From Psilocybe cubensis (Eukaryota), in the NCBI GenBank assembly GCA_017499595.2, contig CM039003.1, positions 3,162,001 through 3,226,000 on the forward strand: a stretch of 64,000 bases of DNA, in the 5' to 3' direction. Shown piece by piece: positions 1 to 64,000 of this stretch. The notes below the pieces were generated by a model. That model was given only the letters and a program-made list of their open reading frames with translations, did no database searches and was not told the DNA's origin. Position 1 is the first letter of the stretch, and the number at the start of each line of letters is the position of its first letter. The position numbers and the translations under genes were made by a program.

Positions 1-504
1 CATTCAATGCTCCCGATGCAGTTTTTCCAACTTATTCCATACTTGATCGATTTGAATTATTTCATGCTTCGTACTGGAAGAGACTGGAAACCTCTCCAAC
101 AGTGGGAAAATGGGAAAAGGATTCAACAAACAATTGGACTCACTAAACGAGAAGCAAACGTTGTCGCCAAGATATGCGTCGAAATCGATAGCGCAATATC
201 ATCGATCAATCAATTGATCGGAGCGTGGATGATTGCGCGCATCAACGGAACGAAGATCCAAAACGGCGAGAACTTTTGAAACTTTAGAGAATTTTCCAGT
301 AGGACGAAGAATGTATCAAAATGATATTTTAAGCCGGAAAGATACAATATGAAGGAGTTTGAAGCAATATAGATTCTGAAAGGGAAGTCTATGGAAGGCT
401 TGGAAGCCAAACGGCAACTGTGCCGAATAAAGTTATAGCGGAGCGTGAAAGTAACTTGATGTCCAGGCTAGACGACTGCCACATTTTCAGTAATTAATAA
501 CTAA

Positions 505-1188
505 CACGTCGGGATTTTCCGAATGTAAAACTAACTTGTACGGAAGACTCGTATCTTGCACAGATAGTCCAAGTAGAACTCCAAGTAGAAATTTCTCTTA
601 CATTTTGAATAAAAGATGAACTTTAAAGTTGTCTTATACATTAAGTACCAGATCAAGGTGTCAGAATGAACTCCAGTTTGAGTGTAAATCAAACTGTAAG
701 AAATGCTCGTATGTTAACTGGAAGAAAAAATACGAGAAGTTTTTCCAGTTAAACTGGAAGACACGCTGCAAAATTATTAGTCAGATGATGTAGCGTAATT
801 ACCTACCCGATTTAGCTGGAAATCAGTCTTATATTTTGATTTTGGCCCTGATATTAACATATAAGATTAATTTCCAGCTAACCCGGGTAGATAATTACGT
901 TACATTACCTGACTAATAACCTTGCAGCGTGTCTTCCAGTTTAACTGGAAAAACTTCTCGTATTTTTTCTTCCAGTTAACATACGAGCATTTCTTACAGT
1001 TTGATTTACACTCAAACTGGAGTTCATTCTGACACCTTGATCTGGTACTTAATGTATAAGACAACTTTAAAGTTCATCTTTTATTCAAAATGTAAGAGAA
1101 ATTTCTACTTGGAGTTCTACTTGGACTATCTGTGCAAGATACGAGTCTTCCGTACAAGTTAGTTTTACATTCGGAAAATCCCGACGTG
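505..1188. mobile_element. Non-autonomous foldback DNA transposon: 684-bp near-perfect palindrome with CACGTCGGGATTTTCCGAAT termini and a TAA target-site duplication
   Basis: 505-771 is the reverse complement of 922-1188 with no mismatch found by eye. The inner 772-921 is an imperfect palindrome with essentially no spacer. TAA flanks both ends (502-504, 1189-1191). Superfamily is unresolved: CAC ends suggest CMC/CACTA, while a TAA TSD suggests PIF/Harbinger. Confidence 0.9.
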
Positions 1189-1879
1189 TAAAGCAGGTAA
1201 TCATGTAACATAAAGGACTTCATAAACTGTAGTTTTATCCAACCAAAGAGTGTAAATCAAAGCTTTTAATCCTGATACACCAAGTCGTCGGAGTTTAGAT
1301 ACAGATCTTTCCCGATAATGCCGACGGGCGCTAAGCGAGCCATTGGGTAGTAAAGTATACCAAGTTTTCCACAGAGATGGCAGGTATGCTGAGTACCCAC
1401 TAAAACAGTATTTATTCACAATCATTCAGGAAATAGAGCTGAATGATTGTCATTAATGTCAGCAAAAAAACCGCCATTCAGGCTATGTTCGTACGACTGA
1501 TGACTCACTAAGTCGATTTTCGACCTGAAAAATACCAAAACAGGTAATATATGACAGTATTTCAGGCTGTATTTGAAGACACGGTCACCTTTGGGTAAAG
1601 GAAGAAGGGAAGGAGGGTGCTATTTTGAAATAATTTGAGTTGTTCATCGTGAAAAATGGGTTTTGCGTAGGCTGATTTACCCATGTGGGATGTCGTGCCC
1701 ACATAGATCTCATCAACAGTAAATTGTCAAATACAACCATCAATGAATCCGATTCTTAATGCATGACAAAGTTTCATGAGAATCCAAATGATTTATGTAC
1801 GAATCTCGAGGGTATATATGTAGCATGAATTCTGGCTGATGTTCAACACGAAAGCTGAGAAACAACAACTTCTATTGAC

Positions 1880-2660
1880 ATGACTATCATCCTTTACGAT
1901 ATCCCTTCTACATTGCCAGGGAAAATTTGGAATCCAACTGTTTTGAAGACAAGGCAAGTCTTTCAAATGTCAGAGTTTTGTTCAGCACTGTCTATTTACT
2001 ATCAAATTGAGCAGGTTCTGCCTCAATTTCAAAGGCATACCATTTACCACACAATGGGTCGAATACGTCGAGCTCGAACCACTCTTTAAAAAATTGGGGA
2101 TTGAACCCACGGGAAAATGGCCAGACGGCAGACCGTTCTACTCAGTTCCCTCCATCTACGACCCGTCGACTGGGGTTTACGTTTCTGACTCTATCAAAAT
2201 CGCGGAGTATCTCGAGAAGACATACCCCAACACACCCACTTTGTTCCCAGGCAATACCGCGGGAGTGCAGTCTGCGTTCAGCGAAGGGTTTCTTTCTGTC
2301 CTTGCACCAATTTCTGGCCTTGCACTCCCCAGTGTGCTTCCCAATCTAAACCCCATCAGCATTGAATATCTGAGGGGACGCGTAGAGGCGGTACGAAGCA
2401 AGGACCTTGAACAGGATTGGATCAAGCTCCAGGAGGCGATGGATCAAATCAATATTTGGTTTGGAAGGAATGGCGGGAAAGGACAGTTCCTGCTTGGAGA
2501 GGTTATTTCATGGGCTGACATTGTGGTCGCCAGTATCTTGTTCTTCTTGAGGCGAGCATGGGGAGAAGACAGTGAGGAGTGGAAGAAGATCTGTTCTTGG
2601 AATGGAGGAAGATGGAAGAATTTTAGCGATGCTTTCAAGAAGTATGAGACCGTCATATAG
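1880..2660 (+). CDS. Glutathione transferase, fungal GSTFuA-like, paralog 1 (exons 1880-1953, 2015-2660; GC-AG intron)
   Basis: Reads MTIILYDIPS...WNPTVLKTR|FCLNFKGIPFTTQWVEY...FYSVPSIYDPSTGVYVSDSIKIAEYLEKTYP...ISWADIVVAS...WNGGRW. Splicing GCAAGT..GAGCAG (1954-2014) joins the two ORFs in frame at the same position as in the paralogs. Confidence 0.92.
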
Positions 2661-3034
2661 AGCTTGAATAGGAGATTACCCAGGCGGTGATAACGGAGCC
2701 AAACACCACCGCCTTAAACAGCCGCTGCCTCTATATATGCTGTATCTTGCAATATTTGTAATTGTTCAAACTTCATTGTACGTTCGCGACTCGCGAGGTT
2801 TAATGTAATCTTCGGGAGTTTCCGGGATTTCAGTGACTCGACTGTCAATTGTAATTGAATTCGGTCATTTCCAAACCCCATTAGAACGGCTAATCGTGCA
2901 AAATTGTGTAATGCTTACTTGAATCACACAATCATGTTTAGAAGCGTTACTGGGACAGTCGTTGGCCAGTTGTATAAAATTGAATTCTTTAACCAGGGGT
3001 TTACCACAAACACATCGACAAAATCACTTGTACA

Positions 3035-3820
3035 ATGACCATCATCCTATACGACATCCCCTCAACGCTCCCGGATAAGGCATGGAGTCCTATGGTATGG
3101 AAGATAAGGTGGGTCCTGTCTCTACTATCCTCAAACGTCAGTCAAAGTGCGACTCTACCCTCTTCATCTAACAGATTCAGCCTAAACCTGAAAGAACTTC
3201 CGTACAAAACAGAATGGGTAGAGTACCCCGACATAGAGACGCACTGTCGTAGCCTGGGCATCCCACCTACCTCCCAGAAGCCCGACGGCAGCCCATTCTA
3301 CACACTTCCCGCAATCCACGACCCCTCAACGGGCGTCTATATTTCAGACTCCGTCAAAATTGCCGCGTACCTCGAAGAGCGCTACCCAAGCGGCCGCCGC
3401 ATCTTCCCTACCGGCCACGCTGGGATACAGATCATATTCGAGGAGGTGTTATTTGAAAATGTGTCACCGCTGCTGGCGCTTGCGTTCCCAGACTTTGTGC
3501 GCAAGATGAATGCGAGGAGTGGTTGGTTTATGATCGAGAAGGTAGAGGCGGTGGGGAGCAAGAATCGGCGGGAGGATTGGGTGAAAGCACAGGAGGGTAT
3601 GGGTAAAGTTGCTGGGTGGTATGAAAAGAATAAGGAGAAAGGCCCGTTTTATTTTGGGGATAGGATTTCGTGGGTGGATATTGGAGTCGCGTCGTTTTTA
3701 GTGTTTTTCAGACGATCGTGGGGAGAAGATAGCGAGGAGTGGGGGAGAATATGTTCTTGGGATGGAGGTCGCTGGAGGAATCATTCAAGAATCTTTATGG
3801 AGTTCGAAATAGTTCATTGA
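3035..3820 (+). CDS. GSTFuA-like glutathione transferase, paralog 2 (intron 3109-3174)
   Basis: Motifs WSPMVWKIR, WVEYPDIE, YTLPAIHDPSTG, DSVKIAAYL, WDGGRW. The 66-nt GT..AG intron lies at the conserved position and reads through in frame. Confidence 0.92.
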   Translation: MTIILYDIPSTLPDKAWSPMVWKIRWVLSLLSSNVSQSATLPSSSNRFSLNLKELPYKTEWVEYPDIETHCRSLGIPPTSQKPDGSPFYTLPAIHDPSTGVYISDSVKIAAYLEERYPSGRRIFPTGHAGIQIIFEEVLFENVSPLLALAFPDFVRKMNARSGWFMIEKVEAVGSKNRREDWVKAQEGMGKVAGWYEKNKEKGPFYFGDRISWVDIGVASFLVFFRRSWGEDSEEWGRICSWDGGRWRNHSRIFMEFEIVH

Positions 3821-6800
3821 AATGAAATGCAAGATATTTAATGGTGGGATAGGGGCCGGAAAGCACCTCTATGGACATAATTTTGGGTCTCAAATGCGCG
3901 AAGCCGGACAATATTATTTCCTAATTAAGAATATTTCTTCCCTTGCGGAAGTTACTTCCAATCTCTACATTGAGGAAAGGTTAAGGCCTTAATGAGACGC
4001 ATCTCTTACAAACTAATCATCATACGTATTTTATTCCAAAAACGCTGGGCGGACTCAATCCCTCAATCCTCGAGGAATGAACAAAGAAATCACGCAATTG
4101 GGGCACCAAACCCGTGAATTTTGGACATGTCTATAGGAGACCTTCACAGACTCTGGCAGAACGAGGCAGCTCAGAAAGGCGGGACCGAACAGACTTAAAA
4201 CTTGTGCCAAAACGCGGCAGCCACAAGCCGAGAATACAATATCTTAACGTACAAAAGGATAAGGTCCGCACAAAAGAACCTCTTAAGCTCTTGCTTCTAA
4301 GTCTCCCCTATCTCTTCGATTCTAGCATCCACGAGACACTATCAACCGAGACTTCGACTTGAACTTGTGTCAATACAAGAAATATTCCTCACAATACACT
4401 CTTGTCCAAAATAATCACTTCATGTACCAAATCAACAGCCTACACAGAGCATGCCAGCATCGTATCTATAATTGATACATGATAACCTGCCCCATGCCTC
4501 ACAACGCTTCCTACTTTAATTGACATTCATACTCGTATATACGGACACAAACTCCGGTAGACTGTATCCTCGCCCCAACCTACCCGTGCATGCCTCATGG
4601 CGTGTGCATGTACATGTGCATGTGCGGCAATCCCGGTGGCGATGTCCTTTGCATCCACTGCACGCGTGCATGTCGATGATCGAGTGCAATACCCACCAAC
4701 CCCACCCCTCGGTATCCCAACCACTCGGTAATACGGTATCTTACTTCCCAGTGCAATGACACTGCGCAGTCACGGTCTCTCGATCTCGCAGGTCGGACCG
4801 GAGCAGTCTGATTGCAATGGTACCGTGCTGCGTAGCGAGGCCTGGTACGTTGTGCTGGGTTGGCGTGTAGGATCATATCCGGGAGGGGAGGGGATCAGAA
4901 GGGTATACATCTAAATAACCCTCACTTTCGCTTCCGAGAGGGCGTTCACTTAACCGAGTTGAGTGCAGCCGTACGGGAAAGCAACCCTTTTTAGTAGCTA
5001 AGAAGGAAAATGGATTTTGGATGGGACCAACACGCCTGATGGATTTGATTGTTAAAGTGGGTATTTGCTGCTATTCATAAAGTTTCATTCAGATATAAGT
5101 AAACTGAATATAAGTAGGGAAGATTTATACTTAGCCTTTTAGCGCTCGTGGCACCACACCTTAACCTTGTCATATCGACTCATCAACCCACCCCGCCGCG
5201 GTTTTCAATCCAGACCTTCATATTCGTCACCCTGTGGGTAGGATTCGTGAGGTCCACGTAACAGCTACACGGATTGTTACAGTAATAAAGCGCGTGTAGT
5301 GTACTATAGGCGTGAAAGATGTTATCGCTTGACTCATAAGATAACAGTAAGATAAAGATAATATGCACGGAAAGTTTGTAATTTGACCTATCCAAAATCC
5401 ATTTCCCCGCGTTTTGAAAATGACGATACTTGCAAGGAAGGGCGATCGGTACCCACGAAAGGCCTCCAGTTCAAGTAATGAACATTGAAGAGTCTCACCT
5501 CGCCTTGCTTTGGAATCTGGATCCTGCGCAGAACCCTCACCTCCCCCCTCAGCCCTAGGGACAGCCCCACGATCGACGTACGCAATTACATTATTATTCT
5601 TACTCTTACTATTAATTTGGTACTCAGCGGTTCTTTCATTCGACACTGCACCCTGACGCAAAGTTTGTTTAGTTTCTAACTTGTGATCTCTGGTTTACAT
5701 TTGTGGATTATGGATTGTAGATTGTGGTAAGCTGAACAAAAGAGTGTATGGTATGTATACCTATCTGTCCGAATTTCACGGGTTTCTTATATCCGTATAC
5801 TATACGGAATTTAGGATGTCCTGTTCTAGATTAGAGAAGGTGTAAGTATATGAGTTTGGAGTAAGTATATGTGTATTGTGCTTTTTGTGTTGGGTGCAAA
5901 TGATTCTTGAATTCCTGAAACAAAGTACAGTAACGTTTATTCGAGATAGTATATTGTTTCTCCCCTCAAGGCAACGGGCACCCTGATGCTCTCGCTCCCA
6001 TTCCCACTCCTCCATACACGAATAACACTCACACTCATAATCGCACTGATACCCCTTCCGATTTAAACTGACCCGGCACCTATATGTTTCAAAATCAACT
6101 GCGACTCTGTCATCACGGTGGAGTGCCTAGAAAAAGATAAAGTCAATAGACAAGCTTCATCATCCTCCTCTAGCTAAAGCTGGAGTCAACACTCGACACT
6201 CAAGGCTCCAGATTTGAAACTTGAAATTTGAAACTTGAGAGGCACATGAACTGCCAACATGTTGAACCCTGGACAGACGATGATAATGATAATAGTTGTA
6301 TCGGTATGATTATCCATTTTATTGAGAGATATTTTAGTTTAGATTGGTCAGGGTTTAGGTTGGGGTTGTGCATGTTTTTTGAAACTCGACAGTCGACATT
6401 ATGCAGGGTAATCAAATCACACAGATACTTTATATATATGGATATGGATGGATGCGTAACGTACGCAAATTCAAATTGTATACGTTAGACTTGGGACCTC
6501 CTCGGTTTCACGTTCACGTTAGCTTTTGCTTTCGTTTTGACCCGACTCTCCTTCACTTCGTCTATCCAGTGTGACTATACATAGGTGAGACTGTATGTAT
6601 TTGTCGAGTTAACGCGCATCCATAAAATCCGAACAAGGACCCTGTGTTACAAAATACGCTATTCAGCACGCCCACCAGATCCTCGGAGGATGATAGAGAA
6701 CGAAAACCCACAGGCGTCGTGAATTCCCTAGGGACTCAGACTGGGGTCGTTCCTTGGTGCCTTGGGACATTGGCCCCTGGTCTTGTGCAGAAAAGGCTAG

Positions 6801-7994
6801 TCTTCGGCGTCTTGAGCGTGAAGGAGAGGGTCTTGGGTGTCTGGGTATGGAAATATTACGACGCGTCCAAGAGTCCAAGTGTATAAATGCGTCCCCGTCG
6901 GTGGGCTCGGCGTGGTAGGCGCGGTGCCGCGGGAATGCGGAGTGAACAGGCGGTTTCTTGGCTGGGTCTTGGGGGTTGAAACTTCAAACAAAATGGATAT
7001 GAAAGTGAATGAATGAGGTGAAGGCGAGCGGGAGAACGTTTAGCAGAGAAAGAGAAGGGGAGCGTGCAGTGGGTCTGTTCGAAGGTGAGAGCGAGTTCAA
7101 GTAGAGTTTTATTGCTTTACATACCTTCATAGTCACCTTCACCTTCACCATCATCTTCACCTTCAGTATAAGCTTGATTTTCATAATGTATGGCACACTT
7201 ACTTGCTTTTTCACAAAGGTCAAGATTGGTCATAGCAGTATTCATAGGGACTTTGATTCAAAAATAGAACGCGCTGGTCCCTTCAATTTGCCGTGTCATG
7301 ACTCAGACATGATGGTAAAATGCTCAGTTCCATAGCCGAGGATACGGAAACGTTGACCAGGGCTTCCGTCCAAGCTTCGAATTTCGCGACAGAGGGAGAG
7401 AAAGAGGGGGAAATGGAGAGTGACCAGCTAGTCTAGTGACTAGTCAAGTTTGCGCCGCCGTATCATGTAACTCGCATCATTATAATATGACCGTGGGCGT
7501 GGGTGTGTATGCCGTCCTCGATCCCTCACTTTGGAATTGGGACTTCCTTGTGCGGGCGCCGCCTGGCGAGCTTCTTAATGGTGAACCGGGCATGCGCCTG
7601 GCGTGCACCCAGTTTTCTCGAGGTTCCACCTCGAGCGGAGCGGAACTTTGAGCGTGTGATTATGTGGTCTGTCTGGGTACGAGTGTAAAGGATGAGATGA
7701 AGTAATGCGAAGAGTAGTAGGTTTCAAAAGGCTTGAAAAGTGAGGTGAAATTTTGAAAGGCATGCCTTGATCTCCCTCCTGCCCTCCCTCGTCGCCATAC
7801 AGCTTCTTCCCCGCGAAACGTAGTTTAACGTTAGCTTTGCGAGTTTTGAGCAGGGTGTCGGGTCACACGACGCAGAGTATTTCGGGTAGCCAAGCAAGGA
7901 GCTTGGATGCAGGACGTGTAAAGCCCGGAGGATTCAGTTAAAGGCCCGCCCCCTCCCTCCTGCAAAAAAACATAACGTAAGTCAGGTTCCTGAA

Positions 7995-8139
7995 CCCCCA
8001 CCCCCCCTTCCCTTCCCTTCCCCAAAATCGCATTTGTCTTGGGATGCGATTGGCTGGGCCTGTTTATCTAATAATAGTTGACATTAGCCGGCCTGCCCAG
8101 CGTTTTTTGTTGGCGAGCTAGGCGCGTGATTGGCTGGGC
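7995..8139. promoter_or_regulatory. Putative upstream regulatory region of the antiporter: C-run tract (G4-capable on minus strand) and two GATTGGCTGGGC motifs (inverted CCAAT boxes)
   Basis: CCCCCACCCCCCCTTCCCTTCCCTTCCCC at 7995-8023; an identical 12-mer at 8048 and 8128. Function is inferred only. Confidence 0.35.
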
Positions 8140-9088
8140 AGAAGGTTTATCATCATCGCCTCTGGTTTTTTGGAGCTCCATTGAGGTTCTCCGAATTCAG
8201 GAAGTCCGCGCTGTGGATTTGCTTGTTCTCATTCATTCATCATACATACATACTCGATACCTCGCCCTCGCCGTTCCACGTTTCACGTTTCACGACCCGC
8301 GCACGTTGTTCCGGACCCACGACAGAGAAAGACAAACATCCTTGCCTTTTCATTCTTTGCGGTTTCCACTATCACTTTTTCCCACCTCGAGACCACCCCC
8401 AACTCTGGCTATTGCTGGAGCTTGGCTGTGCTGTGCTTGTGCTTTTTATACAGTTTGCCGGTTGGCCCAGGCGAGGAATACCCACCTGAAGCCACTCACC
8501 CACGCCCTCAACCCTCGAATTCAATTCCGAATCGCGACAACGACACAAAACGCTTACTGAACACCCCGGGAGAGCAATCTTGACACTCTCATCCCATTCC
8601 AAACCGTTCGTTCTCACACATACACTCGACATTTGCACTATTTCCACCGGCACACCCCACCCCGTGCAACAAAATTTCTATTCCTGACAGGACAGGACCA
8701 CAAGAGGCACGGTTGCGCGAATTACGCTGTTGGTGAGTAGCGCCTCTCTTCTCAACGTCCATCATCAGTCGCTGCCATTGCGTTGTGTTGGCTTTTCCCT
8801 TTCCTGTCGTTGTGGATCCGTGTCCTTTCCAAATTCCAATTCAATTGGTCGCTGAGCGTCAATCTGAGATCCCGCCACTCTCTCCCTTTGTTTTAGGTGC
8901 TAGCGACATTTGGATTAGCGCGTGGAGGATAGTCTTGGGATATCCGAATTAGAGGAGTTTATTTGGGCCATCATTGAACCTATACGATTACGACGAGACG
9001 AAGACAAGGAAACACGACTTCTATCCAAGATATCATCACGAGAGACGAAAATACAGAGAGAAAATTCAAGTGAAAGGAGAAAGGCATC

Positions 9089-12000
9089 ATGGTGTTTTGG
9101 CCGGTGAGTGTTCCTTTTCATTTTATGCTTGGCTAGAATGGGAGATGGCTGGGACGCGCTCGCTCCGAGTCTCAAACTCCTTTCCTTCTCGCCCTTTGCT
9201 CGCCTTCCGTTTCTCCCAGTCGCCAGTGCTGGACGCTACCTCACTTGTACGGCATGTACATCATGTGCATGTGTGCATTAGGCAGGCTATCTACCCGCAT
9301 TCATAATTTGACCTCCCCCATCTCATCTTTCATCTCGGAGGTTCCTCTGCACATCTTGCGGAGATGAACGCCTCTCCTGATTCCCGCATCTGCTCTATTT
9401 TTGACTGCTGGTATCGAGGTCTCTTCGTGATTGCTGACGTGCTTCCCTCGTTTCTCTTGCGTAAATCCTTTAACCATCTTCTTTCTTAACACCCATCATG
9501 TCCATCAACCCGATCGCTTTCGTTGTGGACTTTGTTGCTTTGTCGTGGTGGATTAGTTTGAGGTGTCGACACCACACATTATCTATGCCGTCCTTGGGGC
9601 ATTTATCGTTATCGTATGTTTACCCCTATTGTTTGAATGATGATTCTATGCTAATATTTTGATAGTTTGGCATGTTCTCGCTTTTCCTGCGTGAACGCGT
9701 ATGTATTTTTTCTTCGAATATTCATTACAGAATAATTAACAACCAGAGCAGCTGTACATAGGAGAAGCCATCTGGGCATTCATATTCGGAGTCATCATCG
9801 GTACGTCCCACATATCGCATGGCCATAGCCATCTTGACGCAAACACACACACACACGCAGGCCCGTACTGCGCAGACATATTCAACCCACGCGCGTGGTC
9901 GTCCTCGTCGGATCCCAGCGTCATTGAGCAGACGACGAACGAGATCACGCTCGAGTTTACCCGCGTCGTGCTCGCCATCGGCGTCTTTGCGATCGGTGTC
10001 GAGCTCCCCAAGGCGTATATGCTTAAACACTGGAAGAGCCTGATGTTCCTCCTGGTGCCCGTTATGACCTGGGTGTGTAGCTAACAATTTTGTGTGTGAC
10101 AGAGGCTGATGAATGATATTTGATAGGGATGGTTCGTCTCCGCCGCGTTCATATTCGCGCTTGTTCCAGGGCTCAACTTTCTCTCCTCCCTCGCTGTGGC
10201 GGCCTGTCTTACACCAACGGACCCTATCCTCGCCGCTGCTGTCGTCGGAGGAAAGTGGGCAGATAAGCATGTTCCAGCGCATATCCGCCACCTGCTCGCA
10301 GCGGAGAGCGGCTGCAACGACGGCGCTGCGTTCCCATTCCTCTACCTCGCACTGTACCTGACAATCGACCGTACGACGGGGATTGCTGTTAGAGATTGGT
10401 TTTTGGTTCTATGGCTTTGTAAGTCTCGCGCTCACCTTATCATTGGTCTCTCAACTGACAATCCACAGACCAAGTCATCCTGGGCGTTATCATAGGCTGC
10501 TTCCTGGGCTTCGGGTTTAGACACCTCATGAAGTTCTGCCAGCGGCACGACCTCATCGACAGACACTCCTACGTCGCACAATACGTCTCCCTTGCTATGC
10601 TCACCATTGGAGTCACCACGCTCCTAGGCTCCGACGACCTCCTCGCGGCCTTCTTCTGCGGCACCGCCTTTGCATGGGACGGGTTCTTCAATAAACAGAC
10701 CGAAGAATCCGTCTTCTCATCCGTCGTCGACACGCTGTTCAATATCGCCGCGTTCATCTACGTCGGCGCGTGGATGCCATTCAACAAGTTCAACGACGCG
10801 GCACTGACGCTCAGCGTCTGGCGTCTCGTCCTCATTGCTTTACTCGTGCTCGTGCTGCGCAGGCTCCCAGTGATGATGCTGTTGTACAAATGGATTCCGG
10901 ACATCAAGACTTTCAGAGAGGCGGTGTTTTCAGGCCATTTCGGGCCTATTGGTATCGGTGCGGTGTTTATCTCGACGCTGGCCATTGAGATCCTGCAGCA
11001 TGCACGCGAGCACGCCGAGGCGGCTACGACAGGCAGCGGCGGGCACGAAGTGAATGGCGACTTTGGAGAAGAGACCGACCAGATGCGTCTGTTGGAAGAC
11101 ACGATTCAGCCGATTGTCGCGTTCATGGTCCTGTGCTCCATTACAATCCATGGGCTGTCAATTCCTGGCTTTAGCTTGGGACGGCGTGTGCACAGTGTGT
11201 CGCGGACGTGGAGTCGGAGAGATACGATGACAAACACGAGCACACGCGGTGGAAGGGTCAGAGAACCCGAGTGGGCGACGCAGGCGCGCAGGGTGACGCG
11301 TGCAGAGGATATTGTTGTGAACAGGGATAGAGACGACATGCCCAGGCCTGCGCGGGACGTGGATCTGGAGAGCGGGATCGTCCTCGAGCGCGAAAAGTCC
11401 ACAGGAAGTGGGAGTGGGAGTGGTACGATTGACAACGATATCGACGAGGAGAAGACGGGGAATGGGTATATGGCTGAGTCAGGGCTCAGCGGCGACACAC
11501 GCGTTGCGTCGGCGACCCCTGGGGGTGATGGGGTGCATGTCGAATTTGTGGATAGTCCTGGCCCTGCGACGCGCATTGGGACGCCAGATACGACGAGGCC
11601 TGCTACGCCCTCTGCGGCTGCTACAGGTGGTTCTGGAATTGGACTGGGAGGCTTGGGAGCCACCGTTGCTGATGATCAACATCGGCAACAACACCGACAA
11701 GCTGAAGATGCACACGCACATCGCCAGCACCCGCAGATATTTGGCCAGCCGCACCATGTACGACACCCTGAGCAGAGAGCAGCATCTGATAGAGATTACG
11801 CACCTGATGGAGGGCCTGTAGAGGACGATGGCGAGCAGGAGCATACGGTCGCCGAGTGGATTGAGGGTAACCAGCGAGTGATCGAGACCAAGAGAGGTCC
11901 TGGTAGCGATGTGAGTCTTTTAATCCTCCCTTTTCCACCTCTTATCAACATGTTCTATAGGTTGAAGTTGTCGTCGTCGATGATGGTCCGAGTCGTTCAG

Positions 12001-12851
12001 GAGCGAATGCTACGCCTACGGCGCGATGGCAGGGGAAAGTACACGAACTTGAGCATGATGCGGAGGATATTGGACGCGCTATTTCACGGCGGTTGAGTCA
12101 GATTGGAACAAAAAAGGGTGCTGGACATCGTGCCAAGGAGACTGAAGAAAAGGGGGATATTTTGTTAAGCCAGGCAAAGCAGCTCGAACAAGAACGGCAT
12201 CAACAAGAGAGGACGCAGGAGGTCGTACCACCAGCGCTAGCTACCGTAGGAGGGGACACAGAGGAGGATTCGGATGCTTGGGTGTCAGATACCGACCCAG
12301 CGGCTTTATCAGGCTCCAGAGCGATCCCGCCGCGCACGACGAGCCCGACAAGCCGTGCCGCCAAGAACGCACATGCTCGACGGGGGCCTCCTCAGCATCC
12401 CAAGCCGACGCTAGGCAGAGCTTCCAAGCCGACTGGGCTCGCGCGCCCAGGGACTGCAGACTCGTTTGCGTCACTTGCGTCCAATGCATCGAGCACGAAC
12501 GCATCGCCGAGGGTGGATGCTAGTGGAAATGTTCTGCCGCCGCGCAACCAGCGCTTGGAGAATATACGCACGGGGACGCACTCTAGTCCTGGGACGAGGG
12601 AGAGCTCGCCGTCTAGGAATGTAAGATTTGTTGATTATGCTTCGCAAGGAAGGCCAGGAAGCAGTGGTACTTCTGTATCTGCTTCTCAAAGTCAACAGCT
12701 GCCTCCACCGTCTGTAGGTGCGGCTGAAACTCCACTTGCTGCAGCAGGAGATGAGGAGGATGTTGACCCAGATACCGGTGTCGGTGAAGAGAGAAAGGGC
12801 AGGAGTAGAAGCAAACGGAGGTTTAGGAGGAAAGGTGATGATATCGTCTAA
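9089..12851 (+). CDS. NHA1: Plasma-membrane Na+,K+/H+ antiporter (Nha1/Sod2 family, CPA1) with a long disordered C-terminal tail; multi-exon
   Basis: Spliced N-terminus MVFWP|FEVSTPHIIYAVLGAFIVI|FGMFSLFLRER|LYIGEA. Family motifs ACLTPTDPILA, LLAAESGCNDG, LGSDDLLAAF, GHFGPIGIGA, SITIHGLSIP. First exon is 15 nt (9089-9103). The intron at 11911-11960 joins in frame to the ORF ending at 12851. Confidence 0.93.
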
Positions 12852-13169
12852 AAAGACGATTGTGTAAATGAGTTCACAATTCCCATTCTTATTTTTGTTT
12901 CTCAAAATCTTCTGACTTTTTTTCTCGATTTCTTATCATCATCATCTTTAACCAGATATCTTTTGTTCCCTTGTTTTCTATGCTTTTTCTTATTTGTTGG
13001 ATGTATACTTAATAATTCCTCACTCGTTGATAACATTCTGATTTTTCCTTCAATGTTTTCCACTTGTTTTATAGTTTACCTTTTCAGTTGTCTGTTTTTT
13101 TTCTATCTCTGCTACATCATGCACATGCACAATGTATTATATAGAATCATCATCATTTTTCGACAGAAA

Positions 13170-13747
13170 GGTTCGTCCACGAGTTTTTTTTGCGCGGACA
13201 GTCTGGCGGACTGTCCGCCGGACTCAAGGTGTATCTTGTGTGTTTGTGACCATGATGTGACGTCCGAGCCACGTCGCGAGCTCATGAAAGTCTTCCTGGA
13301 CATAGCCCGCCCCCTGATGCGCTACACGGTGCGCACATTGCTCGTAGCGTATTCCACTGCTGCCCCAAACACGTGAGAATTTCTTCGGTGCATTGTGGCT
13401 TTTTTGGATATTGGATGGCTCAACTTCAACTTGCGAACAAGTTTATTCGGACGCGTCAGGGACGCGTTTTTCCTACCCCAATGCAGTCATTCACATGTAC
13501 TCCCATAGAAATAAATCTGTAATATAAATACCAAAACTTCATACAGCCAAAACAATGGTGAACATCCTCTAGGCCAGCTCGGGGGCGGAGGGCGGTAGTG
13601 TGTTGGAGGGGCACTGATCGCTGTCGAGCACAGTGTGCACGGCTGTCACTAACCCAGTCACGCTCGCTCACTATAAGGCCTATAAGTCCGGCAGACTGTC
13701 CGCCGGTCAGTCTGGCGGACAGTCCGCGCCTTTTTTTTTCGCAAACC
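13170..13747. mobile_element. Degenerate MITE-like element with imperfect inverted ends built from GGACAGTCTGGC/GGACTGTCCGCC units
   Basis: GCGCGGACAGTCTGGCGGACTGTCCGCCGGACT at about 13192-13224 mirrors AGTCCGGCAGACTGTCCGCC...GGACAGTCCGCGC at about 13685-13729. No TSD found; boundaries are approximate. Confidence 0.5.
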
Positions 13748-13977
13748 ACCTGCCCTCTTTTTCGATATTGACTCCTGGTGTTTATTTATTGTTAGATTTT
13801 GAGTAACCTCCTATTTGCATATTTCACGCTATTGAAATGAACCCAAACTCTATGCTTAATGACCTTCAACATTTGAAGCTCCTGGAAAAATTTACTTTGA
13901 ACAACGACTGGCCAATGAAAAACTAGATATCCATGTATTCAATTCATCTTCACCAACTATTAAACAGTCTTTTACCC

Positions 13978-14752
13978 CTACAACCCCTCGTATCTCCGGA
14001 ATGCGTCTGTGAATCTTTTCCACCGGCCATCGTTCCAGGAGCAAATATCTTTCCAGTTCTCACTATCCTCATCCAACGCGCGCCTAGCATAAAACAACCA
14101 TGCAGCCAAGACAATATCCGCCCACGTTGGAGTTTCGCCAAAAATATACGTCCCACTCTCGTCGTTGCGGGCATACCACCCATTGATCTTATCCATACAC
14201 TCTTTCAGTTTCTTCCAGTCTTCCGCACGGTTTTTAGTCCGTACCCGCTCCAGTATAGGCGTCGCATGGTCCATCGTGGCAGGCGTGAAGCGAGGCATCA
14301 TCTCCGGATATGTGACGCAAAGGATGACCTCTAATGTTGGGAAAATACTGTCGCCCATAGCGGCCTGCAGAGCGCGGGTGCCGTTTGGGAACAGTTTGGG
14401 GGTAGCTGGGTATGTTTTCTCGAGGTACTCGGCAATGAGTATGGAGTCGGCGATGACGGCGCCTGTGGAAAGGTCGTGTATGAAGGGCACTGTGTACATC
14501 GGACTGCCGTCTGCCTTCTTCCTGGTTGGAAGCGCGCCTAGTTTCTTGCTTTGTGGCTCTATTTCGGGATATTCAACCCAGTGCGTTGTAAATGGTATGC
14601 CTTTAACGTTGAGAGAGAACCTTTGATTCCACTCAGTCAATTCTGAGAACAACGCAGGTGAAGAAAAATATTACAAACCTTGCTTTGCAAACATTCGGGT
14701 TCCATATTTTACCTGGCAAAGAAGACGGTACGTCGTATAGAACAATCGTCAT
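13978..14752 (-). CDS. GSTFuA-like glutathione transferase, paralog 3 (intron 14621-14678)
   Basis: Reads MTIVLYDVPSSLPGKIWNPNVCKAR|FSLNVKGIPFTTHWVEYPEIE...YTVPFIHDLSTG...DSILIAEYLEKTYP...WNDGRW. Confidence 0.92.
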
Positions 14753-15343
14753 TATAAGCGAAAACTACACTGAGTGTTTAGCAGGAGGATGCGGCAAAAG
14801 TCATGTTCATAATATAAAGTTACGCGCAGTGTACTTATACGTTTGTGCTGTACGACGCTTCGAGAGACCTGCGTTCTATGTTTTTGTTCTTTCTTTGTAT
14901 GAAATACGCGAGTTCATGCTGGATGACAAACCCCATCACGGAAATATCGGATATGTTCACTTAGTAATAGTATTGATGCGGAGGTTTGGCGGAGGTTAGG
15001 GATTTGGTTAAACTACTTTAGTCTTGCTTCAGTCTCACTAATTCGTAATCAACCAGCATAATGAACGCATATACTACTCCGTGTAATCATCTTTCTTCGC
15101 ACAAGGTTGGATCTACGGTTTGTTACTTTTCTATTACACGGAATTCACCCGGAATTGGGCGCGACAACAGATTATATAAATATCGCGCAGAGAGCGCTGT
15201 GAGTTGCAGTACCCACGTTGTCACAAGGTCTGCTCAGACTGAAATTTTCATCTCACCAATGATAAAGGAAGAAAGAAATTTGCGATTATGATCACAATTC
15301 ATTATCTCCCAAATGTCCCGTTCAACAGAAGTCTTGTATTCCA

Positions 15344-16141
15344 ATGACGATTATCTTGTACGATATCCCGTCCACTCGCCCAGGAAATATATGGTCTCCC
15401 AACACCTTCAAGACAAGGTATAAAGTATCTTCGGTTATTATCAGCCTACAAAGTACCGATAGCTATCATAGATATTCTTTGAACCTCAAGGGCCTCGAAT
15501 TCACAACCGAATTCGTTGAGTACCCCGACATTGAGCCCGTTTGCAAAGAATTGGGCGTTAAACCCACCTCCAAGAAAGAGGATGGTACCGATCTCTACAC
15601 TTTGCCCGCCATCTACGACCCTTCTACAGGCGTATACGTCGCCGACTCCTTCCCAATCGCCCAATACCTTGACAAAACGTACCCCGACACGCCACCAATT
15701 TTCCCTCGCAACACGGTAGGCCTGCACCGCGCATTCACACTCTCATTCGCACAGCACATTGAACCCCTCTGGGATTTTATCATACCATACACATGCTTCA
15801 TGCTGAACCCGCGCAGCAGCGAGTATTTCCGACGTACAAGGGAGGCGTCGTTTGGAAAAACGATGGAAGAGCTTATTCCCAAGGGAGACGGAGCGGTCGG
15901 GAATTGGGACGTGCTCCGGGAAGGGTTTAGCAAGATCGCGTATGTATACTCGTTCACGGATGATATGGGGCCGTTCCTCATGGGAGACGAGATTACATGG
16001 GGCGATCTTTTGCTGTGTTCCTTCCTCTCGTGGATGAAGATCGTCTGGGGAGAGGACGACCAGAAGTGGAAGGATGTTATGAAATGGGACGGTGGAAGAT
16101 GGGAACGACTGTTCAACGATCTGCAGAAGTATGCAGTTTAG
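15344..16141 (+). CDS. GSTFuA-like glutathione transferase, paralog 4 (intron 15418-15471)
   Basis: Motifs WSPNTFKTR, VEYPDIE, YTLPAIYDPSTG, EYFRRTREASFG, WDGGRW; 54-nt in-frame intron. Confidence 0.93.
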   Translation: MTIILYDIPSTRPGNIWSPNTFKTRYKVSSVIISLQSTDSYHRYSLNLKGLEFTTEFVEYPDIEPVCKELGVKPTSKKEDGTDLYTLPAIYDPSTGVYVADSFPIAQYLDKTYPDTPPIFPRNTVGLHRAFTLSFAQHIEPLWDFIIPYTCFMLNPRSSEYFRRTREASFGKTMEELIPKGDGAVGNWDVLREGFSKIAYVYSFTDDMGPFLMGDEITWGDLLLCSFLSWMKIVWGEDDQKWKDVMKWDGGRWERLFNDLQKYAV

Positions 16142-16575
16142 GTCAAGATATATCGGTACGGGAACTGTATCTCGTACGAGACACTTGAGAGGTTCATAAG
16201 TTGACCCGAACTATGATACAGACTGAAAATTCAAATCTCAGCGACATTTTGAACAATTGCCAACCTGACTCTTGAACGCCATCTAATTTCCATATTTAGG
16301 TGAATGGTCCAGGAGTTGGGTGGTTGGTGTGTGTATCGCCGAATTCGAACCGTAGTTGGGTCGTGGATACAAGAGGTCGTTTTTAAGAGGGCTGTGCCAT
16401 GTGTTCCTGGTTTTCTCTACCACCTCTGATTCACTTTGACGGAATTAATTTAGCAAATAATTACCTCGAGTGTACCGCGAGGTATGTGACTCACAAGATA
16501 TCAATAAACGAGTCAGTGTGCACAGTGACGCTTAAGGAAATAAAATATGACAGCATGCAAAGATAGAAGAAGTAA

Positions 16576-17202
16576 AATCGCAACACACGAACCTATATAA
16601 CATCTCTGCGGGCTCTGTTCTCTTCGTTTGTTACGACAATACCATACTTACAGCATGGCCTTTTCATCCTCGCCTTCTGGCTCACAATATACCATGACCC
16701 GGAGAGAAATGTGCGATGTGAAACTATCGTACCTTCCTCAAAGTTGCCAGATGGAACAGGACCCAACTTCAGCTGTGAGCTGTTTGGATTTGACATCTCA
16801 ATGTCGCCAATGACGGTATTTCAGATATGGGGGGCATGGTCATTCAAAGATCGGCCGTGTGTGTACGATTTGGCCAACGATCCCGAGGGATGGTTCCCCT
16901 CTTCTAATCAAACGTCAATTGCGTGTGATGACCTACCTCCGCTTGGATGGAATGCTTTTGAGAAACAAACCCATTTTACATCGGATGAAAATCGAATCCT
17001 AGCGCGCCGTGAAAGACCCGGTCTGGCACATGTGCTCAAGCGATTTGAGCGTGACCTCATTTTGGCTGAACCTACTTTAAACGAAATATTCTATTTGAAG
17101 TGGAAGACGTATTTATCACTTGCCTATCAAGTCAGACGGCCCAGACGGATGCGCTACATACATATAACACCAGAGTTCGAACGACTGCTTTTAGAATTAT
17201 AG
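16576..17202 (+). CDS. Hypothetical protein exon or gene remnant between GST paralogs 4 and 5
   Basis: About 200 stop-free codons with protein-like composition (...FWLTIYHDPERNVRCE...WGAWSFKDRPCVYDL...). No convincing start or splice model found. Confidence 0.35.
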   Translation, partial: NRNTRTYITSLRALFSSFVTTIPYLQHGLFILAFWLTIYHDPERNVRCETIVPSSKLPDGTGPNFSCELFGFDISMSPMTVFQIWGAWSFKDRPCVYDLANDPEGWFPSSNQTSIACDDLPPLGWNAFEKQTHFTSDENRILARRERPGLAHVLKRFERDLILAEPTLNEIFYLKWKTYLSLAYQVRRPRRMRYIHITPEFERLLLEL

Positions 17203-17732
17203 GTTAAGCAAGGCTCCTAGTATTACGATCAAAGAATGGTATGCACTTACTTGCAGCGAGTAAACGACATACGACGCTCTATTTTATGTTTTATCGAACA
17301 AAGATGGACTTTCTCATAACCTCTGATGAGTGAATTCCACAACCACGGCGCGTTAAGCCGGGAATCGGTTAACGATAGGGCCCGAAATTTACCGGTAGCT
17401 GACTCATTCTCGTGCCGTCTGACAAACCAAAAAAAAAAATTCGAGTAGATGGAACCAGCTTTCGCGTCCTAGACGGTATGATTCAGATAGGACAACATCG
17501 AAGGATAAAAAAGAATATGGTGGGCCAAGGTAACAGCACATTACCTTCAGGTCTAAATGACGTTGCCAGGTGGATTAAAAAAATAGGGGATTATACGACA
17601 AATCAGAAATACCTTCGCATGGGTTCAAAACGATAACATCGTGGAGGGCCCACCTTGATTAAAGATGCCGAAATTGGGGAAAGATAAAAGGGTAGGACTC
17701 GAAAGAACGAATTTTATCCGAGCACTCCCACC

Positions 17733-18528
17733 ATGACGATAATCTTCTACGACATTCCATCCTCTCTCGAGGGCAATGCATGGTCTCCTAATACCTTCAA
17801 GACCAGGTAAGTGAATGGAAGTTGTCAACGTAGCACTGCTCACATACACAATTAATAGGTATACGCTCAACTTCAAGGGGATCCCATACGTCACCGAATG
17901 GGTTGAATATCCCGACATCGAACCCTTATGCAAGAAGCTGGGCATCAAAGCCACATCCAAAAATCCCGACGGAACGGACCACTATACTCTTCCCGCCATT
18001 CACGATCCTTCCACTGGAGTGTACATCGCAGACTCTGTCTTGATTGCGGAATACCTCGACAAGACTTACCCCGACACGCCTCCTGTTTTCCCCCACAACA
18101 CCCTTGGACTGCAGCATGCATTTGCTGCGGCGTTCAGTTCCTCTTTGAGCCCTCTCTGGGAGTTCATCCTTCCCGATACGTGTCTCGTTCTCAACCCCCC
18201 AAGCAAGGAATATTTCCGTCGCACGAGGGAAATCGCATTTGGCAAAACATTGGTTGAGCTTCGACCGAAAGGAGAGTATGCCGAGAAGCGATGGGCAGAA
18301 TTTAAAGCAGGTCTGGGGAAAGTAGACGAGTGGTATTCCAAAGTTGACGGACCTTTCCTGCTGGGAAGCGAAGTGTCTTGGGCTGATATCATTGTTGCCT
18401 CCTATTTGGTTTGGTTGAAGATCGTGTGGAAGGTAGATGGTGAGCGCTGGAAGGACGTCGCAGAGTGGCATGGTGGTAGATGGTCACGCATTATCGACAG
18501 TTTGGATGCATATACTGCGATTCATTAA
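17733..18528 (+). CDS. GSTFuA-like glutathione transferase, paralog 5 (intron 17807-17858)
   Basis: Reads MTIIFYDIPSSLEGNAWSPNTFKTR|YTLNFKGIPYVTEWVEYPDIE...EYFRRTREIAFG...WHGGRW. Confidence 0.93.
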
Positions 18529-19718
18529 GTGCAGTTCATTGTGTTATCATGACCCATTTCCCAGATTTTATATTGTTTGTGTCTGTGGTCGTGCTTGATC
18601 GTCGTCAATAAAGTCAAAGACTTTAGGTTTTCGGGAGTCAACATATCAGGTGTACAACTGTGTTAACTGTCACAATGTGCTAAACAGATACACAGAAAAA
18701 AAACATACATGAGAGCCAGAGACTGTCCCAAACACGGCGATGGGTCGTCTTTACATTTGACCCTTTGCCTTGATTAACTAGTCCGAACTAGAGAGTAATA
18801 AACACGCCCTCAACCCTTCCCACATTCAAACTACGTGGTGGGGGGTTCTTCCTGGCCAGGGAAACCTGCAAGAAGATTGGTTTAAGATATCTGATAGGCC
18901 ATTAGGACACACCGTTGCGATATGGATCTGGCCCTATTCATTGTTCGCAAAGGGGTCGTATCTAGATATTTCCAGGGGTAAAACGAGGCAATTTGCGCCG
19001 GAATTGCCGACCGACGACGCTAAATGGTGTTGGTTGTTGCCCGTCATAAAGGTACCACCAAAAAACAAACAAGGTCACGATCGGATGGCGAACGACGACA
19101 TTATGCATGTCAATTCGCAGATAGAATTGGTTTAACAGGCCCCGGGAGGCTCCCTAGTATCTTGTCCGGATTCTCGCGGGTTATAGTCTTTCTGGGTCGT
19201 GTCCAAAAAACTCGTTCATTGCGAGAAATTGACCCTACTTGGTTTGAAAGTCCGAAGATTACATAAACCGCTGAGTCGATCACCGGAGGCGAAGTTCATT
19301 TACGAGTCTTTGAACCATCTCTGGGTCAGCGCTGGAAGGAGGAGATTTCAAGGTGGCATGATATAGGGGACCCGCTTTCCCACCAGCTTGGAGGAAAAAT
19401 ATTCAGGTGTATATTGAGTGTCTTTAATACCCCGATGTTTCGCTACGAGGTTCAAATCGATCTGACTTTAAACGCCATCGTTCTTAGTTTTTGTAATTGG
19501 AGGATGACAAGATCTTGATCCTTTGCATGGCCTAGGATATCTCATCCCTAAATTTTCTGCGAGTGTCGTTTCTATTTTGGTGGCAATTGAATTCATGCAA
19601 TTCCAACACCGTCTGTTGGCCACAGTTTCGCACAGTGAGATGCAGTGAGAAGATTAATCTCATCTGAAAAGATAAAAGGGCGACGGGGAAACACGATATA
19701 CTAATCGCAGCTTCCAAC

Positions 19719-20554
19719 ATGACAATCATTTTCTTCGATCTCCCTTCCACCCTTCCGGGGAATGCTTGGTCTCCTAGTACTTTCAAGACAAGGTAAGAGT
19801 GGGATCATTAGCTTGAGATATTCATTCAACCAATTCATCCTCCATGACTCACAGATACACTCTCAACTATAAGGGAATTCCCTATACCACGCAATGGGTC
19901 GAGTACCCGGACGTCGAGGCTGTCAGCAAGAAATTGGGCATCAAGCCAACTACCACCAACCCCGACGGAAGCGATCACTACACCCTTCCTGCAATATATG
20001 ATCCTTCCACTGGCGTATACCTAGCGGATTCGATCTTGATTGCGGAGTACCTCGACAAGACCTACCCAGACACGCCGAAAATTTTCCCTCACAACACTGT
20101 TGGCTTACAACACGCCTTTAATGAAGCGCTGGAGACGGCACTGGACCCTTTGTGGGAGTTCATCCTTCCGGACACATGTCCAATCCTCAATCCTCGCAGC
20201 AATGTGTATTTCCGCCGCACCAGGGAGCATGCCTTTGGTATGACTTTGGAGGAGCTACGACCCAGTGGCGAACGTGCAGTGACAAGGTGGGAAGAGCTAA
20301 AGAAGAACTTGGAGAAGGTCGATGCATGGTATTCCAAGGTCGACGGGACGTTCATCCTGGGCAATAAAATCTCTTTCGCAGATATCGTTGTCGCCTCTCA
20401 CTTGATCTGGCTGAGGAAAGTTTGGGGAGATAGGCAGGAATGGAAAGATATTGCTGAGTGGAACGGAGGAAGATGGGAGAATCTCTTGAACGCACTCGAG
20501 AAGTATGCCTCTATCGACGTTGGGGAAGTGCAGAAACATATTTCGGCAATATAA
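19719..20554 (+). CDS. GSTFuA-like glutathione transferase, paralog 6 (intron 19793-19854)
   Basis: Reads MTIIFFDLPSTLPGNAWSPSTFKTR|YTLNYKGIPYTTQWVEYPDVE...YFRRTREHAFG...WNGGRW, with a short C-terminal extension relative to the other paralogs. Confidence 0.93.
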
Positions 20555-20699
20555 AGCTCGGCCGGGACGGTGGACACTGTTAGTAAGGGCTTAGTAACTT
20601 TGTAAACGGTGATCATAAAGCATCAGCGTCTGTTACTCATCACGATCACGAAAATGCCCTTTAAAGCTGGTTCAAAATTGACGAATCGTCTGCAATATC

Positions 20700-21500
20700 A
20701 TGATCGTTCTGTATGACATACCCTCCTCAGCTATAGGAAGCGCTTGGTCTCCGAATACATGGAAAACAAGGTAGGGGTCTGTGGAATCGACTCGGAAGGA
20801 ATTTATTGAAAAAGGGTTCAGATACTCGTTAAATTTTAAAGGACTTGCCTACGTGACTGAATGGGTTGACTATCCTGACATCGAAAGGCTTTCCAAGAAA
20901 TTAGGCATCAAGCCTACAGGACGAAAAACCCATGACGGCAGTGACAGATACACCCTTCCCGCCATATACGACCCGTCCACAGGCGTATACCTTGCCGATT
21001 CTATCCTCATCGCTGAGTACCTTGACAAGACATACCCGATTTCCTCTCCAATCTTCCCTCACAAAAGTGTTGGGCTACAAAATGCTTTCATGGTTGCGAT
21101 TGGCGCTATGGTTTCTCCTATCTGGCAGTTCACGGACTTGCCCGCGGTTGGGATTCTTAACGCTCCTAGCGCACAGTATTTTCGAACGGTGAGGGAGAGG
21201 GCACTAGGTCAATCCCTGGAGGACGCATCTCCGAAAGGACAGTATGCCATTGACCAATGGAAAAGGCTTCAAGAAAATTTCGGAATAGTCGCTAGCTGGT
21301 ATGCCAGTACTGATGCTATTGGGCCGTATTTCATGGGAGATGAGGTATCGTGGGTAGACATGGTTATGGCTTCTTACTTTTCGTGGTTGAAAGTCACCTT
21401 TGGCGAGAACGACACACGTTTTCTTGATATTATGAGGTGGGATGGTGGCCGGTGGCAGCGGTTATATCACGACATGCAGAGATTCGCGACGATTCAGTGA
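20700..21500 (+). CDS. GSTFuA-like glutathione transferase, paralog 7 (intron 20771-20821)
   Basis: Reads MIVLYDIPSSAIGSAWSPNTWKTR|YSLNFKGLAYVTEWVDYPDIE...YTLPAIYDPSTG...WDGGRW. Confidence 0.93.
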
Positions 21501-21587
21501 CCAGAACTTGGACAAATGGTGCATAGTTTTAAGGGAATTTGACCCTGTTTCAGATAGAATAAAAATCGAAGTGTGTTCAAATTTTTT

Positions 21588-23146
21588 CTACTCCTCATCG
21601 CCTACATGAATAACAGCCTTTGCTGTGTTCTTTCCTTTCTGCACGGCAAGAATAAACTCGCCCACTTTATCCAAACCTTCCCAAACCTCTTCTTTATGCT
21701 TAATCTTCCCTGAGGCTACGAGTGGAGGAATCGTCTTGTAGAACTCATCAAAATACTTGTCCTGAAGCCGCGTGACAATAAATCCGTTTAGCGACAAGCT
21801 TTTAGCAAAGACGTTGGCCAGGTTCTAGGAAAACATAGTATGTGAAACAGTCTCTCAAGGTTTTAAAACGGCCGCGGAATGCCACTTACTCTGACTGGAA
21901 CGCCGTTGGGGTCATTATACGCAGATATAAATCCACATTCCTACGACAATAAACATACACAATATTATTTTCAAGATGCTATAATGCTCACAATGAATCT
22001 TCCGTCCACATTAGCAGCATCAAGGGCAGCCTCGAGGCTTTCTCCTCCAACATTGTCCCAGTAACTTTTGCGGTAAAGTGTAAGTGAATCGTCTGTTATG
22101 CATAAAAAGAAATACTCACATATCTATTGGTCCCTCCTTTGCTAGAATTTCTGCAGTATTACAGGTTTTGTAATTGAAAGCAACGTCGACCCCTATCTCC
22201 TTTAAGAACTTCACCTTGTCCTCAGATCCTGCAGAAGCGATGACCCGTAGACCATCCAGCTTAGCGAGCTGTATCACCATCCTGAGCAAAAATATTGAAT
22301 ATTAGTGACTACTGTTTGTTTGCGTGTACTACAGGGATTAAACTTTACTTACGACCCAACAGGTCCAGCACCAGCCGTGACAAATGCGGTTTCACCCTGT
22401 AGATAGATTGATGAAATGGCAATTTCGACATGAATTTAGTACATATCCTTACCCTCTTGGAGTGCGAAAACTCCTTCCAACCGGTATAGGCAGTCATGCC
22501 TGAGTCAAGAAATGTGCTGATGAGTTCATGCTACGGAAGTTCATGAAATTCATGTCTTACCTGGCATTCCGAGCGCCCCAATGAACGTCGACCATGGCAG
22601 ATTATTGGGATTTTGAACAACTTGAAGTCCCTCAAGGTTTTTTCGTACAACGTAGTTTTGATGTTCTTCGATTCGGAAATGAATTAAAAATTACACGAAC
22701 TATACATGCAAATATCTTACCGAATAAACCATGCAGATGATCTCCCTTCTTCACTTCAGGATTCTCCGAACGAATGACAACGCCAATTCCATGGCTATTT
22801 AATCTTTATTACAGGTAATTAATCATCTCTTAAATACAGAGCACCAGATTGCGAACTTACGGTTGTCCAATTTGGAACGCGGAAGCATAAGATTCTACGG
22901 AAGGATCGCGCATGCGTCCTCTCATGTATGGGTCAATGGAAAGCTCAAGGATTTTCACAAGGAAACCCCCGTTGAGTTCAACATGAGCCGTATCGATTAC
23001 TTGAGAATCGTCGTATACTGTAGTCTTCCCAGGTTCAGGGTAACCTAGAAAATCGTCTGTCAAGTTACTTTGGGGGGTTTCTGCGACGGATCTTCACCTT
23101 CGGGGATGGAATTGAAAAGCACACGGCCGTTTGTGCAAGTGGGCAT
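21588..23146 (-). CDS. NADP-dependent zinc-independent MDR oxidoreductase (prostaglandin reductase / alkenal double-bond reductase family); multi-exon
   Basis: Reads MPTCTNGRVLFNSIPEG|YPEPGKTTVYD, with family-typical motifs LELSIDPYMRGRMR, FIGALGMPGMTAY, FVTAGAGPVG, IASAGSEDKV, YWDNVGGESLEAAL, QKGKNTAKAVI. Confidence 0.9.
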
Positions 23147-23258
23147 CCTGTTGTTATAAATGTCGATGGCAGTTGTAAGAGTCGTAGTTAGAGCTGTAGA
23201 AGCTCGATCCTAAAACCTTAGACATCTTTGAAATTGTCTCGGATGATTCTCAAAAAAG

Positions 23259-24109
23259 GGGCACTGGAAAATGTCAGTGCAATGTCAGTGCGGTCAGTGC
23301 ATGTCAGTGCATACCACAGCAATGTCAGTGCAAACTGCAGTAATGTCAGTGCAATGTCAGTGCATGTTTCCAATCATCTATAAATTGGTCAGGGTGTGTC
23401 AGTGCGTCCTGGGTTATGTTAGTGTATTGGTTAGTTCATCGTGTGGTGGCAAAGTTTGTACTTGTTAAATTGAAAGTTGTGGGCGCAACAATGCTTTGAA
23501 ATATTGGCCTTGGCTTGGAGTGCGGTTTTTTAGTAGGGAGGACGTCCCTATGACACAGCTAAAAGGGAAAGGGAACTAAAAAGTCCCATCGGATTCGCAC
23601 CCTAGTTGAGCGGGTCTTTGGGACAGCTGATGGACCGGACGTAATTCATACAGTCTACCTACCTACCATTGTGTTCTTCGTTTGAAATAAAAGATAACAT
23701 GATTATAAGGTAAAAACAATGTCAGTGCATCGTCAGTGCACCATTACTGAAGGTCAGTGTATGTCAGTGCATGTGAGTGCAGCGTCAGTGCACAGTCAGC
23801 GCAGATGCTTGGCGGTCAGTGCATGTGTCAGTGCATCAACTCTTAGCAGTCAGTGTAAAGATAATTCTAGGAAGATAGTAGATTTCTAGACACTTATAAT
23901 CGATTCAAAATCCATCTAAGTAATCCTAAAATAAACATAGTTTTATTGTATAGAAGTACAGACTTCAATTTTTTCACAAATCCTAAGTGATGTCAGTTCA
24001 TGTCAGTGCATAGACATTATATTGTCAGTGCATGTCAGTGCCGACGTGCACTTACATGCACTTACATGCACTTACATGCACTTACATGCACTGACATTTC
24101 TTGTTGCCC
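23259..24109. mobile_element. Non-autonomous Mutator-like (MULE) element, 851 bp, with 9-bp TSD TCAAAAAAG
   Basis: TCAAAAAAG at 23250-23258 and 24110-24118. Imperfect 23-bp TIRs: GGGCACTGGAAAATGTCAGTGCA and TGCACTGACATTTCTTGTTGCCC. Many internal (AT)GTCAGTGCA repeats. Confidence 0.88.
24047..24097. repeat. 10-bp tandem repeat (TGCACTTACA)x4-5 at the right end of the MULE-like element
   Basis: Read directly; it is a variant of the reverse complement of the element's TGTCAGTGCA unit. Confidence 0.9.
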
Positions 24110-24613
24110 TCAAAAAAGAATACTTGAGGCTTGAGTGGATTCTCCTATGCATACCTGACGCCTAATGGTCATTTATTCCGTGCTGATAACACCAAGCTAA
24201 ACCAATTGTTGTGTCCACCCTAACAATCTTGGTGACTTTTTGGCTATCGATTAATGTTCCAGGCAGATGGATCATTCTTTAGTTTTCGTGCCCCACCGAG
24301 GGGATGTAGGTGCCATAGCCATATTAAATGTTCCTCTAAAGATGACTCAGGTTGATGGCGGGTGCAGTTGCGAACGCAAATTTGGCCTGCCTTCTTTGGC
24401 CCATAATACTCATTGTTCAGTGATGGGCCAATGTATGTGCCACTTCGCAAGTCGGGGATATCCTGAAGGTGCCACTTCGTTGTGCCCTGTCACCTTTCGA
24501 AAACATTTAAAGGACCTGGACGTCCAAAACAAGACTTTGATTCTCTTACTGAGTAGCTGATATATCCAGCTCTCACTTTAGACTTTCTGTATCGCTGCAC
24601 ACATTCCTTAAGA

Positions 24614-25577
24614 ATGACTGAGGTTGCAATTCATCCCAGAGTTGCCTTACTTCGTGGATATCCCAAGTGAGTCTTTAGAATCCTTGTCATTGTTCATTAA
24701 CTTAACTAATTTAATACTAGGCAAAGGAAAGGGTCGAGCCAACAGCCCTATTCTGCCGGACTGTCCAAGCATATCGACTCTGTCAAACTCAACCGGAAAG
24801 TTCCAAACGTTGTTACTGAATGGGCACAGACCCCTCGACTTTACAAACCGGCTAAACAGGAGAAAGAATATGACTTTACTCCTCCTTTTCGGTGAGTATT
24901 TTGCACATAAACAGGACAGATATTGAAGGCTATTCATATGTTTCGATAGTCGGAATATTACAGATTTTCAGGACCTGGATATTTCTACTTACCCATCACC
25001 TTATGATATCGAAGACACGGAACCTTCCGTCTTAGATCATGGAGCTAGTGATACGCCGGCAAACGAGGACGATACTCCTGCAGATTCAAAGACCGAAAAT
25101 TACCTTCGATCTCCATCATTCATGCGTTCTCCAGAGGCATGCCAGTCATACGACAGAAAGTCAGTACCAACACGCCCGAACCCTGCTCCCGTCTTGACAA
25201 GGTTTCTAAGCGAGTTCATCAACCTTTGCACTGGCCATGACACCTCCAGTGAATACCCTCGTGGTCACCAATATGCCGACAGAAGTCAGGATAATGCACC
25301 AGTAACGCGACCTTCGTCGAGACTCGGATTCAATAGGGAGCAATCAAGCGCGCTTGACTGCCTGCAGCACATTGCAGCCAAGATTGACGAAGAAAAACGA
25401 AGGGCAATTTTGGGGAAGAGCCACCGTTATAGACGAGAGGCGCTTGTATACGGCGAAGACGACGAACAAGATATCACTGACTTAGGACTAACCTACTCCG
25501 ACGAGGACGAAGAAGAGGACGTCAGACTGCTGTTTGCAAAAACAATTAACAGTCTCGACTCTGGTAATTTTATATAA
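24614..25577 (+). CDS. Hypothetical protein with an acidic C-terminus (exons 24614-24666, 24721-24891, 24950-25577)
   Basis: Two GTGAGT..AG introns, both phase 2, join MTEVAIHPRVALLRGYP through EWAQTPRLYKP into the ORF ending at 25577 without stops. Confidence 0.7.
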
Positions 25578-26921
25578 CGATGAAATAGTTTTTTAGTAGC
25601 GAGAGATTCACAACGTCTGCAAAATCCAGAGTGTTCTGTAATCTTACAAAAGCTATCGATGTGTCCAAATAGTCCCAGTGTTTATGTAACAGTGGATGAT
25701 CTGAATAATTGAATAGTGAATTACACTCCCTCACCCGGGACCACATACGATACTATCCAAGTGTGCCTCTTTGATGTAGAAATCCCATGCCACTGACAAG
25801 ATTCATTGTCATCATCACAAACTTTCAACGAAGGTCGATACTTCAGGATACTTCGGCGTCAGTAGTAACCAGAGTAGAGGATTGTTTGTGCCATTCTGTG
25901 GCACTTTGTCCTACAGACCATGAAGAGATTCTGTGGTGGCACACGATCTTACGGAAAGGATGGTCCATATCCATTGTCACCCATTAAGCGAGATACGTGA
26001 TGGCTTTCGTTTTTTACCAGTCGATCATAATACAGGGACGGCAATGGCCCCAAAGGCCTTTTTGGGTTAACGAGCATGAACGATATAAAAGTTTTCGTTT
26101 CGACGAGATGAATGCACTCTTTCATTCCTTTTGATAACACCGCTACCACACTCATACGTACAAAGAACCCTCTCAATAAAGATCGCAAATGTTTAATGTC
26201 AGCGACTCCGATGCCACAAAGCAAGTTGTAATATCCGGATATCGTACATGAAATTTCTAACCCTATTGACAGTTCGTCAGTTATATCTCAAAGCTCTCAC
26301 ACCGAGTTCAACGACGAGACAGTCGTATATCCACGCGTAGCTTCTGGATTACAGGGGTCGAATTTTGATGCCAGAGGCCGCTCGAATTATCCCCAAAGTT
26401 TTTCATCTGGCCAAAGCGACGGGTCGTCTCAACGGAAAAAGCTGTCACTCAATCACCAGCCCACTGTACAGCCTGTATCAAATACATGCGTCCTATGCTA
26501 TAACTATACCGAGTGCCAAAACAGATACGACTGCAAGATGTATCGTGACGCGGAGGAGGCACGTCTGAAAAGAATGCAGGTTCTACACGACATTGATTCT
26601 TTGCGGAGAAAGTTACGAGAGTGAGCGCAATTGAACGATACATTCTGACCTACCGAATAATTGTACAGTATTCTATGGAAACCATTGTTAGTAAAGCGTC
26701 TATCAGTTACTAGGTACCTATACCGTTAGTGTTAATGAAGGCTGGGCCACTTTCTGTTGAATGAATTCATTATGCTATAGTCTCCTTTGTCGAGTTCTAG
26801 TTTGACCCCTTACACTACAATGACAGAACTGGCCCTTGTGTACGAGTGGCCGGCCTGCTGCTGTATATTAAGATGCCTCGGAAAATCTGCCCCACACTGT
26901 TGTACTCTTTCTCAACTTATC

Positions 26922-27399
26922 ATGTCGCCCTCTGTACCAAGTAATGATCACTCCAATAGCAACCCGGTGGTGGAGACAGCTCATGGAGCATCCGTGTATG
27001 TGGTTTCATTTTACATATACCCAAATTCAGGTTGATGATTTTGTCTCAAGTTATCCTGAAGGAACATACGTAGCCCCGTATGTAAATACATCTAACTACG
27101 CCACCCTTGCCCATTTCCGCCCACATCATCACAACGATTTCGGTACCACAAGCGACAATGTTCAGTGGATTAGATGCAAGCTTTCCGGGTGCAATCAAGT
27201 GTTGGGAATACGAGAATCCGAGTTCCGCGCTCATCTTCGCGAATCACACAAGGATATTGATCTCAAGACAGTCAAAGTCAGTCACATTCGCTGCACTTGG
27301 AATCAATGTGGTGCCATGATCAAACCGAAGGACCTTGTTGTACATATACGAGGATACCACTTAGCTGTTGTCCCAAAGCCTCTTCCAGGATTCTTTTAG
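26922..27399 (+). CDS. Small protein with two divergent C2H2-like zinc fingers (probable intron 26996-27050)
   Basis: Fingers CKLSGC-x13-HLRESH and CTWNQC-x11-HIRGYH. The GTATGT..CAAG intron restores the frame. TATA-like TATATTAA at about 26864. Confidence 0.7.
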
Positions 27400-27582
27400 A
27401 ACATCGTCTAGGATGGGCGCTTTTTTGACAATGTGTTTGTAGTAATATAAAAAACTGTTCATTAAAAGCTTTACAATATCTACGAGTCGATGTTTGTTCA
27501 TTTCCTCATGTCCTTTGGAGACAGTGAAAATTGTCAACCACTGGCAGTCCTGGCCGTTGACAATATTAATATGTCCCAGATC

Positions 27583-28017
27583 TCAGCCAGTGGAGTAACT
27601 CGGGAAGTATGCCAACCTAGGTGACATAGGGGGAGGCTCTCTGAACTGACTCTGACTGGAGTGGAGAGTGTTCACGTTTGAAAGTGATGGGGGTTTAGCG
27701 CCACTAGGGCCCTTTGGCTTGGAAAGCTTCTTGGTTCTCGGCTCAAAAAGCTTAATTAATGACAGCATCGTCTTAAACTCATCTGGGGAAAGCCCTGTAG
27801 GACCATTTCGTCTGTAAAGATCAGTCAATAGAGCTGAAATGGTTGTGAAATTGGGTTCATAGGTCGTATAGTATGCTGATGAATCATCGGAAAGTCCAGC
27901 TGTTTCCTTTCTCTGCTCAAAACAGGATTTTAGCACAGCTCTGCACCAATGGGGGACTTTATTTACCTTTTCTGAAGATGAAGTTGGCACATGGTAGTGG
28001 GTTTGCGAATACGCCAT
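27583..28017 (-). CDS. Hypothetical 144-aa protein
   Basis: Single ATG-initiated ORF with TATAAAAG about 45 bp upstream on the minus strand; no recognisable domain. Confidence 0.55.
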   Translation of the reverse strand: MAYSQTHYHVPTSSSEKVNKVPHWCRAVLKSCFEQRKETAGLSDDSSAYYTTYEPNFTTISALLTDLYRRNGPTGLSPDEFKTMLSLIKLFEPRTKKLSKPKGPSGAKPPSLSNVNTLHSSQSQFREPPPMSPRLAYFPSYSTG

Positions 28018-30077
28018 ATTCGAGTGGTTGAATGAAAAACTTCTGTGTTAACCATTGGTCCTTTTATACCCATACGATACTATACGATGGTTGGTATGCA
28101 GTGGAAATAAAATATACAAGGCCCGTGAACAATTAAACCGCCAGCTGCCTAGCAACAAACAAAGGGCCACTCACCAATGTTCAGTTTCACGACGAACTTA
28201 CGAAGCTTCACGGATCACGTGAACCGACTGTACAGTTTCCCGGCTAATGCCGAACAGTGAATTTGAGCTTAATTATGAGGAAAATCCGTTTTTCAGTACA
28301 TGCATATAGGATGACATTGTACTGTAACTAATGTGTATGGAAATCTCATAACTGTCGTTGTTCCTTCTACTTATGAATATGTGAATGAGCACGAACCACT
28401 CGGGCATCACTTCGGCGCAAAAACATGACTCCTAGCGGAGCACTACTACGTAAAAGGGACGTCACTGGATAAAGGTCACCGCTTTTAAATCAATTCGCGC
28501 ATATTTGGTCGAAATTTAAAGTTGATATCCAATGAATACTGAGTATTTCAAGCAATAAAGCATGTACCATGAAGCTGAAGCTTGAAGCATGGAACTGAAG
28601 TTTGAAGCACAAAGCTAACGCTTGAATTCAAGCATGAAATAGCATCAAGATCATTTACTCAAGATCAATTTAACAACCATTTAGGGTACTGGCAATCAAC
28701 CATACATAGTCCGGGCGCTTATGTCTTCGAAACATACGCATGTAGCATTCCACCTGGGCCGCCTCAGTCGTGACGTCTTGATTGTTTTTAATCTTTCATT
28801 ATTAAATAGCGACCTTGGACACTACGACTGTTTCAGGTGAGAGATACCGCAATTATCTTATATATGCTAAATCACCATCGGCGTTCAATATTCCAAGCTA
28901 CCGTCTTTTTCTCCCCGAAGACTCCCCGGTATAGTAAAACATTGTGATCTTTATCTATACGCCGACTGCACCAGGTCAAGGGGGTACGGGCGTTGCTATG
29001 AATCTGATTTTATCTTTATTTCTTGAGCAGAGTCTTTGTGCGGTGGCTTCGACAAGTTGAACGTTAGCCCACAAGTGAAAGCTGGAATTTTGAAAATTGA
29101 TGACAGTCAAAACGATGCGTCAAGCCCAGCGCCTACGGTTTAAATGGAAGTTGTTACATATTTCTTCTTCTTTCTTCTCAATATTTTGTACGGAATGTTG
29201 CCGGAATGTCCAGAATTGTAAGGACGGAAGGTTCCCTAGACAGATTAGATTTCCGTTGACTGAACTTGTCCTTGATTAACAGATATCTTTGGCCTGTCTG
29301 AATCACTTCGACATCAAGAATGAGCTATGATAAAAGTCTAGTTACTCGGTGTTGTATATTTTGGGTTATCTGAATCGGCTACATCCACCGGTACAATCCT
29401 CGCTCCCGATTGAAAGCCACAACTCCGCATTTTGACACCATGTCGAGTGAACTCACATTCAGATATGGGCTCATTGTATCCGACGGTCTCCGGCCAGATG
29501 TCGATTGAGTCTCCCCATTGTGTGTCACCAGAATTCGTAGTTTGGGACGAAATGTAGTCATTTTGACCAAGAAAATGACTTATTTTGGGCATTTGACATT
29601 AGATGCTCTGAACTTGCTCAAAACATCTCAGGCTTCTCAAGTTCTGACCACTGCGCTGACCAAGAAGAGGAGTTAAGCGACTATATTGCAGGTGGTACGA
29701 TACTTGCTAATCTTAACGAGACCGGCTCTGCAACTCGACAATCGACAATCGGTTGCTCGCGTACCTCTGCGGCAACAAAGCCCCAGATTGATGTAATGCT
29801 CGGAGACAAACATCATGGCCTCATAGGCCTCAGCCAATGATAAGGCATGTTGAGCGTGAGAATAGAACAAGCCGAGTGCGGGCTCAGTGACCCTGAGGTC
29901 CAAATTTTTGTGTCGTTCTTCTTCCCGAGGCATCCTCTAGCCTGCATGCCTTCTTTAGAATGGATTGGTCACTTGGTATCCCATCATTCTCATGACACTG
30001 AACCTTCTTAAATCAAGCATGAGCCGTGGCCGATCGACATTTGAACCCACCCCTTCCCCCAATATCGATACCATACC

Positions 30078-32011
30078 ATGGAGAGCGCTAACGCCCCTTC
30101 CCCACTACTGCTACTTGCTCCAGAATTGATATTAGCCATTGGAGACGAGGTGAACTCAATAATCGCTCGGATCTATACCTTGATCTATCTGACGATGCTC
30201 ACAGTTGAATCTCGCCGCCGCCAAACAACTGCGTTTAGCATGCAAATCCCTCGCCGACGTCCTGGGCCATACTGTTCTTCGCAGTCTTACGCTCAACGTA
30301 TCAAGACCCACACTCGAACGGGATATCTCGACTCTTGAAGGATTGGCGTCTTCTGCCAAAGCACATTCTGCGTGTCACGCCACCAAGGAGCTTCGCATTC
30401 GGTCTTTGTCCCCCACGTACGATCCAGCTTTTCAACAGCCTGTGTGGAGACATGAGGGGGGGAAATGGGTGGAAATTCAGCCCACATACGACCCCGCTGT
30501 AAAGGCCACCGCGGAGAAAACCCTGCAGCGTTGTTTGTTTGATGCGATCGCGTCGCTGAAGGAACTTCGACGTGTTGAGTGCGTGCTTTCTACGTTATCT
30601 GTATTGCCATGCTCAAAAGTATTCTGATTGGAACGGTGTTTAAAGGTGGACCCCATTCCCCCAAGACAACGAGCGGACGCATCGGATCGTCATCAATGCT
30701 CTGCAGTCACTGCCCAGCCTATCCCAGATATGGGTTTCCGTACCGCATTTGCGTGTCCCAATGGGGCTCACCCTTGCACTGTCCTCCATGCCTCACCTGC
30801 GCGAAATCTCCACTGAGGGTTCAGCAATCGAGGACGTCCATGAGAGTTTGGCATTAGCGCTCGCGAAGAACCAATCCATTACATCGATCAGCATTTCGGA
30901 CACCTGGCGATATGGCAGGGCGCAACCGCGGGTGGCCAGGAGCTTCCATCAATTGTTCAAATATTATCCCGCGGACGCACCCCCTCTCAGGCTTCGGGAT
31001 CTTGGACTTTCCATGTGTTTAGTGAAGTTCGACGCCGACGTATTGTGTCATCTGAAGCATCTTACATCGTTGCGCCTCACTGATATCGAAGATCCCTATG
31101 CCATTCCCCCAACACCCCACCTTCAAGGAAACCCTGTGACCCCTGTTGAGGATGAAGATTTGTTTGCGGTGATGCAGCAACGATTAAAGGTTGGCTCCGC
31201 CATTGACGAGATCTGGAGAGCTCTGCGAAATGCAGATATACGTCTGGAGTCAATTGTGGTCGACAGGGTCCCTTTAACTCTCTTGCAATATCTACAGTCG
31301 TACTCTGGCTTAAAAAAGTTAACTTTAACTCCTGGCGGGTACGAGGAGGGTGCTATGTCGATGTCCGATGTTGTCGCCGCACAATTTTTCGGCGAGCCTG
31401 GTGTTACCGAAGATGAAGAAGCAAGTCCTGGTCCTTTGAGTGGGCACGTACAAACCCTGGAAGATCTCCATATCGCGGCGATGCATGAAGGCGGCTGGTG
31501 CTTCGGCGCACATAACGTGAAAACGATTGCGAAATGCGGGAAACTAAGGAAGTTGAGGATTGCTGTGATCTCTGCAGATCTCACTCGTGGACCTGGATTT
31601 ATTCAAGAACCCGAGCCACGTTCGTCCGTCGAAGATTCCATCGTGAGTGCTATTTATCTGGTTCAATTCATTTTCCATCAACTAATATTAAATCGCGATC
31701 TTTTATAGAAACTTCTTCTTGACACCGTTTCGGCCAATCTGCCCTATCTGCAGGACGTCCACATCGATGGCACCTATCCATCTCCATCATCTCAAATGCC
31801 CGAACATAGTACGCGCACAGGAAATCCTCTGCGCGTACACAGGAATCGGGTAATCAAGAAAATGAGCAGGAGTATCGCTGAGTACCATGCATCGGAACAA
31901 ATGAAACTGCCTCGTAGCGTCGTAGGTGGTTTCGAGGGTCATAAAGTGGACTACGTTCCAATGATCATGGAGGAGTCCGGGAGTAGGTCATGGAGATATG
32001 TTGAGAGTTGA
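30078..32011 (+). CDS. F-box-like / RNI-like leucine-rich repeat protein; about 4 exons
   Basis: N-terminal LLLLAPELILAIGDE...AKQLRLACKSL resembles an F-box. Repeated LxxLxL segments (LRDLGL, LTSLRL, LKKLTL, LEDLHI, LRKLRI). Consecutive ORFs are separated by short GT-AG introns. Confidence 0.75.
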
Positions 32012-32294
32012 GACGCCTGCGATGTTATAATTCGGTGTGTTTTGGTCATTTTAAAACACGTAATTGGGCGCTGATATCAGGTGGAATTTTCATTTACACT
32101 TGCGTCAGGTCAATAAAAAGTATATTATGTATCGATCATGGACATGTTGTATAATAGTGAGGTGTGTACAAAGCTTACATTTGTTGTGCTGCGCATCCCG
32201 TCCTGCGTGAGCGTCTCTGTTCAACCAATCGGACCCACTTGCTTTCGTTGAGAGCTTCAGGCTTCAAATTCAACCACAGGCAATTCATTCCCCC

Positions 32295-33791
32295 TTATTT
32301 CGCCACTTCTTCGCAATGGACATGATTTTCCTGATCCTCATGGATCGTGTTCAAATGGTGTAATAACGACGACATTGGTATATCAACGCTTAATCCTCTC
32401 TTTATGGCCGCATAGACACTCCCCGCTTTCTCGAGCGCACATGGACGACACGCAATAGGCCTTTCATCATCCCCAATCTCAATCCCATGACACTCAAATA
32501 GATGCACGCCAATATAGTCTTCACGCAGTCGTAACACAATCTCGATATGCTTTTCGACATCTAAGCATGATTTGGTGTCAGAATCCCGTTTGATGGGCTT
32601 CTTAGACAATTTGCTGTCTTGCGCAGGCCAATCTGTGTTGTAGATCGTTCTGCCAATCCCAGCTTTCGGCAAGTCGATCTGGGTAAAAGTCCTGATGGTA
32701 TTCTTAGAGCACGCTGTGTTGCTTTCTGGCTTCTCCGAATTCGAACCATTCTTGACGTTCTCAGGTTCGAGATCTACGAAATGGATAGAGAAGCACTCAT
32801 ACCCGTACATCTTCATTGTACATTCTGGATCCCATACACAGCTCCGCGCTTTGTTGTACTTGGCTATGAGGCGCTTCAACTTGGTCAATAGATCTGGATA
32901 CTTCGAGGTAGCCTGCTCCTCTGTTCTAGATGATCCTAATCGGTGTATGAGATCTGGACCGTAAGGGGCGGGGTGCGGGGGAGGGGCAGAAACAGGAAGA
33001 AGAGCCAGTTGCGACGCAGACACAACCGAGAACTGTGCTTCGTGTGGACTGTGTACACTTCCTTGGATTGTCGAGCGTGGATAGGTTGAAGTCAATTCGC
33101 TTGGCACCTGCGAAGCGGTTGTAGGTGCAGGTTGAATTTGAAGTGGTTGCTGTGAAAGCGGATATACGCTGAATTGAGACTGGTTTGAAGGTGGATTCTG
33201 AGGTGGATAGAAATATCGGGGGTGTGGATTATTTTGTAATTGGGGTGGTGGTAAAATGGGGAGTTTTTTGAAGGAGTTCGAACGCGCTTGGTAATAGGCA
33301 AATCGAAGGGGTGGAGGTATCTGGGGATGCATTGGATAACGAGGAGGGGTGTAATATGGAGGTTGAAGAGGAGGTAGAAATATATAGTCGGGTCGATCCA
33401 TTTTGTAATGGATATTGTGGAGGCGCGCTGAGTGTTGGTGGGGTAGTGTTGTGGAAAATTGTGGCCTCGGTTGATAGTTGGGTGGCCTTGGTACCTTGAA
33501 AGCGCATACGTCTTTGCTTTCGGATCTAGGTGCTTGATTCGCCTTAATAACTACGCCGACTTTGTCTGAGCTCAGTGGCATTTGACAAGTGTTCGGCTCA
33601 AACTTTATCTCACTGACGGATGGCTGGTCCACCCCTGCCTCCTGTGTGGAATTAGGACATTTCGGCACTATCTGCAGAGCTGCGTTTTTAACTTCAAGAT
33701 CATCATCGTCATAAAGTAAACGTCTCCGATTTCCTGAATTTCGCTTTTCTGTGCCATGATTTTTGCCTACTCCTCTTGCGATGCGACGCAT
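32295..33791 (-). CDS. Pro/Gln-rich protein with a C-terminal degenerate zinc-finger-like region
   Basis: 498-aa single ORF; CVWDPEC...HLFECH and CRPC...HLNTIH patterns with long inserts. Confidence 0.7.
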   Translation of the reverse strand: MRRIARGVGKNHGTEKRNSGNRRRLLYDDDDLEVKNAALQIVPKCPNSTQEAGVDQPSVSEIKFEPNTCQMPLSSDKVGVVIKANQAPRSESKDVCAFKVPRPPNYQPRPQFSTTLPHQHSARLHNIHYKMDRPDYIFLPPLQPPYYTPPRYPMHPQIPPPLRFAYYQARSNSFKKLPILPPPQLQNNPHPRYFYPPQNPPSNQSQFSVYPLSQQPLQIQPAPTTASQVPSELTSTYPRSTIQGSVHSPHEAQFSVVSASQLALLPVSAPPPHPAPYGPDLIHRLGSSRTEEQATSKYPDLLTKLKRLIAKYNKARSCVWDPECTMKMYGYECFSIHFVDLEPENVKNGSNSEKPESNTACSKNTIRTFTQIDLPKAGIGRTIYNTDWPAQDSKLSKKPIKRDSDTKSCLDVEKHIEIVLRLREDYIGVHLFECHGIEIGDDERPIACRPCALEKAGSVYAAIKRGLSVDIPMSSLLHHLNTIHEDQENHVHCEEVAK

Positions 33792-35861
33792 TTTCTTGGG
33801 AGGGCTGGTAGCGAACCGACCAGAAGTTGATAAAAATAGGTATGCATGGATGTGGGATGGTGTGTGTATATGTGTGAGGCGTGTGTGATATGATACAGGT
33901 ATGTCAATTCTGGCGTACGTCCCAAGGGGAGAACAAAGGAAATATCACGCACGGTCTATCTTTTGGTCGTACTGAATGACGGTTTGGATAACTTTCAGAC
34001 GTTACAGGGACGCGGAATCCTACAAAAGGTACTCGATAGTTTTCAGCTTCGCTGATTGCAGAAGTCAGTACAACGTAATCAAATAAATACACAAGAGCTT
34101 GACATACAGTGGTGGACTGGTCTTTCTTTTTCCATGAGGGTCATATGTAGCCTCGGTATGCATATTTCCGTCATGGAACCGCAATATATTCATTATGTTG
34201 CCTTGATGGGAGACAACAGAAGTGTCAGAGGAAAGTAAGCTCGACTGAGAGGCCATAACTGGGATTTTATTTTTCCAGAAGCGTGTGGGTGGTCTGTGAA
34301 AGGGAACGAGGATATTCAGCCCATTTCCCTGCCTATCTATAGTCTTCGATATGTACATATCGGGAAAGAAGCCAAGTGGCACACTACATTAAAGACGTTT
34401 GTGTGTGTACACCGAATTTGACTCATATAGGCACTTGCCTTCTTTGTACCAAACTTGCACACGAGGCCACGCTGCATCAAACAATGATGGGGAAACACAC
34501 TGTAATAGTCCCACAGACACATGCCAGAATCGTCACTGAATTATGGAACAAATTTCTTTTTGAGAGGTAACTGGATGACGTAGAGACTCTTTAATCTCAG
34601 CATATTTGTGCCCTGATTCTAATCTAAGCCTATTAGCACAGCTGGGCTTGCAGATCAAACGAAAAAAAGAGGTCATTCTCATACTACATCAGGAACTACC
34701 GGGAATACAATGGTCATCAAGGACACGAGTGGCCTTGCACGAAATCCATCAGGCACTACACTACGGAACCATCACCAAAAGCATCTGTTTCGAACCACGA
34801 ATCGTTTGGTTTAATATTGCACCATGCCTACCACCTCGTGGAAGCCTGCCACCCAGTAAGACGTGTATGGATACCCTCTGTTTTAGGAAAAAAGTTCGCA
34901 TTTTGCCATTGGCGGAAGCATTCGAAGTGACTCGGCTATAATTTGACAGAAATCATCGCATTTGAACACATACAACATTGCACACTGGAAGCCAGGTGTA
35001 TTTTTTAAATGTGAAAAGTATCATGGAAGAGGTTGGTGCGTAATTTTCTACTTAGTTTTTGCATGTGTGCCTTTGTCCGTGTCTGAATCCTTTCCAAGAC
35101 GTAATTTTTGTACAGAATCAGCAATCTGTTGGATCTCTGAGATCAGTCGCATGTTCTGTGTACTGCTCTCTTCGGCCGCCATTTCCATGTCATACTGGGC
35201 AGCAAAATGCTGCGGAGTAAGGACAGGGGCAAACTGAATCCTGTGTAGTTAAGGAGGTCAGTATACCTTATTTAGACGCGGATAAAGAAATAGCTCTTGC
35301 CTAACATATGTCTTTTGTGTGTGATTGTCGCGGTACATTGAAAGCCGACTTACGATGTAGAATAAGAAGATAGAATCAAAGCCTATCGTATTTCTCAAGT
35401 CAGCGATCTGATCCTCCAACTTCATTGAGAAAAAAATTACACTCACACTGAAAAACCCTTATTCAGGTCACTACTTGCAGGTTGAGATTGTTACGCCGTT
35501 TCAAACCCCTTTTTATACCACTGTGTTACGACACCTGAATTAAAATGGTATTTTTAGAGTACCTGACTTGACATTGTAGACCGCTATACGATTCCACTGG
35601 CCCACTTTACTTAGACGCGCTTTGACTGAGGCCCAACAACCACATTATTACGTAGCCATCGAACGCCAGGGTTTTGAAGCTTTGACCTGACCCATTTATC
35701 CAGATGCCATTCGTTTCTGATGAGAGCTTATGATGTGATATCGGTTTAAAAGTATGTCAAAAATGCGTCATTTCAATGTGTTTGTGGGTCATCAAGAAGT
35801 TTATATGGTAAATTATATGAATCGGATTTTCTATGGGATCATATACACTGCAAGTTGTACT

Positions 35862-36518
35862 TCAACAATGCTTGGATAATATGTGAATTACCATGGCTCG
35901 TTTGGTTCCTAAGAAGAGATCGTCACAATCCGTCCACTGACAATGAATCTCTTCACCACTCCATTCGTAATCAGGAAAATGGTCAATTAGCCTGTGGGTA
36001 CCTTTTCTCAGAGGCGCTCCACACTCTTCCCATTGGCAGAAATCGGGACCAGGCATTCTGTACGGCCCTTCACGAGTGCGCAAGGCGACTGAAGCTTGCC
36101 TCGCCCTTCTGGTAGAATTTCTTTCCTTTTTGTATGATGTAACTAGAGGAACTGTCACATCTCTGTCTTCTGTAGTGGACAATGAGAGAGACTCGAGGGA
36201 CGGTACACCATCGACTTCCATTTCAGAATCTCGACGATCATCACGGAGGTCGTTCAAAGACAGGCCAGACAGCATCGATATAAAATGCTTATCTTCAGAT
36301 GTTTCCATGCCAAGCCTCTGTCGAGAACGGGCAGTGGCAGCAGCATCGAAGAGTCTAGCCTTTCCCCAGTCAGACGCTCTTTTTGCTAAATTGACTTGCT
36401 TGACGGAACGAATGGAACCTTCGGGAGAATTCAAGCATGCCACGGTGTCTTCGTCTGTGAAACATTGAGGGACCATTGAGTATTGAATTTTGGGACGATG
36501 CTTGTAGTATTCGCTCAT
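35862..36518 (-). CDS. Protein with two C-terminal CQWxxC zinc-finger-like motifs
   Basis: CQWEECGAPLRKGTHRLIDH and CQWTDCDDLFLGTKRAMVIHILSKH. Start is uncertain: ATG 36518 chosen, but the frame is open to 36698. Confidence 0.7.
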   Translation of the reverse strand: MSEYYKHRPKIQYSMVPQCFTDEDTVACLNSPEGSIRSVKQVNLAKRASDWGKARLFDAAATARSRQRLGMETSEDKHFISMLSGLSLNDLRDDRRDSEMEVDGVPSLESLSLSTTEDRDVTVPLVTSYKKERNSTRRARQASVALRTREGPYRMPGPDFCQWEECGAPLRKGTHRLIDHFPDYEWSGEEIHCQWTDCDDLFLGTKRAMVIHILSKHC

Positions 36519-37051
36519 AGCAGCAAAGGACTTTCGCCTGTAATGGCGCCCTGACTGTGATCTAATTGCATGCGGTGAGCCTTTTGTCAAACATATGATA
36601 CTGCAAGGAAGTACGCACCCAGGTCTCGGTGGATGACCATCAATGTTAGAATCTTTAGGCATCGCTGGACCGGCTCCGACCCGTTCGTATACCTTCACAG
36701 ATTCAAGTAAACTTTATGGTGGCCCTTTTATGCAATTCTGGCCAGCGAAGACCAACGGTCCATGATCACAAAAATGGAAATATTCTCACTGGCCAAATTT
36801 TTCAATGCGGAAATCGCTTAGCTAGGACCAGCCTGCAATGCGCGTTCATTTTCGAGTCAGACGTTTCCAAGTAACGTGAAGTGGCGCGCAATAAGCTAGT
36901 TTGTGTGGCTCAAATGACTTGGAATACGATTTGTTGAGCAATGTTGTCACAAGGTATTTCAGTTCAGACGTTACACAATCATCATATACATACAGAAACG
37001 AAGCGAAGCAAATTGAGAAACTAAGATGGCCAGAAAAATCAATATGAGCAT

Positions 37052-38975
<1,924 letters not shown>

Positions 38976-41483
38976 TGAATAGGTGAAAGAAACTCGATAT
39001 GAGATTCGATGAGAGGGTATGGCCTGAGGGTACTCTTTCAAACTGCATCCCTTTATACGATTTGACCACCTTCCATTTGAGAGACAAAGAAACGTTCACC
39101 TGTGGATGTTGAATTTTCTCCCAAACATCTTCCTGGAAATTTGTAGCAGGAGCACCGAAATAGTGTCATTGGGCATATCATTAACCAATAATTTGGAAAA
39201 AACATCCTTCACCATTGATCACGGTGCATGTAGTCAGAGATCAAGTCGCTCAATCTGCGAACCGTGTACTCTAGAAAATATTCGATGATATTACCGGTTT
39301 GCTTGCGGGAAGCAGCGTGTGATTGCGCACAAGAGTCATTCTCTGAAATTTGCAACAGCTATCATTACGGTTAACACAAAAGTCATTGAGCTTGAACGTC
39401 CTCGACTCAATATACCTTGCCGTCGTTTTTTGAATGATGCTATCTCTGGTATCACTCCACAAAGTGGACATAATTGAACTAATTTCTCGACAATCCAGCA
39501 AAGCGGGACGAGAAAAAAAGATCCGCTGTCCCTATACTTAGTCTTTGCCAAGCCAACGGAAGACCGGTTGAAACACCCTGGAGTTTCGGGCCTCTCTGAA
39601 CCCGTCTGCTAATTCCCATGATCGTGGCGGCACGGGGGAAAGGGACACGAGTAGATGTTTGACCAGAGTGGGAACGCTTATATACGAAGCTGGTAAAGAG
39701 GTCGGGCTTCAGATCATAGTTTTCTCTACTATTAATCAATTTCATCTGGAGAAGTTGTCTGTGGACCGTAGAATAACAAATAGTTAAGCAAGGTTATCCA
39801 GACTTGAACAATTGAAGGCTTACGGTGTCAATAAAGGCTTTGACTGTGATACATACTCGCTAACAATCTTGAAACTAAGAAGCCGGATATTCAAGAAGAT
39901 TTGGTGAGAAATGCACATTAGCTGTACTTGGAATAGACAGTTTACATACCGAAAAGTCAATCGGAAATCCACAGAACTTGCTGACAATGGTTGATAAACT
40001 TAGATATAAAAGATCAGTCTGGATATCGTAAATCGCTGCGTAAACCAGTTTATAGGTATTGACCAGTGAGGCACTAGGCTAAGATGAGGACTATGGCTTT
40101 CAAGGTACGCTATGAGATTTCACGGACAGAATAATAGGTGGATGGCCAGTGCCCATGTCTGATCAAACGGCATTGTGAAGCTATGTTTGCACACGGTTGA
40201 AGTCGCACTATCAAAAATTTGTAGTCCTGTGTTTTCAAGTAGTTGAAGCCAGGATATTTGGCATATGTACCATTTCTATCGGATTGTACCCGTTGATCTT
40301 CCTGAGTTGTACGCCGAACCGAGCGGAGTTCGAAATACAGTATGCTGAGTCAGAAACGGCTGGTGCATGAGTCTGCAATCTGTCACATTATCGGGTCGGC
40401 TCTATGTCACGGTATTCTTTCTTACCACCTCTTTCACTACGCAAACATGTCGAAGTTTCTGTCAGATCTTAAAACCCACAGTAAAGAATTAATTTATAGT
40501 TCAACGAAGCATTCAAAACCAATAAACCTGCACAAATTTTGGCAGATTCAACTGGCACAAATGGGTAGCGTGACTGTAATCTGTAACAAAAAGCCGAGTT
40601 TAGCCGATATCCTCTTTCGACTCTTCGAGCCGTCAGACACGACATTTAAAAGTCCGTGTTGGTTGATCCAGCATGGATTATACAGATAATACCTAATTAT
40701 AATGAGGGAAGAGAGCATCTAGTTGGCGTATACCCTAGGTGAACATTGTCACCCGTAACACGTAATTAGATGTTATAGCAGAAGTCAATATTGGTGGAGG
40801 ATTCAGAATATATGCGGGCGTCGCTAGATGCATGACAGTCAGAGGATAGCCATTTTTTCAAGTTTCTAATTATTGTAGAATAAAAAAGAAAATGTGATTT
40901 CCAACACAGCAGTTAACGCAGAACCAATGATAGATTGTGAATGATACGAGTTACTAAGAAAAAAGATGCATCGTACATTCCTTGGATAATGGCTTGTATC
41001 TGGGCAGCTTGCAAAAAATGATTATATTTGGTCCAAATTCGGTCACTACAATCAAGGCTTTGATTTTATCATGCCTTCAGGATTCATGTTGTTTTGGTCT
41101 CAGATTTCCGAGGTCCTATGTCATAGGATACACAAAATTTTCGATACAGATCTGCAGAAGTTGTATGGAAAGAGAGATGAAGATGCGTCGGCAACCTCCA
41201 CATAATGGGTTTCTGGAAGGGCTGACCCGTTGACCCTAAAGGAGTATATGAAGCCGTCCGTGTGACCCCATGTAGAAGTCGGCACCTCGCTCTTCCGGCT
41301 TTCCATAGGCTGGATGCATTGATGGGCCGCCGATTTCGGTGATGGCGGTAAACAGTCCCGGAGACCGGTGGACCTTGCTTTGGCCTTTTTGGATGTCCTT
41401 CGCCCGTTGTTGGTTTTTGACTACGGCCAACAGCCCCAATTTCCCGTAGCAGCTAGATTTTCAGCTAAACTGTTCATTTCACA

Positions 41484-43430
41484 ATGTCTAACTGGTATCC
41501 AGGCTCGGCCTCTCCTCTGATGCAGTTTGCGAGCGAAGAGGGTAATCAACGGAACAGGGAGCCTTGGGATTATGAGATTATGGACCATGCCAAAGGAGAA
41601 TTCGGCGATAGGTATATCTGGGACGCGTCGTTTATAACAAGTTCTGAACTATATCTTCGCACTACAGGAGCCGTCACAATTCTCGTCAAGCCTCAATGCC
41701 TGCCATACACGACATGGATGGTGCCTTGTATGCGAACAACGGTTACCCTCAGACCCAGGGTCCTAATCTTTCGGGTGGACTATCAAGAAGTGGCGTTACA
41801 GCTCAACATATCCCAGTTACCCCACCTCAACATAGCAGTTATTTCGATTCCATTGTAGGGCAACAATATGTTGCCTCTCAACAGAGCTATTCCAACCCAT
41901 CTACGACTTTCGGCAAATATGACTACACCCATAACGCCTTAAGAAAGTCCCCTTATTCTACCAACGTTGCAAATGAAATCACAAATCACAGTGATGCCAC
42001 TGTGGATAAAGTCCCACTACACGTGCCATATACTGACACTGAATGGAAAGATCCTCTACAACGTTTGGGCGAAAAACGCCCCACCACGAGCGCTGGCGCT
42101 GCTAAGATCCAATTTCAACACCATATACAAGGGCTATCCCTGCCGTACAATGTCCCAGGACTGCCAGACACTCGTGACTCTGAACACACCACTGGCTATG
42201 TGCGTAATCACGATTCACAGCTCTTCCAGTCTACCAATAATATACTGAATTCTTCACACCAGGATCCTCAACAAGGAATTTCCCAGACCCCATTCAACAT
42301 CAACAGTACCGTTGCTGATAATGCAGCGATCTACTGCTCACCGGCGCCTTCTGCGCATATATCGCCGCGCGCAATTCCAAACATATTGAACCCAGATTTT
42401 TTCAATGCGAACAGTAATCCTCTTGCTACTTCCTCCCAGAGCCGCGTCTCAAACAACCAGGCTTCCCAAGGCCGGGCGCAGGTCAGTATACAGGGATCAC
42501 CCCTCCGAAATTTTTACTTATATGACGACGTTCAGCCAACCAATGGTCCTGCTTTCAACTCTACTGGATATAATGACTCCACACCGGATCCTCAACAAGG
42601 AATTTCCCAGACCCCATTCAACATCAACAGTACCGTTGCTGATAATGCAGCGATCTACTGCTCACCGGCGCCTTCTGCGCATATATTGCCGCGCGCAATT
42701 CCAAACATATTCAACCCAGATTTTTTCAATGCGAACAGTAATCCTCTTGCTACTTCCTCCCAGAGCCGCGTCTCGAACAACCAGGCTTCCCAAAGCGGGG
42801 CGCAGGTCAGTATACAGGGATCACCCCTCCGAAATTTTTACTTATATGACAACGTTCAGCCAACCAGTGGTCCGGCTTTCAACTCTACTGGATATAACGA
42901 CTCCACACCGCCTTCAATGACAGAAGATTCTGACGCTAGCGGCAGTTCAAGATACAAGAGTGGCAGTAGCAATAATCGCTCTGCTGCCTTAAGGTATGCT
43001 GTAACTCTTTTGAGCTTTATCATGTAATCTCACATCGTCAACACCTAGGGGCGGAATTCTCGCGGGATATAGTAACGCAGTTGCGTCTATCAAGAATTTC
43101 CCGCGCGCAAACACCGAAACCCAGTCAAGGTGCGGCTGGGATAATTGCAACATGGTGATCGACAACTCGTCTCGAGGTTTGGTAAAACACATCCTCGAAG
43201 TTCACGATACGGACACGACGGTGTCAGGACTGGATGTTAATTGCAGGTGGGGAACTTGCAATGGAACAACGTATTCTGGTGGCACGTCCTTTGTCAAGCA
43301 TATTAGAGGAACGCACCTGCGCCTTGAAGACATCATCTGCCCATACTGTGGTGTTGTCATTGCAAACGGGGTATCACCCACAAGGAAGCATATGCTTCGA
43401 CAACACAAAGACATACAACTACTTAAGTAA
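41484..43430 (+). CDS. Putative transcription factor: low-complexity N-terminus with an internal 108-aa duplication and three C-terminal C2H2-like fingers (exons 41484-41611, 41668-42993, 43049-43430)
   Basis: Both phase-2 GT-AG introns join in frame. Fingers: CGWDNC..HILEVH, CRWGTC..HIRGTH, CPYC..HMLRQH. Confidence 0.8.
42263..42910 (+). repeat. 324-bp direct tandem duplication (two near-identical copies) inside the CDS
   Basis: 42263-42586 versus 42587-42910; the peptide DPQQGISQTP...GYNDSTP repeats with 5 amino-acid differences. Confidence 0.95.
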
Positions 43431-44206
43431 AAGCTCTGTATTTTTCTGTATCTTTACATTCCATGTACACTATTCAGTATGTTTTCGCTATTGAAATACA
43501 CGGTGATCTCTGAAGTACTGTTGCGTCGCTTGGATAAAATTGTCTTACTCCCTTGAATGTTCTTCTTAATCAGATTACTATGACCAGAACTTTAATGCAT
43601 CTGGTAGACCGTCCCCCAGTTCTGAGAGACGCCGAGGGATTCGTTCGCTTAGTTTTCGGGGTTCTTTCCATTCTTATCTTATCCATTTCAAGAAAGATAA
43701 CTTAAGCGGAGCGATCTTTGTCACACATTATTACATACGAACTTGAATTTACATCGAAATTTGCGGTGACACCTTTCACCTTTCTGTATATTTGCCTATG
43801 CACTCTCTGATACTATAGTTTGGCTGAGCTACGGAGCGTCGCAAGTACCCCCATGCCCCGAAAGACCCAACCCTTCTTAAGCTATTTATAGCGGTAATGC
43901 CTCCGAAATCCGAAATACACTTCTTGATGAAATATCTCGATCAAGTATTATCACATTGTGGGACTTCTCGTAACAGAATGTTATACAAAAAAAAATTGTA
44001 CATATTGTACATACCTAGAAAGGCGGACAGTGGCCCATATTTTGCCAAGCTTGTCCATATGGAGTCGAGACCGGTGCCCTTGCCAAGGTTCCAAAACCTT
44101 TAAACATGAGGGCCACCAAGTGGTAGGTCCTCGCATCCATTTCCCCTCACCCAACATTCATCTAACATATCCCTGTCTTTGTTACAAATTCTTGCAATAT
44201 TACACA

Positions 44207-45448
44207 ATGTCCAACCCTTGCCAACCATCTTACGGTGGCCCAATGGTTAACAACAATGGAGTTTACCGTCGCAATGCTGATAAAACCTGGCTGCATACCG
44301 ATCCTTACTCCGCCACTCCAAACTTATCTGGTCGACCGACCTCAGTCGACTCATCTTGCCCTTCTTCTGCTGGATCTGCAGCTCAGTTCTACGCACAGGA
44401 GACAGGTATCTACATACCATCGCCTGGATCAGGCAGTCCTGATAGAGATGTCCGCCGACCGCATATTCCTCTTAGAGATTCAATTGGTCTATCGGATTAT
44501 GAGGGCGGGCCTAGGCGGCATTTGATTCCACCTCCAACAAAGATCATCACTCCGGCTGAGCGTCGCGCACCACCTATGACGCCAAGGTTGACCGATGCAA
44601 ACCTGGCAGCCCATACCAGGACAACTTCGCAACAGTTCAAAGCACCTCGCTATATTCCAAGTGTAGCTACGTCCGTATCAGTGTATAGCCAGGAAAGCGC
44701 GCCCCGCAGCCACCATCATTTGCAGTATTATGCTAATATGGAGACTACTGCGGAGGTTCCGATTGGGCGTCGCCCTGGTCAAATTCCTAATCATAGTGAC
44801 TCTAGCTCTGATGGTCATTCAATACCCATCATGAGAACAACAGCACCTACCAGGCCTCATCAATCCGACAGGCAGCAAGGTTTTCCTTCTTTCGTGCACA
44901 ACACAGCGCTTCCTCGCGATTCTCGCTCCTTGAATGCGCATGATTTCCCCAGTGCACCACCTAAGGAATATAAGGTGGTTAGATATGCGATGGAGAGCCA
45001 GGTGTACACACCAGACCCCCATTTTATATCGTATATTCCTGCTGGTCCAACTGCGGCATCTAATGTCAACGTCGCACACCCTGGTATCCGAAACTATGTC
45101 TCCAAGCGCGGGAATGCAAAACAAAAACCTTCCGCGTCGACATCTTCCAATATCTATGAGGCGTCGTCCGCGTCTGCGTCTGTTCGATCTTTACCAGCTA
45201 TTCCAGGTCGCAATGAACACTATCAGCTCCGCAGGAAGCAAAACAGAAACCTTTCCATGGATGGAGAGACACAATCTCTTCACTCTGCTAAGTCTGCGAT
45301 AGTGGCGCCGTCGGCCAGTAAACGGTTCCTCAGCTTGTTCCGCTTCCGCCGCTTCTTGCCAGGTGGGAACAAGAAAAATTGCAGGAATAATTTCTCTAAA
45401 CTCGATCTCGATGGATACGAGGTTAAGCGTTACTTCGCTAAAGCTTAA
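44207..45448 (+). CDS. Hypothetical Ser/Pro-rich, probably disordered protein
   Basis: Long intronless ORF. The first ATG is at 44207 (MSNPCQPSY); the ORF track start at 43958 is a GTG. Confidence 0.7.
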   Translation: MSNPCQPSYGGPMVNNNGVYRRNADKTWLHTDPYSATPNLSGRPTSVDSSCPSSAGSAAQFYAQETGIYIPSPGSGSPDRDVRRPHIPLRDSIGLSDYEGGPRRHLIPPPTKIITPAERRAPPMTPRLTDANLAAHTRTTSQQFKAPRYIPSVATSVSVYSQESAPRSHHHLQYYANMETTAEVPIGRRPGQIPNHSDSSSDGHSIPIMRTTAPTRPHQSDRQQGFPSFVHNTALPRDSRSLNAHDFPSAPPKEYKVVRYAMESQVYTPDPHFISYIPAGPTAASNVNVAHPGIRNYVSKRGNAKQKPSASTSSNIYEASSASASVRSLPAIPGRNEHYQLRRKQNRNLSMDGETQSLHSAKSAIVAPSASKRFLSLFRFRRFLPGGNKKNCRNNFSKLDLDGYEVKRYFAKA

Positions 45449-46952
45449 ACCTATCTTTCTAATATCCATCACCAACGCTGCTGTCCGTGCTTCTTTACGG
45501 GCTTCCACACTCATTATTACTTGTTCATTGATTCAATTTCTCTTTTTTATGGTCATTATAGCCAAACATCACGCTCCTTTTGATCTCTTCAATCGCAAAG
45601 TCTTTCGCTAGTGTTTCTTTTTTTCTCCTTTGGTCGATTTAACCAAATATCACACTCCTTTTTGATTTTACTTTTATCTACTTGACAGTGCTTTGAGTCC
45701 ACTCTCACTCTCCCTATTACATTTTCTCTTTAAGGAGTCAAACTTATTCTTTACATGTCTATGCTCTCGATTATATGCTCTCGATTATATCAAACTACCG
45801 TTCTTCCTCAGTTCATAGTAGTCAAATGATATATAAAACACATCTGTACAACTACTATGTATTGTCTAGTTAGTTACATATAAAACACATTTTCAATTAC
45901 TATTATCAGTATCTGAACTTCTGGTGACAAGGTGTACGATCTAATGACGCGAATCTTTCATGAGGGATTGTCAATGTCAGGGGGCGGTGGGTTGGAACAA
46001 TGAAAGTCACATGAATCACGTGACGTCAGAGACGCGTCTGGAAATCCTTAAATTCACGCTTCGCAGAGGAGGAGTTCGCCACTTACCAGGCTAACAAAGT
46101 TGATGTAAACTTTGCTGAAATATGCATAACTGGTCTGATTATAGAAGATCCAATAATAAAATCATAAAAAATGTTGACTACTGTATCATCATTAATGAAA
46201 TAGTCATTTTAAATCAGACTGAGGTGACCGGAACCAAGCCAAAACACAAATAAATTGAAAGCTCCCAATAGTGTCTTGTAGTAGTAATCATTCCAATATA
46301 ATTTTTTACAGAGAACATTGCAAGTGCTTACTAGAAGGAGTCAAATCAAAGCAAAGATAGTGAGCTTCCGTAGGACATATCCCAATGTACCCAGGACATA
46401 TGGCATAGGTATGTACCCTTGACAGATCCTTCCGGCGAAGCTATATGTGAGTTTGTGCCTGAATGACCGAAGCGAGAGCTTCAGAAACCACCCCAAAGTT
46501 CCGCCTCCGTGAGTGCCAAGCCGCAAAATTCTCATGTGTCAGTTTAAAAATAAACATATGGCGTATCCCAAGGATTTCCCCATGAAAGTGGGGAAGCGGT
46601 GTTCGGTAGATCCACAATAAATAATGAGTCCGTATCTACTGACTCAAAAATTACGTCTGATGGTCTGACGAAGGGATATATACGATTCCGACGTACAAGG
46701 CTTATTCTAATAACCTTGATCCATGGGGATCGATGGGAACATTTGGACAGAGATATGGACAGCGCGCACACGAAAAGCTAATGAACCGCTCACGAGATAG
46801 TATACAATGATTAAAATAGCTTTTTCGCCGTTATCCGATGGAACGCTGTCATATTTAGACAGTTGTGAGGTAAGGGCAAATTGAAAGGTTATAAGGCCAT
46901 TCCGTGGAACTTTCAATCAGGGACCCCTTTGCTCCTTCGCCCAGGATCACTC

Positions 46953-49421
46953 ATGGCTCCATATTTCTTGCGCAACATCGTCCCCAGAAGGGAGACAAGA
47001 GCTGGAGCACGACCGTTGCTGACGGTTCTAAGAGAGCTGACATGGGTTCAATGGGCACTCTTCTTCTCTGGGTATGTTCCGTGTGCAGCTTCATTCCAGC
47101 GAACAATGTTGTGAGCCACTATGTACTGATAATTAACAGGTGGCTTGCGTGGACTTGCGATTCAATTGATTTCTTCTCCGTATCTCTGAGTGTAACGCAT
47201 CTCCAGACTCAGTTTAACAGAGACACCCACGATATCGTACGTTGCTGCTGCAGCTCCACAGTTGTTCCAGCTGATATATCCTGTTCGACTTTAATAGACG
47301 ACAGCTATCACCTTGACCTTGCTTTTCCGCTCGGTTGGCGCAGTACGTTCCATCCGATCTCACGATGGCGTTAATAAAACATGCATAATTCACACTGACT
47401 ACTAGGCTATCTTCGGCATTCTTTCTGATCGATACGGGCGTAAATGGCCCCTTATCTGGAATCTTATTCTCGTCGCAATTCTTGAACTTGGAGCAGGATT
47501 CGTTCAGACATTCAGACAGTTCCTCGCTCTCAGGTCATTGTTCGGAATTGGAATGGGGGGGATCTGGGGATTGGCCGCTTCGACCGCACTTGAGAACCTC
47601 CCAGTTGAAGCTCGTGGTATCGCGAGCGGCTTCCTTCAAGAAGGATACGCCGTTGGCTATTTGATTGCAGCAGTGATCAATCTTTTCCTTGTACCCGAAG
47701 TCAGTGCATCATGGCGCAGTTTATTCTGGACTGCATCAGGAATCTCTCTTTTCGCCGCCTTCATTCGCATGTTGCTGCCGGAGAGTGAGGTTTTCTTGCG
47801 AGCGAAAGCTGCTGATATGGCAAGCGGTAGAGATACCTCAAAGAAGACCAAGATATTCATACACGAGACGAAGGAGATGCTGAAGAGGCATTGGCTCTTG
47901 TGTATCTATTCCGTCCTCCTCATGACAGGTGCGTTCGCATACTACGATTATTTCTGTAGGAATGTATCGTTCCGCGATGCTTCCTGTGCCTCTTGATTTT
48001 TTAGGCATTGAGTTCCTTGACTTCCATAAATATGCTTGTCCCTAAGTTTCTAGCTTGACTGACACCACTTTCAGGGTTCAACTTCCTATCTCACGGATCT
48101 CAGGTACCTGCTCTCACATTGTCGCCAATAACGGTGTTCTAAATTAGGTTTTATAGGATCTTTATCCCACATACCTTACTGCCTCCAAAGGATTCACCTC
48201 ACATGACGCAACTGTTGCGACCATCATTGGCAACTGTGTAAGTGTGTTTAAAGCCAGCTGGCATTGAAGTTGATCACTGACACTTTCATTAGGGCGCGGT
48301 TGCGTAAGTTTTCCATTTGCAAATGGTGTATTGGCATCTGTGTCTTATTAAAACTTTTAGGGGTGGCGTCTTTGCCGGATGGTTGAGCCAGTATATCGGA
48401 AGGAGGTTAACAATTGTGTATGTGCTCTTGATTATTTCTTTGACAGTCCAATTCATTATGCTCCGCCCCCCTTCTTCAACGATTCATCTTCCTTCATCTG
48501 TTTCCATACTTGGAATGCTGATACCTTTATTGACCAGTATTCATTTACTTCTCATTGGTGGTATGTACCACTTCGCAAACTATTTTAGGCCACTCCGTTT
48601 CTCCGATATTAACATTCGTAGCTTTTATCCCTCTGTGGATTTTACCGTCCACCTTCAGTGCTCTCTCCGCAGGAGCCTTCTGCATCCAATTCGGAGTCCA
48701 GGGTGCATGGGGTGTGGTAGGTCACTGTTATCGGATGAACACGCATCATTTTTGCTGAAAATAAATAAATTCTAGATTCCCATTCAATTGGCTGAGATGT
48801 CACCTCCAGCATTCAGAGCAACCTTCCCTGGCGTTGCCTATCAGCTCGGAAATGTAATGAGTTTTCACACCTTGACATGTTCTCATGATTTAATGCCTTG
48901 GTTTATTTACCAGATGGTCTCCTCCGCCTCGGCCCAAATTGAAGCCAGTGCGTGTAATGTTTCTCCATTTCATGCAGAGACTGATCGACGCGATTTAGCT
49001 GGCGGTGATAACTTGCGAACCACGATCATCAAGAACGGGACGCCTACTGATGTCCCAGATTATGCAACGGTAGGCATTTCGCTGTGCTCGTTAATTCATT
49101 TGTTGATGCAAGGACCCCGCACCAGGTTCAAGGAATTTTGATTGGCGTCGTCGCTGCATTTACACTGATCATCACAATCATAGGCCCTGAGTATGTTTCA
49201 TCGAAATAACGACTTTGGACCAAGTAATTGACGCACAGATACGTAGGAACCATGGATCACACTTCGAGAAAGCAAAGACTGCATTTGAAGAGGGAGGTGG
49301 ACGCGGCGAGATGGTTCAAAATGAGGCAAATGACGGAATCAGAAGGGAAAGTGATAGTGAGTCAGGGGACGAAAAGCGAGGAAGTATCATCGAGGCGGAG
49401 AAAGCTGTGAACTCAATCTAA
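46953..49421 (+). CDS. JEN1: Jen1-family (MFS) carboxylate/lactate:H+ symporter; multi-exon
   Basis: Motifs WLAWTCDSIDFF, SDRYGRKWP, LFGIGMGGIWG, ALENLPVEARG. The Jen signature NxxSHxSQDxxxT is present as NFLSHGSQ|DLYPT; also AFRATFPGVAYQLGN. Confidence 0.93.
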
Positions 49422-49804
49422 GTGAAATTATTCCTTTTATGACCTTCGATGTACTATAGCTTGTACGAAATTTATGTGATTTTGATGTCCTAACTGCTCG
49501 TCATTTAACCGCCTCATGAGTCAAGTTTAGAGTTGTGCCAAAGTTGTGCTCTCTGCAGCTCTCTAGACAAAGGAAGGACCTAATTGCAACTACCTGCCGC
49601 TAGAGGTCATAAACATTACTTCAAGCCACTAACCAAGACAATACAGGATTCACTGGAAACGAACATGGAAAAATGGGCATGAAAAGCAAAGGTATGGTTG
49701 GTACTGTTGATAATGTTGGACTGTGGGAATATTTGTGGCTGTGTCTCAAAATTTGCCTGGCCGTCGTCGGCGTCGCTCCTTGGACGTGCCCGACGACGAC
49801 GACG

Positions 49805-51424
49805 ATGGCCGAATACGACTTATCGAAGACCATTATTCCATATCTCGACAGACATCTGTCCTTTCCTCTCTTAGCCCATCTTGCAGAAATTACCTTATTT
49901 CCAGCGGAACAAGTCCAACTCGCCCAATATGAATTAGCCAAGGGCACCAACATGTTCGACTATGCTGTGTCACTATTCCGGCAGATTTATCCAGGAAAAG
50001 AGATCCCTTCAGGTGAGGAATACTTGCTACATGCTTCAATTTATTGAAAGAACTAATGTTGGATCGGATCCTAGAGTTCGATGAAAAGCGAACCAATGCT
50101 GTTTCTACCAACGAGAGGTTGCAACAAGAGGCTCAGGCCGTATTGGATGTTATCGAAAACCCTGATGTAGCACAGGCTTTGCGACAGGACAAGAATCAGA
50201 ACTTGCAGTACCTAAAGGACAACTACAACGTGCGTCGTTATCGCATCATACCATCACATGTAAACTAAAACCTCCTGCAGCTCACCTTGGAACAAATCAC
50301 TGCATTGTACAACTTTGGCCAGTTCCAGTACTCATACGGAAACTACAGCGGTGCTGCAGACTACCTATATCACTTCCGTGTGCTCTCCACCGACAATGAC
50401 CTTAACACATCAGCGCACTGGGGCAAGCTTGCCTCGGATATCCTCACCGGTCGATGGGACGTTGCTCTCGAAGAACTCAACACCCTGCGTGATGCTATCG
50501 ATTCACGAAGCCCCGCATCGCTCCTTAACATACCCGAACCAGCTCTCGGGCAGTTGCACTCTCGTACATGGCTCGCTCACTGGTCACTCTTCGTGTATTT
50601 CAACCACCCAGAAGGCCGAACTCTTCTTCTCGAAACATTCCTCTCACCCACTTACCTCAACACCATTCAAACGTCGTGTCCATGGATCTTGCGCTATCTC
50701 GCCGCTGCCGCCATCCTTTCGCGCAAGGCCGCAGCCGGTGTAGCTGTCGGTGGAGCTGCGGCTACACCGCTGTCATCCCGTGTTCGTCATGCCATCAGGG
50801 AGGTAGTGAAGGTCATTCAGACTGAGGAGTACCAGTACAACGACCCAGTAACTTCTTTCCTCAAGGAATTGTATATCGAGTTCGACTTTGAGGCTGCGCA
50901 GCGGGAATTGACGCTGGCTGAGGAGGTTGTTGGAAACGATTTCTTCTTGAACGAATTCAAGGAAGAATTCTTGGATAATGCCCGATATCTTATCAGCGAG
51001 GCTTATTGCAGAATTCACCAAAAGATTGACATTGCGTACGCTTTTGACTCTTCGACTCATCACTCTGTGACTTATGATTTGACAGTAATCTCTCTGAACG
51101 CCTTAACCTGTCACAGGAGGAGGGTGAAAAGTGGATCGTCAACCTCATCCGAGAGACACGCATGGGTGCTGACGCCAAAATCGATTTGGAGAAGGTTTGG
51201 ACTCTATACTATTACCGTGGCATTAACGCATCTTCTGATCCTTCGTCTTGCAGAATGTTATCGAGATCAACCGTCCAGCTCTGCCCGTGTATCAATCCGT
51301 CATTGAAAAGACTCGCCAGCTCGCCGTGCGCACGCAGGCCCTGGGCGTCACCATTACCCGCGCCGGCCAACAGGCCCAGCAGCAGCCCAAGCAGGATACC
51401 AGAGAGCAGGTTCCTGTTGCTTGA
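49805..51424 (+). CDS. INT6: Eukaryotic translation initiation factor 3 subunit E (PCI domain)
   Basis: Motifs [94 protein letters not shown]. Confidence 0.95.
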
Positions 51425-51807
51425 TTTTTTTTTCTTCATTTCTTTTCGATATTCTAGTGTTTTTGGAGTACTAGAAGATCGTTTTGTATTTTCTACGTTG
51501 CTAGCGATCAGCCAAAAAACGAACGTTCGACTTTCGCATTTTTGTAGAAAGGCGGCGCATCGACAGGCTTGTCTCGCTAGGTTTATCGTATACACTTAAC
51601 CCCACTGTGGTGCGAGACGCACTAGGGTATCCACACAGGCCCAACAGCGCTTGCAAAAACAGGCGTTAAGGCGTTAAGGACTTAGGTGAGCTGGCTTATG
51701 CCTGTCAGTCGACCCCATTATATGAAATTATCCAGAAGAGTCAACAAGGCACTACATATCGACGTGGTCTAAACACATGCGGCGCGTGCAAGCTACTCTG
51801 ACCCTTC

Positions 51808-54170
51808 CTACTCTTTGGACGTTTTCTGTGTGGAACTTGTAACATCGTCGGGATATAGCTAACAAATTGCACGGAGTCAGCGCAATCCTAAGCACATCCG
51901 AGAATACTCACCTTTCCTGGATTGAAAATCCCAAGGGGGTCTATTGTCTTCTTGATTGTTTTCATAAGCTGAACTGTCCCTTCGCCGAGCTCTCCTATGA
52001 GATATTCTTTCTTTCCAATACCTACCCCATGCTCTCCGGTACCTGAAAGAAGGCATCTACCTCAGCATTGCTTACAAAAGAAGTCAATTAAGTGGGCTTG
52101 TGCATACAAGTCCCATCCAGCGCAATCGCGCGCTTGACCATCCGGTGCACCAGCTCTTTTGCGCGCTCCATCTCTTCATCCGTTTTGAACAGAATCAATG
52201 CATGGAAATTGCCGTCCCCAACGTGCCCGACAATCGTAGACACAAGGCCTGCGTTCTTGATGTCTTGTTTGGTTTCATACACCAGTTGTGGGAGCTTCGA
52301 CACAGGGACGCTAAAAAGAGGAGGTATAGTCATTTATTAGCAATGATGGAATAGCAACCGATGAAAAACCCTACCAAACGTCAGTCGGCCAGCCTTTGCT
52401 GCCGTCTACCAGTGCAAGTCCAGCATAGTGCGCATTCTTCCTGTCAGCCCAAAGTTCGTCTGCTTCATTAGCATCGCGCGCAAGGCGGAATCCCGTCCCA
52501 CCGTGTTTCTCAGTTATTTTCTTCACGATCTCCGCGGTTTCACGCAGGGAGGCGGACGCTGATGGAGAAGCAGAGCCGATGGTAGCTGGGCCCTGGAACT
52601 TGAAAAACAGGCTGTCTTTTTCGGGGTAAACCTTTTTGGACATTCCGAATTTGTTGATAGCGGACATAAAGACATCATCCACCAACTCGACGCATTCTAT
52701 AAGACGCAATCAGAGGGAGGTATGAAAGCAGTGTGATAAAGGACCTACGTATACCAACGCCAGCCTGCATCACATCCATGACGGCTTCAGTGGCTTTCTG
52801 TACATTCGGGAAATGAACAACAGCAACGGTCGTTGGCAAGACTGGCGCCAGTCGAATAGTCACTGGCATGGCAAACTGTATCTGCTTGAACGTATGTTTA
52901 GATGATAAATAGAAAATTACCTTCAGTGATTATGCCGAGAGTCCCCTCAGCGCCGATAAACAGTTTGGTGGTATCAAACCCTGCTGAAGACTTTCGAGAA
53001 CGTTGTCGTGTTTTAATCACTTCTCCAGATGGCAGTACCACCGTCTATTGGTCGTGAATCTTATTGCCACGGGCCCATAATACAGACTTACAACGTTGAG
53101 GAACCATTCTCCTTTGGCGGTTCCATATCTAACTGCGTTCGCTGAACTTGATTTCAGCCTCAATGAACATGTTCAGTTGGGCAGAACATACTTCCTGAAC
53201 AACCCGTGCTCAACATGCCGCCTATGGTTGCCCCTGGGGCAGGATCGATCTTTGATTGTCAATATAGAGACCTGATACAAATACAAGCTGCTCACTGGGA
53301 AAAAGAGAGGGATTCCTAGCGACGCAAGTCAGCCGAAAGCGTAACACAGTGGACATGAAAATTACCCTTTTCGCGAAGAGTCTCATTTATATCCATCCAC
53401 CTCACTCCCGGTTGACAGACAAGGTCACCGTCTTTCTCTGTATCGAAAATAGGATCAGTGTCGTATTTTGAGATGCGGAGACGAACCGTTGATTTCGATA
53501 ATATGATCCATGTTCCCCATATCAACACATATCCCCCCAGTGCTGTGCTAAAGAAAAGTTATAAATTTAGGCAGCATCATTGAATGTTGACCTACTCCAC
53601 GATAATGGCCTTCCAGACTTGTGGCCCCAGAATATGCAGTAATTGGTACCCGGTACTTTGTCGCTATGTTGACAATCTTCACGACATCCTCAGTAGATTC
53701 AGGATATACAACGACACTGTGCCTCATGCCTAAGTGTATGTTTAGTGGCAGTTTCCGGAAACTTTATCTTATAACCTACCCGGGTGATGATCATTTGCTG
53801 AGAATCCATGGTCATGAAGGTCATCAGGGTCAGTGGATACTTTACTTCCTGCTCCAAATATTTTTTTCAAATCTGAAATTGCATTCTGAATATCGTCCGA
53901 GGATCCAAACTGTGGGGTCTCCGACTTCAAATAAGGGGAGTCTGTAAGATAAACAGCTGTTCCAAACCCTAGTGAGGCGCTAATGAGTACTGATAAGGCG
54001 ACCTGAAGGCCGGAGAAACGATGGAACCGAGGTGTAGGATTGGATATGGTGTGCACTGATGAAAAATATTTCGCAGGCCGTGTAGCATTTAAACTTCTAT
54101 GAGGTGGGTAATGTTTCATTGACAGGTAAAGAGATGAGCGTAGGCCTCGAGCGAGCATCGTGCTAGACAT
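51808..54170 (-). CDS. DLD1: Mitochondrial D-lactate dehydrogenase (cytochrome), FAD-linked VAO/PCMH family, paralog A; multi-exon
   Basis: Arg/Ser-rich presequence and a hydrophobic segment, then [66 protein letters not shown]. Confidence 0.9.
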
Positions 54171-55684
54171 ATTGAATATATTCCCTGAAGCAAGGAACAG
54201 CAAAGGAACAGTGGCAATGGCAGACTGTTGACAGTGGGATGATCGGGGTAAGTTATCTGCTGAAGTGAACTTTCTGACTGAGTTTCTGGTATTTTGAGCG
54301 AAACCAACGAGGGTAAAGTAGGTACAATGTACTAAGGCAACGATAAAGAGAAGGACAGATGATCTAAGTCATGGATAATTCAAAAGCAAGGGAGTCATCG
54401 CCGAGAGTCGCCCTTCAGTCACGGGTGTCATACCAGTCATATGATAGACGTTACGTAAGCGTCATGCAAACCGTTACCCTTCGGTGCAACACGGTACACT
54501 GAACTGATTCAAAACCAAATCAAAACCACATGCTTTTTACCTGAAATCTGTTCACTATGTGCGGGGCGACAAGAAACGGGGCGCTTCAAGCTCAGACTAC
54601 GGATCCCTGCTGATTAGGGACTCGTTGGTTGTCAAAAATGTGGGGCTAGGTGACAGGGTTTCAATAACCAGACGACTGGATGCCCCGGGAGGTCGCTAGC
54701 AAATTAAAGAATGTTATTCACAAGGTGTGTTTGCTTGTTCGTGCGTCTGTCTGCTTCTCCGAATGGTTAGCTTATCTCTCCTTGTATTTCGAATTGTCTT
54801 TGAAATTTCCTCTGTATTGCAGCATTGGATGGTTTGGCTGAAGATTTTTCCCTCTTTCTGGAACTGCAGAACCGATGTGATATTTTTGTGGAATGGTGGA
54901 ATACGGCTTGTAGGTGCGATACGGTTATAGTCGAGTCTCTGTTGTTTTCCAGAACTTCACATATCTTGGTGCGGAAGGTGAATTTTTTAATTCTATTCGC
55001 TCTTTTACTTTTTAAACATTTGAATGGTCGCCATGGAGAACTATGAATGGCAAAGCTGCTGGTCGAAGGTTAAGCTGGGACTTGTCGCAAGTTCTTGTCT
55101 CGAACGGATCTATATCTGCGGATAGTTCTACGACCTGTGATCCAGGTTTGGACCTCATTTCCGTGTTATTGATTGATATAGCACAAGTTGTCTTCGATCT
55201 ACCCGTCATTGTTCAAATCGCTGCTTACTGTACATCGCAAGTCCTCCCTCGAAAGGTCGACACGAGAAGACTGTTTCAACTTCATGGGAATCAAAGAACA
55301 ATTCGATTAGAGTATATGGACGGCATGACTCAATATTTAACCTCCTTGTCTCAATTCTCATGGATTCTGTCATGAGCTCGCCTTCGGGAAGTGCCATTCC
55401 CGGGAAGCTCCACTTATAGCAGGAATCCATCACCATCTATAGATATACTCTCCGAGAAATTTTCAACTTCATGGGGCAACTTCAAAGTAAAACGCAGCAC
55501 TGTTTGTTTTTGGTCTTGGCTGCGCCTATACTTTCTCATCGGACGCTCGTTTCATCATTGAAGGTACTCACGTTCGCTTCATAGTTAATGAATAGGTGAG
55601 TATAAAACCACCACAAGCCACAGGGCTGCCTCCCTAACCTGTTTTTCAGGCCTCAAAGCAGACCCAATACATTGGGAGACCATA

Positions 55685-58044
55685 ATGCGAAACACGCATG
55701 CGCTTCTTTCACTCGCCCTGACCGCCGGCTCAGTCGCTGGTGCAGGCTGGAATTTTGTTCAGAACGGAACTTCAGGTGTCTTAGCTCTCGAAGCGATATT
55801 TGTGTCACCAACGCTGGCCATTTTCTTCGACCGTGCAACCAATGACCCACTCACGATCAACGATCATCCCGCATGGGGTGCTTTGTGGAACATTGAAACC
55901 AACACCGCAACCGCTTTGGATGTGAAATCGGACACTTTCTGTGCATCGGGAGGGTTCCTGAGTAACGGCACTATGGCACGTATTTTTTCGCGAAGATGAC
56001 GAGTTTGATAAGAGATAGACGCTGAGGTCTGCCTTTTTAGGTCAGTGTTGGTGGACACATCCCCGTTATTAGTGCGGCGGTTGATGGCCGTATGGCTATT
56101 CGTTTGTTTGAGCCCTGCGCCGACCCCGCAGGCAATAATTGCACCCTCTTCGAAGACCCAGAAAACCTTCATCTTGCAGAGACAAGATGGTACCCTTCTA
56201 GTCTGAGGATTCCCGACGGCTCTTTGGTATGACCTTATTTTGCATAAGCTCTCTACAGCCGCTGAATTGATGTTAGATGATTGTCGGAGGAATTCACGAG
56301 CGCACACCGTTTTACAACGTAGACCCAGTCAACAACTTTGAATTCTTCCCCCCAAAAGATGGCGGAGTTCCTCGACCATCTGCCTTCCTTGAAAGGAGTC
56401 TACCTGCCAATCTTTTCCCAAGGTAAGATATGGTTAACGATTTTCCAGACCAAACAAATTGACTTACCGTCATGATTGCAGAGCTTTCCTCCTTCCCGAT
56501 GGTCGCGTATTGATGATCGCGAATAATCAAACCATCATATATGACATTGAACAGAATACTGAAACAATCCTGCCCGACATCCCTAACAAAGTGCGCGTGA
56601 CAAATCCTTTCGATGGAACTGCCACTCTTCTCCCTCTTTCCCCGCCCGATTTTACTCCTGAAGTCCTGGTTTGTGGTGGAACAACTACAAGCGACCAAAT
56701 CCAACCCGCAAATCTATCGTCACAGGACCCAGCGACCAGTCAGTGCAGTAGGATGACCATAACTCCTGAGGGTATCAAGAAAGGCTGGGAGGTTGAGCAC
56801 ATGCTTGAGCCTAGAATTATGCCTGAGATGATTTTGTTGCCCAATGGAGAGGTATTGATCGTAAATGGAGGCAAGACCGGCTACGCTGCATTCGGAACTG
56901 TCCCCGATGCTGTAGGGAACCAGTCCAACGCCGACCACCCTGCGTAAGTGTGTTTTTGCTTGCTGTGGCTGACAGAGATCGTTCTAAAGCCCCAGATAAT
57001 GTTGTTGCTTCCTTCGTGGTTACTGACCACACCTTCTCAGATTCACCCCCTCAATCTACACACCCAGCGCCCCTCTAGGCAAGCGAATTAGCAACAAGGG
57101 AATGCCCACCACGGACATTGCTCGGTTGTACCACTCCGTCGCCAGTCTAACACCTAATGGGTGAGAATACGAACTCATGCTGTCATCTGTCCTAAAAATT
57201 GACACTAATGTATTCTCGTCCGGGTCTCACAGTAACATTCTCATTGCCGGGTCAAACCCCAATGGCGAGGTAGTGAATGGAACTAAATTTGGAACGTTCG
57301 TGCGATTTTTCTTTTCCGTTTCTGCGTTTGTAGGGTGCTGATATGTCGTCTGTTCTTTGACATTTGTCGTGCATAATCTTGTATGGAACCTACAGTGAAT
57401 TCCGCGTTGAATATCTCAACCCGCCATTCATGTCTGAGGCCCGCCCCGTTCTCTCTAACGTTCCCAGCAAAATTGCTTTCAACAAGCGCTTCACCATCGA
57501 CGTCGATGTGCCTCAACATCTCCCGGCATCTTCCATCAAAGGTACGCCCCTCTTATTCTAAAACGCTGGCCACGTTTTCTGGTAGCTCAGACACGCCAAT
57601 CGTGTGTCTACATTGAGTGCCACGGCTCTTTAAACTCTTTTTAAAATTGTTTTTACCCTTTCCTGTGACATTTGGCTGACATCGAATTGCCAGTGGCCCT
57701 CATGGACCTTGGCTTCTCCTCGCACGCTTTCCATTCAAGCTCCCGCCTTGTCTTCATGGAAGCCACTCTCTCGCCCAATCGTAAATCGCTCTCCATTCTC
57801 AGTCCTCCAAACAACAAGATTTACCCACCAGGTCCTGGTAAGCCGATGTCTCCTTTAATAGCCGTATGGTGGCATGTAGGACAGTTCGCTAATTCTTTGA
57901 TCATATTTTCTCTCCTATCTCTTTCACACTGGATGAACAGCATTTATTTTCGTGACTATCGACGATGTTACGAGCGCGGGAACCCGTGTAATGGTTGGAA
58001 ACGGGCTTCCGCCGCCTGTGGCCGATCAAGGAGTTCCACTCTAG
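55685..58044 (+). CDS. glx: Secreted glyoxal oxidase / copper radical oxidase (CAZy AA5_1); multi-exon
   Basis: Signal peptide. All five active-site residues are visible: Cys (DTFCASG), Tyr (RWYPSS), Tyr-His (RLYHS), His ([10 protein letters not shown]). Also AGSNPN and YPPGP. Confidence 0.92.
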
Positions 58045-58202
58045 AGGACACTTACCATTGCAAGTCTCTCTTTTGATTTGAGTATGTTGCCGCCAGCGGA
58101 CATTTGTATTAATTATTTCTTGAATTTATAAATAAAAAGAGACGTATATTGTGCAAGTGGTATCGTGAAGGTCGTCAATCGTGAAGTAAAGTAATCTACA
58201 CA

Positions 58203-60624
58203 TTACTTCTGGTTCGTGTCAGGATGATGTTTTGCTCCGGATAGGTTTGATTCTGGGTACAGCTAGATGTTGGTTGAATAAACTTGCAAGTGATTCAGAT
58301 CTAACCATGTTCTCACCTTTCCAGGATTGAAGAGCCCCAGAGGGTCAATTGCTCGCTTGACTGTCTTCATGAGGTCGACTGTTCCCTGACCAAGTTCTTC
58401 TACAAGATATTTCTTTTTTCCTATACCAACACCATGTTCTCCGGTGCCTAAAGCAGTGAAGTAAATCAGGAGTCAGCAAGTTGAAAATGACATGTCACTG
58501 ACAAGTTCCATCCATTGCTATAGCCCTGTGTACAATCCTAGCTGCAGCCTTCTGGGCAATCTTGAGCTCATCGTCGTTTGTGAAAAGTAAAAGGGCGTGG
58601 AAGTTCCCGTCTCCGACATGACCGACAATTGATGAAAGAATGCCAACGTTCTCTAGATCTTTCTTTGTTTCGTACACCAGTTCAGGAAGTTTGGAAACAG
58701 GAACACTGAAATTTGTAGGCGGGTAATAAGTAGATGCAGATATTTCGCGCTATAACCGAAAGTGGACACGAACCAGACATCGGTAGCCATTCCTCTGCTG
58801 CCTTCAATCAATGAGAGGGCAGACCAATATATATTCTTCCTATCCATCCAAAGATCTTCGGCCTCTTTCTCGTTTCTCGCAAATGAGAAACCTGTGCCGC
58901 TGTGCTTGGCCACGACCTTTTCAACAGCCTTTGCAGTGTCCTTCAATGAGGCTTGAGATGGTCCCTGGAACTTGAAAAAGAGCGAATCACGTTCCGGCCA
59001 CTTTCGTATAGACATGCCGTAGTTGTTGGTCGCTCGCATAGAGGTGGCGTCCAGAAGCTCTACGCATTCTATGTGAAAGAGAACTTGATGAGAGCCCCCG
59101 AGAAGTTTGCAAAGCAAAGGACGCACGAATCCCTAAGCCTTGATTGATAACCTCTGTAGCAGCTGCCGTGGCAGATTTAACATCGGGGAATTGCACAACA
59201 GCCACGCTAGTCTGCAGCACGGGAGCCAGTCGGATGGTCACTGTACATGATAAGTCATTATTCAGTAATGGCGAGTTTAACTCGTACGTTCTGTTACAAT
59301 TCCTAACGTCCCTTCGGCTCCAATGAAGAGCTTCGTGATATCGAATCCAGCGGCAGACTTTCGGGATCGGCTCCGAGTCTTGATCACTTCGCCAGAAGGT
59401 AAAACGACAGTCTATTACGATAACGGAGGCTTAGTCTAGAGAAGAAGAGATTTGCCTGGTGAGGTAAACTTACCGCATTCAAGAACCACTCTCCTTTGGC
59501 AGTTCCGTATCTGACAGCATTCGCTGAATAGAAGCTGCTTTCAGACCTGTGTCATATTCATTGGAAGCTACATACTTCCTGAGCATCCAGTGCTCAACAT
59601 TCCGCCAACTGTGGCCCCCGGACCTGGATCAATCTAAATAAAGATGTATTCAGTCGTCATACGTTGACGAGACGTAGATCTCTCGTACAGGGAAAAACAG
59701 TGGAATCCCTATCGCGACACCAGTCAGTCCAAAGTCATGGCCACTATCGCTGAGCCTCACCTTTCTTCTTGAGCATTTCGTTGATATCCATCCATTGTGC
59801 GCCTGGTTGACACACAAGGTCGGAATCCTCCTCTGGGACCGTATATGAGTCTTGATGTGCCCTCAAAAAGAATCCTTATTTACCGTGAATCTCCAACACT
59901 TTGTCCATACGGCCAACATCTACACAGATACCACCCACGGAATGCTATTTTTATCAAAGAGCTGGGGCTTTAGCTCGAGAATCAAGGAAAAGAAGAGCCA
60001 TCTGGGGACTCACCCCCCGGAAGTGGCCTTCCAGACTTGTGGCTCCAGAGTAGGGTATTACAGGCATGCGGTATTTGGTCGCAATTTTGACAATTTTTAC
60101 CACGTCCTCTGTCGACTGCGGATATACAACAACACTATGCAGCATAGCTATGTAGATGTTAGCTTTTCGAACGCCGTAACATGAAGGGGCTTACTGGGAT
60201 GGTAGTCGTTGTCGGAGAATCCATGATGGCGGAGGTCCTCAGGGTCCGTCGACACAGCGTCAGGCGTCAGAGACGCGTGCAACTCGTCAATAGCATTCTT
60301 GAAGTCACTAGGAGATCCAAACTTGGGGGAGTCAGGAACACTCTGCGACGAATTCCGCTTTGCATTCTGCTCAGACAAGAAGAACCCCAAGCTTCCGCTT
60401 GCTACAGACACAGCGATGACCACAGCCGCCTTCCCGAATCCTCCCCGATGCACATTTTTGTCCTCGGCGTGCGAACTCGCGCTATGTCCGGACGTGGTAT
60501 TTGTAGAATAGAGTCGTGGGGTGGCTGTCGCCGTAGCCAGTCGCCAGGCGCTGCAATGGCCACGCACATGAGCAGCGCGACTCCATGTACGCACACCGGT
60601 GCAAAGGCTGGGCCAAAGAGGCAT
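58203..60624 (-). CDS. DLD1: Mitochondrial D-lactate dehydrogenase (cytochrome), paralog B; multi-exon
   Basis: Presequence and TM segment, then [60 protein letters not shown]. Intron layout appears to match paralog A. Confidence 0.9.
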
Positions 60625-61990
60625 GATGGAAGTACGAACCAAGAGATTTCTTGCCGGTGGCGTCTCTTGGGGGGTTATCATTTCAAGGTCTTGGTGAGAT
60701 GTTAATTCCATGGAGCTGGAACCCCGCAACTCCGGGCTTAGTAGGCAGGCCGATGTGCGTGTGAGAAATCTGTAATTTCGGAAATCCTGGCAGTTCGGAG
60801 GTCAAACGTTTTGGTTATGAACGACTGATCTCCGCCTTCGCTCAGCTATCGCCCTCTGTGTGGCTTCTATACAGCACTTAAAGCATGCATTCTTGAGTGA
60901 GACTTAGGCCGATAGTGCGTTGTTTCACACGCCAAATAGATAACTAGATTTCTCAGTGGCTTCCATCAATGCCTCACAGTTATCTACAACGATCAAGTTC
61001 AACAAGATATTCTTCTGCGCGTCGAGTTGCCATATGCTCATGGTATCCTTCCTGATTACGTTCTAAATTTGTCTATCGTGTAGTATTGTTTTCTCGTTTT
61101 GTAGGTGCATCGCCGGACCCGGTAAAAGACTGAAGCGCCAAACGAGATGGATTCTATTCAAGAAGATGGGATGTCATTTTTGTTATATCTCTTAAAAATG
61201 GGAAGACTTCAGTAGAAAGGCTAAATCAGCGTGATTCTAGCGTTTCGACATGATAAACATTGAAGTGTTTCGTCATATTTAAACATATTGCCGTTTCAAA
61301 CTCTGACGGCACACACTCCACAATGTACCCTCGAGGCTCAGGTGGTAGGCTATGAAGAAGCGAGTTTTGTTATATGTGAGATTATTTAAATGAGGTAAAT
61401 TTACTAGGTGAAATTAGCTTGATAGTGGTAGTAAGGATTTGGTGTACAATATTATGAAGGCCACAATTTTATGCTTACATATTCCAATGTTATGCACTCT
61501 CAAAGGATCTCAGTGGAATGTGTATCGCACAATCGATCAACGGTACTTCGGTGACGGTGGATGTTGTCGCATTTCAAACCGAGTTTACATTTATCTAATT
61601 GATGGTATCACCATTGCATCTTTACATCTCCAGGTTCAGGCTTAATAAATTATTGAGTACTTGTATACAGGTCTTTCTGGATAACAACAAAACTAGATCT
61701 TAAAATTTCAGTTGCTGTCAAAAGCCTCATATTCCTGGCTTTTCGCAGGATTCTGAGCCGGCAATAACTCAGCAAAAAGGTCGGAAATTCAAATATCTTA
61801 CCACTCGACATCAAATTATCAATAGGGGAGAGAGGTCAGAGTGGAAGATTCAGCGCCGATTCAGTGACGCAATTCAGAGGCGATTCTGGTCATCAGAAGC
61901 GTGTGATGAAGCTGAATCGCCTCAGAATTTGAATCGCTGAATCGACTGTGAATCAGGTCAATTCTGTGCAGCTTCAGAATTTCGATTCTA

Positions 61991-62546
61991 TGGCTGCCCA
62001 AGTGGGGGAAATATTCCCTGTAAATATAATTTCTTTATTTTTGAAGAGTGCATCAAGAATAAAACAAAATTTGTGTGCGGAAACATGTGTTTGGTGCGCA
62101 GATTGCTTTCTGGGGTAGTTTGATGATTCCGTGAACACAATTGGCTGCGCGGAAACATATTTCAGACATAATTTGCAAGTGCGAGTACAATATTTCTGCC
62201 CTAAATTATACTTAATGTGTAAATTGCATGCGCGTAAATACATTTTGTGCGCTGAACAAACCTTGTAATGCGCGGAAAACATTGTTAATTCTCGCCCAAA
62301 GTGGCCAGCCGCAATTGCCGTGATTATGTAAATTGATCCATTATGGCACTTCGGCATAAGTTCAAAAATTATGTCTGAAATATGTTTCCGCGCAGCCAAT
62401 TGTTTTCATAGAATCATCACACTACCCCAGAAAGCAATCTGCGCACCAAACAAATGTTTCCGCGCACAATTTTTTTTATTCTTGATGCACTTTACAAAAA
62501 TAAGGAAATTATATTTACGGGGAATATTTCTCCACTTGGGCAGCCA
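61991..62546. mobile_element. MITE, 556 bp, with about 185-bp imperfect terminal inverted repeats and a TA TSD (Tc1/mariner-like)
   Basis: TGGCTGCCCAAGTGG... at 61991 mirrors ...CCACTTGGGCAGCCA at 62546. TA at 61989-61990 and 62547-62548. Internal TGCGCGGAAACA motifs recur. Confidence 0.85.
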
Positions 62547-62629
62547 TATAACAGAGGCACATAATCTACAAACTAAATATCGATGGACGCCAGCAGTGGA
62601 TCGAGGGATCGAGTACTGGATAAAAATAA

Positions 62630-62649
62630 ATTCGGAAAATCCCGACGTG
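62630..62649. repeat. Solo transposon terminus identical to the right end of the 505-1188 foldback element
   Basis: ATTCGGAAAATCCCGACGTG matches 1169-1188 exactly over 20 bp and is followed by TGA. Confidence 0.85.
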
Positions 62650-63243
62650 TGACAAAGATAATTGTTTCGGAAATTCGGCCATCAAGTCCGAGAACTGATA
62701 ATCACGTGCGCTTTTTTGTTCGGTTGATGCTCCATCTCTGTTTCGTCGTGCCAGACAGCGGTCGCGGGTGGTGACCCATCCAATATCCTATTTATTCCTT
62801 GACTTTTTATTATATCTCTCGCAACTTACTCTATCAGGTAGGTCCTTACATCTGGGCTGTACAAAATCGAGGTTGAAAGAAAATTAGGTCACTTCGAAAC
62901 TCGATTTTGGCTAGGTCAGTCAAACTCTGAAAACGATACCAACAAACGAGAAAGCTGTTCCAGATGCACACGTATAACATTCAAAATGTGACATGTATCA
63001 ACGTAAAAACATTGGCAGTCGATTGAACCTTCGAGCTTTACATGTTACACCCAACTCCAAGCCATTCACCTTCCTTCAGGTACAGGTCAGCTGATGGATT
63101 ATCAACCCTGGTTATTTGCTTACACACAGAAACATATTAGGACATTCGTTTCTCGTCGTGGCGCTCAATTGTTACTCAGATCCAGACCTTGTCTCAAGCG
63201 CTCAACTAATTCGAAGACAACGCTCAGGAAGTTTGCATTAGCT

Positions 63244-63474
63244 ATGACAGTTCTTCATGGATGGCACCGTGGCGAACGTCTGGTGCGCCAGCACCTAGGA
63301 TTCGATAAAATCCCTGCTACCAACTATCTCTACTCCAACATCGCTGGAGAAATGCCTGATCAGCATTCGACGTTCTATTGTACCCGCCTTCACTTTCTTC
63401 CTGTTTGTGTTCTAGACGACGAACAACGTCCTTGGGGCTCTGTTCTGGTCGGAACAAATGGAACTCCAGGCTAT
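63244..63474 (+). pseudogene. 5' part of a pyridoxamine 5'-phosphate oxidase-like FMN-binding oxidoreductase gene, truncated by an insertion
   Basis: MTVLHGWHRGERLVRQHLG...MPDQHSTFY...FLPVCVLDDEQRPWGSVL matches my recollection of this fungal family's N-terminus. Coding character stops abruptly at GTPGY, where CACTG and repeat arrays begin. Confidence 0.7.
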
Positions 63475-64000
63475 CACTGCGGGCGCCGACCGCTGTAAGT
63501 TAAACATACAGCAGAAAACTTACATGTCTTATGTAAGTTTCGCTGTAAGTTCGACATACAGCACACGTGTATGAAAAACAAACAGTCGGCAAAGACATAT
63601 TGTGTTTGGTGGCTGTATGCCGACCAAACACAATTGCTGTAAGTAGACTGTAAATAGAATAAACACCGAGATTACACAATTTCTTTTTGTCCGGTGTTAG
63701 TATAATATACACAATTGCTGTAAGTCATACAAACAGCACTTGTGTAAGTAAAACATACACACAAAGAAAACAAATTGTGTATGTCATACTTACACAATTC
63801 CTGTAAGTAAGTGCTGTAAGTTAAACATACACCTGAACTTACAGTAATCGACTCGCTGAGCGAGTCGACAAGCGCGCGAAGAATTCGCATTTTTGGCGCG
63901 ATGTCGACTCGCAGACGATGATAACACGATGGCATGCGTCGTTCTGGCGACTCGCTGCCCTTTGAAAAATCTCGCAGTCGTCAATGTGTAGTGCGCGATT
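63475..64000. mobile_element. Left end of a CACTG-terminated (CMC/EnSpm-like) element with subterminal repeats, running off the window
   Basis: CACTGCGGGCGCCG at 63475, followed by many GCTGTAAGT / AAACATAC repeats in both orientations (about 63490-63845) and GACTCGC motifs. The matching right end is not seen. Confidence 0.7.

Follow-up and report, generated by a model that had tools for sequence, protein, structure and literature searches.

In Colletotrichum, an alcohol oxidase of the copper radical oxidase family AA5_2 is reportedly encoded head to head with an AA2 peroxidase, the partner acting as a secreted activator and the two genes being co-expressed. Closer to the genes considered here are the AA5_1 glyoxal oxidases, including Phanerochaete chrysosporium GLX1 and the tandem glox genes of Pycnoporus cinnabarinus, and tandem glox clusters are described as products of local duplication (PMC4101180). 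Mammalian LDHD and yeast Dld1 are the reference points for D-lactate dehydrogenases, and the yeast carboxylate-proton symporters Jen1 and Jen2 (SHS family) for Jen-type transporters, with Jen1 carrying the pair Phe-Ser in helix 5 (PMC4335979, PMC8085920). A search of the full-text literature, whose coverage leaves out most subscription journals, found no published description of an arrangement that brings these families together as below.

Here, we examined such an arrangement in Psilocybe cubensis, in a window of 64,000 nucleotides (the whole stretch of DNA analysed; positions count from its first letter unless given for contig G000:C6). It holds five genuine genes, each intact and spliced, whose order and strands match the initial annotation: a Jen-family MFS transporter (46953-49421, + strand; Pfam Sugar_tr/MFS_1), the housekeeping gene eIF3e (49805-51424, +; Pfam eIF3_N, E 4.5e-21), which separates the transporter from the next gene, DLD-A, an LDHD/Dld1-type FAD-linked D-2-hydroxyacid dehydrogenase (54170/54158-51808, − strand; 13 exons), GLX-a, an AA5_1 glyoxal oxidase (55685-58044, +; 9 exons), and DLD-B, an old paralog of DLD-A (60624-58203, −; 13 exons). 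Gene coordinates and spliced models thus bear out the claim that a glyoxal oxidase lies between two D-lactate dehydrogenase paralogs, as well as its orientation, since GLX-a diverges from DLD-A across a common upstream region of 1514 bp (54171..55684; 1514-1526 bp between start codons) and converges with DLD-B, the stop codons lying ~160 bp apart. RNA-like contigs from two runs of one study cover all five genes, with GT..AG splice joints listed for the transporter and eIF3e, 31 further joints beyond those listed, and exon-bounded pieces for DLD-A, GLX-a, and DLD-B; depths in these runs do not rank genes. The family assignments hold too, with "Jen1" and "D-lactate" read as family names and the specificities as putative.

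The spliced GLX-a model (553 aa, identical to P0370) comprises Glyoxal_oxid_N and GO-like E-set domains without a WSC or other extra domain, and groups with proteins named glyoxal oxidase. Residues Cys86, Tyr148, His166, Tyr392, His393, and His482 are invariant in 24/24 aligned rows and correspond to Cys70, Tyr135, His153, Tyr377, His378, and His471 of the glyoxal oxidase reference (PMC11611005), a correspondence drawn by motif and spacing. Given its hydrophobic N-terminus, GLX-a is predicted to be secreted and, as an aldehyde oxidase, would oxidise small aldehydes and release H2O2 for peroxidases.

DLD-A, whose spliced model is identical to database protein P0001, has the FAD_binding_4 plus FAD-oxidase_C fold and finds its best structure match in mouse LDHD (E 1.3e-108, residues 91-557; PDB 8JDC), with weaker matches to glycolate oxidase (1.6e-54) and D2HGDH (8.4e-32), placing it nearer LDHD than D2HGDH or GlcD. 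The candidate identity of DLD-A as D2HGDH was rejected on these values. DLD-B takes its assignment from 69% identity to DLD-A (336/487 aligned residues) and repeats its exon sizes and 12-intron layout, and the third DLD paralog in the genome lies on contig C3. Catalytic subsite A (equivalents of Arg347, His398, His405, Glu442, and His443) is intact in all three copies. At mouse LDHD subsite B (Trp351/Ser365/Ile407/Val101), however, DLD-A has His/Pro/Leu/Leu and DLD-B Tyr/Ala/Leu/Leu, while the C3 copy has Leu/Thr/Phe at the first three positions. The hydrophobic pocket of LDHD shuts out hydrophilic substrates (PMC10589216), and because DLD-A places His where LDHD has its hydrophobic Trp, D-lactate specificity stays putative. 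The first 50 residues of the DLDs hold 5-7 Arg/Lys and zero Asp/Glu, a statement of composition only, and this Arg-rich, acid-free N-terminus in DLD-A is consistent with mitochondrial import. As judged from sequence, DLD-A and DLD-B would be mitochondrial FAD/metal enzymes whose reaction yields 2-oxo acids from D-2-hydroxy acids, which probably include D-lactate.

The transporter matches a protein named carboxylic acid transporter at 100%, and its helix-7 signature NXX[ST]HX[ST]QDXXXT is intact (P0242 residues 264-276). At the helix-5 pair it carries Gln165-Glu166, the Gln being Jen2-type; QQ or QE occupies this pair in 120/120 homologs among the matches listed, and the Phe/Leu of monocarboxylate-type Jen1 at the ScJen1 Phe270 position is not present, the column having been located via the Gln-Gln of PkJen2 in 73 aligned rows without any ScJen1 sequence. 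Hence, of the proposal that a Jen1 transporter lies one gene (eIF3e) away from DLD-A, the position and the Jen family stand and the Jen1-type residue does not. The protein would be a carboxylate importer, its substrates more likely than not to include dicarboxylates.

These assignments bear on the initial proposal of a co-regulated module in which GLX-a, the two DLDs, and the transporter would dispose of methylglyoxal and recycle lactate and pyruvate. The family functions fit such a scheme, RNA-like contigs lie over all five genes in both runs, the transporter sits 3-11 gene numbers from a GLX gene in 7 relatives, and Aspergillus Jen proteins are termed lactate transporters (PMC13608414). However, the helix-5 Gln is that of dicarboxylate-type Jen2/Jen3 carriers, the pockets of DLD-A and DLD-B are both unlike that of LDHD, and in culture fluid of P. 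chrysosporium glyoxal exceeded methylglyoxal in abundance (PMC11611005). Glyoxalase I and II each have one match in the genome, on contigs C2 and C3, and neither is at the locus. Promoters of the locus share no excess of words (z-scores -1.7 to +1.8, from a low-power test).

Adjacency in other genomes was read from gene or accession numbers alone, not strands, and on this reading none of the 34 other species (0/34, among the matches listed) has a DLD two genes or fewer from the transporter. In those species the distance between Jen and DLD ranges from 6 to 316 gene numbers, or the two are on separate contigs (24/34 species, many contigs being short), with 5/34 species at 13 numbers or fewer, including Lyophyllum shimeji and Macrolepiota; in Agaricus bisporus, Jen, GLX, and DLD share one scaffold, with the other two ~150 and 316 numbers from DLD. 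DLD-A and GLX-a, by contrast, have consecutive numbers in 4/11 related species (3 genera), namely Hypholoma, Crassisporium, Cyclocybe aegerita, and Agrocybe chaxingu, in all of which the transporter has moved away. Hypholoma (Jen 24395, DLD-A 24402, GLX-a 24403, GLX-b 24408-9, where GLX-b is a second glyoxal oxidase) keeps the order of P. cubensis. The two genes are apart in 5/11 related species (among the matches listed, in which neighbouring copies may be missing) and consecutive in 0/17 more distant species among the matches listed. So DLD-A/GLX-a linkage recurs in some relatives, at a rate that may be no more than background, and the transporter drifts. In a metagenome scan, which covered 36 GLX loci from 18 groups, DLD, Jen, or eIF3e was found in 0/36; only two loci were GLX-a-like, and their upstream stretches of 475 and 1025 bp are too short to reveal DLD-A.

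Retention of DLD-A beside GLX-a while the transporter moved is also what selection on the pair would produce. In dark-spored agarics, selection could have kept DLD-A and GLX-a head to head to serve a serial route for polar 2-hydroxy aldehydes, in which GLX-a acts outside the cell on glyceraldehyde- or glycolaldehyde-type fragments with release of H2O2 and DLD-A, with its His-containing side pocket, then oxidises the polar D-2-hydroxy acids so formed in mitochondria. Consecutive numbers in those four relatives, although other neighbours moved, speak for this, as do His plus Pro at the Trp351/Ser365 positions in 17/20 DLD-A-clade rows, set against the LDHD pocket that excludes hydrophilic substrates, and the acceptance of glycolaldehyde, glyceraldehyde, and glycerol by glyoxal oxidases, with glyceric acid as product (PMC11611005). 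But His at the Trp351 position recurs in 54/87 aligned rows, many from species where no GLX link was seen, the change of substrate is read from a single residue, the promoters share no excess of words, and adjacency elsewhere was read from numbers. We regard this as doubtful, if the least improbable of the alternatives.

Beyond DLD-B, the 5′ part of OxR, a PNPOx-N/FAD/NAD-binding oxidoreductase, lies at 63244..63474 (+ strand) and is followed by the left end of a CACTA-like element (63475..64000). This element of 38.9 kb splits OxR and has ~1.66-kb inverted ends that are 98% alike, a 3-bp target repeat, and an internal Transposase_21 match; the remainder of OxR (G000:C6 ~3264415-3266283) stands immediately ahead of GLX-b (G000:C6 ~3267052-3269182), so that one gene and the 39-kb transposon lie between DLD-B and GLX-b. 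The initial annotation had overlooked three neighbours, namely GLX-b, OxR, and a class II peroxidase.

Without the element, the order reads DLD-A(-) GLX-a(+) DLD-B(-) OxR(+) GLX-b(+). The two paralog pairs are similarly diverged (336/487 for DLD, 396/546 aligned residues identical for GLX), and in trees both splits are older than the Crassisporium/Panaeolus/Strophariaceae radiation. Sisterhood of DLD-A and DLD-B is rejected (p-AU 0.018) in a quick IQ-TREE analysis of 36 rows. The DLD trees (this one and a FastTree of 87 rows) left out short and unnamed matches, came from a search seeded with DLD-A so that relatives' DLD-B orthologs fall outside the set, and include a C3 model whose mid-part is mis-spliced around a MITE, giving a longer branch. 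A recent tandem duplication of DLD was rejected by the IQ-TREE analysis. Most likely, judging from gene order and divergence, the DLD-GLX-DLD sandwich stems from an old tandem duplication, in which a divergent DLD/GLX stretch would have been copied long ago to leave DLD-A with GLX-a and DLD-B with OxR and GLX-b, and later local shuffling would have moved the transporter around.

OxR illustrates how such a block may last. It lies upstream of GLX-b in 5/7 GLX-b-like metagenome groups with at least 2 kb of upstream sequence and is truncated or frame-broken in 4/5 groups keeping it, though some stops are possibly intronic; overall, it stands beside GLX-b in three lineages and is broken in two. Because a broken OxR is kept beside GLX-b across lineages, adjacency here can persist without selection. 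OxR was also considered as a true functional partner of GLX, a candidacy weakened by its breakage in 2/3 lineages and its absence from long Agaricaceae-like GLX loci in metagenomes.

The class II heme peroxidase (37110..38975, − strand, 3′ end approximate; PF11895 match and translation), which we take to resemble an atypical short manganese peroxidase, is separated from the transporter by ~8 kb and from GLX-a by ~16.7 kb. With glyoxal oxidase as an H2O2 donor for peroxidases and a Jen2-type residue in the transporter, this proximity would suit a loose ligninolytic neighbourhood in which GLX-a and GLX-b feed the peroxidase, the transporter handles dicarboxylate chelators, and the DLDs are bystanders. 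Yet the grouping was noticed after the fact, 2 of 16 genome-wide PF11895 matches fall at the locus, and no peroxidase was found in the flanks of the 36 metagenome GLX loci (many flanks short), so we hold it to be unlikely.

GLX and DLD would be parallel methylglyoxal sinks rather than successive steps. For this reason, and because Jen drifts and even a broken OxR is retained, a co-regulated C3 module that includes the transporter is unsupported; the methylglyoxal/lactate module in general is weakly supported, and we give it little credence. Instead, we consider it probable that the locus is an inherited neighbourhood of known enzymes, each in its family role and under its own control, with the sandwich left by old duplication. 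So read, it is ordinary, an old and slowly shuffled block, and it cautions that metabolic stories are easily fitted to such blocks. If DLD-A and GLX-a were co-regulated, they would offer a genetic handle on the aldehydes oxidised by glyoxal oxidase in vivo and on the substrates of mushroom His-pocket dehydrogenases, and a selected serial pair would indicate which substrate glyoxal oxidase acts on physiologically and hint at a dehydrogenase specificity not yet characterised.

Compared with known systems, GLX-a has the Cys-Tyr cofactor and copper ligands of P. chrysosporium GLX1 and the P. cinnabarinus glox proteins and likewise a tandem paralog nearby, but the GLX copies here are parted by DLD-B and OxR. 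All three P. cubensis DLDs have the catalytic Arg/His/His/Glu/His of mammalian LDHD and yeast Dld1, whereas the Trp351/Ser365/Ile407 side pocket of LDHD is altered in each. The transporter shares the helix-7 signature of yeast Jen1 and Jen2 and differs from Jen1 in having Gln-Glu rather than Phe-Ser in helix 5, as in Jen2/Jen3-type carriers. Finally, as in the reported Colletotrichum AA5_2/AA2 pair, a copper radical oxidase shares its upstream region with a partner gene; there the partner is said to be a secreted activator, whereas DLD-A is a probable mitochondrial dehydrogenase.

The simplest account of this locus is an old duplicated neighbourhood, rather than the co-regulated methylglyoxal/lactate module of the initial annotation. 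Gene models for the window (G000:C6:3162001-3226000) in the 46.6-Mb, 21-contig assembly bore out the gene order and strands described there for a Jen-family transporter (Jen; 46953-49421, +), eIF3e (49805-51424, +), the LDHD/Dld1-type dehydrogenase DLD-A (54170-51808, -), the AA5_1 glyoxal oxidase GLX-a (55685-58044, +) and a second dehydrogenase, DLD-B (60624-58203, -; all window positions), with a 1514-bp upstream region common to DLD-A and GLX-a. All five genes are intact and ordinary, and are covered by two runs of RNA-like contigs from one study, which display GT..AG joints for the transporter and eIF3e and attest the presence, not the level, of transcript. A second glyoxal oxidase, GLX-b (396/546 residues identical to GLX-a), went unremarked initially and lies 49 kb downstream, nearly the whole gap being filled by a 38.9-kb CACTA-like element (window 63475 to G000:C6:3264414) with 1665-bp inverted ends, 98% alike, and a Transposase_21 match inside. 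This insertion splits OxR, a PNPOx-N/FAD/NAD-binding oxidoreductase gene directly upstream of GLX-b (window 63244-63474 plus extracted locus L021:2415-4283); with the element set aside, the order reads Jen, eIF3e, DLD-A(-), GLX-a(+), DLD-B(-), OxR(+), GLX-b(+).

Elsewhere, a third DLD lies on contig C3 and a second Jen on C11, and the whole genome holds 11 AA5-like matches. A 597-bp MITE-like element whose inverted arms measure 37 nt breaks a coding exon of the C3 DLD (G000:C3:2489374-2489970; L003:1929-2525); 40 full-length copies of this element genome-wide scored at 100% identity, pointing to a very recent burst. C3 also carries an intronless 722-codon AA5-like frame (about 1859384-1861549; L027:7384-9549), 45% identical to P. 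cyanescens GLX-a. Just past GLX-b, a pair of nearly identical GH11-CBM1 xylanase frames run in opposite directions (L022:4467-5249, 8309-9091). Within the window, a glutathione S-transferase-like array surrounds a Na+/H+ exchanger (about 1900-21500; Pfam confirms two GST frames and the exchanger), and a long frame of low complexity, containing an internal repeat, precedes a weak zinc-finger-like frame (41648-43430). Also unremarked was a class II peroxidase (about 37110-38975, -) whose manganese site, at what we take to be the site positions, appears to be Glu/Ser/Asp, without the catalytic Trp, presumably making it an atypical MnP.

DLD-A and DLD-B share an exon layout and are 69% identical, while GLX-a and GLX-b fall into two distinct, supported clades spanning the same families. 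The similar divergence of both pairs and the repeated minus/plus pattern suggest that a single duplication of a DLD/GLX stretch would have produced the DLD-GLX-DLD sandwich, to which we give roughly an even chance, the DLD homologs having been gathered with DLD-A as query. Separately, a tree test rejected DLD-A and DLD-B as sisters (p-AU 0.018).

Linkage in other mushrooms was judged from homologs' shared contigs, locus tags and accession numbers, and orthology from trees, using the best 120 of 136, 615 and 893 matches (30 proteins looked up individually, counts made by eye); such numbers suggest order and show no strand, and some JGI-type series may not be positional. Among the matches listed, 11 related species had both DLD-A and GLX-a orthologs, numbered consecutively in four (Hypholoma sublateritium, Crassisporium funariophilum, and the close kin Cyclocybe aegerita and Agrocybe chaxingu), sharing a contig but counted neither as consecutive nor apart in two (Flammula alnicola, Pholiota molesta), and apart in five, by 32 tags in Agrocybe pediades and on different contigs in Pholiota conissans, Gymnopilus junonius and two Panaeolus. 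In none of the 17 more distant species whose listed matches include both families were DLD and GLX consecutive, and only Agaricus bisporus had both on one scaffold, about 150 numbers apart. In A. bisporus, a single unknown gene separates each of three glyoxal oxidase copies from the next, and these accession steps of two suggest a repeated two-gene unit. Jen and a DLD shared a contig in 10 of 34 other species among the matches listed and were separate in 24, many of whose contigs are short; spacing in nine of the ten was 6, 7, 10, 10, 13, 42, 66, 212 and 316 numbers. The gap between Jen and a GLX was 3-4 numbers in Psilocybe cyanescens, Galerina, Flammula, A. pediades (GLX-b) and P. conissans (GLX-a), 8 in Hypholoma and 11 in Cyclocybe. 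This variable spacing argues for a common ancestral segment of the three families undergoing shuffling, in which only DLD-A/GLX-a remains close together, in somewhere between a minority and half of one clade.

OxR acted as a control internal to this neighbourhood. Among 36 GLX loci in 18 groups from a metagenome scan, eight loci of five groups, all GLX-b-like, had it directly upstream of GLX, or 5/7 of the GLX-b-like groups whose upstream sequence reached at least 2 kb. In four paralogous groups, seemingly from one organism in which it had duplicated together with GLX at least four times, it was truncated or frame-broken, and in one Agrocybe-like locus it was apparently whole. With this genome included, OxR adjoins GLX-b-type genes in three lineages (also L030, L032, L034, L042, L061), often broken. 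No DLD occurred in about 7.8 kb upstream of OxR in two metagenome groups, nor any GLX match near a second OxR copy at C6:2966369. A dispensable neighbour has thus remained adjacent to a GLX across a similar distance, which, as a single control rather than a background rate, lowers the weight of DLD-A/GLX-a recurrence. A bolder alternative, in which GLX-a and DLD-A are a selected pair acting in series on polar hydroxy aldehydes, is improbable.

The module interpretation is mostly unproven: its genes, families and DLD-A/GLX-a recurrence stand, but Jen drifts, glyoxalase I and II matches lie on C2 and C3, away from this C6 locus, and a weak promoter test found shared 8- and 10-mers not above shuffles, with z from -1.7 to +1.8 and the unlinked Jen copy scoring highest. 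Extracellular GLX and intracellular glyoxalase plus DLD are alternative fates of methylglyoxal and form no chain. Glyoxal exceeds methylglyoxal in P. chrysosporium cultures, as reported in the available text of PMC11611005. Regulation during fruiting-body development is also on record for GLOX and Jen orthologs (PMC10282164, in the portion accessible), so other roles exist.

GLX-a retains the copper and cofactor residues of glyoxal oxidase given in the accessible part of PMC11611005. The transporter carries the family motif, and its helix 5 reads Gln-Glu, with Gln in 120/120 homologs listed; this Gln is tied to dicarboxylate-type Jen2/Jen3 in the sections available of PMC4335979 and PMC8085920. 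Lactate may still be carried, since the helix-5 column was located without any ScJen1 sequence and Aspergillus Jen proteins are termed lactate transporters (PMC13608414, excerpt). Mouse LDHD matches DLD-A far better than D2HGDH does, and the catalytic subsite is preserved in each of the three DLDs. The LDHD side pocket is hydrophobic (PMC10589216, in part), whereas DLD-A has His/Pro/Leu and DLD-B Tyr/Ala/Leu; the His, present in 54/87 DLD rows, is thus a widespread mushroom state, not peculiar to this locus.

DLD/GLX/Jen clustering was not found in the literature searched, including the part available of PMC10218983 and mostly outside subscription journals, and to that extent the arrangement, of putative function, appears undescribed. 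Every part belongs to a known family, and in Pycnoporus local duplication is documented as a source of tandem glox genes (PMC4101180, in the text accessible).
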